Source: Actinomycetota bacterium
GTDB taxonomy: Bacteria; Actinomycetota; UBA4738; HRBIN12
Assembly (NCBI GenBank): GCA_035630755.1
Contig: DASQKC010000044.1
Location: 1-40,262 of the forward strand
Length of the DNA stretch: 40,262 bases
Reading direction: 5' to 3'
In this document: one piece after another, positions 1-40,262 of the stretch
How the letters are laid out: every line of letters begins with the position of its first letter
How positions within the stretch are numbered: position 1 is the stretch's first letter
Notes under the pieces: model-generated
The model's input: the letters and a program-made list of their open reading frames with translations, nothing else
Database searches by the model: none
Told to the model about the DNA's origin: nothing
Translations under genes and position numbers: made by a program

Positions 1-403
1 GGACGCCGACCGGACCGTCCCGCCGGCCGCGGCGCCGCCCGCGGGCTCCGTCTCGGTCGACGGCGTGCTCGTGCCCGGCGAGGACGGCGACGCGTTCGGC
101 GACCAGGACCCGGTCGGCGCGACCGTGATCCGCGCGGTGAACCTGGACGAACTGGTCGCCGCCGGCGCCGGCGTGGCGCCGACCGGGTACGTGCTGCTCA
201 CCGCCCAGACACCGGCGCCGGCGGCGCTCCCGGTGCCCGCGCCGCTCCCGCCCGAGGACGAGGGACCGCATCTGTCGTACGCGATCCAGTGGTTCGCGTT
301 CGCGACGATCGCCCTCGTGGGCGCCGTGATCGTGCTGCGACGGGGACAGCGTCAAGCGGGCGACCAGCCGACCCACGAGCCGGCGCCCACGGCGAACGGC
401 TGA
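1..403 (+). CDS. SURF1-family protein, C-terminal part (5' end outside window)
   Basis: Reading frame is open from the window edge to the stop at 401-403. The C-terminus HLSYAIQWFAFATIALVGAVIVL matches the conserved SURF1/Shy1 end motif plus a terminal TM helix. Confidence 0.6.
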   Translation, partial: DADRTVPPAAAPPAGSVSVDGVLVPGEDGDAFGDQDPVGATVIRAVNLDELVAAGAGVAPTGYVLLTAQTPAPAALPVPAPLPPEDEGPHLSYAIQWFAFATIALVGAVIVLRRGQRQAGDQPTHEPAPTANG

Positions 404-1653
404 GCGCCCGCCGACGCCGGCTGCACCCAGATCATGGATCCGGTGTCGCCCTCGGCCGGGTAGGCGAACGCGCTCGAGTCCGGCGACCACATCGTCGTGC
501 TCTGCGCGAACTGCGTGAAGAACGCCGCCTCCTGCAGGAACGCGATCGAGCCGGTGAACGGTGGCGTCGCGAAACTCCCCTGGTCGGACCAGATGCGCCA
601 CCGGAACCGGATCTGCGCGTCGCCGTAGATCGGCTCGAGGACGGCGAGGCGGCGCCCGTCCGGGCTCCAGGACCAGGCCATCGCCGGCTCGCGCGTCGCC
701 ACCACCTCGCCCGACCCGTCGGTGGCGGCGACCCGCACGCCGAGGTCGGTGGCCACGTCCGGAAGCGCGCGATCGAAGAAGTCCTGCTCCTCGGGGCCGC
801 GGCCGTGGAACGCCACCTGGGAGCCGTCGGGCGACACCACGAGGTAAGCGACCCCCTCGAGGTCGGCGAGCGGGCGGATCCGCCCCGACCCCTCATCGAG
901 GGCCACGAGCTCGGCACCGCTCCCCCCCGCCGGCCGGACGAACGCGATGCTGCCGTCGGGACCCCAGGACGGCGCCTGGAGCAACGAGGTCGTGCCGAGG
1001 TCGGTCACCTCGCCGTCGAGCGCGAGCTCGTCCAAACCCTCGGACCCGACGTGCGTGACCATCCGGTCACCGGTCGGTCCCCACGACAGGTAGAACGGGA
1101 TGCCCTGCGCGAGCGGCTTCGCGCCCGGATCGCCGCGGCGCTCCACGATTCCCAGGGTGAACGGCTGCTCCCCGCCCAGGAAGGCGACCCGCGACGAGGT
1201 CGGGTCCCACGACAGGTAGAACGGCGCGAACGGGATGAGCGACTCACGCCGCCCCGAGCCGTCCGGCGCCGAGACCACCACCCGCGCCTCGGCCCGCCCG
1301 TCCGCGACGACGAGCTCGGCCCAGGCGATCCATCGCCCGTCGGGCGACCACGTCGCCTGCTGGACCTGCGCGCCGTTGGCCGCGGCGTCGACCACGGCAA
1401 CGGGCCGGGTCGCGTCGGGGCGGAGCACGGTCATCCCGCCGGCGTCCGTGCGGATCAACAGCGTTCCGGGGAGGCGGCCGGCCGACCGCGGCGGGTCCAC
1501 CTCGACCGCGGGGTCGGGCTCGTCCGTCGGTGACGGCACGACGATCGGATCGGTCGGCGACGGGGTCGAGAGCGTCCGTTCCGGGGTCGTGCACGACACG
1601 AGCAGGCACGCGACGGCGCCGAGCGCGAGCAGGTGCCGCGTCATCCGAGGCAT
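352..1653 (-). CDS. lipoprotein with TolB-like / PD40 beta-propeller repeats
   Basis: 433-aa ORF with an N-terminal signal and lipobox (LLVSC). Repeated WSPDG / SPDGS / SWSPDGRR / MWSPDSS motifs are typical of PD40 propeller blades. Its 3' end overlaps the convergent SURF1 end by 52 nt. Confidence 0.7.
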   Translation of the reverse strand: MPRMTRHLLALGAVACLLVSCTTPERTLSTPSPTDPIVVPSPTDEPDPAVEVDPPRSAGRLPGTLLIRTDAGGMTVLRPDATRPVAVVDAAANGAQVQQATWSPDGRWIAWAELVVADGRAEARVVVSAPDGSGRRESLIPFAPFYLSWDPTSSRVAFLGGEQPFTLGIVERRGDPGAKPLAQGIPFYLSWGPTGDRMVTHVGSEGLDELALDGEVTDLGTTSLLQAPSWGPDGSIAFVRPAGGSGAELVALDEGSGRIRPLADLEGVAYLVVSPDGSQVAFHGRGPEEQDFFDRALPDVATDLGVRVAATDGSGEVVATREPAMAWSWSPDGRRLAVLEPIYGDAQIRFRWRIWSDQGSFATPPFTGSIAFLQEAAFFTQFAQSTTMWSPDSSAFAYPAEGDTGSMIWVQPASAGAQPFAVGAGSWVGWSPA

Positions 1654-1701
1654 CGGGACGATCGTACGCGCTTCCGCGTGGAAGATCGCCGCGCGACAGG
1701 C

Positions 1702-3327
1702 TCAGGCGCGGTGGATGACCTGGCCGGCCACCAGGGTGGCCGTCACGTGCGTGTCGAGGATCTCGCGGGGATCGTCGGTCGAGCCCAGATCCCGCGAGAG
1801 CACCGCGACGTCGGCCGCGGTCCCCGGCGTCAGCGTCCCCCGCTCCCCCTCGGCCCCGATCGAGTACGCGCTCCCCCAGGTGGAGGCCCGCAGCGCCGCC
1901 GCGAGGTCCACGGTCTCGTCCTGGTTCCAGGCCCCCGTCCCGTCGGGCGCGGCGCGCGTGATCGCGGTGTAGAGCCAGAACATCGGGTCCATCTCCGCCA
2001 CGTTCCAGTCCGAGCTGAACGCGAGGACGCCGCCGGCGGCCTCGATCGAGCGGAACGGCCACGCGTACCGCTCGCGCGCCGCGCCGACGTTGGCGCGCCA
2101 CCCCCCGACGATGTCGGGCGCGCAGTGGCGAGGTTGCATGCAGGCGACCACGCCGAGGGCGCCGAAACGCCCCACGTCGTCGGGGTGGACGCACTCCACG
2201 TGCACCACTTGGTGTCGCGCACCGGCGGGGCCCAACACCTCGCGGGCACGGGCGACCGCGTCGAGCGCCACGCGGATCCCGCGGTCCCCCGTCGCGTGCG
2301 TGAAGACCTGCCATCCGCGGCGCTCCAGCTCGACGACGAAGGCCGCGTACGCCTCCGGGTCCCAGAACGTGTCCCCCGCCGTGTCCGGGGCGTTCGCGTA
2401 GGGCGCGAGCATCGCCGCCGTGTGCGGTTCGATCACGTCGTCGATGTAGAGCTTGATCGCCTGGACCCGCAGGCGGTCGCCGTCGAACCGCGCGCGGGCC
2501 TCGCCGAGGGCGTCGAGACGCTCGTCGGTCGTCCCGGGCAGGCAGAGCATCGCGGCCACGAGTCGCGACCGCAGATCCCCTCCGTCCCGCGCCCGCGCGA
2601 ACAGCTCGAGGTCGTCCAGGCCGTTCTGCGGCTCCACGATCGTGGTGATCCCGAACCGCGCGGCCATGTCCAGGCTCTCGACCATCCGCGCGTAGCGGGT
2701 GTCGACGCCGTAGCCGGGGACGTGCGCCTCGAGCGCCCGCTGCCCGTCTTCGCTGATCCCGAGGACCGCGAAGTCGTGGACGTAGCCGGTCGGCTCGCCG
2801 GTCACGCGATCGCGCTCGACGGTCCCCCACGGCAGCCGATCCGTGCCCCCGTCGATCCCGAACGCGCGCATCGCCTCGCGGTTCAGCCACACGGTGTGGA
2901 CGTCGTAGCTGAACAGGAAGGCCGGGCGACCGCCGGTGACCCCTTCGAGCATCGTGGCGGTCGGCGCGCCGCCCGGGATCGCGCCGTAGTTCCAGCCCTC
3001 CCCCTCGATCCACGTGACGTCGGGGTGCGCCACGAGGTGGTCCGCGATCCGTGCGTGGATCTCCCCGAGCGAGGTGGCGCCGAACAGCGACACCGCGCCG
3101 GGGTTGGCGCCCAGCCGGACGTGGTTGTGGGCGTCGACGAACCCGGGGAGCACGGTGCCCCCGCCCGCGTCGATGACCTCGGTCGCGGCCCGCGCCCGGT
3201 CCCGCGCGTCGTCGTCGGACCCCACCCACGCGATCCGGTCCCCCGCTATCGCGAGCGCCCCGGCCCGCGGGATCGCCGGATCGTTCGTCCGAACCGCCCC
3301 GCCGAGGATGACGAGGTCGTCGCCCAC
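1702..3327 (-). CDS. amidohydrolase-family metallohydrolase (YtcJ-like)
   Basis: 541 aa. The N-terminus GGTVLPGFVDAHNHV carries the metal-binding HxH motif. Length and overall pattern match the amidohydrolase 3 family. Paralogous to 19665-21257. Confidence 0.85.
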   Translation of the reverse strand: MGDDLVILGGAVRTNDPAIPRAGALAIAGDRIAWVGSDDDARDRARAATEVIDAGGGTVLPGFVDAHNHVRLGANPGAVSLFGATSLGEIHARIADHLVAHPDVTWIEGEGWNYGAIPGGAPTATMLEGVTGGRPAFLFSYDVHTVWLNREAMRAFGIDGGTDRLPWGTVERDRVTGEPTGYVHDFAVLGISEDGQRALEAHVPGYGVDTRYARMVESLDMAARFGITTIVEPQNGLDDLELFARARDGGDLRSRLVAAMLCLPGTTDERLDALGEARARFDGDRLRVQAIKLYIDDVIEPHTAAMLAPYANAPDTAGDTFWDPEAYAAFVVELERRGWQVFTHATGDRGIRVALDAVARAREVLGPAGARHQVVHVECVHPDDVGRFGALGVVACMQPRHCAPDIVGGWRANVGAARERYAWPFRSIEAAGGVLAFSSDWNVAEMDPMFWLYTAITRAAPDGTGAWNQDETVDLAAALRASTWGSAYSIGAEGERGTLTPGTAADVAVLSRDLGSTDDPREILDTHVTATLVAGQVIHRA

Positions 3328-3331
3328 GACG

Positions 3332-3835
3332 TCAGGCGCCGGCGCCCGCGTCCCCGCCGGGAGCGCGGGACCCCAGCTCGCGGTCGAGCAACAGGAGCGA
3401 GGGCCCGCTGTCGCCGGCGAGCCGGAGCGTGTCGACGATCTGGCCGACCGTCTTCTCCTCCTCGACCTGCTCGGTGAGGAACCAGTCCAGGAACGCCTGC
3501 GTCAGCCGGTCGGACCGCTCGTAGAGCGCCTCGATCGCGCCGGTGACCTCCCGCTCGTGGGCGAGGGAGGCCTCGAACACCGTCAGCGGCGGGCCGAACT
3601 CGAGCGGTGGCGCGTCGATGGCGGCGAGCCGGACGCGCCCGCCCCGGTCGTTGATGTGCTCGAAGAACCGCATCGCGTGCTGGTGCTCCTCCTCGGCCTG
3701 GGCCCGCATCCAGCCGGCGAACCCCGGGTAGCCCGCGCTCTCGAAGTGCGCGCACATCGCAAGGTACAGGTACGACGAATACGATTCCTTCGTGAGCTGC
3801 TCGTTGAGCGCGGACTCCAGATCGGGTGCGAGCAT
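3332..3835 (-). CDS. ftn: non-haem ferritin
   Basis: 167 aa. LNEQLTKESYSSYLYLAMCAHFE...AEEEHQHAMRFFEHI fits the ferritin ferroxidase-centre pattern. Confidence 0.85.
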   Translation of the reverse strand: MLAPDLESALNEQLTKESYSSYLYLAMCAHFESAGYPGFAGWMRAQAEEEHQHAMRFFEHINDRGGRVRLAAIDAPPLEFGPPLTVFEASLAHEREVTGAIEALYERSDRLTQAFLDWFLTEQVEEEKTVGQIVDTLRLAGDSGPSLLLLDRELGSRAPGGDAGAGA

Positions 3836-3844
3836 CGGTTCCTC

Positions 3845-4237
3845 CTAGCCGGTCGGGAAGCGGTTGCGCATCGACTCCGCCGCCATCGTGAAGTAGTCGT
3901 CGAACGCGCGCCGGACGTCGGGATCGAGCTCGACCGCATCCAGCGCCGCCGTCATCGCCGTCAGCCAGCGGTCGCGGGCGTCTACGTCGATCGCGAACGG
4001 CGCGTGGCGCATCCGCAGCCGAGGGTGGCCGCGCTGCTGGCTGTAGGTGGTCGGTCCGCCCCAGTACTGCCCGAGGAACAGCGCGAGGTGCCGACGCGCG
4101 TCGGTCAGATCCTCGGGCGTCGGGTAGATCGCCAGGAGCGAGGGATCGGCGGCGACCGCGTCGTAGAACCGGTCGACGAGGGCATCGAAGAACGCCTGCC
4201 CTCCCACGCGGTCGTACACCGTCTCCGCCTGTGCCAT
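3845..4237 (-). CDS. glbO: group II truncated haemoglobin
   Basis: 130 aa. VYDRVGGQAFFDALVDRFYDAV...YWGGPTTYSQQRGHPRLRMRHAPF is the hallmark trHbO sequence. Lies 9 nt upstream of ferritin on the same strand. Confidence 0.85.
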   Translation of the reverse strand: MAQAETVYDRVGGQAFFDALVDRFYDAVAADPSLLAIYPTPEDLTDARRHLALFLGQYWGGPTTYSQQRGHPRLRMRHAPFAIDVDARDRWLTAMTAALDAVELDPDVRRAFDDYFTMAAESMRNRFPTG

Positions 4238-4283
4238 GCGCCGAGTCTACGGAACCGGGGTCGGGCCCCTAGGATGGCGCGCG

Positions 4284-4799
4284 ATGCGCCGCCTCTGGTT
4301 GCTCCGCCACGCGAAGTCGAGCTGGGACGACCCCGCACTGGACGACCACGAGCGTCCGCTCGCCGCTCGCGGCGAGCGGGACGCGGCGGCGATGGCCACA
4401 CACCTGCGCCGCGCCGAGGTGCGGCCGGACCTCGTGTTGTGCTCGTCGGCCGTCCGCGCCCGGGACACGTTGACCGGGGTGCTGCCGGGGCTGGGGCCGG
4501 ACCTGCGGATCGTGGTTGAGCGCGGCCTCTACACGTTCGAGCAGCGGCGCCTGGCCGACGCCGTCGCCGCGGCCACCGACCGCGCGGACGCGATCCTCCT
4601 GGTGGGTCACAACCCCGCGATCCAGGGCCTGGCCGAACGTCTCTCCGGCGAGGGCGACGAGCTCGACCGCCTCCGCGCGAAGTACCCGACCTGCGCGCTG
4701 GCGACGATCGACCTGGACATCGAGCGGTGGCCGGATCTGGCCGCCGGTTCGGGCGAGCTCGTCGGGTTCGTCACGCCCCGCGATCTGGCCCGGACGTGA
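4284..4799 (+). CDS. histidine phosphatase superfamily protein (SixA-like)
   Basis: Begins MRRLWLLRHAKSSW (catalytic RHA/G motif). I prefer the ATG at 4284 to the track start at 4236, because the family motif lies directly at the N-terminus. Confidence 0.75.
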   Translation: MRRLWLLRHAKSSWDDPALDDHERPLAARGERDAAAMATHLRRAEVRPDLVLCSSAVRARDTLTGVLPGLGPDLRIVVERGLYTFEQRRLADAVAAATDRADAILLVGHNPAIQGLAERLSGEGDELDRLRAKYPTCALATIDLDIERWPDLAAGSGELVGFVTPRDLART

Positions 4800-4800
4800 C

Positions 4801-4826
4801 GAGGGCGGCCCCGCGGGGCCGCCCTC
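4801..4826. terminator. perfect 26-nt GC palindrome between convergent genes (probable bidirectional terminator)
   Basis: GAGGGCGGCCCCG/CGGGGCCGCCCTC lies immediately after the stop at 4797-4799 and before the convergent gene end at 4846. Confidence 0.5.
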
Positions 4827-4845
4827 GACGTGGACCCTCCAGGTC

Positions 4846-5427
4846 TCAGTTGACCCAGATGTTCGTGGTGGCGTTGCCGGTGCAGTAGAAGGTGTCCTGA
4901 TCATCCTCCGGGACCCCGTCACCGTCATCGTCCCAAGCACCGGTGATGCCCATGACGTTGACCGAGATGTCGTGATCCGCGCCAGACTTCGCCTTCACGT
5001 TGATCTCGACCGTGGCCACCTTGTTCACATCACCACCGCCGACCTTCTTCGCCGTGGCGTACCCCCGCCACGTCAGCGAGCCATAGACAGCGCTGAAGTC
5101 CAGACCGCCCCCGGAGCAGTCACCGCTCGCCTCCAGCTCCGACGCGAGGTTCGCATGGTTGTCCATCTGGTCGGGCCCGCCGAACTTGCCGTTCGCGCCC
5201 CAGACGCCCTTGCCCACGCCGATGTCATCGGGCGCGGAGGTCCCCACCAGGAAGAACTGGAAGAACTTGTCCGTGTCCGGCACGTACGGGCGGACCGTGA
5301 ACCGGGCCTTCGTCGACTGTCCGGGTGACAAGCTGCTGTCGAGGATGACGAACCCCGTCAGCGCGAAGCACGAGGACAACACGACCGCCATGATGCCGGC
5401 GACGCCGACCACCAGAAGTCGTTTCAA
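4846..5427 (-). CDS. hypothetical lipoprotein
   Basis: 193 aa with a signal peptide and lipobox (VVLSSC). Acidic, Gly/Asp-rich mature part. No family recognised. Looks more A/T-rich than its surroundings by eye. Confidence 0.55.
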   Translation of the reverse strand: MKRLLVVGVAGIMAVVLSSCFALTGFVILDSSLSPGQSTKARFTVRPYVPDTDKFFQFFLVGTSAPDDIGVGKGVWGANGKFGGPDQMDNHANLASELEASGDCSGGGLDFSAVYGSLTWRGYATAKKVGGGDVNKVATVEINVKAKSGADHDISVNVMGITGAWDDDGDGVPEDDQDTFYCTGNATTNIWVN

Positions 5428-5581
5428 ATCGGAACCCCTTTCCCCTCATCCCGGCCTGCGCCGGGCCCCTCCGATCGGACCTGGTGATCCTGGCATCGGC
5501 GGCGGCCGTGTTCAACCTTGAATGGGCGAAGCGGTTTCACGCGGGGTTCCGGCGATGAGGGTCCGGGGCCCGAAGACCGAA

Positions 5582-5788
5582 CTACCGCAGCCCTTCCCAG
5601 CGCCACTCCACGTAGGCGAACTTCGCACCCGTGTTCGAGTTGCGGCCGACCCGGTAGAGGGGGGTGCTCTCCGCGTTCGGCACCCCGAGCTTCCGGGCGG
5701 CGTCACGGGCGGCGGCGAGCTGTTCGTCCTTCGTCGAGATGACGTCCCCCGTGCTCTCACTGAACGAGACCATGTAGCGATGTTCCAT
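5582..5788 (-). CDS. small conserved hypothetical protein (68 aa), paralogue of 17026-17232
   Basis: Translates as MEHRYMVSF...ARKLGVPNAESTPLYRVGRNSNTGAKFAYVEWRWEGLR. The C-terminal ~40 aa are near-identical to the product of 17026-17232. The internal ATG at 5788 is chosen because the homology starts there. Confidence 0.55.
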   Translation of the reverse strand: MEHRYMVSFSESTGDVISTKDEQLAAARDAARKLGVPNAESTPLYRVGRNSNTGAKFAYVEWRWEGLR

Positions 5789-5862
5789 CGCCACACGGTA
5801 CCGGCCGCCACCGACCCCTCCGGGCGGGGCGGCGGCGTCGCCGGCGCGCCCCGCCCGCCCAT

Positions 5863-6321
5863 TCAGCTCAACAGGTCGCAGATCTGGGTCGCGTGCCCGC
5901 GGTAGCTCTCGACGATGGCGAAGCCCATGTCGTCCAGCTCCCCGAACGTGATGTGGCCCGTCACGATGGCCCACCCGGTCCCCGCGATGGGCGCGGCCCA
6001 GCGGCCGGTGCCCATCGAGGAGCCGTCGGCGAAGTAGAACGTCGGCCCCGCGATCGCGAACGTCCTGGACCCCTCACCGTCCAGCCTCGTCCACGTGACG
6101 AACAACTTCCCGAGGGACATCGCGGTCCCGTCGTCGAACTCGATCAGGTGCGTCTTGCCTTGGACCGTCGCCTCCAGCGCGAAGTCGCAGATATCCGGGA
6201 ACGGGATCACCACCTCGAAGGGTTCTCCGCCGCTCTTCGTCGGCTTCCCGGCGATCGCGGGTGCCGCCGTCATCGCAACCGCCACGGTGACGAGCGCGGC
6301 GCATGCCAGTAGGCGCCTCAT
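5863..6321 (-). CDS. hypothetical secreted protein
   Basis: MRRLLACAALVTVAVAMTAAPAIAG is a signal peptide. The ATG at 6321 is preceded by a GGGAGGGG Shine-Dalgarno. No family recognised. Confidence 0.55.
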   Translation of the reverse strand: MRRLLACAALVTVAVAMTAAPAIAGKPTKSGGEPFEVVIPFPDICDFALEATVQGKTHLIEFDDGTAMSLGKLFVTWTRLDGEGSRTFAIAGPTFYFADGSSMGTGRWAAPIAGTGWAIVTGHITFGELDDMGFAIVESYRGHATQICDLLS

Positions 6322-6465
6322 AAACAATCCCCTCCCTCTCGTCGGTCGAACGACGCGACCGACCGCTCGACCGTATCGTTGCCCGGCAACCAGACGCAAG
6401 CCCGTGGAGCGGTCGCGAGGATCGATTTGCGCCGACAGGCGTTACCGGCCAGGATGCCCAAACGT

Positions 6466-6660
6466 ATGAGCATCTACCGATTGATCAGGGCAGAGTTCTC
6501 GGTCGACCATGGACGCGAGTGGTGGACGCTCACGTTCGACGATGGCACGGGCCGGGCGATGGTCCGTGCGCCCGAGCCGCCGCCCGAGCCGTTCACGTTG
6601 CTCGACCGTCGCAAGCTCTACTCCGAGCGAGAGCTCGACCGGTTGCGCGCCTCGTCCTGA
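6466..6660 (+). CDS. hypothetical small protein (64 aa)
   Basis: ATG-initiated ORF with reasonable third-position G/C usage. No homology recognised. Confidence 0.3.
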   Translation: MSIYRLIRAEFSVDHGREWWTLTFDDGTGRAMVRAPEPPPEPFTLLDRRKLYSERELDRLRASS

Positions 6661-6694
6661 GGCTCCGGCCTCGGGCACGCTGTACGGTCGGTGC

Positions 6695-7261
6695 ATGAGC
6701 AAGGTCGTGTACTTCACCGCCTGCACGCTCGATGGGTTCATCGCCGATGAACACAACTCGCTCGACTGGCTCTTCGAGACGCCGCACAGCGACCACGAGT
6801 CATCGTGGGACGAGTTCATCGGGGCCGTGGGCCCGATGTGCATGGGCCGCACGACGTACGAGTGGATGCTCGCCCACCATCCCGACCTCCTGACCGGTCC
6901 CGAGCGATGGGCGGCGTTCTACGGCGACCGTCCCGCGTGGGTGTTCACCCATCGCACGGACCTGCCGTCGGTCGTGGGCGCGGACATCCGGTTCGTGCAG
7001 GGCGATGTCCGTCCGGTGCACGACGAGATGCGGGCACGTCGGGACGGCGACGTGTGGATCATCGGGGGCGGCGACCTCGTGGGGCAGTTCGACGACGCCG
7101 GCCTCCTCGATCGCGTGATCCTCGGCGTGTGCCCGGTGACCCTCGGTGCAGGAGCGCCGCTGCTGCCGCGACGGATCACCTCCACGCGGATGCGCGTGAC
7201 CGACGTACGTCAGGAAGCGCAACAGGTCCGGATCGTGCTGGACCTGGACCGGAGGACCTAG
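6695..7261 (+). CDS. dihydrofolate reductase-family protein (RibD C-terminal domain type)
   Basis: 188 aa. MSKVVYFTACTLDGFIAD...MGRTTYEWM...WIIGGGDLVGQF fits the RibD_C/YyaP-like pattern. Start taken at the ATG at 6695 within the longer track ORF. Confidence 0.75.
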   Translation: MSKVVYFTACTLDGFIADEHNSLDWLFETPHSDHESSWDEFIGAVGPMCMGRTTYEWMLAHHPDLLTGPERWAAFYGDRPAWVFTHRTDLPSVVGADIRFVQGDVRPVHDEMRARRDGDVWIIGGGDLVGQFDDAGLLDRVILGVCPVTLGAGAPLLPRRITSTRMRVTDVRQEAQQVRIVLDLDRRT

Positions 7262-7458
7262 CTAGCTTCAAGCCCGGCCAACCCGCCAGGCCAGCAACCT
7301 GACGGAGACCCCCCGATCCCCCGAGGTTGTGGCAGGTGGTCGGGCTCGGGAAAAACGGTAACGCTGCGCGATGTCCCTCGCCTATCGGATGACTCACCTA
7401 CAGGGAGAGCGGGGAGTCGTGGCCCCGAGTCATATCGCCTGGCTCGTGCGAGACTCCG

Positions 7459-8763
7459 TCATGGGGCACGCCAGGCCCACAGGTGCGCCCGCGCCTCAGG
7501 GTCGCCGATCGACACGACCTCGCCGTCCCGGATGAGGTTGTCGACCTGTTCGACGACGACCACGTCGCCCGCCGCGAACGCCTCACCGGCGATCGGGTAC
7601 GGGCCGTCCGCTCGAGGCTCCGGCGCTGGTCCGCCCACCGCGTCCTGCCACCCCACGTCCGGGTACCAGGCGTCCGGTCGTCCGCACTGCCAGGCGAAGA
7701 TCGCTCCTCGCGTCGCGACTCCCTCGACGTAGCACTCGCCGGAGTCGGGGGGTCCGTCGACCTCACGCCAACGGTCCGTGTCGGCCGCGTACTCCGCCCC
7801 TCCGCCGACGTAGTCCCACGCGACGATGCGGTCGCCGAGCATGACCACCTCGGTGGACTGCGGGATCAGTGGCGGGTCCTGGAGCACCCGCCACGAATCC
7901 GTGGAGGGCGAGTACGCCTCGGCGACGGCCGTCGGGGTCGTGGCGTGGTTCCCGGGCTGGAGCGCGGCCCCGACCACGATCATCTCCTCGCCCGTCCAGA
8001 TGCCGTTCGCGAGCGTCAACGGGAGCGGCGCGTCCGCGATCGTCCGCCACGCCCCCGAGACGGGATCCAGCGCAGCCCCTGAGACCGACGAGGGAGATCC
8101 TGCGCGGCCGCCGCCGAACACGATCAGCTCACTGCCGGTCCACGTCCAGGTCCCGCCGTAGTCGCTCTGATGCGGGGACGGGGGAAGCCCCGACCACGAA
8201 CCAGCGGCCGGATCGAAGGTGAGCATGGATCCGAAGTCTCCCTGAGGAACCTGGGTCTCCTGCAGGGCCGCCGTGCTCCCCCAGACGAGGAGCCGGTCAC
8301 CCGTCCAGATCCCATCAGCCTGGGCGAGTCCATGCGGCGCGATCGGGGTCTCCGACCACCGCCTCGAGACCGGGTCGAACGCGTAGCCGTCAGCGAACGG
8401 AGCCTCCGCGTTCCCATCCCGTGGCACCCCGCCCCAATAGATCAGCGAGTCGCCGGTCCAGACGACGGCAGCGCCGTTCCGGAACTCGGGCGGCGGTGGC
8501 AACTCCGTCCAGCCCGGCTCGATCGAGGACCACGGCGTGGCCGGAACCACCTCGTCGCTGGTCCGGGACGCGACGGCGATCCAGGCGAGCACCGCCACCG
8601 TTCCGAACAGGGCAAGGGCCACGACAGCGGCCGTGACGCGTCGTCCGGTCCGCGGCGGCTCGGGGACGGGTCGCATCGTGGGACCGGAGAGCCGCATCCG
8701 GATCTCGTCGGAGAGATCTGTCGTGGGGATGCGATCGAGCTCGCGCATCGTGGGGTCCATCAC
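7459..8763 (-). CDS. single-pass membrane protein with Kelch-type beta-propeller ectodomain (putative anti-sigma partner)
   Basis: 434 aa with a short cytoplasmic N-terminus and one TM helix (VTAAVVALALFGTVAVLAWIAV). Repeated W.G..L.V.GG motifs follow. Its start overlaps the stop of the ECF sigma gene by 4 nt. Confidence 0.7.
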   Translation of the reverse strand: MMDPTMRELDRIPTTDLSDEIRMRLSGPTMRPVPEPPRTGRRVTAAVVALALFGTVAVLAWIAVASRTSDEVVPATPWSSIEPGWTELPPPPEFRNGAAVVWTGDSLIYWGGVPRDGNAEAPFADGYAFDPVSRRWSETPIAPHGLAQADGIWTGDRLLVWGSTAALQETQVPQGDFGSMLTFDPAAGSWSGLPPSPHQSDYGGTWTWTGSELIVFGGGRAGSPSSVSGAALDPVSGAWRTIADAPLPLTLANGIWTGEEMIVVGAALQPGNHATTPTAVAEAYSPSTDSWRVLQDPPLIPQSTEVVMLGDRIVAWDYVGGGAEYAADTDRWREVDGPPDSGECYVEGVATRGAIFAWQCGRPDAWYPDVGWQDAVGGPAPEPRADGPYPIAGEAFAAGDVVVVEQVDNLIRDGEVVSIGDPEARAHLWAWRAP

Positions 8764-9242
8764 TCTCGTCCTTCCTCGTCGAGGAGCTGCCGGAGCCGTC
8801 GGCGTCCGCGCGACAGGTGGACCCGCACCGTGGCCCGGCCGATGCCGAGCATCTCGGCGATCTCCTCGGTCCGGCAGCCGGCGTAGCCGCGGAGCACGAG
8901 CACCGCGCGCTGGTTGGCGGGAAGCGTTCGGAGCGCCCGCAGGAGTCGCTCGGGGTCATCGTCGAGGGGCTGATCGACCGGAAGCTCGGGGAGCTGGTCC
9001 GAACGGCTCCGGTCGCGGAGCTCACCGCCGGCGATCCGGAAGGCGGCCGTCCAGACCCAGGCACGCGGGTCGTCGACCACGTCACCCCGCCGGAGACACT
9101 GGGCGAACGCCTCCGCGACCGCGTCGTCGGTGATCTCTCGGCTCTGCGTGTAGGCGAAGACCGCTCGCCACAGGCGGGCACCGTCGGTCTCGAAGACGGT
9201 GCCGAGATCATGTCCCGTTGCACGTTCGACGCCCTTCGACAT
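8760..9242 (-). CDS. ECF-type RNA polymerase sigma factor
   Basis: Region 2 (LWRAVFAYTQSREITDDAVAEAF) and region 4 HTH (LPANQRAVLVLRGYAGCRTEEIAEMLGIGRATVRVHLSRGRRRL) are present. Start taken at the ATG at 9242. Confidence 0.85.
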   Translation of the reverse strand: MSKGVERATGHDLGTVFETDGARLWRAVFAYTQSREITDDAVAEAFAQCLRRGDVVDDPRAWVWTAAFRIAGGELRDRSRSDQLPELPVDQPLDDDPERLLRALRTLPANQRAVLVLRGYAGCRTEEIAEMLGIGRATVRVHLSRGRRRLRQLLDEEGRE

Positions 9243-9362
9243 ACACCAGTAAGGGTCTCTCGAAACGAGAACGCGTACCTGAGCCCGGGATGACCCAGGG
9301 CTTCGGGTCGTATCCCCCCGTCGGCACCGCGGTCCCACGAGGGACAGCTCGAGATCGGCGGG

Positions 9363-10313
9363 CTACGTCGCGGTGTCGGCGTTCGCGATCCCGTAGATCC
9401 CTGTCGAGAAGGTCCCGTCACACCGGGAGCGTTCGAAGAGCAGCGTGGTCGAGTCGTCCAACTCCTCGGCGCCGAACGACGAGAACACGTCCCTCCCGTC
9501 CGCGATCGTGGCGATGACCTGCTCGCTGCCTCCGAGCGGGAGACGGACCATGCTCACGTCCGTGCCGCAGACCCACTCGTCGGCCTCGCCGCCCCGAGCG
9601 AAGTAGACCGTGCCGTCGCTCGTGACGGACGAGCTGTACTGCTGCCCACCCGGGTTGGGGATCGTCGTCGTCGCGTCCGTGCTGATCCGGTAGACGAACA
9701 CCTCGCAGTGCGTGAACACGCCCTCCACGTAACGGCAGCGCTCCCACGTCGCCCAGTCGCCGCTGACCTGGTTGGTGACCACGTAGTTGGTTCGGCTGCG
9801 CCGGCTCGAGAGGACCCGCTGCTCCGAGGTATCGAGGTTGAACAGGACGACCCTTGTCCGGTTCTCCCCTCCACGCCCGGTCCTCATGAAGAACAACCAG
9901 TCGCCCGAGAGCGCCGGTTGGGACTCGTCCGCGGCGGTGTTGACCCCGTCGGGGGGCGCGCTCCGCTCGCGCGTCCCGAGGTCGAAGAACCGCAAGTCCG
10001 CGCCGTGCCTCCGGAACCGGTCGTAGACGACGTCCGAGCCGTCGATCCCGACCCCCAGGCTCTCACCCGCCCCGTTCAGGTGGATCCTGGGCTCACCGGC
10101 CGGCTTGACGAACGCGTCCCATCCCGAGTCAAGGGTGAAGTCGACCCACGCGAAGGCGCCACCCGATGCAGCCGGCCCCTGCTCGGCCACGCCGGGGCGG
10201 TTTCGCACGACGACCGGCGTCGCAGCGAAGGCAGCTTCCGCCACCAGGATCAGGCACGCGAACGCGGCGACCGAAGCGAGGCGGGCGCCCGCGGAGCGAC
10301 GACGAAGGACCAT
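9363..10313 (-). CDS. hypothetical secreted protein (possible beta-propeller)
   Basis: Signal peptide MVLRRRSAGARLASVAAFACLILVAEAAFA from the ATG at 10313. Lies upstream of, and co-oriented with, the ECF sigma gene. Confidence 0.6.
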   Translation of the reverse strand: MVLRRRSAGARLASVAAFACLILVAEAAFAATPVVVRNRPGVAEQGPAASGGAFAWVDFTLDSGWDAFVKPAGEPRIHLNGAGESLGVGIDGSDVVYDRFRRHGADLRFFDLGTRERSAPPDGVNTAADESQPALSGDWLFFMRTGRGGENRTRVVLFNLDTSEQRVLSSRRSRTNYVVTNQVSGDWATWERCRYVEGVFTHCEVFVYRISTDATTTIPNPGGQQYSSSVTSDGTVYFARGGEADEWVCGTDVSMVRLPLGGSEQVIATIADGRDVFSSFGAEELDDSTTLLFERSRCDGTFSTGIYGIANADTAT

Positions 10314-10413
10314 CCGTCCGACTCCTCTCAGCGGGCACCGTCGGTGAGACGCGATGACGCTACCCCAGGATCGCCCCACGGCGCAACCCGGCGTCCACGG
10401 AAGCGCGACCCTC

Positions 10414-10450
10414 GGGTGGGAGATGAGGGGCTCGAACCCCCGCTCCTTGT
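10414..10450 (-). repeat. displaced 3' fragment of tRNA-Val (att-like direct repeat of 18414-18450)
   Basis: The reverse complement reads ACAAGGAG-CGGGGGTTCGAGCCCCTCA-TCTCCCA-CCC. It contains the 19-nt T-arm block CGGGGGTTCGAGCCCCTCA identical to the intact tRNA-Val, plus the anticodon-loop side and a diverged acceptor 3' strand. It has no 5' half. Confidence 0.6.
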
Positions 10451-10488
10451 GAGCGTCGTGAGGCCGGGGACGACGTGTGGATCACTCG

Positions 10489-11433
10489 TCACGTCGAAGT
10501 TGGCGGAGGCAGACCTTCGCTTGCTGGCTGGCTGGTTGGCGCGTGAGTGTCCGACGGTGAAGCAGCGCGTCTCCACATCAGGACGAAGAGGAGAACGGTC
10601 GTGATGCCGATGGTGTTGAGGATCGTGATCGACACCGTGACCAACGGGTCGGCTCCGAAGGGGAAGATCATCATCAGGAGCATCGGAGCGATGTTGCGTA
10701 CCGCCGTGGTCGTCTCGGTCGCATGCCTGATCCCCAGGTCATTGACTCGAAGACCGGAAACGAGAAGGTAGCCACACCCGAGGCCGATGAAGGGTCCGGC
10801 GATGGCCGCGATGTAGCTCTCGGTCCCCCAGGTCTGCACGAACAGATCCCAGTACGCAACGAGCGTGAAGTTGAGATTGAAGAGCAGACACAGGATCGCC
10901 ACGCGCACGGCCCACCGCGCCAATGACGGCGTCAGGTCGGGCCACCAGACCCTGAAGCCGCACCCGAGAACCAGCGGCAAGAGCAAGAAGAGCAGCAGCG
11001 GCCACGCAACATCCCAGGCAGAGACCGTGAGTTGCGCATCAACCGCATCGACGGCCAGGGGCAACCCTAGCGGGAGGGCGACGATGGTCGCGACGGTCAA
11101 GACCACTAACAGCAGGGTGGATACGCGGACATCCGCTTTGGCTAACCGGGCGAGGAGTGGAGCGAAAGGCATACCGGCGCACAGGGCTGCAACACAGAAC
11201 CCGACCTTGATCTCTGCAGGGATGGACGAGGCGATCGTCAGCAGATAGCCGATGAACAGGAGCGGGATGAGGACGAAGTTGATCGCCAACGCCCACACGG
11301 CGACCTTCCAATGGGCGAAGGCCTGTGCCAGCAGCTTGCCGACCGATAGCCTGAGACCCAACCCGAACGCGTTCAAGATCACGAAGAGCACCCCGAACCC
11401 GTTGATCAGGACGGTCTCACTGGACTGATTCAT
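10489..11433 (-). CDS. BASS/SBF-like (bile acid:sodium symporter family) membrane transporter
   Basis: About 10 TM segments. The motif AALCAGMPFAPLLARLAKADV resembles the family CPGG...A.GD region. The ATG at 11433 is preceded by GGGAGGG. Clearly lower G+C by eye. Confidence 0.65.
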   Translation of the reverse strand: MNQSSETVLINGFGVLFVILNAFGLGLRLSVGKLLAQAFAHWKVAVWALAINFVLIPLLFIGYLLTIASSIPAEIKVGFCVAALCAGMPFAPLLARLAKADVRVSTLLLVVLTVATIVALPLGLPLAVDAVDAQLTVSAWDVAWPLLLFLLLPLVLGCGFRVWWPDLTPSLARWAVRVAILCLLFNLNFTLVAYWDLFVQTWGTESYIAAIAGPFIGLGCGYLLVSGLRVNDLGIRHATETTTAVRNIAPMLLMMIFPFGADPLVTVSITILNTIGITTVLLFVLMWRRAASPSDTHAPTSQPASEGLPPPTST

Positions 11434-11687
11434 ATCCCTCCCGCTTACGTGGGGTGGACCGGGGAAGGCATCCGCTAGTGGTACTGGGGGTGGAGGTCGT
11501 GCGAGTGATCCCTCGCCAAGGTGATCGCCTCCTCCTTGGTCAGGTACCACCGTCGGCTCGTCTCGCTGCACGCCGCACACAACCACCGCCAGAGGCCCGC
11601 GACACCCTGCTCGGCACGTAGGTGGCTCATCGGACGCCAACGATACCCCGCGAGTTAGAGGTCGGCGCTTCCGCCTAGTGTTCGTGC

Positions 11688-11873
11688 ATGTCGCAGATGG
11701 CCGACCTGCTCGAGCGCGATCGCATCCGCTTGGGGTTCACGGTCGGCCAGATCGCCTACCGGCTCGGCATCTCGCCCGCGGAGTACCACTGCCTGATCGC
11801 CGGCGCACCGATCACGAGCTACGACACCTGGGAGCGGATCTCCGACCTGTACGGGTGGCCGGTAGCCCGCTAA
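11688..11873 (+). CDS. small Xre-type helix-turn-helix protein (intact copy of the head module)
   Basis: 61 aa. LLERDRIRLGFTVGQIAYRLGISPAEYHCLIAG fits the HTH_3 pattern. Its first ~70 nt recur at 13515 and 38023. Confidence 0.7.
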   Translation: MSQMADLLERDRIRLGFTVGQIAYRLGISPAEYHCLIAGAPITSYDTWERISDLYGWPVAR

Positions 11874-11883
11874 GTTCCGTTCG

Positions 11884-12222
11884 ATGACCGACAACTTCTC
11901 GACCGAGGTCAACGCAACGGACGAGGCCACGGTCATCCACGTCCGCGGCGAGATCGACATGGCGACCGCGGGACGCCTGCGAGACGCCATCGAACCCCAC
12001 ATGGGTCCCAAGCAGACCATCGTCTTGGACCTCTCCGAGGTCGAGTTCATGGACTCTTCGAGCCTGCACGTGCTCGTCCAAGCGCGCGGTCGACTCACCG
12101 AGAGCGGCGGCTCACTGGTCCTCCGCAACCCCTCGCGCGCCGCGCACCGGGTGCTCACCGTCGGCGGCGCCACCGATCTCCTCGAAACTGACGCCCGGGA
12201 TCACCCCTCAGATTCAAACTGA
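11884..12222 (+). CDS. STAS-domain anti-sigma-factor antagonist (SpoIIAA-like)
   Basis: 112 aa. VIHVRGEIDMATAGRLRDAI...IVLDLSEVEFMDSSSLHVLV carries the conserved phosphorylatable DSS motif. Confidence 0.8.
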   Translation: MTDNFSTEVNATDEATVIHVRGEIDMATAGRLRDAIEPHMGPKQTIVLDLSEVEFMDSSSLHVLVQARGRLTESGGSLVLRNPSRAAHRVLTVGGATDLLETDARDHPSDSN

Positions 12223-12325
12223 CCCACTATCTAGGTACCCTTCGCCGGATGAACCCCGCTGCGATCGGGGCCGGCTGGGACCTCGTGAAGCGGCTCGGCC
12301 AGACCACGCCCGCACCCTCCTCGCG

Positions 12326-12498
12326 GTGCTCGAGCTCCCCGACGATGCGCGGTGGGCGTTCACGTCCTCGATGTACCAGCGCGAGGACGGGCTGGCGCTC
12401 GCCGAGGTGCTGGCCGACGTGGAGTCTGACCTCACGAGTCTAACCTCACCGGCAAGACGCGGGAGCGGCTGATCGCGGGGCTGCATGCCGCCCTCGAC
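12326..12498 (+). pseudogene. tail-module copy B1: small ORF disrupted by a 14-bp tandem duplication
   Basis: From the GTG at 12326 it reads LELPDDARWAFTSSMYQREDGLALAEVLADVESDLT. The duplication GAGTCTGACCTCAC/GAGTCTAACCTCAC (12422-12449) then shifts the frame. The sequence TRERLIAGLHAALD continues out of frame. Confidence 0.5.
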
Positions 12499-12609
12499 GG
12501 CCGTGTCCCGACCAGTTCAGGGCGGAGAAACCGAACCCCGGGATGACCACGGCGCTGTCGGGCGAACGGCCGCCTTGACGCCGGAGCGGGAGAGAGTCAC
12601 GCCCTAGAC

Positions 12610-12900
12610 ATGCGCCGGGAATTGGTGCTGGTGGTTGTCGCGGCCGTCATCTTCGCCGCAGCGATCGGCGTCGCGACCGCGTATCCGAGTCATGCCTACC
12701 AGACGGCCACTGAGATGTCTGCGGCGCACACGTACTGCAGTACGGTCCGCTCATTCGAGGGTGTGGAGACCCCTTGGAAGGTTGATCGACGGTGGCCGCT
12801 GAGAGCCGGCACCCTTGTGTCCGGGCTGGTGTTGGGGCTGGGGTCCCTCGCGGCGGCCCGTGCGTCGCGAGCACCTGATGCAACGAGCCGGTGGACCTGA
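12610..12900 (+). CDS. hypothetical small membrane protein
   Basis: 96 aa with two hydrophobic segments (LVLVVVAAVIFAAAIGVATA and LVSGLVLGLGSLAAA). No homology recognised. Confidence 0.35.
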   Translation: MRRELVLVVVAAVIFAAAIGVATAYPSHAYQTATEMSAAHTYCSTVRSFEGVETPWKVDRRWPLRAGTLVSGLVLGLGSLAAARASRAPDATSRWT

Positions 12901-13142
12901 GCGGGCCGGGCCGGTGCTCAACGCGAAGGACTCAATCGGCCGCCACGCGCGGCTCGAGGACGACGACCGCCGTTCCCTGTGGGCGTCGCGCGGCGTAGTC
13001 GCGGTATGGTGGCGGCCGGGTCGTCGCTGAGGCAGCGGTTCGGTTCGCGCTCTGGTGCGGATCGTTCCACGCGCTGACCAGGCTCCCCCGGCGGTCGGGG
13101 AACCCTCCGATCCGCGAGCGATGCAAGGGCCCCGGACGTGCC

Positions 13143-13177
13143 CCCACCCGGCGAGCCCGGTAGGCTCGCCGGGTGGG
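13143..13177. promoter_or_regulatory. perfect 15-bp stem / 5-nt loop hairpin covering a start codon
   Basis: CCCACCCGGCGAGCC-cggta-GGCTCGCCGGGTGGG. The 3' arm contains the GTG at 13173 of the downstream ORF. Confidence 0.6.
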
Positions 13178-13460
13178 ACTCAGCCCCGAGGACGCGGCCG
13201 CTGCCTACCTGGTCGACGGCCCCCAACACGTGCGCGACGCGGTTGGCGCAGAGCCGCCCGGCCACTACCACGCGTGGTTCACCGACCTCGAAGGCGAGCG
13301 GTTCGAGCGCTACCTGACGGAGACGGGGCGGGCGTCGATCCTCGACCGCATCGATCGAGGCGAGCGTTCGTTCACCGCGTTCGAGCTCGAGGAGTGGACG
13401 GTAGCGCCACACATCGATGCGCTCCTGGCCCGCTACGACTCGGAGGCCGGCGAAGGCTGA
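13173..13460 (+). CDS. hypothetical protein (95 aa)
   Basis: ORF with good G+C third-position usage. No family recognised. The GTG start is buried in the hairpin at 13143-13177. Confidence 0.45.
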   Translation: MGLSPEDAAAAYLVDGPQHVRDAVGAEPPGHYHAWFTDLEGERFERYLTETGRASILDRIDRGERSFTAFELEEWTVAPHIDALLARYDSEAGEG

Positions 13461-13514
13461 CCGCGGCGCGACGATCGCGCGCGACATCGCCGCGACCCTG
13501 GCGTCACGCGCGCC

Positions 13515-13612
13515 ATGTCGCAGATGGCCGACCTCCTCGAGCGCGATCGCGAGCGGATGGGGTTCACGGTCGGCCAGGCCGCCTGATAGCGGGACTGCAC
13601 GCGGCGCTCGAC
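13515..13612 (+). pseudogene. head::tail fusion remnant (A2::B2, no cargo)
   Basis: ATGTCGCAGATGGCCGACCTCCTCGAGCGCGATCGC...GGGTTCACGGTCGGCCAGGCCGCC is head-module sequence (23 codons). It runs directly and out of frame into CTGATAGCGGGACTGCACGCGGCGCTCGAC, the tail-module end (LIAGLHAALD). Confidence 0.55.
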
Positions 13613-13635
13613 CAGGCGCCGCTAGGGTGACTGGG

Positions 13636-14133
13636 ATGAGCGAAGGGATCGAAGTGGTCGAAGCCACCGTGGACGACTGGGCTCGCGTGAAGGATGTGCG
13701 CCTCCGCGCCCTGGCGGATGCGCCCGAAGCGTTCGCGCGGCGGCTGGAGGACGAACGAGAACGGGCGCCCTCGGAGTGGCGGGCTCGGCTGGAGAACCCC
13801 GACGCCGCCACCTTCCTCGCGGTGGCCGATGGAGCGACGGTCGGAATGGCCGGTGTGTTCGTCGCAGCGGACGACGATACCTTGCGCAACTCGTCTCGAT
13901 GTGGGTTGCCTCGGAGTTCCGGCGAAGCGGGACGGGAAGGGCGCTCGGTCAAGCCGTCCTCGATTGGTCACGCGCCCCGGGACCTCCCCGTTGAGTTGTG
14001 GGTCACCGAGACGAGCCTGCCCGCACGGAGCCTCTACGAGGGGCTCGGGTTCTCCGCCTCAGGCGAAGAGCAACCGCTTCCCTCCGATCCACGACTGAAC
14101 GTGGTCCAAATGGTCAGGAGCGGGAGCGGTTGA
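13636..14133 (+). pseudogene. GNAT N-acetyltransferase with two compensating frameshifts
   Basis: Frame 1 gives MSEGIEVVEATVDDWARVKDVRLRAL...VFVAADDD. The acetyl-CoA motif segment AQLVSMWVASEFRRSGTGRALGQAVLDW is readable only in another frame (about 13880-13985). Frame 1 then resumes with VELWVTETSLPARSLYEGLGF. The stop TGA at 14131-14133 lies inside tail module B3. Confidence 0.6.
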
Positions 14134-14141
14134 TCGCGGGG
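14119..14141 (+). repeat. tail-module copy B3 (core only)
   Basis: AGCGGGAGCGGTTGATCGCGGGG has one mismatch to the core. It is flanked by the GNAT pseudogene stop and by the DUF1345 GTG start at 14146. Confidence 0.6.
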
Positions 14142-14145
14142 TTAG

Positions 14146-14817
14146 GTGACCGCGCGTAGCATCAACCGGGTGGAGGAGGTCCGAGGCGAGCCCCGGTGGC
14201 CGATGACGCTCACCGTCGTGTTCATCATCGTGCTGATCAGCCTGTTGCCCGAGCGCTTGAGCCCCCTGCCGACGTGGGTGTTCCCGGGCATGCTAACGAT
14301 CCTGCTGATCGCGCTCGTCGCCACCGATCCCGGCAAGATCACGAAGACGGAACGGGCGCTGCGCTGGCTCTCGATCGCCCTCGTCGTCGTGCTGGCCACG
14401 AGCGCGCTCTCCGCGACGGTGCTGCTGATCCGCGATCTGATCGAGGGTTCCCCGATCACGGCGAACGGGACGACGCTGCTCGCGACCGGGATGTCCGTCT
14501 GGGCGATCAACATCGTGGCGTTCGCGCTGCTGTATTGGGAGTTCGACTGCGGCGGACCGGCGGTGCGTGCCCATGGGATGCCCCCGTCCCCGGATCTCGC
14601 GTTCCCGCAGCAACTGAACCCTGAGGTCGCGCCGCTCGCGTGGCGGCCGCAGTTCGTCGACTATCTGTACGTGGGGATCACGGACGCGGTGGCGTTCAGC
14701 CCCACGGACGCGATGCCGCTCGCTCCCTGGGCGAAGGTCGCGATGGCGATCGAAGGAGTGACCTCCCTCGTGATCCTGGGCCTGGTGGTCGCCCGCGCCG
14801 TCAACGTCTTCACGTGA
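14146..14817 (+). CDS. DUF1345-type integral membrane protein
   Basis: 223 aa. EPRWPMTLTVVFIIVL..., four or more TM helices and WEFDCGGP...FVDYLYVGITDAVAFSPTD resemble DUF1345. Confidence 0.65.
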   Translation: MTARSINRVEEVRGEPRWPMTLTVVFIIVLISLLPERLSPLPTWVFPGMLTILLIALVATDPGKITKTERALRWLSIALVVVLATSALSATVLLIRDLIEGSPITANGTTLLATGMSVWAINIVAFALLYWEFDCGGPAVRAHGMPPSPDLAFPQQLNPEVAPLAWRPQFVDYLYVGITDAVAFSPTDAMPLAPWAKVAMAIEGVTSLVILGLVVARAVNVFT

Positions 14818-14821
14818 TGCG

Positions 14822-14865
14822 CCGCGGGAGCGGCTGATCGCGCGCTGCGAGCCGCGCTCGGATGA
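14822..14865 (+). repeat. tail-module copy B4
   Basis: CCGCGGGAGCGGCTGATCGCG-CGCTGCGAGCCGCGCTCGGATGA starts 5 nt after the DUF1345 stop. It has a 2-nt gap relative to the consensus tail. Confidence 0.6.
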
Positions 14866-14911
14866 TGCCCAGTGATGCCGTCGGTCATGAGCGGATCATA
14901 GTGTTCACCCG

Positions 14912-15831
14912 ATGAACCGGACGGGGAGAGCGCACGAGGTCGAACCGACGCCCACGGACATCTCGGTCGCCCTCCGCGTGCGCGCGGAGATCGGAGAGTC
15001 GCCCGTGTGGAGCGAGTTGACCGAGGAGCTCTACCTCGTCGACATCGCCGGGCAGGCGGTCCATCGGTACCGCCCGTCGGACGGTCGTCATCAACGGTTC
15101 GGGCTGCCGGATCAGGTGACCTCCGTCTCGATCCGTGAGCGGGGCGGGCTCGCCCTCTCGCTCCGCAAGACGTTCGCGTTCTTCGATCCGGATACCGGCG
15201 ACCTGGAGGTCCTCGACGATCCCGAGCCCGACCGCCCGGGGAACCGGTTCAACGATGCCCGGTGCGATCCGCAGGGACGGCTCTGGGCGGGCACGATGAG
15301 CGCCGACGACTGGTGGGCACCGACCGGCGCCGTGTACCGGCTCGATGCCGATCGACGGAGCACGCGCATGATCGACGACGTCCGGTGCTCGAACGGGACC
15401 GGATGGAGTCCCGACGGTCGCACGATGTACCACACGCAGAGCTTCCGCTACGCGATCGACGCCTACGACTTCGATCCCGAAACCGGCACGATCGCGAACG
15501 CGCGACCCTTCGTGACGCTCCCGCCAGAAGGCGGTGGCTTCCCCGACGGCCTGACGGTGGACGAGGAGGGGTTCGTCTGGAGCGCGCAGCCCATCTACGG
15601 ACGTCTCGTCCGATACGACCCGGAGGGCGGAATCGACCGGATCATCTCGCTCCCAGTCTCTCGCGAGGGACCAGCTGCGCCTTCGGGGGTCCCGACCTCC
15701 GCACCCTCTACATCACGACCGCCACCGAGACGCTGACGGCGCCCCAGCTCGCGGAGGAGCCGCTCGCCGGGAGCGTGCTCGCTTGCATGCCGGGGACCCC
15801 GGGCATGCCCGCGCCGCTGTTCGCCGGCTGA
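14912..15831 (+). pseudogene. SMP-30/gluconolactonase/LRE-like protein with a 1-nt frameshift near 15665
   Basis: GESPVWSELTEELYLVDIAGQAVHRY and following blades are in frame 1 up to ...RIISLPVS. The family C-terminal motif TSCAFGGPDLRTLYITTA is readable only in the frame of track ORF 15262-15831. A sequencing error cannot be excluded. Confidence 0.65.
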
Positions 15832-15973
15832 CCGGGACCAGGTAGGTTAGCGACCGACCGCCACCTGGTACTCCTGCAACGAGGCCGCGCACCGGGCGGG
15901 GGTCGACGCCTCGTACCTGGAACCACTGGTTGGAGTGGACCTGAGAAGGACTGCGTAGCGAGGAGAATCGCCA

Positions 15974-16540
15974 ATGCCCAAGGTAGTGCTGTACACGCTG
16001 ATGTCACTAGACGGAGCCGTCGACGATCCGCGGCGCTACTTCCCGGACAGCACACGCATGGTCGCCGGCCCACCGGTGTTCGACCCGGTGATGGCCGACC
16101 TGGAGGCGCGGTTGATCGGCAACCAGGATGCGGTGCTGCTGGGTCGTAACACGTTCGACGAGTGGTCGCGCTACTGGCCGACGTCCGACGAGCAGCCGTT
16201 CGCCGACTTCATCAACGGCACCAAGAAGTACGTCGTCACGTCGACGCCACTGACGGATCAGTGGGGTCCCGCAGAGGCATTGGCCGGTCCGGTAGCCGAC
16301 ATCGTCGATGGCCTCAAGGCTCGCGTCGGCGGTGACATCGGCATCCACGGCAGCATCACGTTGGCGCAGTCTCTCCTCGCCGCGGGACTCGTCGACGAGT
16401 TGCAGCTGGCGGTCGGTCCGGTCCTGGATCCCATGGGCCGACGGCTGTTCGCGGGCCTCGGCGACTCGCGCCAGCTGGACCTGCAGAGTGCGACCCCCAC
16501 GCCAGGCGGCACCGTCTGGATCACCTACCGCGTCCCGTGA
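15974..16540 (+). CDS. dihydrofolate reductase-family protein (RibD C-terminal domain type)
   Basis: 188 aa. MPKVVLYTLMSLDGAVDD...LLGRNTFDEW...IHGSITLAQSLL. A distant paralogue of 6695-7261. Confidence 0.75.
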   Translation: MPKVVLYTLMSLDGAVDDPRRYFPDSTRMVAGPPVFDPVMADLEARLIGNQDAVLLGRNTFDEWSRYWPTSDEQPFADFINGTKKYVVTSTPLTDQWGPAEALAGPVADIVDGLKARVGGDIGIHGSITLAQSLLAAGLVDELQLAVGPVLDPMGRRLFAGLGDSRQLDLQSATPTPGGTVWITYRVP

Positions 16541-16582
16541 CCTTATGCGCCGCCTTGGGCGCATCCGACTAACCGCACCATC

Positions 16583-16733
16583 GTGCGGGCCCCACACGGC
16601 GGCGGTTTCATCTCGTCGATGTACCTCCGCGACGACGGCGAGTGGCTCGCCGAGGTGCTGGCCGACGAGGAGCAGACCTCACCGGAAGACGCGGGAGCGG
16701 CTGATCGCGGGGCTGCGGGCGGCGTTGGACTAG
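16583..16733 (+). pseudogene. tail-module copy B5: near full-length small ORF with two 1-nt deletions
   Basis: From the GTG at 16583 it reads RAPHGGGFISSMYLRDDGEWLAEVLADEEQ. The frame is then lost: GAGCAG-ACCTCACCGG-AAGACG against consensus GAGCAGGACCTCACCGGCAAGACG. TRERLIAGLRAALD-TAG follows in another frame. Confidence 0.55.
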
Positions 16734-17025
16734 GCCCCAGCTTGGGTGGGCCCATCGAAGTGATGCGGACGGAGATCGACCTTGACCTGGGTCGACCGGA
16801 CGCCATGGCAGTGCAGGCCGAGAAGCACTTCGCTCTCGCCGACGCCTGCGACTCCCCGCTGCTGGTCGATCCGTCCTGGCGGGCCGCGGCGGCGTTCACC
16901 GCGACGCCGCTGTGGCCCTCGTCCGCGTCGCTCGGATGATCGAGCGTCGGCAGAAGCGGCACGCCGGCGCCCGGTCCAAGCATTCAGATCTTCCCGACCG
17001 CTACCACTGCGTACGCGTCGCGCTG

Positions 17026-17232
17026 ATGGATCACAAGTACGAGGTCCGCTTCGTCAGGGGCGAGCCGGAGACCCCGCCGACCAAGGACGAGCCGATCGCG
17101 ATCGCCCGCGAGGCCGCCCGCAAGCTGGGCGTCCCGAACGCCGAGAGCGAGCCGCTCTACCGGGTGGGCAGGAACTCCCACACCGGTGAGGTCTGGGCCT
17201 ACGTGGAGTGGACCTGGGAGGGGCTTCGGTAA
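17026..17232 (+). CDS. small conserved hypothetical protein (68 aa), paralogue of 5582-5788
   Basis: Translates as MDHKYEVRF...ARKLGVPNAESEPLYRVGRNSHTGEVWAYVEWTWEGLR. The ATG at 17026 is chosen by alignment with the paralogue. Confidence 0.55.
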   Translation: MDHKYEVRFVRGEPETPPTKDEPIAIAREAARKLGVPNAESEPLYRVGRNSHTGEVWAYVEWTWEGLR

Positions 17233-17245
17233 TCGTCGAACGAGA

Positions 17246-17635
17246 CTACGGGGTGTCGCCGCCTGGGATGTCGATGACCCGGCCTATGCGCAGCCGGCGT
17301 CCCCGCCATCCGTTGGCGGTAGCGGTGATGCTCGTCCTCTGCAGGCCCCTCAGCACGTCTTCCATGGAGACCGCCGCGTGGATCTGGACAACCTCGACCT
17401 CGTCGTCATCCTGGGGGGTGCCGTCGGGTCCCTGCGGCACCACGTAGGCCGTCGCGACGCCCATCCCCTCGAGGCTCGAGCCCCCGCCCACGTGGAAGGC
17501 CACCACGTGGTACTGCCCGTCCGGCAAGCCGAACAGGTCCTCGATGCTGTCCGGGTGGGGTCCGTCGAAGGCGCACGTCCCGATGTAGTCGTTGTACTGA
17601 GTCTCGGCGCGTTCCATGTGCCCCGGGGTGTCCAT
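17246..17635 (-). CDS. hypothetical protein (129 aa)
   Basis: ATG-initiated ORF convergent with 17026-17232, with acceptable codon usage. No family recognised. Confidence 0.45.
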   Translation of the reverse strand: MDTPGHMERAETQYNDYIGTCAFDGPHPDSIEDLFGLPDGQYHVVAFHVGGGSSLEGMGVATAYVVPQGPDGTPQDDDEVEVVQIHAAVSMEDVLRGLQRTSITATANGWRGRRLRIGRVIDIPGGDTP

Positions 17636-17731
17636 GATGCCTCCTTGCTAACGAGTGCTACGAACTCGCGCATACGAAACGATACGGGGACTTGGCGTCT
17701 CAAGGACGATTCTTGCGTGCTCGCGCACCCA

Positions 17732-17784
17732 GAGCAGGACCTCACCGGGAAGACGCGGAGTGGACCTGGGAGGGGCTCCGCTAA
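17732..17784 (+). pseudogene. chimeric remnant: tail-module 5' half fused to the 3' end of the 68-aa protein gene
   Basis: GAGCAGGACCTCACCGGGAAGACGCGG encodes EQDLTGKTR. It joins GAGTGGACCTGGGAGGGGCTCCGCTAA, which encodes EWTWEGLR-stop as at 17206-17232. The junction lies in a shared GGAG. Confidence 0.5.
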
Positions 17785-18233
17785 CTACCCTCCTCAACGG
17801 CCTCACCGGGGTGATGCATCGACAGCCGCCCCTCGCGCTCTGCATCGCGGTCAACGGTGAACCCGAGCCTCTCGTACAGAAGGCGAGCACGAGCGTTGTT
17901 GGTGAAGACGTGCAACCGGACCGGCCGACCCCGCCCGACCAGGTCCCGGATGAGAGCAGACCCGATGCCGCGACCCTGTGCTTCGGGCAGGATCTCGATT
18001 CGCCCCAGGTAGAGATGGTCGCCTTCGTCGCTCACGTCCAGGACGCCGATCGCCGTACCGTCGTCATCCTCGACGATCGAGAGCCGATCGGGCTCGAACC
18101 ATCCGGCATGGTGCCTGCGCTGGTGGTCGGCATCCCAGCCGCCGTACATGGACTCCACGTACTCGCGCATCGTCGCTTCATTCAGGTGGAAGCAGAACGC
18201 GTCGTCTCCAGCGGTCGCCGGGCGAAGCCTCAC
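17781..18233 (-). CDS. GNAT N-acetyltransferase
   Basis: 150 aa. LYLGRIEILPEAQGRGIGSALIRDLV...ARARLLYERLGFTV is the acetyl-CoA binding motif A/B pattern. Confidence 0.8.
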   Translation of the reverse strand: MRLRPATAGDDAFCFHLNEATMREYVESMYGGWDADHQRRHHAGWFEPDRLSIVEDDDGTAIGVLDVSDEGDHLYLGRIEILPEAQGRGIGSALIRDLVGRGRPVRLHVFTNNARARLLYERLGFTVDRDAEREGRLSMHHPGEAVEEGS

Positions 18234-18267
18234 CCTTCGGATCGTATCGGAGGCAGCATCCGTCGCT

Positions 18268-18339
18268 GACGCGGGAGTCCGACCTCCCGGCCAGACGCGG
18301 GAGCGGCTGATCTCTGGGCTGCACGCCGCGCCGGACTGA
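18268..18339 (+). repeat. tail-module copy B7 (tRNA-proximal)
   Basis: GACGCGGGAGTCCGACCTCCCGGCCAGACGCGGGAGCGGCTGATCTCTGGGCTGCACGCCGCGCCGGACTGA encodes ...TRERLISGLHAAPD-stop. It overlaps the 5' region of the minus-strand GNAT gene. Confidence 0.55.
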
Positions 18340-18393
18340 GGACTGGCACCGAAGCTGGTACCGATCCCGGACCCCCGCGGGGCCGGGTAAACC

Positions 18394-18411
18394 GAACCCG
18401 CAGGTAGATGG
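18394..18411 (+). repeat. 18-mer GAACCCGCAGGTAGATGG, copy next to tRNA-Val
   Basis: Identical to 37029-37046. Ends 2 nt from the 3' end of tRNA-Val. Confidence 0.8.
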
Positions 18412-18413
18412 GG

Positions 18414-18486
18414 TGGGCGGTGAGGGGCTCGAACCCCCGACCTTCTCCTTGTAAGGGAGACGCTCTACCAGCTGAGCTAACCGCCC
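18414..18486 (-). tRNA. tRNA-Val (anticodon TAC)
   Basis: The reverse complement folds as a 73-nt cloverleaf. Acceptor GGGCGGT/ACCGCCC, D arm GCTC-AGCTGGTA-GAGC, anticodon arm TCTCC-CTTACAA-GGAGA, variable AGGTC, T arm GGGGG-TTCGAGC-CCCTC, discriminator A. CCA is not encoded. Confidence 0.9.
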
Positions 18487-18749
18487 GTCGTGTGGCCGCA
18501 CGCGCGGCAGACCACCTGACCGAGTTGGACCGACAGGCGGGTCGCGCCGCAGGCGGCGCACCGGTCGAGCTCCGCCGCCCACCCCTCGATGGACTGGCAC
18601 GAGGGGCAGACGAGGACCTGCCGGCCACCGCGCACCGCCCGCGCCCACGGCACCGACCGCTTGTCGGGGTCGTAGGTGGGGCGCCCGCAGCGGACGCACC
18701 CAGGCCGGTCGCCCGGCTCGGAGGCACCGTCGAACGGCCTCACGGGCAC
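18477..18749 (-). CDS. small cysteine-rich double zinc-ribbon protein
   Basis: 90 aa with four CxxC pairs (CVRC, CPSC, CAAC, CRAC) and high third-position G+C. The last codons overlap the 5' end of tRNA-Val by 10 nt. Confidence 0.5.
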   Translation of the reverse strand: MPVRPFDGASEPGDRPGCVRCGRPTYDPDKRSVPWARAVRGGRQVLVCPSCQSIEGWAAELDRCAACGATRLSVQLGQVVCRACGHTTGG

Positions 18750-18912
18750 AGGATACGCGGGCGGCCGGGGCCGGTCCCTGGTAGCGTTCCGGCCGAGGGT
18801 TCCGATCGTCGTATCACGCTTCGAGCAGTTCCCTCACGGACCGGCGGTTGTCTGCCGGCGCCCGACGGGCAGGACGTAAGGCCCCGACGGCGAAGGAAGG
18901 AGGGAACGCGAT

Positions 18913-19116
18913 ATGGCAACAGGAACCGTGAAGTGGTTCAACCCCGAGAAGGGGTTCGGCTTCATCACCCCGGACGACGGCTCGGCCGACGTCTTCGTGC
19001 ACTTCAGCGCGATCGCGGGTGAGGGGTACCGCAACCTCGAGGAGAACCAGAAGGTCGAGTTCGACGTCACGCAGGGCCAGAAGGGCCCGCAGGCGGCGAA
19101 CGTCAAGGGCGTCTGA
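18913..19116 (+). CDS. cspA: cold-shock protein
   Basis: 67 aa. [34 protein letters not shown] carries the RNP1/RNP2 motifs. GGAAGGAGGG Shine-Dalgarno and a long (about 160 nt) upstream untranslated region. Confidence 0.95.
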
Positions 19117-19133
19117 GTTCACTCACCGCTGTA

Positions 19134-19169
19134 CCGAGGGCGGCGCGCCGACAGGCGCGCCGCCCTCGG
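19134..19169 (+). terminator. cspA terminator hairpin
   Basis: CCGAGGGCGGCGCGCC-gaca-GGCGCGCCGCCCTCGG is a perfect 16-bp stem, 17 nt after the cspA stop. There is no T-tract, which is common in high-G+C genomes. Confidence 0.7.
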
Positions 19170-19230
19170 CCGTTCCCGGGGCCCAGGCGCAGGACCTAGA
19201 CTGCGCGGGTCGCCGCACGAGGGAGGACCG

Positions 19231-19653
19231 ATGACCACACCGGAGGGGAGCTTCCCCGCGCACGGCATCTTCGCCGGGCTCGCCACCGAGGACCTCGACG
19301 CCCTCGCGAGCGTCGGTGAGCCGGCATCCTTCGAAGCGTCCAGCGCCCTGTTCGAGACCGGCGACGCGGCCGACGCGATGTACGTCATCACCGACGGGGA
19401 AGCCAAGGTCACGGTCGGCGGTCGCTTCCACATCCTGAAGGCCGGCGACGTCGTCGGCGAGATGGCGGTGCTCGCACCGGGCAAGCGGATGGCGACGGTC
19501 ACCGCCGAGACGCCGGTGCGAACCCTCCGCGTCCCCGGCGACGCGTTCCAGCGGTTCCTGCTCGACCACCCCGCGGTCGCGCTCTCGATCATGAAGCAGC
19601 TCGTGATCCGGCTGCGCGAGGTGGAGCAGCGGATCGACGCCTGGATGGCCTGA
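19231..19653 (+). CDS. cyclic nucleotide-binding domain protein (no DNA-binding domain)
   Basis: 140 aa. LFETGDAADAMYVITDGEAKV...GDVVGEMAVLAPGKRMATVTA matches the cNMP-binding beta-roll with the GE...R.A phosphate-binding cassette. Confidence 0.8.
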   Translation: MTTPEGSFPAHGIFAGLATEDLDALASVGEPASFEASSALFETGDAADAMYVITDGEAKVTVGGRFHILKAGDVVGEMAVLAPGKRMATVTAETPVRTLRVPGDAFQRFLLDHPAVALSIMKQLVIRLREVEQRIDAWMA

Positions 19654-19664
19654 GCCCCGGCCGA

Positions 19665-21257
19665 CTACCGGCTGAAGACCACGGCGCCGCTCGCGATCGT
19701 CGCGAGCGTGTGGGTCGCGTGGATCTCGGTGGCCTCGCCCTCGGACGGATCACGGTCGAGCACGGCGAGATCGGCGCGCATGCCTTCGGCGACCGTTCCC
19801 GCGTCGTCGTCATGGTTGAGGTAGGCGGTGCCGGCGGTGAAGGCGCCGAGGGCCGTGGCCAGGTCCACCCGCTGGGTCTCGTCGAGCGCGCCGCGCTCGG
19901 GCTCGTCGATCACCTGACGTGTCACCGCGACCTCGATCTCCCGCCACGGGTCGGGCGTCGAGACCGGCCAGTCGCTCCCCATCGCGAGCCGCGCGCCGCT
20001 GCGTGCCAGGTCGGCGATCGGGTACAGCCACGACGCGCGGTCCCCCACCCGCGGGCGGGTCAGCCGCTCGATCATCGGGTCGGGCGCCGCCCAGTACGGC
20101 TGCACGTTCGCGATCACGTCGAGCTGTGCCAGGCGCGGCACGTCGGCGGGGTCGGGCAGCTGCAGGTGCGCGATGTGGTGCCGGTGGTCGTTCGCGCCGT
20201 TCGCCGCACGGGCCGCCGCGATCGCGTCGAGCGCGGTGCGGATCGCCCGGTCGCCGAGCGCGTGCTGGTGGATCTGGAACCCCGCGGCGTCCAGCCGCAC
20301 CGCGGCCTCGGTGTGGACCTCGCCGTCGATGAACTGGATGCCGGTCCCGTGGCGATCTCCGAACGAGCCCTCGTAGGGACGGAGCATCGAGCCGGTGCAC
20401 GACTCGGGGCACCCGTCGAGCATGAGCTTCACGGTGTTGGCGTCGACGCGGCCCCCGCTCCCCCACCCGCGGCGCTCGATGAGCCCCTCGAGCTGCTCAG
20501 GTCCGCGGTGGCGGTCCCACCAGAGGGACGTCACCACGCGGGCGGTCAGACCGCCCTCGTCGTCGAGCCGTCGGTACGCGCGGAGGAGATCCTCCTCGAC
20601 CCACGCGTCCTGCCACGCGGTGATGCCGAGCGCGTGGAGCTCGCGCTGGGCCACCTGGATCGAGGCCATCCAGTCCTCGACCGAGTCCGGCGGCACGTGA
20701 CGGGCCCAGAACGTGTACGCCGTGCCCTCCTGCAGGCAGCCCGTGGGCATGCCGTCGGGCTCGCGCACGTAGTAGCCGTCCCAGGGATCGGGCGTGGCCG
20801 CGTCGATCCCCGCCGCGCGCAGCGCCGCCGTGTTCACCCAGGCCGCGTGCGTGTCCGTGTTCATCAGGTAGACGGGTCGGTCGGGCACGACCGCGTCGAG
20901 CTCCTGCCGCGTCGGCCCGCCGTCACCGAACAGCGGCCCGTACCACCCGCCTCCCACGATCCAGCCGGCGTCCGGGTGATCGTCCGCGTACGCGCGGATG
21001 CGGCCGAGGTAGTCGCCTCGGTCGTGCACGTCGTCGAGGTTCACGTGACGCAGGATCCGGCCGGCGAAGGCGGCGTGGATGTGCGCGTCCTGGATGCCCG
21101 GCACGATCGCCGCGCCCCTGACGAGTTCGCCACCGGCACCGACACGTTCGCGGACGTCGTCCTCGGACCCGACAGCCACGATGCGGTCACCCCGCACCGC
21201 GACGGCGTCGGCGTCGGTGCCGAGCACCCGGCCGGTGACGATGAGGTCGGCGCCCAT
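19665..21257 (-). CDS. amidohydrolase-family metallohydrolase (YtcJ-like)
   Basis: Begins MGADLIVTGRVLG...IVPGIQDAHIHA (HxH). 531 aa from the ATG at 21257. The longer track ORF (to 21845) is an Arg/Pro-rich extension antisense to ureAB and was rejected. Confidence 0.85.
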   Translation of the reverse strand: MGADLIVTGRVLGTDADAVAVRGDRIVAVGSEDDVRERVGAGGELVRGAAIVPGIQDAHIHAAFAGRILRHVNLDDVHDRGDYLGRIRAYADDHPDAGWIVGGGWYGPLFGDGGPTRQELDAVVPDRPVYLMNTDTHAAWVNTAALRAAGIDAATPDPWDGYYVREPDGMPTGCLQEGTAYTFWARHVPPDSVEDWMASIQVAQRELHALGITAWQDAWVEEDLLRAYRRLDDEGGLTARVVTSLWWDRHRGPEQLEGLIERRGWGSGGRVDANTVKLMLDGCPESCTGSMLRPYEGSFGDRHGTGIQFIDGEVHTEAAVRLDAAGFQIHQHALGDRAIRTALDAIAAARAANGANDHRHHIAHLQLPDPADVPRLAQLDVIANVQPYWAAPDPMIERLTRPRVGDRASWLYPIADLARSGARLAMGSDWPVSTPDPWREIEVAVTRQVIDEPERGALDETQRVDLATALGAFTAGTAYLNHDDDAGTVAEGMRADLAVLDRDPSEGEATEIHATHTLATIASGAVVFSR

Positions 21258-21294
21258 GGGCGCGGAAGGTACCACCCGTCGATATGCTCCGCGC

Positions 21295-21885
21295 GTGCAG
21301 CTGAACCCCACCGAGGAGGACCGTCTCCGGGTCTTCGCGGCGGCGCAGCTCGCGCGCGCGACGCTGGCCCGCGGCCTCCCGGTCAACGCCCCCGAGGCGA
21401 TCGCGCTCGTGTGCGACGAGATGCACCTGGCGGCGCGCGGCGGTGCGTCGTGGGACGAGGTGGCGCGGGTCGGGCGGGCGGTCGGCGCCGAGACGCCGGT
21501 GCTCGACGGCGTGGCCGCGATCGCGCCGGAGATCCGGCTCGAGGTCCTGCTCGACGAGGGCACGCGGCTCGTGGTGATCCGCGCGCCTTTCGGTCCGGCC
21601 GAGGCGGACGGACCGGGCGCGATCCGCTTCGGCGAGGGCGACGTGCCGCTCGTCCCCGGCCGGGAACGGCGGTCGATCGTGGTGGTGAACGAGGGCGAGG
21701 TGCCCGTGCGGGTCTCGTCCCACTTCCCCTTCTGGCAGACGAACCCGGCGCTCGCGTTCGATCGCGACGCGGCCCGCGGGTTCCGGCTCGACCTGCCCGC
21801 CGGGGACTCGCTCCGCTGGGCGCCGGGCGAGCGACGTGAGGTCACGCTGGTGGCCTACGCGACGACGGGGGGCGCCGATGCCTGA
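21295..21885 (+). CDS. ureAB: urease gamma-beta fusion subunit
   Basis: From the GTG at 21295: QLNPTEEDRLRVFAAAQLARATLARGLPVNAPEAIALV is the UreA signature. GAIRFGEGDVPLVPGRERRSIVVVNEGEVPVRVSSHFPFWQTNPALAFDR is the UreB signature. Both lie in one 196-aa frame. Confidence 0.85.
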   Translation: MQLNPTEEDRLRVFAAAQLARATLARGLPVNAPEAIALVCDEMHLAARGGASWDEVARVGRAVGAETPVLDGVAAIAPEIRLEVLLDEGTRLVVIRAPFGPAEADGPGAIRFGEGDVPLVPGRERRSIVVVNEGEVPVRVSSHFPFWQTNPALAFDRDAARGFRLDLPAGDSLRWAPGERREVTLVAYATTGGADA

Positions 21886-23614
21886 CCGCATCTCCCGGGA
21901 GGACCACGCGCTACGGCACGGCCCCACCGCCGGCGACCGGATCCGCGTGGCCGACACCGACCTGTGGCTCCGCGTCGAGGAGGACCTGACCGAGCCCGGC
22001 GATCAGGCGCTGTGGGGCTACGCGAAGAACTGGCGCTCCCGGATGACGCAGGCCGACCGCGCGACCACGGCGTCGGAGCTCGACACGGTGATCGGCAGCG
22101 TCGTGGTGGTCGATCCCCTGCTCGGGGTCGTGAAGGCCGACCTCGGGATCAAGGACGGCCGCATCGCGGGCATCGGGCGCGCCGGCAACCCCGACATCAC
22201 GTCGGGCGTAGACCTCACCATCGGTCCGAACACCTGGCCGATCCCCTGCCACGGGCTCATCGCGACGCCGGCGGTGATCGACTCGCACGTCCACCTGCTG
22301 TCGCCGCGGCTCGTGCCCGTCGCCCTGGCGGCCGGCGTGACGACGTTGATCACGGCCGGGTTCGAAGAGCCGCCGTCGCGGATGCTCGCGACCCTGCGGG
22401 CGTTCGAGGGGCTGCCGGTGAACGTCGGGCTCCAGGCCAGCGCCCGGACGGACGTGCCCGGCGCCCTCGACCCCGTGATCGAGGCGGGGTCGGTGGGCCT
22501 CAAGATCCACGAGGACTGGGGCGCGTACCCCGAGATCATCGACGCTACGTTGGCCGCGGCCGACGCGCACGACATCGCGGTGTGCCTGCACTCGGACTCG
22601 CTGAACGAGTCGGCGTCGTTCGCGGGCACGGTCGACGCGATCGCGGGGCGGACCGTGCACGCCTACCACGTGGAAGGGTCGGGCGGCGGCCACATCCCTG
22701 ATGCGATCGGTCTGACGGCGTTCCCGCACGTCCTGTGTTCGTCGACGACGCCGACCGTGCCGTTCGGTCCGGCGACCGCGGCCGAGCAGCTCGACATGAA
22801 GCTCATCGTCCACGAGGGGAACCAGGGGCTGGCGGACGACGTCGCCGCGGCGCGAGAGCTGGTCCACCCCTCGACGATGGCGGCCGAGGGGCCGCTCCAC
22901 GACATGGGCGCGATCCAGATCATCAACTCGGACTCCCAAGGGATGGGCCGGATCGGCGAGACGCTGCGCCGGACGCTCCAGCTGGCCGACGCGATGAAGC
23001 GCTGGCGTGCGAGCGAGCCGGGATCCGGGTGGGGCGATCCGCCGCCCGTGGCGCGGCTGCGACCTCCGGTGCCGGCGAGCGACGGTGGAAACGACGACAA
23101 CGAGCGCGTCCTCTCCTACCTCGCGAAGTGCACCGTCGATCCCGCGATCGTGCACGGCATCGCGCACGAGGTGGGCTCGCTCGCCCCCGGCCGCGCTGCC
23201 GACATCGTGCTCTGGTGGGCGAGCCACCTCGGCGTGAAGCCGCTGATGGTCATCAAGGGTGGCGTCGTCGCCTGGTCGGCGATGGGCGAGGGCAACGCGA
23301 GCGTGCACGGCGCGGAACCCACCCGCTACGGCCCGGACTGGGGAGCGCTCGGCGCGGCGCCGGCGTCGCTGTCGACCTCCTACGTGTCGCAGGCGGCGCT
23401 CGACGCCGGGATCGGCGCCACGCTCGGCACGCGCCGTCGGCTCGCCGCCGTGCGGGGAACGCGCGGGCTGGCGCGTGGGGACCTGATCGCGGGCCGCGCG
23501 GCGCCGCCCGTCGCCGTCGCGCCGCGCGACGGGACCGTGACGATCGACGGCCGCGTGGTGGCCGCCGAGCCCACGGCGGTCGTGCCGCTGTCCCGCCGCT
23601 ACCTGTTGGCCTGA
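21878..23614 (+). CDS. ureC: urease alpha subunit
   Basis: The ATG at 21878 overlaps the ureAB stop (ATGCCTGA). Ni-site motifs are present: IDSHVHLL, GLKIHEDWG, CLHSDSLNE, HAYHVEGSGGGHIPD, NSDSQGMGR. Confidence 0.9.
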   Translation: MPDRISREDHALRHGPTAGDRIRVADTDLWLRVEEDLTEPGDQALWGYAKNWRSRMTQADRATTASELDTVIGSVVVVDPLLGVVKADLGIKDGRIAGIGRAGNPDITSGVDLTIGPNTWPIPCHGLIATPAVIDSHVHLLSPRLVPVALAAGVTTLITAGFEEPPSRMLATLRAFEGLPVNVGLQASARTDVPGALDPVIEAGSVGLKIHEDWGAYPEIIDATLAAADAHDIAVCLHSDSLNESASFAGTVDAIAGRTVHAYHVEGSGGGHIPDAIGLTAFPHVLCSSTTPTVPFGPATAAEQLDMKLIVHEGNQGLADDVAAARELVHPSTMAAEGPLHDMGAIQIINSDSQGMGRIGETLRRTLQLADAMKRWRASEPGSGWGDPPPVARLRPPVPASDGGNDDNERVLSYLAKCTVDPAIVHGIAHEVGSLAPGRAADIVLWWASHLGVKPLMVIKGGVVAWSAMGEGNASVHGAEPTRYGPDWGALGAAPASLSTSYVSQAALDAGIGATLGTRRRLAAVRGTRGLARGDLIAGRAAPPVAVAPRDGTVTIDGRVVAAEPTAVVPLSRRYLLA

Positions 23615-24312
23615 GCGAGGGTCTCGAAGGACGACCCCGGGGCGTGCGTCGCGCGACCGGCGCCGTGCCGGACGTGGACCGCGCCGAGCCCGTGGACCGT
23701 CCAGCGCTCGCCGTCGCCGACGATCGCGGTCCGTTCGTCGATGCCGACGAACCAGGCGCCCTCGGGCAGCCGCGAGGACATCCACCAGGCGGCGCCGGGG
23801 ATGCGCCGGACCTTGTCCCAGTGCACCCCGAATGCGACGTCGGGGACGAGGCCTAGGCCGAAGCGCCACGACGATCCCGCGGTGCCACCCACGCGGGCGC
23901 GGCTCACCACCATCGCGCCGGCGCTGCAGCCCGCCCACACCGCCCCGCGATCCATCGCGCGCTCGATCCCGGCGAGCAACGGCGAGGCGTGCAGCACCTC
24001 GGCGAGGTGCGTGGGCTTCCCGCCCGAGAAGTAGATCAGCGACGCCGACGCCGCACGGGTGACCAGGTCCTCGCGCCGGGCGTCGGCGGGCGTCTTGACG
24101 GGAAGGACCTCGGCGGACACGCGAGCCTCCGCGAAGTGGTCGAGGCCCATCCGACCCCAGCGGTCGAAGACGTCATCGCCCTCGGTCGCGCTCGCGGTGG
24201 GGAGGATGGCGACGGAGCCGTCGCCCACGGCGTCGCGCAGGACGGAAGCCTCGACGTCGTGGGTCCAGGGCTCGAACTCACCCGAGCCGAGCAGCAGGAA
24301 CGTCCTCGCCAT
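23599..24312 (-). CDS. peptidase S51 / cyanophycinase-dipeptidase E-like protein
   Basis: 237 aa. LIYFSGGKPTHL and the nucleophile elbow WAGCSAGAMV (GxSAG) are present. Its 3' end overlaps convergent ureC by 16 nt. Confidence 0.7.
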   Translation of the reverse strand: MARTFLLLGSGEFEPWTHDVEASVLRDAVGDGSVAILPTASATEGDDVFDRWGRMGLDHFAEARVSAEVLPVKTPADARREDLVTRAASASLIYFSGGKPTHLAEVLHASPLLAGIERAMDRGAVWAGCSAGAMVVSRARVGGTAGSSWRFGLGLVPDVAFGVHWDKVRRIPGAAWWMSSRLPEGAWFVGIDERTAIVGDGERWTVHGLGAVHVRHGAGRATHAPGSSFETLAQANR

Positions 24313-25246
24313 CGGCGGGGAGGCTACCCGGTCCGCCGACGCGGCCGGCGCGGTGCTTGCCTCCCTTGCCGCCCTCCTCCGAGGGCGTGTCGGGCCCGCG
24401 CGCGCGCCAGATCGCCACGACCACCGCGCCCCACCCGACGAGCCCCGCGAGCGTCCACCACGCGACGTTCACGAAGGGCACGAGACCGAGCGCCGCCGCG
24501 ATCGCCCACCCGGCGAACAGCGCCCCGGTCCGCGACCGCGGTTCGCGCACGACGAGTCGGCCGATCGTCCACGTCGTGGCCGCGATCCCGACCATCGCGA
24601 ACAGCCACCACGCGAGCAGCAGCGCCACGCCGAGCGGCAGGCCGAGGACCGATGCGGTCAGGAGGAGGCCGGCCAGGGCCACGCCGAGCGCCGCGAGCAG
24701 CCCCCAGCCGGCCGCGGCGAACGGCGCGGTCCGGCCCGCCTGCCCCACCCGTTCCAACCCCCGCGGCGCGACCAGCAGGAGGAAGGCCAGCAGGAGCAGC
24801 GTCGACACGGCGAAAGCGGCCGGCGCGAGCAGCGCCCCGATCGTCCCGACGGCCGAGCCGAGGGAGTACCGCACGCCCTGGGTCACGCCGCCGGCCACCT
24901 GCGCGCCGGCCTCGACCTCGGCGGTCTCGCCGGCCAGGACGCTGCCACCCACCTGCGCGGTCGGGCGCAGCCGGACCCTGCCCGACACCGACACCACGTC
25001 CCCGCGGACCTGGCCGGCCACCGTGATCAAGCCGCGGAGGACGATCACGTCGCCGTCGACGACGCCGTCCACGGTCACGTCGCCGCGCACGACGACCACC
25101 TCGCCGGCGACGTCTCCCGCAGGGACGTCGACGTCGCCCACGAGCACCACCTGCGGGTCGGCCTCCCGCGGCGCGTCGGCCTGCCCCCACGCCGCCGTCA
25201 GGATCAGCGCGGCGAGACCGAGGACGGTGGGGACGGCGCGGCGCAC
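24278..25246 (-). CDS. membrane protein with N-terminal bactofilin-like repeat region
   Basis: Signal peptide, then repeated GDV..V.G.V motifs (VGDVDVPAGDVAGEVVVVRGDVTVDGVVDGDVIVLRG...). These are followed by about 5 TM helices. Confidence 0.55.
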   Translation of the reverse strand: MRRAVPTVLGLAALILTAAWGQADAPREADPQVVLVGDVDVPAGDVAGEVVVVRGDVTVDGVVDGDVIVLRGLITVAGQVRGDVVSVSGRVRLRPTAQVGGSVLAGETAEVEAGAQVAGGVTQGVRYSLGSAVGTIGALLAPAAFAVSTLLLLAFLLLVAPRGLERVGQAGRTAPFAAAGWGLLAALGVALAGLLLTASVLGLPLGVALLLAWWLFAMVGIAATTWTIGRLVVREPRSRTGALFAGWAIAAALGLVPFVNVAWWTLAGLVGWGAVVVAIWRARGPDTPSEEGGKGGKHRAGRVGGPGSLPADGEDVPAARLG

Positions 25247-25305
25247 CGCCGCATCGTACCGGGGCGGCTCCGCGTGTCGGAGGGAGCCGGTAGCGTGGTG
25301 GTGCC

Positions 25306-28300
25306 GTGACGCTCGAGGCGTTCTCCCCCGATACGCGGGCCTGGTTCGAGGCCTCGTTCGCCGTGCCCACCGACGCCCAGTCGGCCGGGTGGCCGCCGAT
25401 CACCGAGGGGGCCAACACGCTTCTGCTGGCGCCGACCGGGTCGGGCAAGACCCTCGCGGCGTTCCTGTGGGCGATCGACCGGCTGGCGACCACGCCCCCG
25501 CGGGACGAGGAGCGCACGAGGGTCCTGTACATCTCGCCCCTGCGCGCGCTCGCCGTCGACATCGAGAAGAACCTGCGGGCACCCCTTGCGGGGATCGCGC
25601 ACGCGGCCGAGCGGTCGGGTCGGACCCTCGCCCACGTGCCGACGGTCGGGGTCCGCACCGGCGACACCGATGCCCGCGAGCGGCGCCGGCTGCTCGCGCA
25701 TCCGCCCGACATCTTGATCACGACCCCCGAGTCGCTCTACCTGATGCTCACCTCGTCGGCGCGCGAGACGCTCCGTCACGTCGAGACCGTGATCGTCGAC
25801 GAGATCCACGCGCTCGCCGCCACGAAGCGGGGGGCGCACCTGATGCTGTCGCTCGAGCGGCTGGCGGCGCTCGGGGAGCGGCCGCCGCAGCGGATCGGGC
25901 TCTCCGCCACCCAGCGGCCGCTCGAGGAGATCGCGCGGTTCCTGGGCGGCTACGACGGACCCGGGCGTCCGCGCGAGGTCAGCGTGGTCGACGCCGGGGT
26001 CCGCAAGACCCTGGACCTCGAGGTGATCGTGCCGGTCGAGGACATGGGGGCGATCGGCGAGGCCGTCGAGTCTGAGGCTGTCCCAGCGGGCGTCGACCGG
26101 CGCTCGATCTGGCCGTCGATCCACCCGGTGCTCCTCGAGCTGATCCGTGCCCACCGCTCCACGATCGTGTTCGTGAACGAGCGCCGCGGCGCCGAACGGC
26201 TCGCATCGCGCCTCAACGACCTCGCCGAGGAGGAGCTCGTCCGCGCCCACCACGGATCGATCGCGCGCGAGCAGCGGGTCGAGGTCGAGGACGCCTTGAA
26301 GGAAGGGCGCCTGCGCGCGATCGTCGCCACCTCCTCGCTCGAGCTCGGCATCGACATGGGGGCGGTCGACCTCGTCGTCCAGGTGGGCGCGCCGGGCTCG
26401 GTCGCGAGCGGCATGCAGCGGATCGGCCGCGCCGGCCACCAGGTGGGCGCGCCGAGCGTGGGCAAGCTGTTCCCGAAGCACCGCGGCGACCTGCTCGAGA
26501 CCGCCGTGGTCGCCGAGCGGATGCTCGACGCCCGGATCGAGGCCACGCGGTACCCGCGGAGCCCGCTCGACGTCCTCGCCCAGCAGATCGTCGCGATGAC
26601 CGCCGTCGACGAGTGGGCGGTCGACGAGCTCGCGGCGACGATCCGCCGCGCCGCCAACTTCGCGGACCTCACCGACGGCGTGTTCACCGCCGTCCTCGAC
26701 CTGCTCGCCGGCCGCTACCCCTCCGACGCCTTCGCCCAGCTCCGGCCGCGCGTGGTCTGGGATCGGGCGGCGGGGACGGTGCGCGCCCGCGAGGGGGCGG
26801 GCCGGCTCGCGATCGTGAGCGGCGGGACCATCCCGGACCGCGGGCTGTTCGGCGTGTTCACGGTCGACGGGTCGCGGGTCGGGGAACTCGACGAGGAGTG
26901 CGTCTACGAGTCGCGGCGCGGGGAGGTGATGCTCCTGGGCGCCACGTCGTGGCGCATCGAGGACATCACGCGGGACCGCGTCGTCGTCAGCCCCGCCCCG
27001 GGTGAGCCCGGGAAGCTCCCGTTCTGGAAGGCCCCGGGCCCCGGGCGACCCGTGGAGCTCGGCCAGGCGATCGGCCGGTTCACGCGCGAGCTCGCGTCGA
27101 CCGGCCGCGAGGCCGCGGTCGCGCGCCTGCGCGACGAGCTCGGGCTCGACCCGCTCGCCGCCGACAACCTCGTCGCCTACGTCGCCGAGCAGGCCGAGGC
27201 CGCGGCGGTCCCCGACGACCGCACGATCGTGATCGAGCGCTTCCGCGACGAGCTCGGCGACTGGCGCGTCTGCATCCTGACGCCGCTCGGGTCGCGGGTG
27301 CACGCGCCGTGGGCGCTCGCGATCGAGGCCCGGATCGAGGAACGCTTCGGGCCCGGCGCTCAGATCCTGTGGTCCGACGACGGCATCGTCCTGCGGCTCC
27401 CCGAGGCCGTGGAGACCATCCCCACCGACGACCTCCTCTTCGACCCCGACGAGGTCGAGGACGCCGTCGTCGGCGTGCTGCCGGGGACCGCGCTCTTCTC
27501 CTCGGTCTTCCGCGAGGCCGCCGCCCGCGCGCTCCTGCTGCCGCGACGCCGTCCGGGCGAGCGCACGCCGCTGTGGCAGCAGCGGCAGCGGAGCGCCGAC
27601 CTGCTCGCCGCCGCGTCGAACCATCCGGACTTCCCGATCCTGCTCGAGGCGACCCGCGAGTGCCTCCGCGACCACTTCGACGTGCCGGCGCTCCGCCTGC
27701 TGATGACCGACCTGCGCGCCCGCCGCGTCCGGGTCGTGGCGGTCGACACCGACACCGCGTCGCCGTTCGCGCGCTCCCTGCTCTTCGCCTGGGTGGCCGT
27801 GTTCATGTACGAGGGCGACGCGCCGCTCGCGGAGCGACGGGCCGCGGCGCTGTCGCTCGACCGCGACCTCCTGCGGGAGCTCCTCGGCGACGAGGACCTG
27901 CGCGAGCTGCTCGATCCCGATGCCCTCGACCAGGTCGAGCTCGAGCTGCAGCGCCTCGCCGACGGACGCCACGCGCGCGGCATCGACGGCGTGCACGACC
28001 TCTTGCGGGACCTTGGGCCGCTGCGCCCCGACGAGATCGCGGCGCGCACCGACGGCGACGCCGCTGGGTTCGTCCGCGCGCTGCGGCACGACGGCCGGGC
28101 CATCGAGGTCCGGATCGACGGGGTCGAGCACCTCGCGGCCGTCGAGGACGCGGGTCGTCTGCGCGACGCCCTCGGCCTGGCGATCCCGCCCGGTCTGCCC
28201 GACGCGTTCACGCAGTCCGCGGACCGGCCGCTGGAGGACCTCGTCGCCCGCTACACGCGGACGCACGCGCCGTTCGTGGCCGCCGACGTTGCCGCGCGGC

Positions 28301-29697
28301 TCGGCGTCGGCGAGGATCGCGTCCGCCACACGCTCGAGACGCTCGCCGCGCGCGGCGACGTGCTGCTGGGCGAGTTCCGTCCCGGCGGCCACGAACGCGA
28401 ATGGTCGCACCCCGACGTCCTGCGACGGATCCGCCGCCGGTCGCTGGCGGCGCTGCGCCGCGAGATCGAGCCCGTCGACGCGGCCGCGCTCGGCCGGTTC
28501 CTCCCCGCCTGGCAGGGAGCCGACCGACCGCGCCAGGGCGCGGACGCGCTCGCGGAGGCGATCGCCCGCCTGCAGGGGGCGGCCGTGCCGGCGTCGATCC
28601 TGGAGCGCGACGTCCTGCCCGCGCGCGTCCAGGGCTACCGGCCGGCGGACCTCGACGCGATGATCGCGGCGGGGGACCTCGTCTGGGTCGGGGCCGGCGC
28701 CGTGGGCGCGGACGACGGCCGTGTCGCGCTCGTGGCGCGGGCCAGCGCGCCGCTCCTCGCGCCGGCGCCGCTCGTGGAGGCCGACCGTCCCGGCGGCCCC
28801 GCGCACGAGGCCATCCGCGCGCTGCTGCGCGACCGAGGCGCCTCGTTCTGGGGTGACCTCGTCACCGCCGTCGGCACGGCCGACGAAGCGACGGTGCTCG
28901 GCGCGCTCTGGGATCTCGTGTGGGCGGGCGAGGTCACGAACGACACGTTCGCCCCGCTCCGTGCCCGCCGCGGCACGACCCGGACGCGGCGTCGCCCGGG
29001 CGCTCGCGTCGCCCCCCGGCCGGGGTCGCTCCGGCGCGCCGGGCCGCCCGCGGGCGCGGGCCGCTGGTCCCTCGTCGAGGCGCTCCGGCAGCCGACCCCG
29101 GCGCCCACCCAGGTAGCGCACGCCCGCGCGATGCAGCTGCTCGACCGCCACGGGGTGGTGACCCGCGAGACCGCGCTCGCCGAGGGCATCCCGGGCGGCT
29201 ACGCCGCGATCTACCCGGTCCTGCGCGCGCTCGAGGAGGCCGGCCAGGTCCGTCGCGGCTACTTCGTGGCCGGCCTGGGGGCGGCGCAGTTCGCGATGCC
29301 GGGCGCGGTCGACCGGCTCCGCGCGGCCCGCGACCCCGCCGCGGCGCCGGAGGTGCGCACCCTCGCCGCGGCCGACCCGGCGCAGCCGTTCGGGGCGTCG
29401 CTCCCCTGGCCGGGGTCCGAGGGGCGGCCCGCCCGGGCCGCGGGAGCCTACGTCGTGCTCGCGGGCGGCGCCGCAGCCGCCTTCCTCGAACGCGGAGGGC
29501 GGACCCTGCTGACCTTCCCGGGCGCCGACCCCGCCGGGGTCGCCGACGCCATCGCGGGGCTCGTGAAGGACGGGCGTCTGCGCCGCCTCGACCTGCGGCG
29601 GATCGACGGCGAGGAACCGACCGACCAGCCGGTGGCCGACGCCCTGCGAGCGATCGGCGCCACCGACGGCTACCGTGGGCTCACGCTCCGCGCTTGA
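25306..29697 (+). CDS. lhr: Lhr-type large ATP-dependent DEAD/DEAH helicase
   Basis: 1463 aa. Walker A LLLAPTGSGKTLAAF, DEIH box (VIVDEIHAL), motif VI (QRIGRAGH). The long C-terminal extension is typical of Lhr. Confidence 0.9.
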   Translation: MTLEAFSPDTRAWFEASFAVPTDAQSAGWPPITEGANTLLLAPTGSGKTLAAFLWAIDRLATTPPRDEERTRVLYISPLRALAVDIEKNLRAPLAGIAHAAERSGRTLAHVPTVGVRTGDTDARERRRLLAHPPDILITTPESLYLMLTSSARETLRHVETVIVDEIHALAATKRGAHLMLSLERLAALGERPPQRIGLSATQRPLEEIARFLGGYDGPGRPREVSVVDAGVRKTLDLEVIVPVEDMGAIGEAVESEAVPAGVDRRSIWPSIHPVLLELIRAHRSTIVFVNERRGAERLASRLNDLAEEELVRAHHGSIAREQRVEVEDALKEGRLRAIVATSSLELGIDMGAVDLVVQVGAPGSVASGMQRIGRAGHQVGAPSVGKLFPKHRGDLLETAVVAERMLDARIEATRYPRSPLDVLAQQIVAMTAVDEWAVDELAATIRRAANFADLTDGVFTAVLDLLAGRYPSDAFAQLRPRVVWDRAAGTVRAREGAGRLAIVSGGTIPDRGLFGVFTVDGSRVGELDEECVYESRRGEVMLLGATSWRIEDITRDRVVVSPAPGEPGKLPFWKAPGPGRPVELGQAIGRFTRELASTGREAAVARLRDELGLDPLAADNLVAYVAEQAEAAAVPDDRTIVIERFRDELGDWRVCILTPLGSRVHAPWALAIEARIEERFGPGAQILWSDDGIVLRLPEAVETIPTDDLLFDPDEVEDAVVGVLPGTALFSSVFREAAARALLLPRRRPGERTPLWQQRQRSADLLAAASNHPDFPILLEATRECLRDHFDVPALRLLMTDLRARRVRVVAVDTDTASPFARSLLFAWVAVFMYEGDAPLAERRAAALSLDRDLLRELLGDEDLRELLDPDALDQVELELQRLADGRHARGIDGVHDLLRDLGPLRPDEIAARTDGDAAGFVRALRHDGRAIEVRIDGVEHLAAVEDAGRLRDALGLAIPPGLPDAFTQSADRPLEDLVARYTRTHAPFVAADVAARLGVGEDRVRHTLETLAARGDVLLGEFRPGGHEREWSHPDVLRRIRRRSLAALRREIEPVDAAALGRFLPAWQGADRPRQGADALAEAIARLQGAAVPASILERDVLPARVQGYRPADLDAMIAAGDLVWVGAGAVGADDGRVALVARASAPLLAPAPLVEADRPGGPAHEAIRALLRDRGASFWGDLVTAVGTADEATVLGALWDLVWAGEVTNDTFAPLRARRGTTRTRRRPGARVAPRPGSLRRAGPPAGAGRWSLVEALRQPTPAPTQVAHARAMQLLDRHGVVTRETALAEGIPGGYAAIYPVLRALEEAGQVRRGYFVAGLGAAQFAMPGAVDRLRAARDPAAAPEVRTLAAADPAQPFGASLPWPGSEGRPARAAGAYVVLAGGAAAAFLERGGRTLLTFPGADPAGVADAIAGLVKDGRLRRLDLRRIDGEEPTDQPVADALRAIGATDGYRGLTLRA

Positions 29698-29700
29698 CCC

Positions 29701-30486
29701 GTGCCCGAAGGCGACACGATCCACGCGCTCGCGCGGCGTCTGCGCGCCGCGCTCGTGCCCGGCACGCTGGTCGCGGTCCGCACGCGCACGCCCGGACCGG
29801 TGCCCGCCGCCGGCACCGCCGTCGAGGACGTCGCCGCGCGCGGCAAGCACCTGCTCGTCGCGTTCGGCGACGGTCTGGCCCTCCACACGCATCTGGGGAT
29901 GGACGGCTCGTGGCGCCTGACCGCATCCGACCGGATCCCCGACGTCACCCCCGGCCCGCCACAACGCGGCGTCGTCGCGACGCTCGCGACCGACCGCACG
30001 GCGGCGGTCGGCCGCTCGCTCGCCGTGGCCGAGGTCCTCGACGCCGCCGACGTCCGACGACACCCCGTGCTCGCGCGGCTCGGCCCCGATCTGTGCGAGC
30101 TCGACCTCGACCTCGACGAGGTGCTCCGGCGGCTCGGGCAGGTGCCGAGCGCGACGCCGATCGGCGTCGTCCTGCTCGACCAGCGCGTCGCGGCGGGGAT
30201 CGGCAACGTCTACCGCGCGGAGGTCCTGTGGGCCGAAGCCGTCACACCGGACGCGCCCCTCGGGTCCCTCGACGACGATCGACGCCGCGCGCTCTACGCC
30301 ACCGCGCACCGCCTGCTCCGCGCGAACCTGGGCGGCGGGCGGCGGCGCACCGTTCCCTCGGGACTCGCGGTCTACGAACGCGGGGGGCGCCGCTGCCTGC
30401 GGTGCCGTGGGACGATCCGGAGCACCCGACTCGGCGAGCAGGGGCGGTCCGTGTGGTGGTGCCCGTCCTGTCAGACTGCGCCGTAG
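29701..30486 (+). CDS. nei: Fpg/Nei-family DNA glycosylase (endonuclease VIII-like)
   Basis: Begins MPEGDTIH (catalytic N-terminal PE). H2TH region (GIGNVYRAEVLW) and a C-terminal zinc finger (CLRCRG...CPSCQ). Starts 3 nt after the lhr stop. Confidence 0.85.
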   Translation: MPEGDTIHALARRLRAALVPGTLVAVRTRTPGPVPAAGTAVEDVAARGKHLLVAFGDGLALHTHLGMDGSWRLTASDRIPDVTPGPPQRGVVATLATDRTAAVGRSLAVAEVLDAADVRRHPVLARLGPDLCELDLDLDEVLRRLGQVPSATPIGVVLLDQRVAAGIGNVYRAEVLWAEAVTPDAPLGSLDDDRRRALYATAHRLLRANLGGGRRRTVPSGLAVYERGGRRCLRCRGTIRSTRLGEQGRSVWWCPSCQTAP

Positions 30487-32070
30487 ATGGACCTGGCATC
30501 CTCGGGGCACTCCTGGGCGATCGCGGCGCCGCACACGGCCGCCACCCGCGCCGGCGCCGCCGCGTTCACGGCCGGCGGCAACGCGATCGACGCCGCGCTG
30601 GCCGCCGCCATCACGCTCGCGGTCGCCTACCCCCGCGACTGCGGCGTCGGCGGCGACCTGTTCGCCGTCGTCGACCGGGCGTCACACGACGGGGGTGACA
30701 CGCTCGCGGTGATCTCCGCCGGCCGCGCGCCGGCGGGCGCCGACGTGGAGGCCCTGCGTGCGACCCACCGGCGGATGCCCGACCGAGGTCCGGCGACCGT
30801 GACCGTCCCGGGCGCCGTCGCCGGCTGGGAGTGCCTGCACCGCATGGGTGCCCGGCTCCCCTGGGCGGACCACTTCGCCGTCGGGATCGCCGCTGCCCAC
30901 GACGGGCTCCCCCTCGCCCGTCGGGTCGCCGACGCCCTGCTCGAGGAACGAGACCTTCTCGCGCGCGACCCGGGGATCGGCGCGACGTTCTTCCCCGGCG
31001 GCGACCCGATCGCCCGGGGCGAGATGACCCGCCAGCCCGCGCTCGGGACCACCCTGGTGGCGCTGGCCGCCGGCGGCGCGGAGGCCCTGTACCGGGGTGC
31101 GGTCGGCGCGGCCTACGTCGAGGGCCTCCGCGCCGCCGGCTCCCCGCTCACCGTCGAGGATCTCGCGGGCCACGAGGCCGTGATCGTGCCCCCCCTGCGC
31201 GCCGCCTGGTACGGCCTGCACGTCAGCGTGGCGCCGCCGCCCTCCCCCGGCTACTCCCTCCTGCAGATCCTCGCGCTGAGCGAGCGGCTGGGCCTGGACC
31301 CCGACCCGAGCGGCGCCGACGCGGCCGCGTGGGCGCGGCTGTTCCTCACCGCGACACGCGACGTCGCCCGCCACCTGGCCGACCCCGACCGTATGAGCGT
31401 GCACGTGTCCACGTTGCTCGACGACGGACACCTGGCGGCCCTGAGGGACGAAGCGGCCGGCCCCATCGACGCCGGCGTGGGGCGCGCCCGGCCGGGCGGC
31501 GACACGGTCGCGCTCGTCACGGCGGACGCGGAGGGCCACGCCGTCAGCCTGATCCAGTCCAACTTCGAGGCCTTCGGCAGCGGGATCCTCGAGCCGAGGA
31601 CCGGCATCGTCGCGCACGACCGGGGCGCGTGCTTCACGCTCGACCCCGACGCGCCGTCGATGTTCACGCCGGGCGTGCGGCCGCCCCACACGTTGCTGCC
31701 GGCCGTGGTGCACGACGATCGCGGGCTGGTCGGCGTCGCCGGCACCATGGGGGGCTACCAGCAGCCGCAGATCGACGCGCAGACGATCGCCCGCACGTTC
31801 GCGCTCGGCGCCGACCCGGCCGCCGCCGTCGCCGCGCCGCGGTTCGTGGTCGACGACCTGCCCGAGGACGGCGGGATCCCGCACGTGGACGCCGACGCGC
31901 GCGTGCCCGACGCCGCGGTCGCGGCGCTCGAGGGGGCCGGGTTCGCGGTGCGACGGCTCGGCGATCGCGACGCCGCAGTCGGCCACGCCCACCTCATCGC
32001 ACGGCGCGCCGACGGCACGCTCCTCGCCGGCGCGGACCCGCGAGCCGACGGCGGCGCCCTCGCCGGCTGA
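30487..32070 (+). CDS. ggt: gamma-glutamyltransferase-family protein (no signal peptide)
   Basis: 527 aa. GGNAIDAALAAAITLAV..P..CGVGGDLFAVV, and the autoprocessing/nucleophile region GGDTVALVTADAEGHAVSLIQSNF. The ATG directly abuts the nei stop (TAGATG). Confidence 0.85.
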   Translation: MDLASSGHSWAIAAPHTAATRAGAAAFTAGGNAIDAALAAAITLAVAYPRDCGVGGDLFAVVDRASHDGGDTLAVISAGRAPAGADVEALRATHRRMPDRGPATVTVPGAVAGWECLHRMGARLPWADHFAVGIAAAHDGLPLARRVADALLEERDLLARDPGIGATFFPGGDPIARGEMTRQPALGTTLVALAAGGAEALYRGAVGAAYVEGLRAAGSPLTVEDLAGHEAVIVPPLRAAWYGLHVSVAPPPSPGYSLLQILALSERLGLDPDPSGADAAAWARLFLTATRDVARHLADPDRMSVHVSTLLDDGHLAALRDEAAGPIDAGVGRARPGGDTVALVTADAEGHAVSLIQSNFEAFGSGILEPRTGIVAHDRGACFTLDPDAPSMFTPGVRPPHTLLPAVVHDDRGLVGVAGTMGGYQQPQIDAQTIARTFALGADPAAAVAAPRFVVDDLPEDGGIPHVDADARVPDAAVAALEGAGFAVRRLGDRDAAVGHAHLIARRADGTLLAGADPRADGGALAG

Positions 32071-32125
32071 GGACCTACGCCATCGGGTGGTAGCCCCGGG
32101 TGCCGCCCGCTGACAGACTGGCAGC

Positions 32126-34501
32126 GTGCCGCATCCGCCCATGACCCCGCCCGGCTCCGAGCTCCGGAGGGTGCGGAGCCTGATCGCCGACCTCGACGGC
32201 ATCGTCTGGGAGGCCGACGCCACGAGCCTGACGTTCTCGTTCGTCTCCGAGGGCGCCGAGGAGCTCCTGGGCTGGCGCCCGTCCGAATGGCTCGCCGACC
32301 CCGACTTCTGGGCCGACCGCCTGCATCCCGAGGATCGCGAGCGCGTGCTGGAGCGGTTCATCCGCGTCGCGCGCGAGGGCGGCGGGTTCGACGAGGAGTA
32401 CCGGCTCGGCGCGAGCGACGGGACCTACGTGTGGCTCCGCGATCTGGGGCACGCCGTGCGCGACGTGACGGGCGTCCCGGTGCTGATCCGCGGGCTCATG
32501 GTGGAGATCACCGACCGCAAGGCCCTGGAGGCGGGCGCAATCGAGACCGAGAACCGGTTCCGCCGCGTGGTCGAGCACCTGCCGGCGATCGTCTACCTCG
32601 AGGCCGCCGAGCACGACGAGGATCTGCCGGGCGCGATGTTGTACGTGAGCCCGCAGGTCGAGCCCATCCTCGGCTTCACGCCGGGCGAGTGGATGGCCGA
32701 CCCGCTCGCGTGGGCGCGCCAGTTCCACCCCGACGACCGCGCGCGCGTCCGCGACGTCTACGAACGCATCGAACGCACCGGCGGCGAGTTCCGGGCCGAG
32801 TACCGGATGTACACGCGTGACGGCGACGTGCGGTGGATCCGCGACGAGGCGGCCCTGGTCCGCGAGCCCGACGGCACCGCCCTGTACTGGCAGGGGATCA
32901 TGTTCGACGTCACCGCCGAGCACGACAGCGAGGAGCGGATGCGTGAGTCCGAGGCCCGCTACGGCGCGCTCGTCGACCAGCTGCCCGCGATCGTCTACTC
33001 CGAGGACCTCACCGGCGACGGGCTCGCCCTGATCTTCATCAACGAGGGCGTCGAGCACCTGCTGGGCATCGGCCGCGAGGAATGGATGGGTGACCCGACC
33101 GTGTGGCTCTCGTCGATCCACCCGGAGGATCGCGAACGCGTGGCCGCCGAGAACCGGCGGGTCGAGGAGACCGGCGAGCCCTTCGAGTCCGAGTACCGGA
33201 TGATCGCGCGCGACGGCCGGGTCCGCTGGTTCGCCGACCGCGCGGTGGTGGTCAGGGACCCAGCCGGGAACGCCCTCGCCTGGCAGGGTGTGATGCTCGA
33301 CATCACCGACCGCAAGCGCGCGGAGACCGAGCGCGCGGAGGCCGAGGAGCGGTATCGAGCTCTCGTCGAACAGATCCCCGTCGTCGTGTACATCGACCCC
33401 GTCGAGGACGGGCCGACCGTGTACATCAGCCCGCAGAGCGAGTCGATGTTCGGCTACCCGCCCGAGGCGTGGTACGCGGACGCCCAACTCTGGTCGAAGA
33501 TCATCCATCCCGAGGACCGGGCGCGCCTGGACGCCGAGCCCGACACCGACGGCGCCACGGCGTCGAGCTACCGGGTGATCGCTGCCGACGGGCGCACGGT
33601 CTGGGTCCACGACACGTCGACGTTGATCCGCGACGAGGAGGGCCGGCCCCGTTACTGGCAGGGAGCGCTCGTCGACGTTACCGAGCAGCACCGCCGCCAG
33701 GGGCTCGAGCGGGCCCTCGAACGGCAGCGCGACGAAGCCGAACGGCTGCGCGCCGAGGACGAGATGAAATCCACGTTCCTGCAAGCGGTCTCGCACGACC
33801 TGCGGACGCCGCTCGCGGCGATCCTCGGGCTCGCCGTGACCCTGGAGCGCGACGACATCGACCTGCCGGTGACCGAGACGCGGGACCTCGCGCGACGCAT
33901 CGTCCAGAACGCTCGCAAGCTCGACGACCTGGTGCAGGACTTCCTGAACCTCGAGCGGCTCCAGCGCGGGCTGGCCCGCCCGATCATCGAGCCCGTCGAC
34001 CTCGGCGCGATGGTCCGCGAGATCGTCGCGAACTCCGACCTGGTGGCCGGGCGCCGCCTCGCGCTCGACGTCGCGCCGCTCACCATCCCGGCGGACGCGT
34101 CGATGGTCGAGCGGATCGTCGAGAACCTGCTCGGGAACGCCGTGAAGCACACGCCGGGTGATTCGCGGATCTGGGTCCGGCTGGACCGGACCGACCACGG
34201 CGCGCTGCTGATGGTCGAGGACGACGGACCGGGCGTGCCCGAGGAGGAGCGCGCCACGATCTTCGAGGCCTACCGCCAGGGGGCGTCGCACGACGCGGCG
34301 TCGGCGGCCGTCGTCGGCGGCTCGGGCGTCGGGCTCGCGTTGATCGCCCGGTTCGCCGAGCTCCACGGCGGGCGCGCCTGGGTCGAGGAGCGCCAGGGCG
34401 GCGGCGCATCGTTCCGCGTGTCGTTCGCGTGGGACCCGCGGGAGCGGACCGTCACCCTGGTGGATCAGCCGACCGAGACGGACTCCGAGCGCCCTACGTA
34501 A
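32126..34501 (+). CDS. multi-PAS sensor histidine kinase
   Basis: 791 aa with four or five PAS-type repeats (recurrent ...HPEDR.RV...EYR......G..RW.). H-box FLQAVSHDLRTPLAAI, then the N/G1/G2 ATPase boxes (LLGNAVKHTP, VEDDGPGVP, GGSGVGLALI). Confidence 0.85.
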   Translation: MPHPPMTPPGSELRRVRSLIADLDGIVWEADATSLTFSFVSEGAEELLGWRPSEWLADPDFWADRLHPEDRERVLERFIRVAREGGGFDEEYRLGASDGTYVWLRDLGHAVRDVTGVPVLIRGLMVEITDRKALEAGAIETENRFRRVVEHLPAIVYLEAAEHDEDLPGAMLYVSPQVEPILGFTPGEWMADPLAWARQFHPDDRARVRDVYERIERTGGEFRAEYRMYTRDGDVRWIRDEAALVREPDGTALYWQGIMFDVTAEHDSEERMRESEARYGALVDQLPAIVYSEDLTGDGLALIFINEGVEHLLGIGREEWMGDPTVWLSSIHPEDRERVAAENRRVEETGEPFESEYRMIARDGRVRWFADRAVVVRDPAGNALAWQGVMLDITDRKRAETERAEAEERYRALVEQIPVVVYIDPVEDGPTVYISPQSESMFGYPPEAWYADAQLWSKIIHPEDRARLDAEPDTDGATASSYRVIAADGRTVWVHDTSTLIRDEEGRPRYWQGALVDVTEQHRRQGLERALERQRDEAERLRAEDEMKSTFLQAVSHDLRTPLAAILGLAVTLERDDIDLPVTETRDLARRIVQNARKLDDLVQDFLNLERLQRGLARPIIEPVDLGAMVREIVANSDLVAGRRLALDVAPLTIPADASMVERIVENLLGNAVKHTPGDSRIWVRLDRTDHGALLMVEDDGPGVPEEERATIFEAYRQGASHDAASAAVVGGSGVGLALIARFAELHGGRAWVEERQGGGASFRVSFAWDPRERTVTLVDQPTETDSERPT

Positions 34502-34507
34502 CCCTCG

Positions 34508-35005
34508 CTACGAGGCGCGGTGGAGCCAGCCCCGCAGGTGGATGGTCATCGCTGTCCGCTCGGTGGCCATGTCCACCTCGTAGGTCATCACGTCGCCCTC
34601 GACGCGGTACCGGCGCTCGAGACCGACGACGTCGAGCCCTGTGTGGGTCCGCCCCACGTCGCCCGGCCCCGCCACGAAGGTGATCGAGGAACCCACGGGC
34701 CGCCCGTGCGCGACCTCGACGAGCCCGAGCGGGTGCGCGAGGGTCAGCTCCACCTCGCCGTCGGCGCCCGGCCGGATGAACCCGCGCTCCAGGTGGATCG
34801 CGGCACCGTCGCCCGACCAGCTCGACTCGATCAGCGTGAGGTACGCGTCGCCGACGTGCCCGATCTCGATCGACTCCCGGTACGGGAACGGGTCGATCGT
34901 CGGGTACTCGCCCTCGCCGTCCCCCTCCCACGTCCCGAGCAGGAACGCGAGGGGCGCGAGGTCGGCATGCAGGGCCGGGGCGTCCACGGTGCGCGAACGT
35001 ACCAC
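34508..35005 (-). CDS. nitrobindin-like (FABP/DUF1794) haem-binding beta-barrel protein
   Basis: 165 aa. LAPLAFLLGTWEGDGEGEYPTIDPFPYRESI is the family N-terminal hallmark. Confidence 0.75.
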   Translation of the reverse strand: MVRSRTVDAPALHADLAPLAFLLGTWEGDGEGEYPTIDPFPYRESIEIGHVGDAYLTLIESSWSGDGAAIHLERGFIRPGADGEVELTLAHPLGLVEVAHGRPVGSSITFVAGPGDVGRTHTGLDVVGLERRYRVEGDVMTYEVDMATERTAMTIHLRGWLHRAS

Positions 35006-35040
35006 GGCCCCCCGACGCGCCGATCCGGTAGCGTGACGCC

Positions 35041-35817
35041 GTGCCCCGGCTCGATCGCATCTCGACGACGCCCGTGAAGGGCACCGCCCTGCACCACCCC
35101 GAGGCCGTGCGTCTGGACGCCGACGGGATCGCCGGGAACCGCCGTTTCCACCTCGCCGACGAGCGCGGCGACCTGTTGAGCGGCTACGACGAGGGCACGC
35201 TCGTCCAGGTCGTCGCCGCGTTCGATCCGTCCACGGACACGCTGCGGTGCGCGTTCCCCGGCGGGGAGGTCGTCGAGGGTACGGCCGGTGTGGTCGGCGA
35301 CGCGGTCGCGACCGTCTTCGACGAGCGCGTCGTCCAGGGTCACGTCGTCGAGGGGCCTTTCTCGGCCGCGTTCTCCGCGTACGTCGGCCGGCCCCTCCGG
35401 CTCGTGCGCGCCGACCGGGAGGGCGACGGCCCCGACGTCCACCGCCTCAGCCTGCTCTCGTTCGCGTCGGTCGAGGAGCTCGGTCGCCGCGGCGGCTACG
35501 ACGGCGACCTCGACGGTCGGCGTTTCCGCATGAACCTCGAGCTCGGCGACGCCGCGCCGTTCGAGGAGGACACCTGGGCGGAACGCGAGGTCGGGGTGGG
35601 GGACGCCGTCGTCCGCGTGCTCGGCCAGATCCCGCGGTGCCGCGTGACGAACCAGGATCCCGCGACCGGCGAGCACGAGTGGTCGACGCTGACGAAGATC
35701 GCCGGCTTCCGTCCGCTCATCGGAGGGAGCGGCCGGGGAATCCCGTTCGGGATGTACGCGGAGGTCGTCCGGCCCGGCGACGTTCGCATCGGCGACCCCG
35801 TCGCCCCGATGGCCTAG
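35041..35817 (+). CDS. MOSC domain-containing protein
   Basis: 258 aa. N-terminal beta-barrel (ISTTPVKGTAL) and MOSC motifs, including the conserved Cys in IPRCRVTNQDPATGE. Confidence 0.8.
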   Translation: MPRLDRISTTPVKGTALHHPEAVRLDADGIAGNRRFHLADERGDLLSGYDEGTLVQVVAAFDPSTDTLRCAFPGGEVVEGTAGVVGDAVATVFDERVVQGHVVEGPFSAAFSAYVGRPLRLVRADREGDGPDVHRLSLLSFASVEELGRRGGYDGDLDGRRFRMNLELGDAAPFEEDTWAEREVGVGDAVVRVLGQIPRCRVTNQDPATGEHEWSTLTKIAGFRPLIGGSGRGIPFGMYAEVVRPGDVRIGDPVAPMA

Positions 35818-35856
35818 CGGCCGCCGACGCCGAGTTCTGAACCCCGCCCGACTACG

Positions 35857-36933
35857 ATGCGCGGGATGAGCCGCGCCGGACACCTGCTGCGCCGCATCGC
35901 GGCCACCGCCGTCTTCCTGACCGCCTGCGGGCACTACTCGGCGGGCGAGGGACCCGCCCCGCAGCTGGCTCCCACGCCCGGCGCGTCCACGACCGAGGCG
36001 TCCTCGCCGATCCCCGAACCCGTGGGGTCGACCTCGCTGACCGGCTGCGATCCGCTCACCGTCGCCACCGGCACCGTCGTCGCCGAGCGGGTCCGCGGGG
36101 ACACGGCCTGCGTGCCGGCGCTCGGCGCCGTGGCCTACCGGTGCGACCCGAGCGTCGACCCCATGGTGGTCCTGGGCCTGTCTGGGCAGATGAAGCGGTT
36201 CGCCGGCGGACGGTTCGCCGTCCCCGCCCTCGCCGTCCCCGAGGACGCCGTCGACGTCGGCGTGACATCCGCGGGCCGGCTCTGGGTCGTCGACGGCGGC
36301 GGCCACGACGCCCTGTACGTCGAGGGGTCCGAGGGCGTCCGCCGTTGGCTCCCGCTCCCCTCCCGCAACGCCGTCGCCGACCCGCCCCAGGCCGTGGTGA
36401 TCGGCGACTCGCTGATGGACGGCTCGCAGGAGGAGCTGGTCGCGGCGCTCCCAGACTGGTCCCTCGCGATCGACGCCGAGATCGGCCGCGGCTCGTTCGG
36501 CGCCGCCGGCGTCGCCGAGGCGCTCCCGCTGCCGATGCCCGACGTCGTCGTCGTCGAGATCGGCACGAACGACGCCGACGCGGCGACCTTCTCGGGGAAC
36601 CTCCAGCGGATCGCGACGGCCGCCGACTCGCCCCAGCTGCTGCTCTGGCTGACCGGGCACGGGCCGGACTCCACGATCGATCTGGTGAACCGCGCGATCT
36701 TCGCCGGGATGGCCGGCCAACCCCAGGGCGCGGTCCTCGACTGGGACACCCTCGTCCCCGCCGACGCCCTGGACCCCGACGGCGTCCACCTGCTCGGCGA
36801 CCGCCAGCACGTGATGGCCGACCTCATCGCCGACCGTCTCGCCGCATGGCAGGACGCCGTCACCGGCGAGGGCACCACAGGTTGCGAGGGCGCTGTGCGA
36901 GCGGCGGCGCGCCGCGCCGACGGCGTCGCGTGA
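35857..36933 (+). CDS. lipoprotein with C-terminal SGNH/GDSL hydrolase domain
   Basis: Lipobox (FLTAC). SGNH blocks VVIGDSLMDG, EIGTNDA and DGVHLL. Confidence 0.65.
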   Translation: MRGMSRAGHLLRRIAATAVFLTACGHYSAGEGPAPQLAPTPGASTTEASSPIPEPVGSTSLTGCDPLTVATGTVVAERVRGDTACVPALGAVAYRCDPSVDPMVVLGLSGQMKRFAGGRFAVPALAVPEDAVDVGVTSAGRLWVVDGGGHDALYVEGSEGVRRWLPLPSRNAVADPPQAVVIGDSLMDGSQEELVAALPDWSLAIDAEIGRGSFGAAGVAEALPLPMPDVVVVEIGTNDADAATFSGNLQRIATAADSPQLLLWLTGHGPDSTIDLVNRAIFAGMAGQPQGAVLDWDTLVPADALDPDGVHLLGDRQHVMADLIADRLAAWQDAVTGEGTTGCEGAVRAAARRADGVA

Positions 36934-36949
36934 GAGGATGCCGCGCGTC

Positions 36950-37026
36950 GGGGCGGTAGCTCAGTCGGTAAGAGCAGCGGACTCATAATCCGTCGGTCGC
37001 AGGTTCGAGCCCTGCCCGCCCCACCA
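36950..37026 (+). tRNA. tRNA-Met (anticodon CAT; elongator-type by sequence, Ile2 not excluded)
   Basis: 77-nt cloverleaf. GGGGCGG-TA-GCTC-AGTCGGTAA-GAGC-A-GCGGA-CTCATAA-TCCGT-CGGTC-GCAGG-TTCGAGC-CCTGC-CCGCCCC-A-CCA. CCA is encoded. Confidence 0.9.
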
Positions 37027-37028
37027 CT

Positions 37029-37046
37029 GAACCCGCAGGTAGATGG
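37029..37046 (+). repeat. 18-mer GAACCCGCAGGTAGATGG, copy next to tRNA-Met
   Basis: Identical to 18394-18411. Begins 2 nt after the encoded CCA. Confidence 0.8.
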
Positions 37047-37159
37047 CCCTCTAGGGCGCTCCGAGGTCAACGGCCGGCGCTGGTGCGCATCGCGGTATGG
37101 GGATACTTCGCGGTCGCCGTCGTCCGGGCCGTGGGGATCTCCAGCGTGAGGTTTACCTG

Positions 37160-37375
37160 ATGGCCGAGCGAACGATTCCGACCGATATCGGCTACGGCCG
37201 CGCGCCGTCACCCCCGACCGCCGAGGCCGCGGCGCTCGAGTACTGGTCCAACCGCATCAGCTTCGGGTCCTTCGCGCCGCGCCCCCCGATCGAACGGTGG
37301 CGGCCCGACCAGCGCGAGCGGTTCGAAGCCGAGCTGCGGCGACTGGAGCGTCACGGCCCCGGCACAGCTCCATAA
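37160..37375 (+). CDS. hypothetical small protein (71 aa)
   Basis: ATG-initiated ORF (MAERTIPTDIGYG...). No family recognised. Confidence 0.35.
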   Translation: MAERTIPTDIGYGRAPSPPTAEAAALEYWSNRISFGSFAPRPPIERWRPDQRERFEAELRRLERHGPGTAP

Positions 37376-37537
37376 GCGTTCGCGGGGTCCTTGTCCGCCC
37401 CGAGAACGGCCCGGCCCTCCGCCGGGCGTCATCGAATGGGAGGAGCGCCCCGGGTCCACCCGGGGCTTCCTCTCGGTCGCTGCGGGCGTCGTGGCGTGTG
37501 GGGTGCGGCTTATGCTTCGGCGCGATCAGGGGGGGTC

Positions 37538-38012
37538 ATGCGCATGGAGCAACGGAAGCTCGCCGGGGTCTGGGCGGTCGGTGCTCGGGTCGCGCTCCTC
37601 ATCGGCTTGTCGCTTCCCTGGCTCGTCCGCCCGGGCAATGATGCCGACCCCCTCGCGGTCGAACGGTCGACCTGTGGGAGCTCATGGTCGCCGTCGGTCT
37701 CGCCGTGACCGCGATCGGGATCGCCCTGCTCAGCTCGCGGGCATCGGCGATCCGGCTCGGCTGGGCGCGCTCCTGGTCCTCGCCTTCGTCGCGCTCGCCG
37801 TCGTGCTGGCCGAGTACGCCGAGCACGCCGAGTACGCCGAGGAGTACGCCACCTTCGATTCGTCGGACTTGGAGGTAGGGTCCGGCATGGTCACGGTGAT
37901 CTTCGCCGCAGCAGCGACGGTCGTGGACGCGTCGTTCGTGCTGCTGCGCCAAGGAGGTCCCCCCAGCGGTCGGACCCCCTGTGCCGCCGCCTCCGTCGTG
38001 AGGCCGCGCTAG
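37538..38012 (+). pseudogene. membrane-protein remnant spread over three frames
   Basis: Hydrophobic helices appear successively in different frames: LAGVWAVGARVALLIGLSL, then MVAVGLAVTAIGIALL, then LGALLVLAFVALAVVLA and MVTVIFAAAATVVDASFVLL. Contains a 9-bp repeat run at 37809-37850 (EYA-EHA-EYA-EEYA). Confidence 0.35.
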
Positions 38013-38022
38013 CCTGCGGGCC

Positions 38023-38436
38023 ATGTCACAGATGGCCGCCCTCCTCGAGCGCGATCGCATCCGCTTCGGGTTCACGGTCGGCCAGGCCGCCTTACCGGCT
38101 CGCTCTTTCCCGACCGCCCTCCGCGCGAGAACCAGTCTCCGGATTGACCCGAGGGTTCGTCCGCGCGGGTCGATGGGGTCGCAGGTATACGCTCGCCATA
38201 GATGCAACGGGTCAAGTCGATCTTGGTCAGGGTTTGGGCATGGCTCTCTCGCCACCCAAACGACGATCCCGATCGGCCCCAGCACGCGCCGTTCTCGTCT
38301 GGCAGGCCGCACGGACAAGGCGGGGCGGGCGGCTAGCGGCGAGGCCATCTCACCCCCGGAGTACCGGCGCCTGATCGCCGGGGAGCCGGTCCAACGCGCG
38401 GGCTGCCGGTTGACCCAACGCGCGGGCGCTCGTTAG
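38023..38436 (+). pseudogene. head-module copy A3: Xre-type HTH gene interrupted by a ~240-bp insertion
   Basis: MSQMAALLERDRIRFGFTVGQAA matches 11688 onward up to about 38102. Homology resumes at about 38344 (ISPPEYRRLIAG against ISPAEYHCLIAG). Confidence 0.55.
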
Positions 38437-38437
38437 C

Positions 38438-38989
38438 GTGCGGACCGTGCGCCGCATCATCGTCCTCGCCCTCGCTCTCGCCGTCGTGCTGGGCGCCGCC
38501 GTGCCGTCCGCCGGCCGTGGCGGGATCCCCCGGGGCCGCTACGCGATCGGGGACTCGGTGATGCTCGGCGCGGCCGAGCACCTACGAGCCCGCGGGATCC
38601 AGGTCCACCCCCACGCCCGCGCGCGGCAGTTCGGCGACGCGCTCGGGATCGTCCGGCACCTGAAGCGCGACGGCCGCCTGAAGCGCAAGATCATCGTCCA
38701 CCTCGGCACGAACGGGGTCGCGATCGACCCCGACAACTGCGATGCGCTGGCGCGGTCCGTCGGCCGGGACCGCCGCCTGTTCTTGGTCACGATCAGGATC
38801 GAGCGGACCTACCGGCGGGCGCAGAACGCCCGGCTCACCCAGTGCGCGAACCGGCACCGCAACACACGGCTGATCGACTGGTACGCCTACAGCCACGACC
38901 ACCCGGGCTGGTTCTACAGCGACGGCTACCACCTGAACGGCACCGGCCGAGTCCGCTACGCCGATCTGCTCGATCGGCGGACCAGCTAG
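38438..38989 (+). CDS. secreted SGNH-hydrolase-like protein
   Basis: Signal peptide. SGNH blocks YAIGDSVMLG, VHLGTNG and SDGYHLN. Confidence 0.7.
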   Translation: MRTVRRIIVLALALAVVLGAAVPSAGRGGIPRGRYAIGDSVMLGAAEHLRARGIQVHPHARARQFGDALGIVRHLKRDGRLKRKIIVHLGTNGVAIDPDNCDALARSVGRDRRLFLVTIRIERTYRRAQNARLTQCANRHRNTRLIDWYAYSHDHPGWFYSDGYHLNGTGRVRYADLLDRRTS

Positions 38990-39033
38990 TCCCGCCCAAG
39001 CTGCCCCGTTCCGCTGGCGCAGCTCATCCCACG

Positions 39034-39119
39034 CCGAGGTGCTGGCGGATGTCGAGCAGGACCTCACCGGCAAGACGCGGGAGCGGCTGATCGCGGGGCT
39101 GCGCGCGGCGCTGGACTAA
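39034..39119 (+). repeat. tail-module copy B8 (5'-truncated)
   Basis: GCCGAGGTGCTGGCGGATGTCGAGCAGGACCTCACCGGCAAGACGCGGGAGCGGCTGATCGCGGGGCTGCGCGCGGCGCTGGACTAA encodes AEVLADVEQDLTGKTRERLIAGLRAALD-stop. It has no start codon and lacks the SSMY part. Confidence 0.6.
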
Positions 39120-39241
39120 CCCACTTGTCCGGCGCTTGTCCGGCGAGACACACCGATAACCGGCGCGAATCCTTGAGTAACGTTCAGCACCAAAGCCGCA
39201 GGTAGAACGGGGTGCGGCGCCCTCGACCATAGCGGGGTGAA

Positions 39242-39290
39242 CGGACTCATTATCCGTCGGTCGCAGGTTCGAGCCCTGCCCGCCCCACCA
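39242..39290 (+). repeat. direct repeat of the tRNA-Met 3' half (attR-like)
   Basis: CGGACTCATTATCCGTCGGTCGCAGGTTCGAGCCCTGCCCGCCCCACCA matches 36978-37026 at 48 of 49 positions. The upstream sequence cannot form the acceptor 5' strand or the D arm. Confidence 0.85.
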
Positions 39291-39731
39291 ACATCTACCT
39301 GTAGGAACGCTGCTCGCTCGCGATCGGTGCACGGTGATCGCTGCCAAGATCGCTGCCATCTCGGCGGTAGCCGGCCCCATCTCAGCGGGAATGCGGGTCG
39401 GTCCGGGGAAACGGGTGATCTACCGCGGGGACCAGGGGGTGGGGAGAAAGTCTGAGCCGTCGGTGAGTGCGTTGGGAGTCCCAGCGCACACATCTGCCGA
39501 TTCCCCGATCCGTGCCACCCCGCCGGGGTCCCGCGGGGCCTGGATCGCTGCCAACGGCACCAAATTCACCGACAGCCCATCGGTCGACCCGCCTCCGGAA
39601 CGGAGACCCGCAGCTCGGTGACCTCGTCACCCCGAGGGCATCCGGCGTCGCACCGGATCCGCCGCGACGGTCCCCGCCAGCACCACGACGGCACCCATGG
39701 GCACCCCCCGGGCCGTGTGCCGGCCCATCCC

Positions 39732-40262
39732 CTATCCCACGCTTCGTCGAGCCGACGACCGAGCCAGCACGTAGGCGCGCCTTGTCTCCATCTCCCCGGG
39801 AAGGGGCTGACGTTCGTGCCTGGCCTCGACGGCGAACCCGGCGCTCTCCAGGTGGTCGATCACACCCTCCGGCTCGAGGAGCCTGAAATCGAGGTCGGGG
39901 ACCTCTCGTCCCCACCAATCGTCGTGCCGAACCTCGGACCCGATGTGGAAGACGACGAGGAAGAGGCCACCCGGCCGGACCACTCGGCGGACCTCATCGA
40001 AGGCGGGGCGGAGTTCTCCGGGCGCGAGATAGATGAAGGAGTAGAACGCAACGGCCGACCCGAACTCGCTCTCGGTTGCCGGGAGCGCCAGGAGATCGCC
40101 TTCCCGGAACTCCACGGTCGTGTGTTCCCGACGGGCGATCTCGATCATCCGGGATGAAAGATCGATACCGACGGCGGGATGGCCGTGGCCCGCGAGCCAG
40201 GCTGCGACGTGCCCGGGTCCACAACCCAGATCGACGATGGGCGCACCGTCCTCGGTCTGCTC
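39732..40262 (-). CDS. class I SAM-dependent methyltransferase (5' end outside window)
   Basis: The frame stays open to the window edge. Motif I VDLGCGPG lies upstream of the track start, followed by VAFYSFIYL and the post-I/II pattern. Confidence 0.8.
   Translation of the reverse strand, partial: EQTEDGAPIVDLGCGPGHVAAWLAGHGHPAVGIDLSSRMIEIARREHTTVEFREGDLLALPATESEFGSAVAFYSFIYLAPGELRPAFDEVRRVVRPGGLFLVVFHIGSEVRHDDWWGREVPDLDFRLLEPEGVIDHLESAGFAVEARHERQPLPGEMETRRAYVLARSSARRSVG

What the first reader, a model, noticed from the sequence alone, without database searches (positions are those of the whole stretch)
10414..18486. tRNA-Val-linked ~8-kb island bounded by a displaced tRNA 3' fragment, without an integrase
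The intact tRNA-Val(TAC) lies on the minus strand at 18414-18486. A same-orientation fragment at 10414-10450 reproduces its anticodon-loop side. That fragment has a 19-nt identical T-arm block (CGGGGGTTCGAGCCCCTCA) and a diverged acceptor 3' strand. This is the classical footprint of integration into a tRNA 3' end. The interior looks patchy in G+C by eye; the BASS transporter at 10489-11433 is clearly more A/T-rich. It holds accessory-type genes and at least three frameshifted genes. The tRNA-proximal position, where an integrase normally sits, is occupied by a GNAT gene and a tail-module remnant.
Basis: partly seen in the sequence, partly recalled or inferred. Interest (0 to 1): 0.6.

Follow-up and report, generated by a model that had tools for sequence, protein, structure and literature searches.

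The report
Decayed integrase-less tRNA-Val genomic island
The stretch downstream of tRNA-Val is the eroded, immobile remnant of several mobile elements that inserted one after another into the tRNA's 3' end; this is a common kind of genomic scar, found here at a site that varies from 1 to 71 kb among related species.

Summary
tRNA-Val(TAC) lies at 18412-18486 (-). A same-orientation copy of its last 44 nt lies at 10414-10453, with 36/39 matches, a 5-nt deletion and a 19-nt identical T-arm block. Its alignment score is about 10 SD above shuffled windows.

The insertion reading is supported, but the island is larger than proposed.
- In eight genomes of the genus, a histidine-phosphatase gene (window 4284-4796) is the conserved far flank of tRNA-Val. 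Its distance from the tRNA ranges from 1.1 to 71 kb.
- The variable region in the window is therefore about 4828-18411, and the fragment is an internal junction.
- Both halves are GC-poor. Segment 10451-18411 has lower GC than any of the 490 8-kb windows sampled from the assembly.
- Six congeners carry 1-5 near-perfect 41-49-nt tRNA-Val 3' copies that bound small cassettes without integrases. A same-order genome has the canonical form: integrase next to the tRNA plus a perfect 48-nt repeat.

No tyrosine or serine recombinase, and no remnant of one, is present in the window. The interior is a mosaic of cargo genes, pseudogenes and truncated copies of small element backbone genes.

Verdict: accreted, decayed integrative elements resembling cis-mobilizable elements (CIMEs). 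This is a new member of a known kind, of modest interest.

The parts
18412..18486 (-). Intact tRNA-Val(TAC). It is the attL-side anchor of the hot spot.
   Evidence: ARAGORN and Rfam at 72 bits. The acceptor stem carries a G6:C67 pair where all relatives have C6:G67.
18394..18411 (+). 18-nt motif M (GAACCCGCAGGTAGATGG) abutting the tRNA 3' end. It is a candidate integrase arm-type site.
   Evidence: An identical copy lies at 37029-37046 next to tRNA-Met, where 0.01 copies are expected by chance. The same motif follows tRNA-Leu in G017, G003 and G036, and in G036 an integrase gene is adjacent. Related CTGACCWGC / CCGCAGGTCAG arms flank the att copies in relatives.
18275..18339 (+). Tail-gene 3' remnant T7 (last ~20 codons), at the native tRNA-proximal end of the element.
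   Evidence: The arrangement tail, ~60 nt, M, tRNA is the same in G017 and G003.
17781..18233 (-). GNAT acetyltransferase, intact (cargo).
   Evidence: Pfam Acetyltransf_1, 2.3e-15.
17663..17784 (+). Chimera of a tail fragment (T6) and the last 8 codons of the p68 gene.
17026..17635 (.). p68 small gene (17026-17232, +) and an unknown 129-aa ORF (17246-17635, -).
   Evidence: High GC3. No Pfam, PHROG or NCBIfam hit. A p68 paralog lies at 5585-5788.
16601..16733 (+). Tail-gene fragment T5 (last 44 codons, frameshifted).
15974..16540 (+). RibD_C-domain reductase, intact (cargo).
   Evidence: Pfam 2.7e-15.
14912..15831 (+). SMP-30/gluconolactonase pseudogene with one frameshift near 15660.
   Evidence: SGL profile positions 1-226 are in one frame and 223-246 in another.
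14112..14860 (+). DUF1345 membrane-protein gene (14146-14817), bracketed by two short tail cores: T3 (14112-14145) and T4 (14816-14860).
13515..14133 (+). Head::tail fusion (13515-13612), followed by a GNAT pseudogene with two frameshifts (13636-14133).
   Evidence: The read-through matches Acetyltransf_1 at 1e-14.
12505..12580 (+). Degenerate copy of the spacer plus half of motif M that follows tail T7. It is probably a second internal element boundary.
   Evidence: Local alignment to 18340-18490 scores 17.5 against 10.3 +/- 1.7 in 500 shuffles, none of which reached it.
11688..12499 (+). Element backbone operon: head (Xre-type HTH_31, 11688-11873), STAS anti-sigma antagonist (11884-12222), and a full-length tail gene T1 (~12250-12499) with an internal shift.
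   Evidence: Pfam and NCBIfam and translations. Head and tail are overlapping adjacent genes in an unrelated MAG, L059. The tail family has 39 representatives among 1.84 billion proteins.
10489..11433 (-). BASS/SBF-family transporter gene, intact, 61.7% GC.
   Evidence: Pfam SBF_like and SBF. It occurs in only 1 of 40 relatives (G022), at 89.5% DNA identity over exactly the gene, in a different context.
10414..10453 (-). Decayed attR-type copy of tRNA-Val positions 32-75.
4828..10413 (.). Outer half of the variable region. Genes: secreted propeller-like protein (9363-10379, -), ECF sigma (8760-9338, -), Kelch membrane protein (7459-8763, -), RibD_C paralog (6485-7258, +), p68 paralog (5585-5788, -), and two unknown ORFs.
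   Evidence: It is absent between tRNA-Val and the far flank in G017 and G004. GC is 68.9%, the 0.8th percentile. No att remnant is detectable.
4284..4827 (+). Conserved far flank: a His_Phos_1 gene plus a perfect 28-nt palindrome (4800-4827).
   Evidence: Pfam, orthologs syntenic with tRNA-Val in 8 genomes, palindrome.

Best explanation
Region 4828-18411 is what remains of several integrative elements. Tyrosine integrases inserted them one after another into the 3' end of tRNA-Val(TAC), and the elements then eroded.

Each insertion recombined an element-borne copy of the last ~41-49 nt of the tRNA (attP) with the gene (attB). This rebuilt the tRNA and displaced a 3' copy to the far side of the element. 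Sequence 10414-10453 is one such displaced copy. It is now mutated and lies between an inner block (10454-18411) and an older outer block (4828-10413) whose own distal copy is gone. A further weak boundary lies at about 12505-12580.

The integrase and all other mobility genes have been deleted. What survives:
- cargo genes: BASS transporter, STAS, DUF1345, RibD_C and GNAT;
- pseudogenes;
- multiple truncated or chimeric copies of small backbone genes of this element family: the Xre-type 'head', the 70-aa 'tail' and p68.

The truncated copies are best read as scars of deletion and illegitimate recombination between related neighbouring elements. The region can no longer excise on its own.

Shown here: the repeat and its significance, the absence of recombinases, the atypical composition, the hypervariability between two conserved anchors, att arrays in congeners, and a canonical integrase-bearing island at the same tRNA in the same order.

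Inferred: the order and number of insertions, the role of motif M as an integrase arm site, and the decay route.
For: - Repeat: significant, correctly oriented, and starting in the anticodon loop like the att copies of relatives, which cover tRNA positions 26-37 to the 3' end.
- Hot spot: the His_Phos_1 gene is the far flank at 1.1, 2, 5.6, 13.6, 15.9, 23, 40 and 71 kb in G017, G004, G014, G000, G012, G001, G019 and G011.
- att arrays: G001, G005, G006, G011, G019 and G021 carry 1-5 direct copies of 37-49 nt at 90-100% identity, and these arrays hold no recombinase.
- Canonical form: in G029, tRNA-Val has an integrase about 80-300 nt downstream (Pfam Phage_integrase, 1.7e-23) and a perfect 48-nt repeat 18 kb away. 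The same CTGACCAGC arm motif lies upstream of that repeat.
- Composition: the inner block has lower GC than any of the 490 8-kb windows of the assembly, and the outer block is at the 0.8th percentile. The flanks are at the 82nd and 97th percentiles.
- Accessory content: no island ORF has an ortholog at this site in 16 relatives. BASS is in 1 of 40 relatives, and there it sits elsewhere.
- Element family: G017 contig C131 carries an integrase, head, cargo that includes ECF sigma and a propeller protein, then tail. The arrangement tail, M, tRNA recurs in G017 and G003. In G036 the arrangement is integrase, M, tRNA-Leu.
- Second case in the same window: tRNA-Met has a 49-nt repeat (98% identity) 2.2 kb downstream, bounding a head-cargo-tail islet.
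- Internal boundary remnant after tail T1.
- Decay: three frameshifted cargo genes and microhomology chimeras.
Against: - No integrase or fragment of one is left in the window, so integrase-mediated insertion is inferred from relatives and not seen directly.
- No distal att copy marks the outer boundary near 4.8 kb. The outer block could therefore have arrived by another route, or be older resident DNA that G017 and G004 lost.
- Even the 'short' sites are not pristine. G017 has a CCTGCAGG-type motif right after the tRNA.
- The internal tail copies T2-T6 are not followed by M or by tRNA fragments. Simple tandem accretion therefore needs several extra deletions.
- Similar arrays of tail, p68 and head fragments recur in an independent metagenome contig (L062) and in G023. 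This hints at a more regular process than random decay.
- The assembly is a 74%-complete MAG, so an integrase acting in trans cannot be excluded.
Confidence: 0.8

Rival explanations
1. One reading: one ~8-kb island, bounded by tRNA-Val and the fragment at 10414-10450, with native chromosome to the left of the fragment.
For: The only detectable att copy lies at 10414-10453. The GC minimum lies inside 10.4-18.4 kb.
Against: - The conserved far flank resumes only at 4796, as shown by G017 and G004 at 1.1-2 kb and by six further genomes.
- Segment 4828-10413 is itself GC-poor and holds p68 and RibD_C paralogs of inner-block genes.
- Homologs of its secreted protein lie inside the tRNA-Val variable regions of G021 and G019, and in G017 on a contig (C128) that also carries an integrase gene.
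Confidence: 0.08
2. A regular cassette-capture system. Short gene-end modules act as recombination sites at which single genes or small gene sets are inserted by a recombinase encoded elsewhere. This would work like an integron but be anchored at a tRNA. The candidate sites are the tail core CGGGAGCGGCTGATCGCGGGGCTGC, the p68 3' end and, in relatives, the 41-49-nt tRNA-Val copies with their inverted arms.
For: - The DUF1345 gene is bracketed exactly, start codon to stop codon, by two copies of the ~22-nt tail core.
- The leftmost tail copy is full length and all copies to its right are co-oriented 3' fragments, which is the geometry of repeated insertion into a gene's 3' end.
- Single-gene cassettes of 0.9-4 kb lie between near-perfect att copies in relatives, for example att, adenylate cyclase, att in G011, with no recombinase in the arrays or, beyond two Xer-like genes, in four of those genomes.
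- Similar tail/p68 fragment arrays occur in L062 and head arrays in G023.
Against: - The 5' limits of the tail fragments vary from 25 to 130 nt, and two junctions are plain microhomology chimeras.
- No conserved arm motif flanks the internal tail cores.
- The tail core is amplified only in this one contig.
- Head and tail are an ordinary adjacent gene pair elsewhere, so repeated copies may simply be paralogous backbone or regulatory modules.
- Integrase-less att-bounded islands in tandem are already explained by decay plus accretion (PMC5704250, PMC3146451).
Confidence: 0.1
3. The fragment is a relic of a duplicated tRNA-Val gene or a chance T-arm look-alike, unrelated to any insertion.
For: T-arm sequences are conserved among tRNAs, and 11-nt T-arm matches occur elsewhere in the window.
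Against: - The alignment score is about 10 SD above the null.
- The match extends through the anticodon-loop side and the acceptor 3' strand specific to tRNA-Val.
- No 5'-half remnant is present.
- The start point and orientation match the att copies of six congeners.
Confidence: 0.02

Closest known systems
Cis-mobilizable elements (CIMEs) and tandem accretion of integrative elements (ICESt1/CIME of Streptococcus thermophilus; reviewed in PMC5704250)
   Same: [quoted passage not shown] Further elements insert at the same site, which gives tandem composites.
   Different: A CIME by definition keeps usable attL and attR sites. Here the distal copy carries a 5-nt deletion and 3 substitutions, the outermost copy is gone, and no helper element is present in the assembly. 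This is a fossil, not a mobilizable unit.
Dehalococcoides ssrA genomic islands (PMC3146451)
   Same: Many tandem islands lie downstream of one small-RNA gene, each bounded by a direct repeat of its 3' end, within a high-plasticity region between conserved anchors. About half lack an integration module. A conserved short motif sits next to each repeat.
   Different: The target there is tmRNA, with a 20-bp repeat and a serine recombinase (DsiB). Here the target is tRNA-Val, with 41-49-nt repeats. The integrases found in relatives are tyrosine recombinases, and no serine recombinase exists in the 9 genomes tested.
tRNA-targeting tyrosine-integrase islands and actinomycete integrative elements (pSAM2- and SLP1-type AICEs; from general knowledge)
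   Same: Integration is into the 3' part of a tRNA gene of an actinobacterium, with an identity segment running from the anticodon loop to the 3' end. G+C is atypical and the cargo is accessory.
   Different: No int, xis, rep or tra genes were found in any island ORF tested. Backbone remnants are instead a small Xre-type gene, a 70-aa four-helix protein and a 68-aa protein, none with a database family.
Integron cassette arrays
   Same: Co-oriented single-gene units are separated by copies of a short conserved sequence.
   Different: There is no intI, attI or attC-type structured site. Repeat lengths are variable, and some junctions are microhomology chimeras.

Membership tests
tRNA-integrated genomic island (tyrosine-integrase type) | Intact tRNA gene at one end | tested here: met
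   tRNA-Val(TAC) at 18412-18486.
tRNA-integrated genomic island (tyrosine-integrase type) | Direct repeat of the tRNA 3' part at the other end, in the same orientation | tested here: met
   Sequence 10414-10453: 36/39 matches plus a 5-nt gap, z of about 10. It lies inside the variable region, not at its outer edge.
tRNA-integrated genomic island (tyrosine-integrase type) | Integrase gene within the island | tested here: not met
   No PF00589 or PF00239 hit in the contig, and no tblastn remnant.
tRNA-integrated genomic island (tyrosine-integrase type) | Absent from the same site in related genomes (interrupted synteny) | tested here: met
   The far flank lies 1.1-2 kb from the tRNA in G017 and G004. 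Island ORFs are absent at the site in 16 relatives.
tRNA-integrated genomic island (tyrosine-integrase type) | Atypical base composition | tested here: met
   GC is 67.6%, lower than any of the 490 8-kb windows of the assembly.
Cis-mobilizable element (CIME) | No integration or transfer genes | tested here: met
Cis-mobilizable element (CIME) | attL and attR retained in recombination-competent form | tested here: inconclusive
   The attR copy is interrupted: the longest perfect identity is 19 nt, against 41-49 nt in relatives. Competence cannot be judged from sequence alone.
Cis-mobilizable element (CIME) | Mobilised in cis by an adjacent functional element | not testable with these tools
AICE (actinomycete integrative and conjugative element) | Replication (rep) and FtsK-like transfer (tra) genes | tested here: not met
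   Pfam scans of the GC3-supported ORFs tested in 4.8-18.4 kb show none.
Integron | intI integrase next to the array, and attC sites | tested here: not met
   No tyrosine recombinase lies in the contig. The repeats are gene 3' fragments of variable length. attC folding was not tested.

The most novel reading that the evidence does not exclude
In this actinobacterial genus, tRNA-Val and other tRNAs may anchor arrays of small units of one to a few genes. A recombinase encoded elsewhere would insert and swap these units at short conserved sites: 41-49-nt tRNA 3' copies flanked by CTGACCWGC / CCGCAGGTCAG arms and, inside the window's island, the 22-25-nt tail-gene core. This would be an integron-like capture system without a linked integrase. 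On this reading, the integrase-less state is the normal working state and not decay.
Probability: 0.1. Interest if true: 0.7.

Novelty: new member of a known kind. Interest (0 to 1): 0.3.

Why it matters
The region marks tRNA-Val(TAC) as a major gene-flux site in an uncultured actinobacterial genus. The interval between the tRNA and a conserved phosphatase gene ranges from 1.1 to 71 kb among eight species, and it carries transporters, acetyltransferases, sigma-factor modules and large adenylate-cyclase/ATPase regulators.

For annotation, the result shows that a single visible repeat can understate the extent of an island. It also shows that 'no integrase' is the rule for these sites in this genus.

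For the biology of mobile elements, it offers a set of natural att arrays with conserved arm motifs, and a small Xre-plus-70-aa-protein backbone module of unknown function. If the minority reading (cassette capture in trans) were right, it would be a new route of gene acquisition. The evidence here favours ordinary accretion and decay.

Tried and rejected
- Tail module as HicB-like antitoxin: rejected. Pfam, NCBIfam and PHROGs give no hit. The AlphaFold model (pLDDT 89) is a four-helix bundle with no significant PDB match.
- Tail module as the 3' remnant of an integrase gene, suggested by the G036 arrangement (integrase, M, tRNA) and a weak F..xxY resemblance: not supported. There is no Pfam signal even at E = 10, and in L059 the tail is an independent 70-aa ORF translationally coupled to the head gene.
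- Search for an outer att remnant in 4700-10400: nothing above background.
- Serine recombinases as the missing enzyme: none in 9 genomes.
- Whole-window tblastx against relatives: too noisy at 72% GC. It was replaced by GC3-filtered ORFs plus blastp.
- Genome-wide count of a short degenerate M core: uninformative, with 199 hits that are mostly coding.
- Rfam: only the two tRNAs.
- M- or tRNA-like sequence after the internal tails T2-T6: none.
- Homology of the G023 'tail-like' family to tail: weak only (hhalign E = 0.0026, probability 12%).

Full report
**Observation.** ARAGORN and Rfam place tRNA-Val(TAC) at 18412-18486 on the minus strand. On the same strand, 10414-10453 reads CTCACAAGGAG-----CGGGGGTTCGAGCCCCTCATCTCCCACC. 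The tRNA's last 44 nt read CTTACAAGGAGAAGGTCGGGGGTTCGAGCCCCTCACCGCCCACC. The copy runs from the anticodon loop to the 3' end. Its local-alignment score is 24.5, against 12.7 +/- 1.2 (maximum 16) in 200 Markov-simulated 40-kb windows. Within the window, blastn gives E = 2e-6 ungapped and 1.8e-5 gapped. No tRNA 5' half precedes it, and Rfam does not call it a tRNA.

**Composition and gene state.**
- The assembly is a 2.08-Mb, 189-contig MAG, 74% complete, at 72.3% GC.
- Segment 10451-18411 is 67.6% GC, below every one of 490 8-kb windows of the assembly. Segment 4828-10413 is 68.9% (0.8th percentile).
- The flanks 1-4796 and 18487-36949 are 73.8% and 74.8%.
- Intact cargo genes: BASS/SBF transporter (10489-11433, -), STAS anti-sigma antagonist (11884-12222), DUF1345 membrane protein (14146-14817), RibD_C reductase (15974-16540) and a GNAT (17781-18233, -).
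- Broken genes: the SGL gluconolactonase has one frameshift near 15660. A second GNAT (13636-14133) has two frameshifts, and its read-through hits Acetyltransf_1 at 1e-14.
- No tyrosine or serine recombinase is in the contig. tblastn with two integrases from relatives finds no remnant.

**Comparison with relatives: the empty-site test.**
- All 40 nearest genomes have the tRNA-Val region.
- In the closest relative, G017 (87-88% DNA identity around the tRNA), the order is amidohydrolase, CspA, tRNA-Val, one SDR gene, then orthologs of window genes 4284-4796 (His_Phos_1, 71% aa), 3848-4246 (globin) and 1705-3501 (amidohydrolase, 78%).
- The His_Phos_1 ortholog lies on the island side of tRNA-Val, in conserved orientation, at these distances: 1.1 kb (G017), 2 kb (G004), 5.6 kb (G014), 15.9 kb (G012), 23 kb (G001), 40 kb (G019) and 71 kb (G011). 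In the window the distance is 13.6 kb.
- The variable DNA in the window is therefore 4828-18411. The fragment at 10414-10453 sits inside it.
- None of the island ORFs has an ortholog at this site in 16 relatives.
- The BASS gene occurs in only one of 40 relatives (G022). There it shares 89.5% DNA identity over exactly the gene plus its ribosome-binding site, in an unrelated, tRNA-free context.

**The site is an integration hot spot.**
- In G001, G005, G006, G011, G019 and G021, the tRNA is followed by 1-5 direct copies of its last 37-49 nt. Most are 94-100% identical, and they start at tRNA positions 26-38. They bound units of 0.9-9.5 kb.
- These units carry, for example, an adenylate cyclase-AAA_16-TPR protein of about 1,100 aa, alpha/beta hydrolases, a homocysteine methyltransferase, an AI-2E transporter and a histidine kinase. 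They carry no recombinase.
- Most copies are preceded by CTGACC(A/T)GC..GTT(T/C)G and followed by GTT(T/C)CCGCAGGTCAG.
- In G029 (same order), the canonical form is present. A tyrosine integrase gene (Pfam 1.7e-23) starts roughly 80-300 nt downstream of tRNA-Val(TAC). A perfect 48-nt repeat lies 18 kb away and is preceded by the same CTGACCAGC motif.
- This ties the integrase-less arrays to integrase-bearing elements.

**The element family seen in the window.**
- The 18-mer GAACCCGCAGGTAGATGG abuts the tRNA-Val 3' end (18394-18411). An identical copy follows tRNA-Met at 37029-37046.
- tRNA-Met has its own 49-nt 3' repeat (98% identity) at 39242-39290. This bounds a 2.2-kb islet.
- About 55-75 nt from the motif lies the 3' end of a small gene, 'tail'. 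The same order (tail, spacer, motif, reverse-complemented tRNA) occurs at tRNA-Leu(CAA) in G017 and G003. In G036 an integrase 59% identical to one in G017 takes the tail's place next to tRNA-Leu(TAG).
- G017 contig C131 reads: integrase, cupin, truncated 'head' (Xre-type HTH_31), cargo that includes ECF sigma, anti-sigma and a propeller protein, then tail at the contig end.
- In an unrelated Actinomycetota MAG (L059), head and tail are adjacent genes with overlapping stop and start (ATGA), 7 kb from an integrase.
- Tail belongs to a rare family: 39 representatives among 1.84 billion proteins, one of them fused to a head-like N-terminus. The model is a confident four-helix bundle (pLDDT 89) without structural relatives.
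- Head, tail and a 68-aa protein (p68) occur in this assembly only on this contig, inside the two tRNA-linked regions and at 5585-5788.
- I infer that the 18-mer is an arm-type integrase site, and that head and tail are backbone (probably regulatory) genes of the elements. Neither inference is shown.

**Anatomy of the inner block.**
- Reading the plus strand: decayed att copy (10414-10453), BASS (-), a p68 3' scrap, head, STAS, and full-length tail T1.
- T1 is followed by a degenerate copy of the spacer and half of the 18-mer (12505-12580; score 17.5 against 10.3 +/- 1.7, 0 of 500 shuffles reaching it). This is a probable second internal boundary.
- Then follow: an unknown ORF, a head::tail fusion, the broken GNAT, tail core T3, DUF1345, tail core T4, broken SGL, RibD_C, tail fragment T5, p68, an unknown ORF (-), a tail::p68 chimera, GNAT (-), tail remnant T7, the 18-mer and the tRNA.
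- The tail fragments keep the 3' end, but their 5' limits vary from 25 to 130 nt. Two junctions are microhomology fusions.
- The exact 22-mer core is amplified only in this contig.

**Interpretation.** The best reading (confidence 0.8) is successive integrase-mediated insertions at tRNA-Val, followed by loss of integrases and att sites and by deletions or illegitimate recombination between related neighbouring elements. The literature describes this as accretion and decay to CIME-like remnants (PMC5704250). It also documents tandem arrays at one small-RNA gene, about half of them lacking an integration module and each carrying a conserved motif beside the repeat (Dehalococcoides ssrA islands, PMC3146451).

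The expectation that the integrase belonged at the tRNA-proximal end is probably also wrong: in this element type that end is natively occupied by tail.

**What remains open.**
- The outer block has no detectable distal att copy. Its mode of arrival is therefore inferred from synteny, composition and shared cargo types.
- The neat bracketing of DUF1345 by two tail cores, the single-gene att-bounded units in relatives whose genomes hold only two Xer-like recombinases, and the recurrence of tail/p68 or head arrays in an independent metagenome contig (L062, which ends in a CTGACCTGCGG motif plus a tRNA 3' fragment) and in G023 keep a minority reading alive. That reading is a trans-acting cassette-capture process (probability about 0.1).

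**Verdict.** This is a real but ordinary feature: an eroded, integrase-less, composite tRNA-Val island in a genus-wide hot spot. It is a new member of a known kind, with interest 0.3.

Noticed in passing
window 36950-39310: A second tRNA-linked islet. tRNA-Met(CAT) at 36950-37026 has a 49-nt 3' copy (98% identity) at 39242-39290. The 2.2 kb between holds a head gene split by a ~240-nt insert, an unannotated 183-aa gene and a tail fragment. CCGCAGGTAGA-type motifs lie on both sides of the copy, and an inverted one follows it.
   Followed up: partly
window 18394-18411 and 37029-37046; L043, L050, L055: The identical 18-mer GAACCCGCAGGTAGATGG abuts the 3' ends of two different tRNAs in opposite relative orientation. 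Close variants follow tRNA-Leu genes in three other genomes, once next to an integrase.
   Followed up: partly
L059 7782-8228; window 11688-12499: An Xre-type 61-aa HTH gene and a 70-aa four-helix protein gene form a translationally coupled pair. The 70-aa family is rare (39 representatives among 1.84 billion proteins), has no Pfam, NCBIfam or PHROG family, and is fused to the HTH in one representative (P0037).
   Followed up: partly
window 10478-11450 and G022:C8:29506-30470 (L061): The BASS transporter gene is shared at 89.5% DNA identity with one congener over exactly the ORF plus its ribosome-binding site. The flanks are unrelated in both genomes, which looks like a gene-sized horizontal transfer with no visible repeat or mobility gene.
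   Followed up: partly
L029, L035, L040 (G019, G021, G011): A ~1,100-aa zinc-ribbon, adenylate/guanylate cyclase, AAA_16, TPR protein recurs as cargo in tRNA-Val att-bounded units of three genomes (37-40% identity). In G011 it is the only gene between two att copies.
   Followed up: partly
L045 (G023:C136, 20 kb): At least six co-oriented copies or fragments of the head gene, and about six copies of a second small gene that weakly resembles tail, are interspersed with unrelated genes. No tRNA or att motif is present on the contig.
   Followed up: partly
L062 (JGI metagenome contig, 3.9 kb): In order: p68, a p68 fragment, a lipoprotein gene (-), a full tail gene, a lipoprotein gene (-), a tail fragment, and a DUF3800 gene. 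These are followed by GCTGACCTGCGGTTTC and a tRNA 3' fragment. This is the same array-like layout as window 16600-18340, in another organism.
   Followed up: partly
window 18412-18486: The tRNA-Val acceptor stem has G6:C67 where all 14 examined relatives have C6:G67. This is a compensatory double change next to the recombination zone.
   Followed up: no
genome contigs C33, C92, C53: Other tRNAs of the assembly show the same signs. tRNA-Arg(CCT) has a 29-nt 3' copy 0.7 kb downstream. tRNA-Thr(TGT) has a 31-nt copy 2.6 kb downstream. tRNA-Ala(GGC) is followed by CGCAGGTCAGAAGG just before a contig end; in G021 the same tRNA and motif are followed by an integrase.
   Followed up: partly
window 4800-4827: A perfect 28-nt palindrome lies immediately after the His_Phos_1 stop codon, at the point where synteny with relatives resumes. 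It is probably a terminator.
   Followed up: no
window 7459-10379: A module of ECF sigma, a Kelch-domain membrane protein and a secreted propeller-like protein. Homologs of the secreted protein (42-45% identity) lie inside the tRNA-Val variable regions of G019 and G021, and in G017 on a contig that also carries an integrase gene.
   Followed up: partly

Follow-up and report, generated by a model that had tools for sequence, protein, structure and literature searches.

A short motif at the tRNA junctions of integrase-less islands in uncultured Actinobacteria as a candidate arm-type or accessory attachment site

The window, by which we mean the whole 40,262-nt stretch of DNA analysed here, has a GC content of ~72%, falling to 0.68 and 0.71 in two islands versus 0.75 in the flanks. 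Each island adjoins an intact tRNA gene, tRNA-Val(tac) or tRNA-Met(cat), as placed by ARAGORN and Rfam (Table 1). The accessory genes lie in two low-GC stretches and encode, according to Pfam, an SBF transporter, STAS, GNAT, DUF1345, SMP-30 and RibD_C proteins, and no integrase, transposase or transfer gene was detected by Pfam in either island. At the far end of island 2 lies a displaced tRNA-Met half (39242-39290), 49 nt long and 98% identical to 36978-37026; the identity stops at the CCA, directly beyond which both copies diverge. The degenerate tRNA-Met copy to which this half belongs still scores 22.6 bits as an Rfam tRNA, and its homologue in the related contig L096 scores 30.2 bits. For tRNA-Val the direct repeat is weaker (~40 nt at 82% identity). 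Direct repeats of tRNA 3' ends thus bound DNA of deviant GC with accessory cargo, as in tRNA-integrated genomic islands, and att sites stand on both sides while recombination and conjugation genes are absent, as in CIME-type islands. Two same-strain contigs (L023 and L024) share 99.7-99.8% identity with the window and contain the same islands; no polymorphic or empty island site was found in them. The DNA to the right of island 2 is also island-like, with a copy of a recurrent small gene (the tail, see below) on the other strand just past the window end, and the flank distal to the displaced tRNA-Met half is likely, if not proven, to be an older island.

Table 1. Islands, tRNA genes and motif copies in the window, and tRNA-adjoining 18-mer copies elsewhere
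Feature	Position	Strand	Remarks
Decayed 3' fragment of tRNA-Val-like gene	10414..10453	-	82% identity; tentative far boundary of island 1
Island 1	10454..18393	.	GC 0.676; tentative boundaries; small cargo genes and repeated head (HTH_31)/tail fragments; no integrase
11-mer AAACCGAACCC	12528..12538	+	Remnant: 5' part of motif plus upstream flank; 30 nt past tail pseudogene
Tail fragment (3' end of ~80-aa gene)	18275..18337	+	57 nt upstream of 18-mer
Exact 18-mer GAACCCGCAGGTAGATGG	18394..18411	+	TGG end adjoins tRNA-Val 3' end; island 1 right end, P'-arm side
tRNA-Val(tac), intact	18412..18486	-	attL-type junction, island 1
tRNA-Met(cat), intact	36950..37026	+	attL-type junction, island 2
Island 2	37027..39241	.	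2.2 kb; GC 0.707; no integrase
Exact 18-mer	37029..37046	+	2 nt past tRNA-Met CCA; island 2 left end, P' arm
71-aa ORF	37160..37375		Island 2
Interrupted HTH head	38022..38381		Island 2
Word CGCAGGTATA (CGCAGGTA at 38180)	38180..38189	+	Inside segment interrupting head gene
ORF	38438..38989		Island 2
Tail	39032..39118		Island 2
Doublet TTGTCCGGCG-C-TTGTCCGGCGAGACAC	39126..39150	+	Second att-associated repeat
Motif variant AAAGCCGCAGGTAGAACG	39192..39209	+	Core exact at 39196-39206; island 2 P-arm side
Degenerate tRNA-Met copy	39211..39290	+	3' half 39242-39290; 5' half decayed
Inverted motif variant (GTTCCTACAGGTAGATGT on - strand)	39291..39308	-	1 nt past displaced tRNA-Met half
18-mer at tRNA 3' end	L043		Window's own tRNA-Val locus
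18-mer at tRNA 3' end	L047		Intact tRNA-Ser(tga); identical flank beside tRNA-Ser half in L032
18-mer at tRNA 3' end	L041; L053/L057/L076		Two versions of tRNA-Lys(CTT) half

The same 18-mer adjoins both intact tRNA genes. It occurs exactly twice in the window, each time on the + strand while the two tRNAs lie on opposite strands, as the original prediction had stated. The expected count is 0.01, two copies were seen in 0 of 100 dinucleotide shuffles of the window, and no further match with up to three mismatches is present in the window. The predicted spacing of 2 nt from the tRNA 3' end is correct for tRNA-Met, where the 18-mer follows in forward orientation after CT; at tRNA-Val the copy, read as its reverse complement, abuts the annotated 3' end at 0 nt (tRNA...ACC immediately followed by CCATCTACCTGCGGGTTC). 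Exact copies of an 11-nt core, CCGCAGGTAGA, stand at 18398, 37033 and 39196, and with up to one mismatch the core gives seven matches in the window versus 0.51 expected. The third exact core belongs to a variant a few nucleotides upstream of the degenerate tRNA-Met-like 5' half, and this variant and an inverted one (CATCTACCTGTAGG, 39292-39305) bracket the tRNA-Met 3' half. Such an inverted pair had been predicted, as had three other features that we indeed observed: a related word near 38178, inside the insertion, which is possibly, and tentatively, a decayed junction copy; the 11-mer shared by 18389-18399 and 12528-12538, each site downstream of a tail repeat, the latter of which we read as a decayed junction; and the absence of the motif beside the decayed tRNA-Val fragment. 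Among the copies the left half varies (TCC, TTC, AAC) and an asymmetric part, CCGCAGGT(A/CA)G, is conserved; the core also has a sister form, CCGCAGGTCAG, and an imperfect palindrome, ACCCGCAGGT, can be seen in the motif.

Public data were scanned for the exact 18-mer. Among species-representative genomes (596 Gb) there were 22 single matches versus ~17 expected by chance, with a tRNA adjoining none of the 22; a further 67 loci came from metagenomes, most of them a single Actinomyces coding region, and viral contigs gave 2 unrelated matches. Viral-contig scans for the P-arm variant and for the TGTYCGGCG doublet described below returned nothing. When pooled, these 91 exact matches represent 38 distinct contexts, and a tRNA 3' end is abutted in 4 of them, where far below 0.01 is expected. 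The orientation at tRNA-Ser is that at tRNA-Val and the orientation at tRNA-Lys is that at tRNA-Met, and the flanks outside the 18 nt are unrelated between contexts. All 18 nt are identical in five independent contexts, whereas a typical arm site needs less; this full identity is partly a matter of ascertainment, because the searches demanded exact matches. In two Actinomycetota MAGs an exact copy (L004 3159-3176 and L022 6066-6083) sits shortly before a DUF4446 gene, within housekeeping intergenic sequence, where it comes after a TATACT box and is followed by C(C)TGTTTC; no tRNA or island was found near these copies, and they may reflect chance or an unrelated use of the word. On the 3.45-Mb chromosome of an actinomycete MAG, an intergenic-looking stretch holds the 18-mer (L003 1316-1333, minus strand) and, 41 nt upstream of it, a partial copy in inverted orientation, CATCTACAGGGG.

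The islands contain repeated fragments of two small genes, an XRE/HTH_31 gene of 61-66 aa (the head), intact at 11688-11873, and a gene for an ~80-aa protein found in metagenomes only (the tail). Heads have lost their 3' ends and tails their 5' ends, and the pairs bracket unrelated small cargo genes at 11688-18337 and 38022-39118 of the window and also in L025, L026, L096 and L097; L096 contains up to nine heads and six tails in 19.5 kb, on both strands. No integrase was found in the four related head/tail arrays (10-37 kb). The layout is cassette-like and unexplained, and we know of no described counterpart of these modules. A confident five-helix fold was predicted for the tail protein (pLDDT 85.7), which had no PDB match (E >=1.6) and no Pfam or PHROG match, and its analyses gave no hint of a DNA-binding or excisionase role. 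Two tails in the window precede motif copies by 57 and 75 nt. The motif as a 3' flank of the tail gene was ruled out, with only the two tRNA-adjoining tails carrying it. Since the motif was not found in L025, L026 and L097, which are rich in heads and tails and have no tRNA fragments, it belongs to the tRNA junction and not to the tail. The DNA that interrupts the third head (38151-38400) matches L025 (302-52) with 98% identity despite differing surroundings, which suggests a recent exchange of a short non-coding piece.

For a test independent of the motif, further contigs of the lineage were fetched through proteins and not through the motif itself, namely the tail family, the 71-aa ORF beside the motif copy at 37029 and the product of the gene that precedes tRNA-Met. 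With the window excluded, 7 of the 26 CCGCAGGT matches fell within 60 nt of tRNA-derived segments, which make up 1.2% of the sequence (p = 1.6e-8); with the window included, the count was 10 of 36 (p ~1e-11). This clearly bears out the predicted association with tRNA genes and island ends. The core was found on both sides of the tRNA-derived att core, in both orientations, and the motif stands beside at least six tRNA species (Val-tac, Val-cac, Met, Ser, Lys and Ala); at other Actinomycetota tRNAs it is absent. Copies bracket the att core in island 2, L096, L100, L102 and L041/L057. In L102, an intact tRNA-Ala is followed by GAAACCGCAGGTCAGACG, and the displaced 49-nt half has TTTCCGCATGTCAG before it and CCGCAGGTCAGGGG after it; the displaced tRNA segments are 49 nt long with 96-98% identity and reach from the anticodon loop as far as the 3' end. 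L096 repeats the whole unit at 39090-39310 of the window, with the tail end, the TTGTCCGGCG doublet, AAAGCCGCAGGTAGA, the degenerate tRNA-Met and CCATCTACCTGCGGGAAC, and the outer edge of the inverted motif marks the exact end of its homology to the window.

Two relatives carry the motif together with an integrase. In L100, which comes from the same sample as the window, the end of a tyrosine-integrase element reads TTTCCGCAGGTAGACCCA directly before the 5' end of tRNA-Val(cac), placing the motif 4 nt from that end, and another copy is located at 25 nt from the displaced core. The integrase of L100, the sole complete related one, has 295 aa with SAM-like (SAM_1/SAM_4) and catalytic domains, and no arm-binding domain was recognisable in it. 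This element (3504-11838) duplicates the 5' 37 nt of tRNA-Val(cac) and not the usual 3' part, and a separate small island, whose displaced half is at 1432-1478, lies 3' of this tRNA. In L107, tRNA-Met is followed by CCATCCGCGCAGGTCAGAGGG, then by a TGTYCGGCG doublet and then by the C-terminus of a tyrosine integrase, whose N-terminus is missing at the contig end. This contig is one of four further ones with the orthologous tRNA-Met locus; they stand for three relatives, L104 and L105 being one and the same sequence. L103 has a 4.4-kb island with a degenerate motif variant there, and L104/L105 provide a near-empty site with one small gene between tRNA-Met and the conserved cupin-fumarase genes. 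No motif was found in the tRNA-Met 3' flank of L104/L105 or at the tRNA-Asn of that locus. Since L104/L105 are without the motif and L103 and L107 have variants of it, the motif arrives with the inserted DNA, in some relatives together with an integrase.

The doublet, which in L107 consists of TGTTCGGCG twice beside the integrase gene, is also conserved in L096. In its general form, TGTYCGGCG-N1-2-TGTYCGGCGAG(A/G)CAC, it occurs only at three tRNA-Met att arms (39126-39150; L096 11670-11700; L107 3878-3905), and it is a candidate for a further binding site, such as one for an excisionase or an integrase arm domain.

RNA-level readings were also considered. At the motif sites, Rfam gave tRNA matches only, even with permissive thresholds, and no terminator-like site was predicted. 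Trailers with a single motif showed no significant fold (folding z of +1.9 to -1.7), and the inverted pair around the pseudo-tRNA-Met, which can pair in an 11-bp helix (z = -2.4 in the window and -4.0 in L096), is not general among motif sites. A known RNA family, an intrinsic terminator or a hairpin was rejected on the lack of any Rfam match beyond tRNA, the lack of a terminator and the occurrence of both orientations.

Taken together, the motif is a real and specific att-associated site of an undescribed tRNA-integrating island family, a type of feature that is itself known. It is moderately likely that it acts as an arm-type or accessory protein-binding site in the att sites of a family of small elements in uncultured high-GC soil Actinobacteria. 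The arm-type or accessory reading follows from the position of the motif outside the identity segment, ~45-60 bp from the anticodon-loop crossover region. Within the reconstructed attP at least two copies flank the att core, and the motif is element-borne and missing from near-empty L104/L105, with the copies after displaced halves requiring a tandem-island reading. The tRNA-Met 3' half kept at 96-98% identity while the 5' half decayed is the pattern expected under selection on the att core. The original suggestion of a recombinase arm or end-binding site accordingly gains from the specificity for tRNA-island junctions, from the adjacent integrases in L100 and L107 and from the layout shared with pACPL (below), but the islands of the window encode no recombinase and the L100 integrase no recognisable arm domain. 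The companion claim that the motif is island DNA and not chromosomal agrees with its absence from near-empty L104/L105; however, because the 39292 copy lies distal of the displaced tRNA-Met half, a restriction to island DNA holds only if the distal flank is an older island.

Under the arm-type reading, the circular form would contain an attP with a tRNA-derived core, usually the stretch between anticodon loop and 3' end but in some cases an entire tRNA copy that has decayed, bracketed by motif copies ~3-35 nt upstream and 0-6 nt past the tRNA 3' end. Integration would regenerate the tRNA, leaving one motif directly after it in attL (18394, 37029) and the other before the displaced tRNA half in attR (39192). 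With tandem stacking, the proximal copy of the next island would follow the displaced half (39292), and this copy would fit the proximal arm of an older island behind island 2. The attP of island 2 would then read motif 39192, a few nucleotides, the decayed tRNA-Met with its intact 3' half, CT and motif 37029; the excision junction in the circle would join 39209 via the tRNA core to 37029, and the tRNA-Met site without island 2 would be tRNA-Met followed by ACATCTACC. We suppose that an integrase, a recombination directionality factor or an architectural factor would bind the motif and that the bound motif would help to build the recombination complex whichever tRNA the core copies. The islands of the window, to judge from their gene content, might be either relics or elements moved in trans by an integrase encoded elsewhere, so that their present-day mobility is put forward here as putative. 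A comparison of the reconstructed attP with known phages and plasmids matched only in its tRNA part.

Some observations speak against an arm site. At one and the same position beside the tRNA, the motif is seen pointing in either direction, which would be unusual for a single defined arm site, and the islands themselves encode no cognate tyrosine integrase with an arm-binding N-terminal domain. The lack of integrases in the four related arrays as well, the L100 domain composition, the copies in L004/L022 and the identity over all 18 nt are further points on that side.

The proposed anatomy has parallels in known systems. The attP of lambda-type heterobivalent integrases carries the arm sites P1, P2 and P'1-3. 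Like these, the sites described here lie outside the crossover core, tens of bp away, on both arms, and are common to attP, attL and attR; unlike these, they number one or two per arm, vary in orientation and come with no identified N-terminal domain of a cognate Int. CIMEs are integrase-less, att-flanked islands that can be mobilised in cis or in trans and accrete in tandem at tRNA genes. The window islands resemble them in being att-bounded, in lacking recombination and transfer genes and in their apparent tandem build-up at one tRNA hotspot, a likeness that concerns island structure, derivation from a larger conjugative element and mobility being putative here. Among actinobacterial elements, the arm repeat of pSAM2 has the consensus GTCACGCAG(A/T)TAGACAC. 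As in pSAM2 and pACPL, the short repeats in our contigs lie just outside a tRNA-derived att identity segment, on both sides, in Actinobacteria hosts and with targeting of tRNA 3' ends. In pACPL of Actinoplanes sp. SE50/110, two 21-nt repeats, GTCACCCAGTTAGT(T/C)AC(C/T)CAG, lie on either side of the attP identity segment, and the authors likened them to the Int-bound arm-type sites of pSAM2 (PMC3364876). The pACPL repeats and the core CCGCAGGTAGA have C-S-CAG-N-TAG in common, and the likeness of pSAM2 and pACPL to this core is short, at 7-10 positions. In contrast to these two elements, the islands described here are 2-8 kb long without int, xis, rep or tra genes, their motif occurs in both orientations beside at least six tRNA species, and the sole complete related integrase has no recognisable arm-binding domain.

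A more speculative extension, which we regard as rather unlikely, is that the motif might be the handle of a cassette-like system, in which many tiny integrase-less modules, with one or a few cargo genes flanked by a truncated HTH head and by an 80-aa tail, would be captured and stacked, at any tRNA gene that their core copies, by a trans-acting recombinase that recognises the motif and not the tRNA. If true, this would amount to an integron-like accretion platform on tRNA genes in an uncultured actinobacterial lineage, and the use of the site in both orientations and of both strands by the head/tail arrays would be the outcome of inversion and reshuffling that are frequent at these sites.

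Three other readings of the motif are possible, each less supported than the arm-site reading. It is unlikely that the motif is a transposon-like end or a XerC/D-like crossover site, with insertion occurring exactly at tRNA boundaries and the tRNA halves carried along as passengers. Indeed, the TAGA(TGG) end faces the tRNA boundary, with the island interior opposite, at the window tRNA-Val, at 39192 and 39292 and in L096, L047 and L100; direct copies bound island 2, and the L100 integrase is a short XerC/D-like protein. However, the duplicated segments are classic pieces from anticodon loop to 3' end (49 nt, 96-98%) with the motif outside the identity, the sequence of island 2 diverges straight past the CCA on both copies, the motif is not oriented like terminal inverted repeats, and transposases are absent from the window islands.

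We consider it improbable that the motif is an operator through which an island DNA-binding protein, be it the 61-66-aa XRE-type head or another small protein, controls expression at the border. The islands do encode a small HTH_31 protein, the motif holds the imperfect palindrome, and its orientation-independence would suit a dimeric regulator, but it is the palindromic left half that is unconserved and the asymmetric part that is kept. Moreover, L025, L026 and L097 have heads and neither tRNA fragments nor the motif, and L102 and L107 have the motif without a complete head (L102 has one 28-nt trace). Similarly improbable is a native tRNA-flanking signal, for processing, termination or promoter-proximal function, that was captured with the tRNA pieces. 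It would account for the precise abutment on tRNA ends, before the 5' end (L100) or after the 3' end, for the leader and trailer copies that can pair around the pseudo-tRNA-Met, and for the motif following displaced halves in L100, L102 and the window. Against it stand the absence of the motif from near-empty L104/L105 and the tRNA-Asn there, from the outer flank of the old tRNA-Val fragment and from other Actinomycetota tRNAs, the occurrence of both orientations after 3' ends, which misfits an RNA signal, and the lack of any predicted hairpin, terminator or Rfam family. Finally, chance or a generic REP-/MITE-like dispersed repeat is effectively refuted: the number of exact public matches is near that expected, but no shuffle ever yielded two exact copies within 40 kb, independent contigs repeatedly have the motif precisely adjoining tRNA ends, the enrichment near tRNA-derived segments has p <1e-7, and the window shows two exact copies and a few variants, all at tRNA junctions, without the flanking homology or high copy number of MITE or REP elements.

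The anatomy of the motif is ordinary for mobile elements, and the surrounding head/tail arrays are more unusual. If the arm-type reading is correct, the motif would provide a sequence tag for the ends of undescribed tRNA-targeting islands in uncultured soil Actinobacteria, with which islands could be delimited in metagenome assemblies, and it would help to find the recombinase and to study the build-up of integrase-less cargo modules at tRNA hotspots. An accessory site that stays nearly unchanged while the tRNA core is swapped among at least six species would also bear on how target specificity changes.

Other repeats were seen in the window. An inverted repeat of 154 nt (78% identity; 5583-5736 and 17078-17231) marks paralogous small ORFs, and the ORF ends at 11447-11478, 17201-17232 and 17753-17784 share the C-terminal ...EWTW(E/T)G(L/I)R before the stop; together they look like another repeated small-gene family in and near the islands. 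A perfect 28-nt palindrome at 4800-4827, between the convergent genes 4236-4799(+) and 4846-5427(-), probably serves as a bidirectional terminator. A minus-strand ORF (24278-25246) contains three tandem repeats of 51 nt with 65-67% identity at 25002-25152. Three diverged ~400-nt repeats at 32543-33398, inside a 791-aa sensor gene (32126-34501), are probably tandem PAS domains, and a similar PAS kinase adjoins the motif-bearing tRNA-Ser in L047.

What the first reader, a model, noticed from the sequence alone, without database searches (positions are those of the whole stretch)
36950..39305. Second islet: tRNA-Met with a 49-nt direct repeat of its 3' half 2.2 kb downstream
Positions 36978-37026 and 39242-39290 are identical at 48 of 49 positions, from anticodon stem to CCA. 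Between them are a small ORF, a membrane-protein remnant readable only across three frames, and an interrupted head module. An SGNH hydrolase gene and a tail module complete the interval. No integrase is present. The unit is far smaller than typical integrative elements, so it is either a heavily deleted remnant or a non-autonomous element mobilised in trans.
Basis: partly seen in the sequence, partly recalled or inferred. Interest (0 to 1): 0.6.

Follow-up and report, generated by a model that had tools for sequence, protein, structure and literature searches.

The report
Decayed mobile-island remnant at tRNA-Met
The repeat is real and marks the two ends of a small, worn-down piece of mobile DNA that once inserted into a tRNA-Met gene and has since lost its own insertion enzyme; this is a common kind of genomic scar, seen here in an uncultured high-GC actinobacterium.

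Summary
tRNA-Met(CAT) lies at 36950-37026. A 48/49 copy of its anticodon-stem-to-CCA part lies at 39242-39290. These are the only two copies in the 2.08-Mb MAG.

The pair has the standard attL/attR signature of a tyrosine-integrase element inserted into a tRNA gene.
- Five relatives carry displaced tRNA-Met halves that start at the same tRNA position. They sit 2.7-14 kb from the intact gene and enclose unrelated cargo.
- One same-order relative (G029) has an integrase, an excisionase-like gene and a Rep gene directly after the homologous tRNA-Met.
- The 11-mer CCGCAGGTAGA flanks both ends of the islet, arranged like the arm-type integrase sites of pSAM2-type AICEs.

The islet has no integrase, and the MAG has only the two Xer-type recombinases.
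- The "tail module" is the last ~30 codons of a small ~80-aa gene. In the closest relative this gene forms the att-proximal end of an integrase-bearing island.
- The "head" is a broken 61-aa Xre-type HTH gene.
- The SGNH-like gene is intact. It is a within-lineage paralog of a genus-core gene.

Three independent assemblies (99.7-99.8% identical) all carry the islet, and no empty site was seen. An older island appears to follow the displaced half, which suggests tandem accretion.

Verdict: an ordinary decayed integrative-element remnant of the CIME type. Whether it can still move is untested.

The parts
36950..37026 (+). Intact tRNA-Met(CAT), the regenerated target gene
   Evidence: ARAGORN. 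Rfam tRNA at 74.6 bits.
36978..37026 (+). attL identity segment (anticodon stem to CCA)
   Evidence: Direct repeat D3, 48/49.
37029..37046 (+). 18-mer GAACCCGCAGGTAGATGG (core 37033-37043). Putative P' arm-type integrase-binding site.
   Evidence: Three exact copies of the 11-mer in the window, all beside tRNA-derived sequence. With one mismatch allowed there are 7 matches, against 0.51 expected by chance. GCAGGT(A/C)(A/G)A lies at the same place after tRNA-Met in G005, G018, G015 and G029, and in a Frankia-labelled contig.
37157..37375 (+). Orphan ORF of 72 aa (92 aa from the ATG at 37097)
   Evidence: No Pfam or NCBIfam hit. No homolog in 40 relatives.
37539..37964 (+). Membrane-protein-like pseudogene: four hydrophobic segments spread over three frames
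   Evidence: Three-frame translation. No intact homolog. Indels differ in the JGI contig.
38023..38391 (+). Broken Xre-type HTH 'head' gene. Codons 1-23 are at 38023-38091, an unrelated ~230-nt insert follows, and codons ~20-42 are at 38323-38391. The C-terminus is missing.
   Evidence: blastn and tblastn against the intact copy at 11688-11873. HTH_31, E = 2.3e-7.
38438..38989 (+). Intact SGNH/GDSL-like secreted hydrolase gene (183 aa)
   Evidence: 81% aa identity to the own-genome paralog C179:1304-1843, and no more than 54% to homologs in 19 of the 24 genus relatives. GDS, GTNG and DGYH motifs read from the sequence. No profile hit.
39012..39119 (+). 'Tail': the last ~28-34 codons plus stop of a small ~80-aa gene that forms the att-proximal end of the island family
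   Evidence: tblastn. Intact 79-94-aa homologs exist in metagenomes. In G017 the gene abuts tRNA-Leu and tmRNA, and lies on the same contig as an integrase.
39196..39206 (+). CCGCAGGTAGA, putative P arm-type site, 35 nt before attR
   Evidence: G016 has two direct copies in the same position.
39242..39290 (+). attR identity segment: the displaced tRNA-Met 3' half
   Evidence: Sub-threshold tRNA score of 22.6 bits.
39293..39304 (+). Inverted motif TCTACCTGTAGG. Probably the start of an older island, or the native flank.
   Evidence: The same motif follows displaced halves in G005, G024 and G001, and the intact tRNA-Met of G002. It also follows tRNA-Val here and tRNA-Leu in G017.
39583..39690 (-). 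108-nt fragment of an SSB-like gene (97% identical to C25:2321-2427)
39732..40262 (-). SAM methyltransferase gene in the right-hand (older) island. It runs off the window.
   Evidence: Pfam Methyltransf_25, E = 2e-20. The JGI contig shows a minus-strand tail fragment about 200 nt beyond the window end.

Best explanation
The interval 37027-39241 is the decayed remnant of a tyrosine-integrase integrative element of the actinomycete AICE / genomic-island kind.

**How it arose (inferred)**
- The element recombined with tRNA-Met(CAT) at the anticodon loop.
- Its own copy of the tRNA 3' part regenerated the gene (attL, 36978-37026).
- The original 3' half was displaced 2.26 kb downstream (attR, 39242-39290).
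- The 11-mer CCGCAGGTAGA sits just inside each end. It most likely represents the integrase arm-binding sites of the former attP.
- The integrase would have lain next to the tRNA, as it does in relative G029. It and any excision, replication or transfer genes have been deleted.

**What is left**
- An orphan ORF.
- A frameshifted membrane-like gene.
- An interrupted Xre-type regulator gene.
- An intact SGNH-like hydrolase paralog.
- The last ~30 codons of the small terminal 'tail' gene.

**Status**
- With both att sites intact and no recombinase, it matches a cis-mobilizable element (CIME).
- It is immobile on its own and fixed in the sampled population.
- It sits in tandem with an older island that starts at 39291.

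**Shown versus inferred**
- Shown: the repeat, its position in the tRNA, the gene decay, the absence of an integrase, and the comparative pattern.
- Inferred: the crossover point, the role of the motif, the order of insertions, and the present immobility.
For: 1. The repeat is exact in form and unique in the genome.
2. Displaced tRNA-Met halves begin at tRNA positions ~24-30 and run to the 3' end in G005 (14.4 kb from the gene), G001 (2.7 kb), G035 (6.5 kb), G016 and G024. The content read between them in G005 and G001 is unrelated to this islet. This is the Islander island signature (PMC4383910).
3. In G029 the homologous tRNA-Met is followed by GCAGGTCA, a 374-aa Phage_integrase gene facing the tRNA, an HTH_17 excisionase-like gene and a Rep gene.
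4. A Frankia-labelled contig has tRNA-Met followed by CCGCAGGTAGA, next to a pSAM2-type RepSA gene.
5. The motif copies flank the identity segment as direct repeats once the ends are joined. G016 has two copies in its P arm. pACPL and pSAM2 attP sites have the same layout, and integrase binding is shown for pSAM2 (PMC3364876).
6. The tail gene is a real conserved ~80-aa ORF. In G017 it abuts tRNA-Leu and tmRNA, and shares a contig with a tyrosine integrase at the opposite end.
7. There is no integrase. PF00589 hits only C25 and C148. Every genus relative but one (G024, a single hit) carries at least two hits of this strength, which are taken to be the same Xer pair. No remnant is detectable.
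8. GC content is 0.707 in the islet against 0.743 in the left flank.
9. JGI and ENA contigs, 99.7-99.8% identical, carry the same islet.
Against: - No integrase remnant is detectable, so the recombinase type is inferred from relatives only.
- No empty site was found in any close strain, so insertion is not directly demonstrated. Synteny with relatives is poor.
- The tail remnant lies at the displaced-half end. In islet 1 and in G017 the tail gene lies next to the intact tRNA. This requires a flipped attP core or a rearrangement.
- An inverted motif copy follows attR and is not fully explained.
- The genome is only 74% complete, so a cognate integrase could exist on unassembled DNA.
Confidence: 0.8

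Rival explanations
1. The islet is a still-active non-autonomous element, of the CIME or satellite kind. An integrase encoded elsewhere, in unassembled DNA of this genome or on an incoming sister element, excises and reinserts it, and a conjugative element transfers it.
For: - Both identity segments are 48/49 identical, and putative arm motifs are kept at both ends.
- Related integrases exist in the genus, for example G017 contig C131.
- CIMEs are mobilised in cis after accretion in streptococci and Streptomyces (PMC5704250).
- The MAG is 74% complete.
Against: - No integrase other than the Xer pair is present in the assembled genome.
- All three near-identical assemblies carry the islet in the same state, and no empty-site or circle junction was recovered.
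- The islet's regulator and tail genes are broken.
Confidence: 0.12
2. The head...tail bracket is a dedicated cargo-capture slot. New genes such as the SGNH copy are inserted between a conserved Xre head and the tail, for example at the 20-mer CGCGGGAGCGGCTGATCGCG. The tRNA repeat would then be incidental to that process.
For: - Head and tail bracket different cargo in three places: a STAS gene at 11688-12498, nothing at 13515-13612, and the SGNH gene at 38023-39119.
- The 20-mer occurs six times at 90% identity or more.
- The SGNH gene is a captured paralog of a host gene.
Against: - Homology among the tail copies ends at the tail gene's stop codon.
- The copies look like 5'-truncated pieces of one coding sequence with frameshifts, which is what decay produces.
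- No dedicated recombinase, attC-like structure or conserved boundary was found.
- The 20-mer lies inside the most conserved codons of the tail protein, so protein constraint explains its conservation.
Confidence: 0.05
3. The 49-nt copy is a tRNA pseudogene fragment made by a non-site-specific duplication or rearrangement. The DNA in between is ordinary chromosomal DNA.
For: - No integrase is present.
- One cargo gene is a paralog of a host gene.
- Partial tRNA fragments are common in prokaryotic genomes (PMC9897764).
Against: - The fragment boundary coincides with the anticodon stem in six species.
- The fragment is in direct orientation and extends exactly to CCA.
- Motif repeats flank it.
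- An integrase element occupies the same site in G029.
- The intervening DNA has lower GC, and most of it (the orphan ORF, the membrane-like remnant, the head and the tail) has no counterpart in relatives or is found only in the closest one.
Confidence: 0.03

Closest known systems
CIMEs (cis-mobilizable elements): decayed ICE/IME derivatives that keep attL and attR. Defined for ICESt1-related elements of Streptococcus thermophilus (Pavlovic 2004; Bellanger 2011; reviewed in PMC5704250).
   Same: - It is bounded by two att sites, one of them inside the 3' end of the target gene.
- It lacks integration and transfer genes.
- It apparently lies in tandem with another island at the same site.
   Different: - The host is an uncultured high-GC actinobacterium, and the target is tRNA-Met.
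- The islet is only 2.2 kb.
- Cis-mobilisation is untested.
- The parent element type is inferred, not known.
[quoted passage not shown]
   Same: - The identity segment is ~43-58 nt and overlaps a tRNA 3' end.
- Short repeats flank the identity segment, like the pSAM2/pACPL arm-type sites.
- An Xre-type regulator is present.
- Tandem insertions and remnants are described for AICEs.
- The homologous site in G029 holds int, a xis-like gene and a rep gene, and a Frankia-labelled contig holds RepSA.
   Different: - The islet has no int, xis, rep or tra gene.
- The motif CCGCAGGTAGA only resembles the published repeat (GTCACCCAGTTAG...).
- The small 'tail' gene is not a described AICE gene.
tDNA genomic islands as defined by Islander (PMC4383910).
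   Same: An intact tDNA plus a co-oriented displaced 3' fragment marks the ends of the island.
   Different: It fails Islander's integrase filter and would not be called an island. At 2.2 kb it is much smaller than the AICEs and relatives' islands compared here (10.9-17.3 kb and 2.7-14.4 kb).
Tandem islands at the tmRNA gene ssrA of Dehalococcoides (PMC3146451).
   Same: Repeated site-specific insertion at one small-RNA gene.
   Different: The paper was seen only as a search result, and only its abstract was read. The target gene, phylum and cargo differ.

Membership tests
tRNA-targeting genomic island (Islander signature) | Intact tDNA plus a displaced fragment of the same tDNA, in direct orientation on the same replicon | tested here: met
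   36950-37026 and 39242-39290, 48/49, same strand.
tRNA-targeting genomic island (Islander signature) | The fragment runs from a tRNA stem-loop (anticodon or T) to the 3' end, so that the gene is regenerated | tested here: met
   The repeat starts in the 5' strand of the anticodon stem and ends at CCA. Five relatives have the same start.
tRNA-targeting genomic island (Islander signature) | A tyrosine integrase gene inside the interval | tested here: not met
   No PF00589 hit in the window. No tblastn remnant.
tRNA-targeting genomic island (Islander signature) | Strain- or species-variable content at the locus | tested here: met
   The cargo read at tRNA-Met differs in G005, G001, G002 and G017. 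The orphan ORF is absent from 40 relatives.
AICE (actinomycete integrative and conjugative element) | int, xis, rep (RepSA/RepAM) and FtsK-like tra modules | tested here: not met
   No ORF of the islet hits these families.
AICE (actinomycete integrative and conjugative element) | An att identity segment at a tRNA 3' end, flanked in attP by short integrase-binding repeats | tested here: inconclusive
   The identity segment is present. CCGCAGGTAGA lies at 37033 and 39196, so it would flank the core in the joined form. Integrase binding was not tested.
CIME (cis-mobilizable element) | Keeps attL and attR | tested here: met
CIME (cis-mobilizable element) | Has lost integration and transfer genes | tested here: met
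CIME (cis-mobilizable element) | Can be excised or transferred together with an element that integrates into one of its att sites | not testable with these tools
   This needs an experiment or read data.
Integron cassette array | An intI gene, an attI site, and attC sites with an R''-L''/L'-R' structure closing each cassette | tested here: not met
   No integrase is present. The tail copies are truncated pieces of one coding sequence, and their homology ends at its stop codon.
IS element / MITE | Terminal inverted repeats, a target-site duplication and, for an IS element, a transposase | tested here: not met
   The ends are 49-nt direct repeats of a tRNA part. No terminal inverted repeats appear in the repeat search. 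No ORF of the islet hits any Pfam family, transposases included.

The most novel reading that the evidence does not exclude
The islet belongs to an undescribed family of very small integrase-less tRNA/tmRNA islets. Each would be built from an Xre 'head', one or two swappable cargo genes and a conserved 5-helix 'tail' protein next to an arm-motif-bearing att site. On this reading the islets are not dead remnants. They would be satellites that integrases of sister islands (such as G017 contig C131) move in trans, and that pick up host genes such as the SGNH paralog.
Probability: 0.1. Interest if true: 0.6.

Novelty: new member of a known kind. Interest (0 to 1): 0.25.

Why it matters
The finding matters mainly as annotation.
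- It explains a tRNA fragment, several pseudogenes and a lower-GC patch in a MAG of an uncultured actinobacterial genus.
- It shows that tRNA-Met, like tRNA-Val, is a recurrent integration hot spot in this genus, where most islands have lost their integrase.
- It links the CCGCAGGTAGA motif and the small 'tail' gene to the ends of these islands. That gives handles for finding intact parent elements and for delimiting islands in related MAGs.
- If the islet proved mobilisable in trans, it would be a compact natural att cassette for high-GC actinobacteria. Nothing here shows that.

Tried and rejected
**Searches that found nothing useful**
- tblastn of the window with the G017 and G029 integrases gave no remnant above noise.
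- Exact-junction scans for an empty site or a parent element:
  - The metagenome scan found only a contig that carries the same islet.
  - The first genome-contig scan (junction pattern) found nothing.
  - The second genome-contig scan (motif pattern) found one relevant Frankia-labelled contig and two chance hits inside coding regions.
  - The viral-contig scan found nothing.
- Exact-protein look-up found two further assemblies, both with the islet. The SGNH protein itself is not on record elsewhere.
- The tail protein has no Pfam hit, and only a far-sub-threshold NCBIfam hit. Its AlphaFold model is a 5-helix bundle with pLDDT 87, and it has no PDB match with E below 1. The idea that it is a winged-helix excisionase is therefore not supported.
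- The composite membrane protein has no homolog in relatives.
- An Rfam scan of the islet at a permissive threshold gave only the tRNA, the sub-threshold fragment and chance hits.

**Ideas rejected**
- That the tail is the C-terminus of the integrase. I considered this because of a '..SSMYQ..' resemblance to box II. I rejected it because the tail gene has its own start, is preceded by a stop, is conserved as a 79-94-aa ORF, and lies at the opposite end of G017 contig C131 from the integrase.
- That the interior of the islet is simply inverted. This could not be settled and is recorded in the notebook as unexplained.
Full report
**Setting**

The window is the whole of contig C44 of a fragmented MAG. 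The MAG has 2.08 Mb in 189 contigs and is estimated 74% complete. The window's GC content is about 72%. Related contigs come from JGI and ENA metagenome assemblies.

**1. The observation**

- ARAGORN and Rfam find a complete tRNA-Met(CAT) at 36950-37026, scoring 74.6 bits.
- The repeat finder reports 36978-37026 and 39242-39290 as a 49-nt direct repeat with 48/49 identity.
- The repeat starts in the 5' strand of the anticodon stem and ends at the encoded CCA. The one mismatch is in the anticodon loop.
- The second copy has no matching 5' half. It scores 22.6 bits against the tRNA model, below the gathering score of 29, so it is a fragment.
- The last 20-30 nt of the repeat occur only at these two places in the genome. 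Chance is not a reasonable explanation.

**2. Content of the interval**

| Coordinates | Feature | Evidence |
|---|---|---|
| 37157-37375 | 72-aa ORF with no family and no homolog in 40 relatives | |
| 37539-37964 | Four hydrophobic segments across three reading frames | |
| 38023-38391 | Broken Xre-type 'head' gene | |
| 38438-38989 | Intact 183-aa SGNH-like ORF | |
| 39012-39119 | 'Tail' remnant | |

- *Membrane-like stretch.* No intact homolog was found, so 'remnant of one gene' is plausible but unproven.
- *Head.* It is the first 23 codons (38023-38091) and codons ~20-42 (38323-38391) of a small Xre-type gene. An unrelated insert of ~230 nt splits them. The intact 61-aa copy at 11688-11873 hits HTH_31.
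- *SGNH-like ORF.* It has a signal-peptide-like N-terminus and GDS / GTNG / DGYH motifs, but no Pfam or NCBIfam hit at the thresholds used. Its best relative is a paralog in the same genome (C179:1304-1843, 81% aa). That paralog sits beside a second family member, as in G001 and G019. Homologs in 19 of the 24 genus relatives are 35-54% identical. The gene is therefore a lineage-internal duplicate of a genus-core gene.
- *Tail.* It carries the last 28-34 codons and the stop of a small gene.

**3. What the tail is**

- A near-full but frameshifted copy lies at 12249-12498.
- The closest relative, G017, has the intact gene of about 80 aa, with its own GTG start preceded by an in-frame stop.
- A database search finds 20 metagenomic homologs, most of them 74-94 aa long, with 17 invariant positions.
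- The protein has no Pfam family. Its only NCBIfam hit is a far-sub-threshold one to a Thoeris protein (14.9 bits against a cut-off of 220), which I disregard.
- Its AlphaFold model is a five-helix bundle (pLDDT 87) with no PDB match below E = 1. Its function stays unknown.
- Its position is informative.
  - In G017 its stop codon faces the 3' end of tRNA-Leu(caa) on contig C203 and of the tmRNA gene on C113.
  - Contig C131 runs from a tyrosine integrase cut by one contig end to the start of the tail gene cut by the other. Ordinary cargo lies between.
  - In this window the last tail fragment of islet 1 faces tRNA-Val in the same way.
- The tail gene is therefore the att-proximal terminal gene of an island family. 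Its fragments mark former island ends.
- I first suspected it was an integrase C-terminus and rejected that idea. It has its own start and conserved size, and it lies opposite the integrase on C131.

**4. Is this an integration scar? Comparative evidence**

A DNA search of 40 relatives gives four lines of evidence.

- *(a) Displaced halves in relatives.* Besides a full tRNA-Met, five genomes hold a co-oriented fragment that covers the same part of the tRNA. It lies 14.4 kb from the gene in G005, 2.7 kb in G001 and 6.5 kb in G035. G016 and G024 also hold one, on contigs that end before the gene. In the alignment every fragment begins at tRNA position ~24-30 and runs to the 3' end. The DNA read between them (G005 and G001) is unrelated to islet 2 and holds no integrase.
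- *(b) Genomes without an island lack the fragment.* In G017 a response-regulator gene ends 22 nt after the tRNA, and no fragment is detected.
- *(c) An intact element at the same site.* In G029 (same order, another family) the homologous tRNA-Met is followed within ~100 nt by a 374-aa Phage_integrase gene whose 3' end faces the tRNA. An HTH_17 excisionase-like gene and a REP_ORF2-G2P replication gene follow.
- *(d) A recurring break point.* G002 carries a tandem duplicate of the promoter plus the tRNA 5' half, broken exactly in the anticodon loop.

Together these match the published signature of tyrosine-integrase islands in tDNAs (PMC4383910) and of AICEs (PMC2440964).

**5. The motif**

- CCGCAGGTAGA occurs exactly three times in the window:
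  - 3 nt from the end of tRNA-Val (18398);
  - 6 nt after tRNA-Met (37033, inside the 18-mer GAACCCGCAGGTAGATGG that is shared with the tRNA-Val site);
  - 35 nt before the displaced half (39196).
- With one mismatch allowed there are 7 matches, against 0.51 expected.
- After tRNA-Met, the related GCAGGT(A/C)(A/G)A stands at the same distance in G005, G018 and G015, in integrase-bearing G029, and in a Frankia-labelled contig. There it lies next to a frameshifted pSAM2-type RepSA gene.
- G016 has two direct copies before its displaced half.
- Joining the islet's ends gives an attP-like site in which direct repeats of the motif flank the identity segment. This layout is described for pACPL and pSAM2, where the integrase binds the repeats (PMC3364876).
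- I read the motif as an arm-type integrase site. This is an inference, since no binding data exist.

**6. No recombinase**

- PF00589 hits only C25 and C148 in this genome.
- The C25 protein reads as XerD-like from its sequence, which is my own judgement.
- All but one of the 24 genus relatives carry at least two hits of the same strength; G024 has one. I take these to be the same housekeeping pair.
- tblastn with the G017 and G029 integrases finds nothing in the window.
- By analogy with G029, the integrase would have lain just right of 37046. An orphan ORF and the membrane-like remnant now occupy that position.

**7. Population state and neighbours**

- A JGI contig (Ga0190270_10010679) is 99.7% identical over 35601-40262. 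An ENA contig (k141_5448827) is 99.8% identical over 35009-40254. Both carry the islet with the same architecture, and the ENA contig holds both 49-nt repeats exactly.
- No empty site was recovered.
- The JGI contig extends 523 nt past the window end. It shows a minus-strand tail fragment (..LTRKTREGPIAGLIAI..) after the methyltransferase gene.
- The displaced half is followed by the inverted motif TCTACCTGTAGG (39293-39304).
  - The same arrangement follows displaced halves in G005, G024 and G001.
  - It follows the intact tRNA-Met in G002.
  - It follows tRNA-Val here and tRNA-Leu in G017.
- The right flank also holds a 108-nt fragment of an SSB-like gene and has a GC content of 0.684.
- The simplest reading is tandem accretion. 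An older island of the tRNA-Val/Leu type already followed tRNA-Met, and islet 2 later entered the regenerated tRNA. Tandem insertions of this kind are described for AICEs and for ICE/CIME pairs (PMC2440964, PMC5704250).
- This is not proven, because the contig ends. It also leaves an orientation puzzle. In islet 2 the tail lies at the displaced-half end, whereas in the other cases it lies next to the intact tRNA.

**8. Conclusion**

- The interval is a decayed integrative-element remnant with intact att sites and no recombination genes. In the terms of the ICE literature it is a CIME (PMC5704250).
- It cannot move by itself. Whether an incoming relative could mobilise it is untested.
- I give about 0.8 to the remnant reading and about 0.1 to present-day trans- or cis-mobility.
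- I give little to the other two readings. One is a dedicated cassette-capture mechanism: the tail copies behave as eroded coding sequence, and the conserved 20-mer lies in the most conserved codons of the tail protein. The other is a non-site-specific duplication.

**9. Earlier notes of this scan**

Earlier notes on islet 1 and on the 18-mer reach compatible readings. I treated them as leads. I re-derived the tail-gene and motif points from my own searches.

**10. Novelty and interest**

- This is a new member of a known kind.
- The genus-wide pattern of integrase-less islets with a head, a tail and an arm motif is a modest curiosity.
- The finding itself is ordinary.

Noticed in passing
window 39583-39690 (minus strand): A 108-nt stretch is 97% identical to C25:2321-2427, where it forms the 5' part of an SSB-like ORF. 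Here it is an isolated gene fragment in the right flank of the islet.
   Followed up: partly
window 38438-38989 and genome contig C179:693-1873: The islet's SGNH-like gene is 81% identical (aa) to one of two tandem paralogs on C179, which lie beside tRNA-Ser(gga). The family is found only within the genus among the 40 relatives searched. The islet seems to have captured a host-lineage gene.
   Followed up: partly
L024 (G002:C18) 10297-10560: A ~140-nt tandem duplication of the promoter region plus the tRNA-Met 5' half ends exactly in the anticodon loop (..GGGGACTCA|). It looks like a footprint of an aberrant or reversed recombination at the same crossover point.
   Followed up: no
L027 (G029:C171) 3750-7258: An intact-looking small integrative element sits in the homologous tRNA-Met. 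It has a tyrosine integrase, a 329-aa unknown ORF, an HTH_17 excisionase-like gene and a REP_ORF2-G2P replication gene. The contig ends before its far att site.
   Followed up: partly
L048 (NZ_CADCWT010000280, labelled Candidatus Frankia alpina) 1-2024: tRNA-Met is followed after 4 nt by CCGCAGGTAGA, next to a pSAM2-type RepSA gene that is split over two frames. No xis or int lies between them.
   Followed up: partly
Alignment A1: G001, G005, G035 and the window: In each species the displaced tRNA-Met half carries the same species-specific T-stem variant as the resident tRNA (for example GTGG/CCAC in G001 and GCTGG/CCAGC in G035). Either the elements' attP cores track their hosts closely, or the two copies are homogenised.
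   Followed up: no
L051 (ENA k141_5448827) 1-433 compared with window 34576-35008: This contig is 99.8% identical to the window from 35009 onward, but its first 433 nt do not match the window's upstream THAP4-like gene region. This is either structural variation or a chimeric assembly.
   Followed up: no
L043 (G017:C113) 3-683: Here the tail reading frame has no stop after ..GLRAAL and stays open for 226 codons into the tmRNA gene on the opposite strand. Another frame of the same stretch reads like the C-terminal part of a recombinase-associated protein (my own impression, not tested).
   Followed up: no
window 13515-13612: The first 23 codons of the head gene run directly into the last 11 codons of the tail gene with nothing between. 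This shows that head and tail were once neighbours in one unit.
   Followed up: partly
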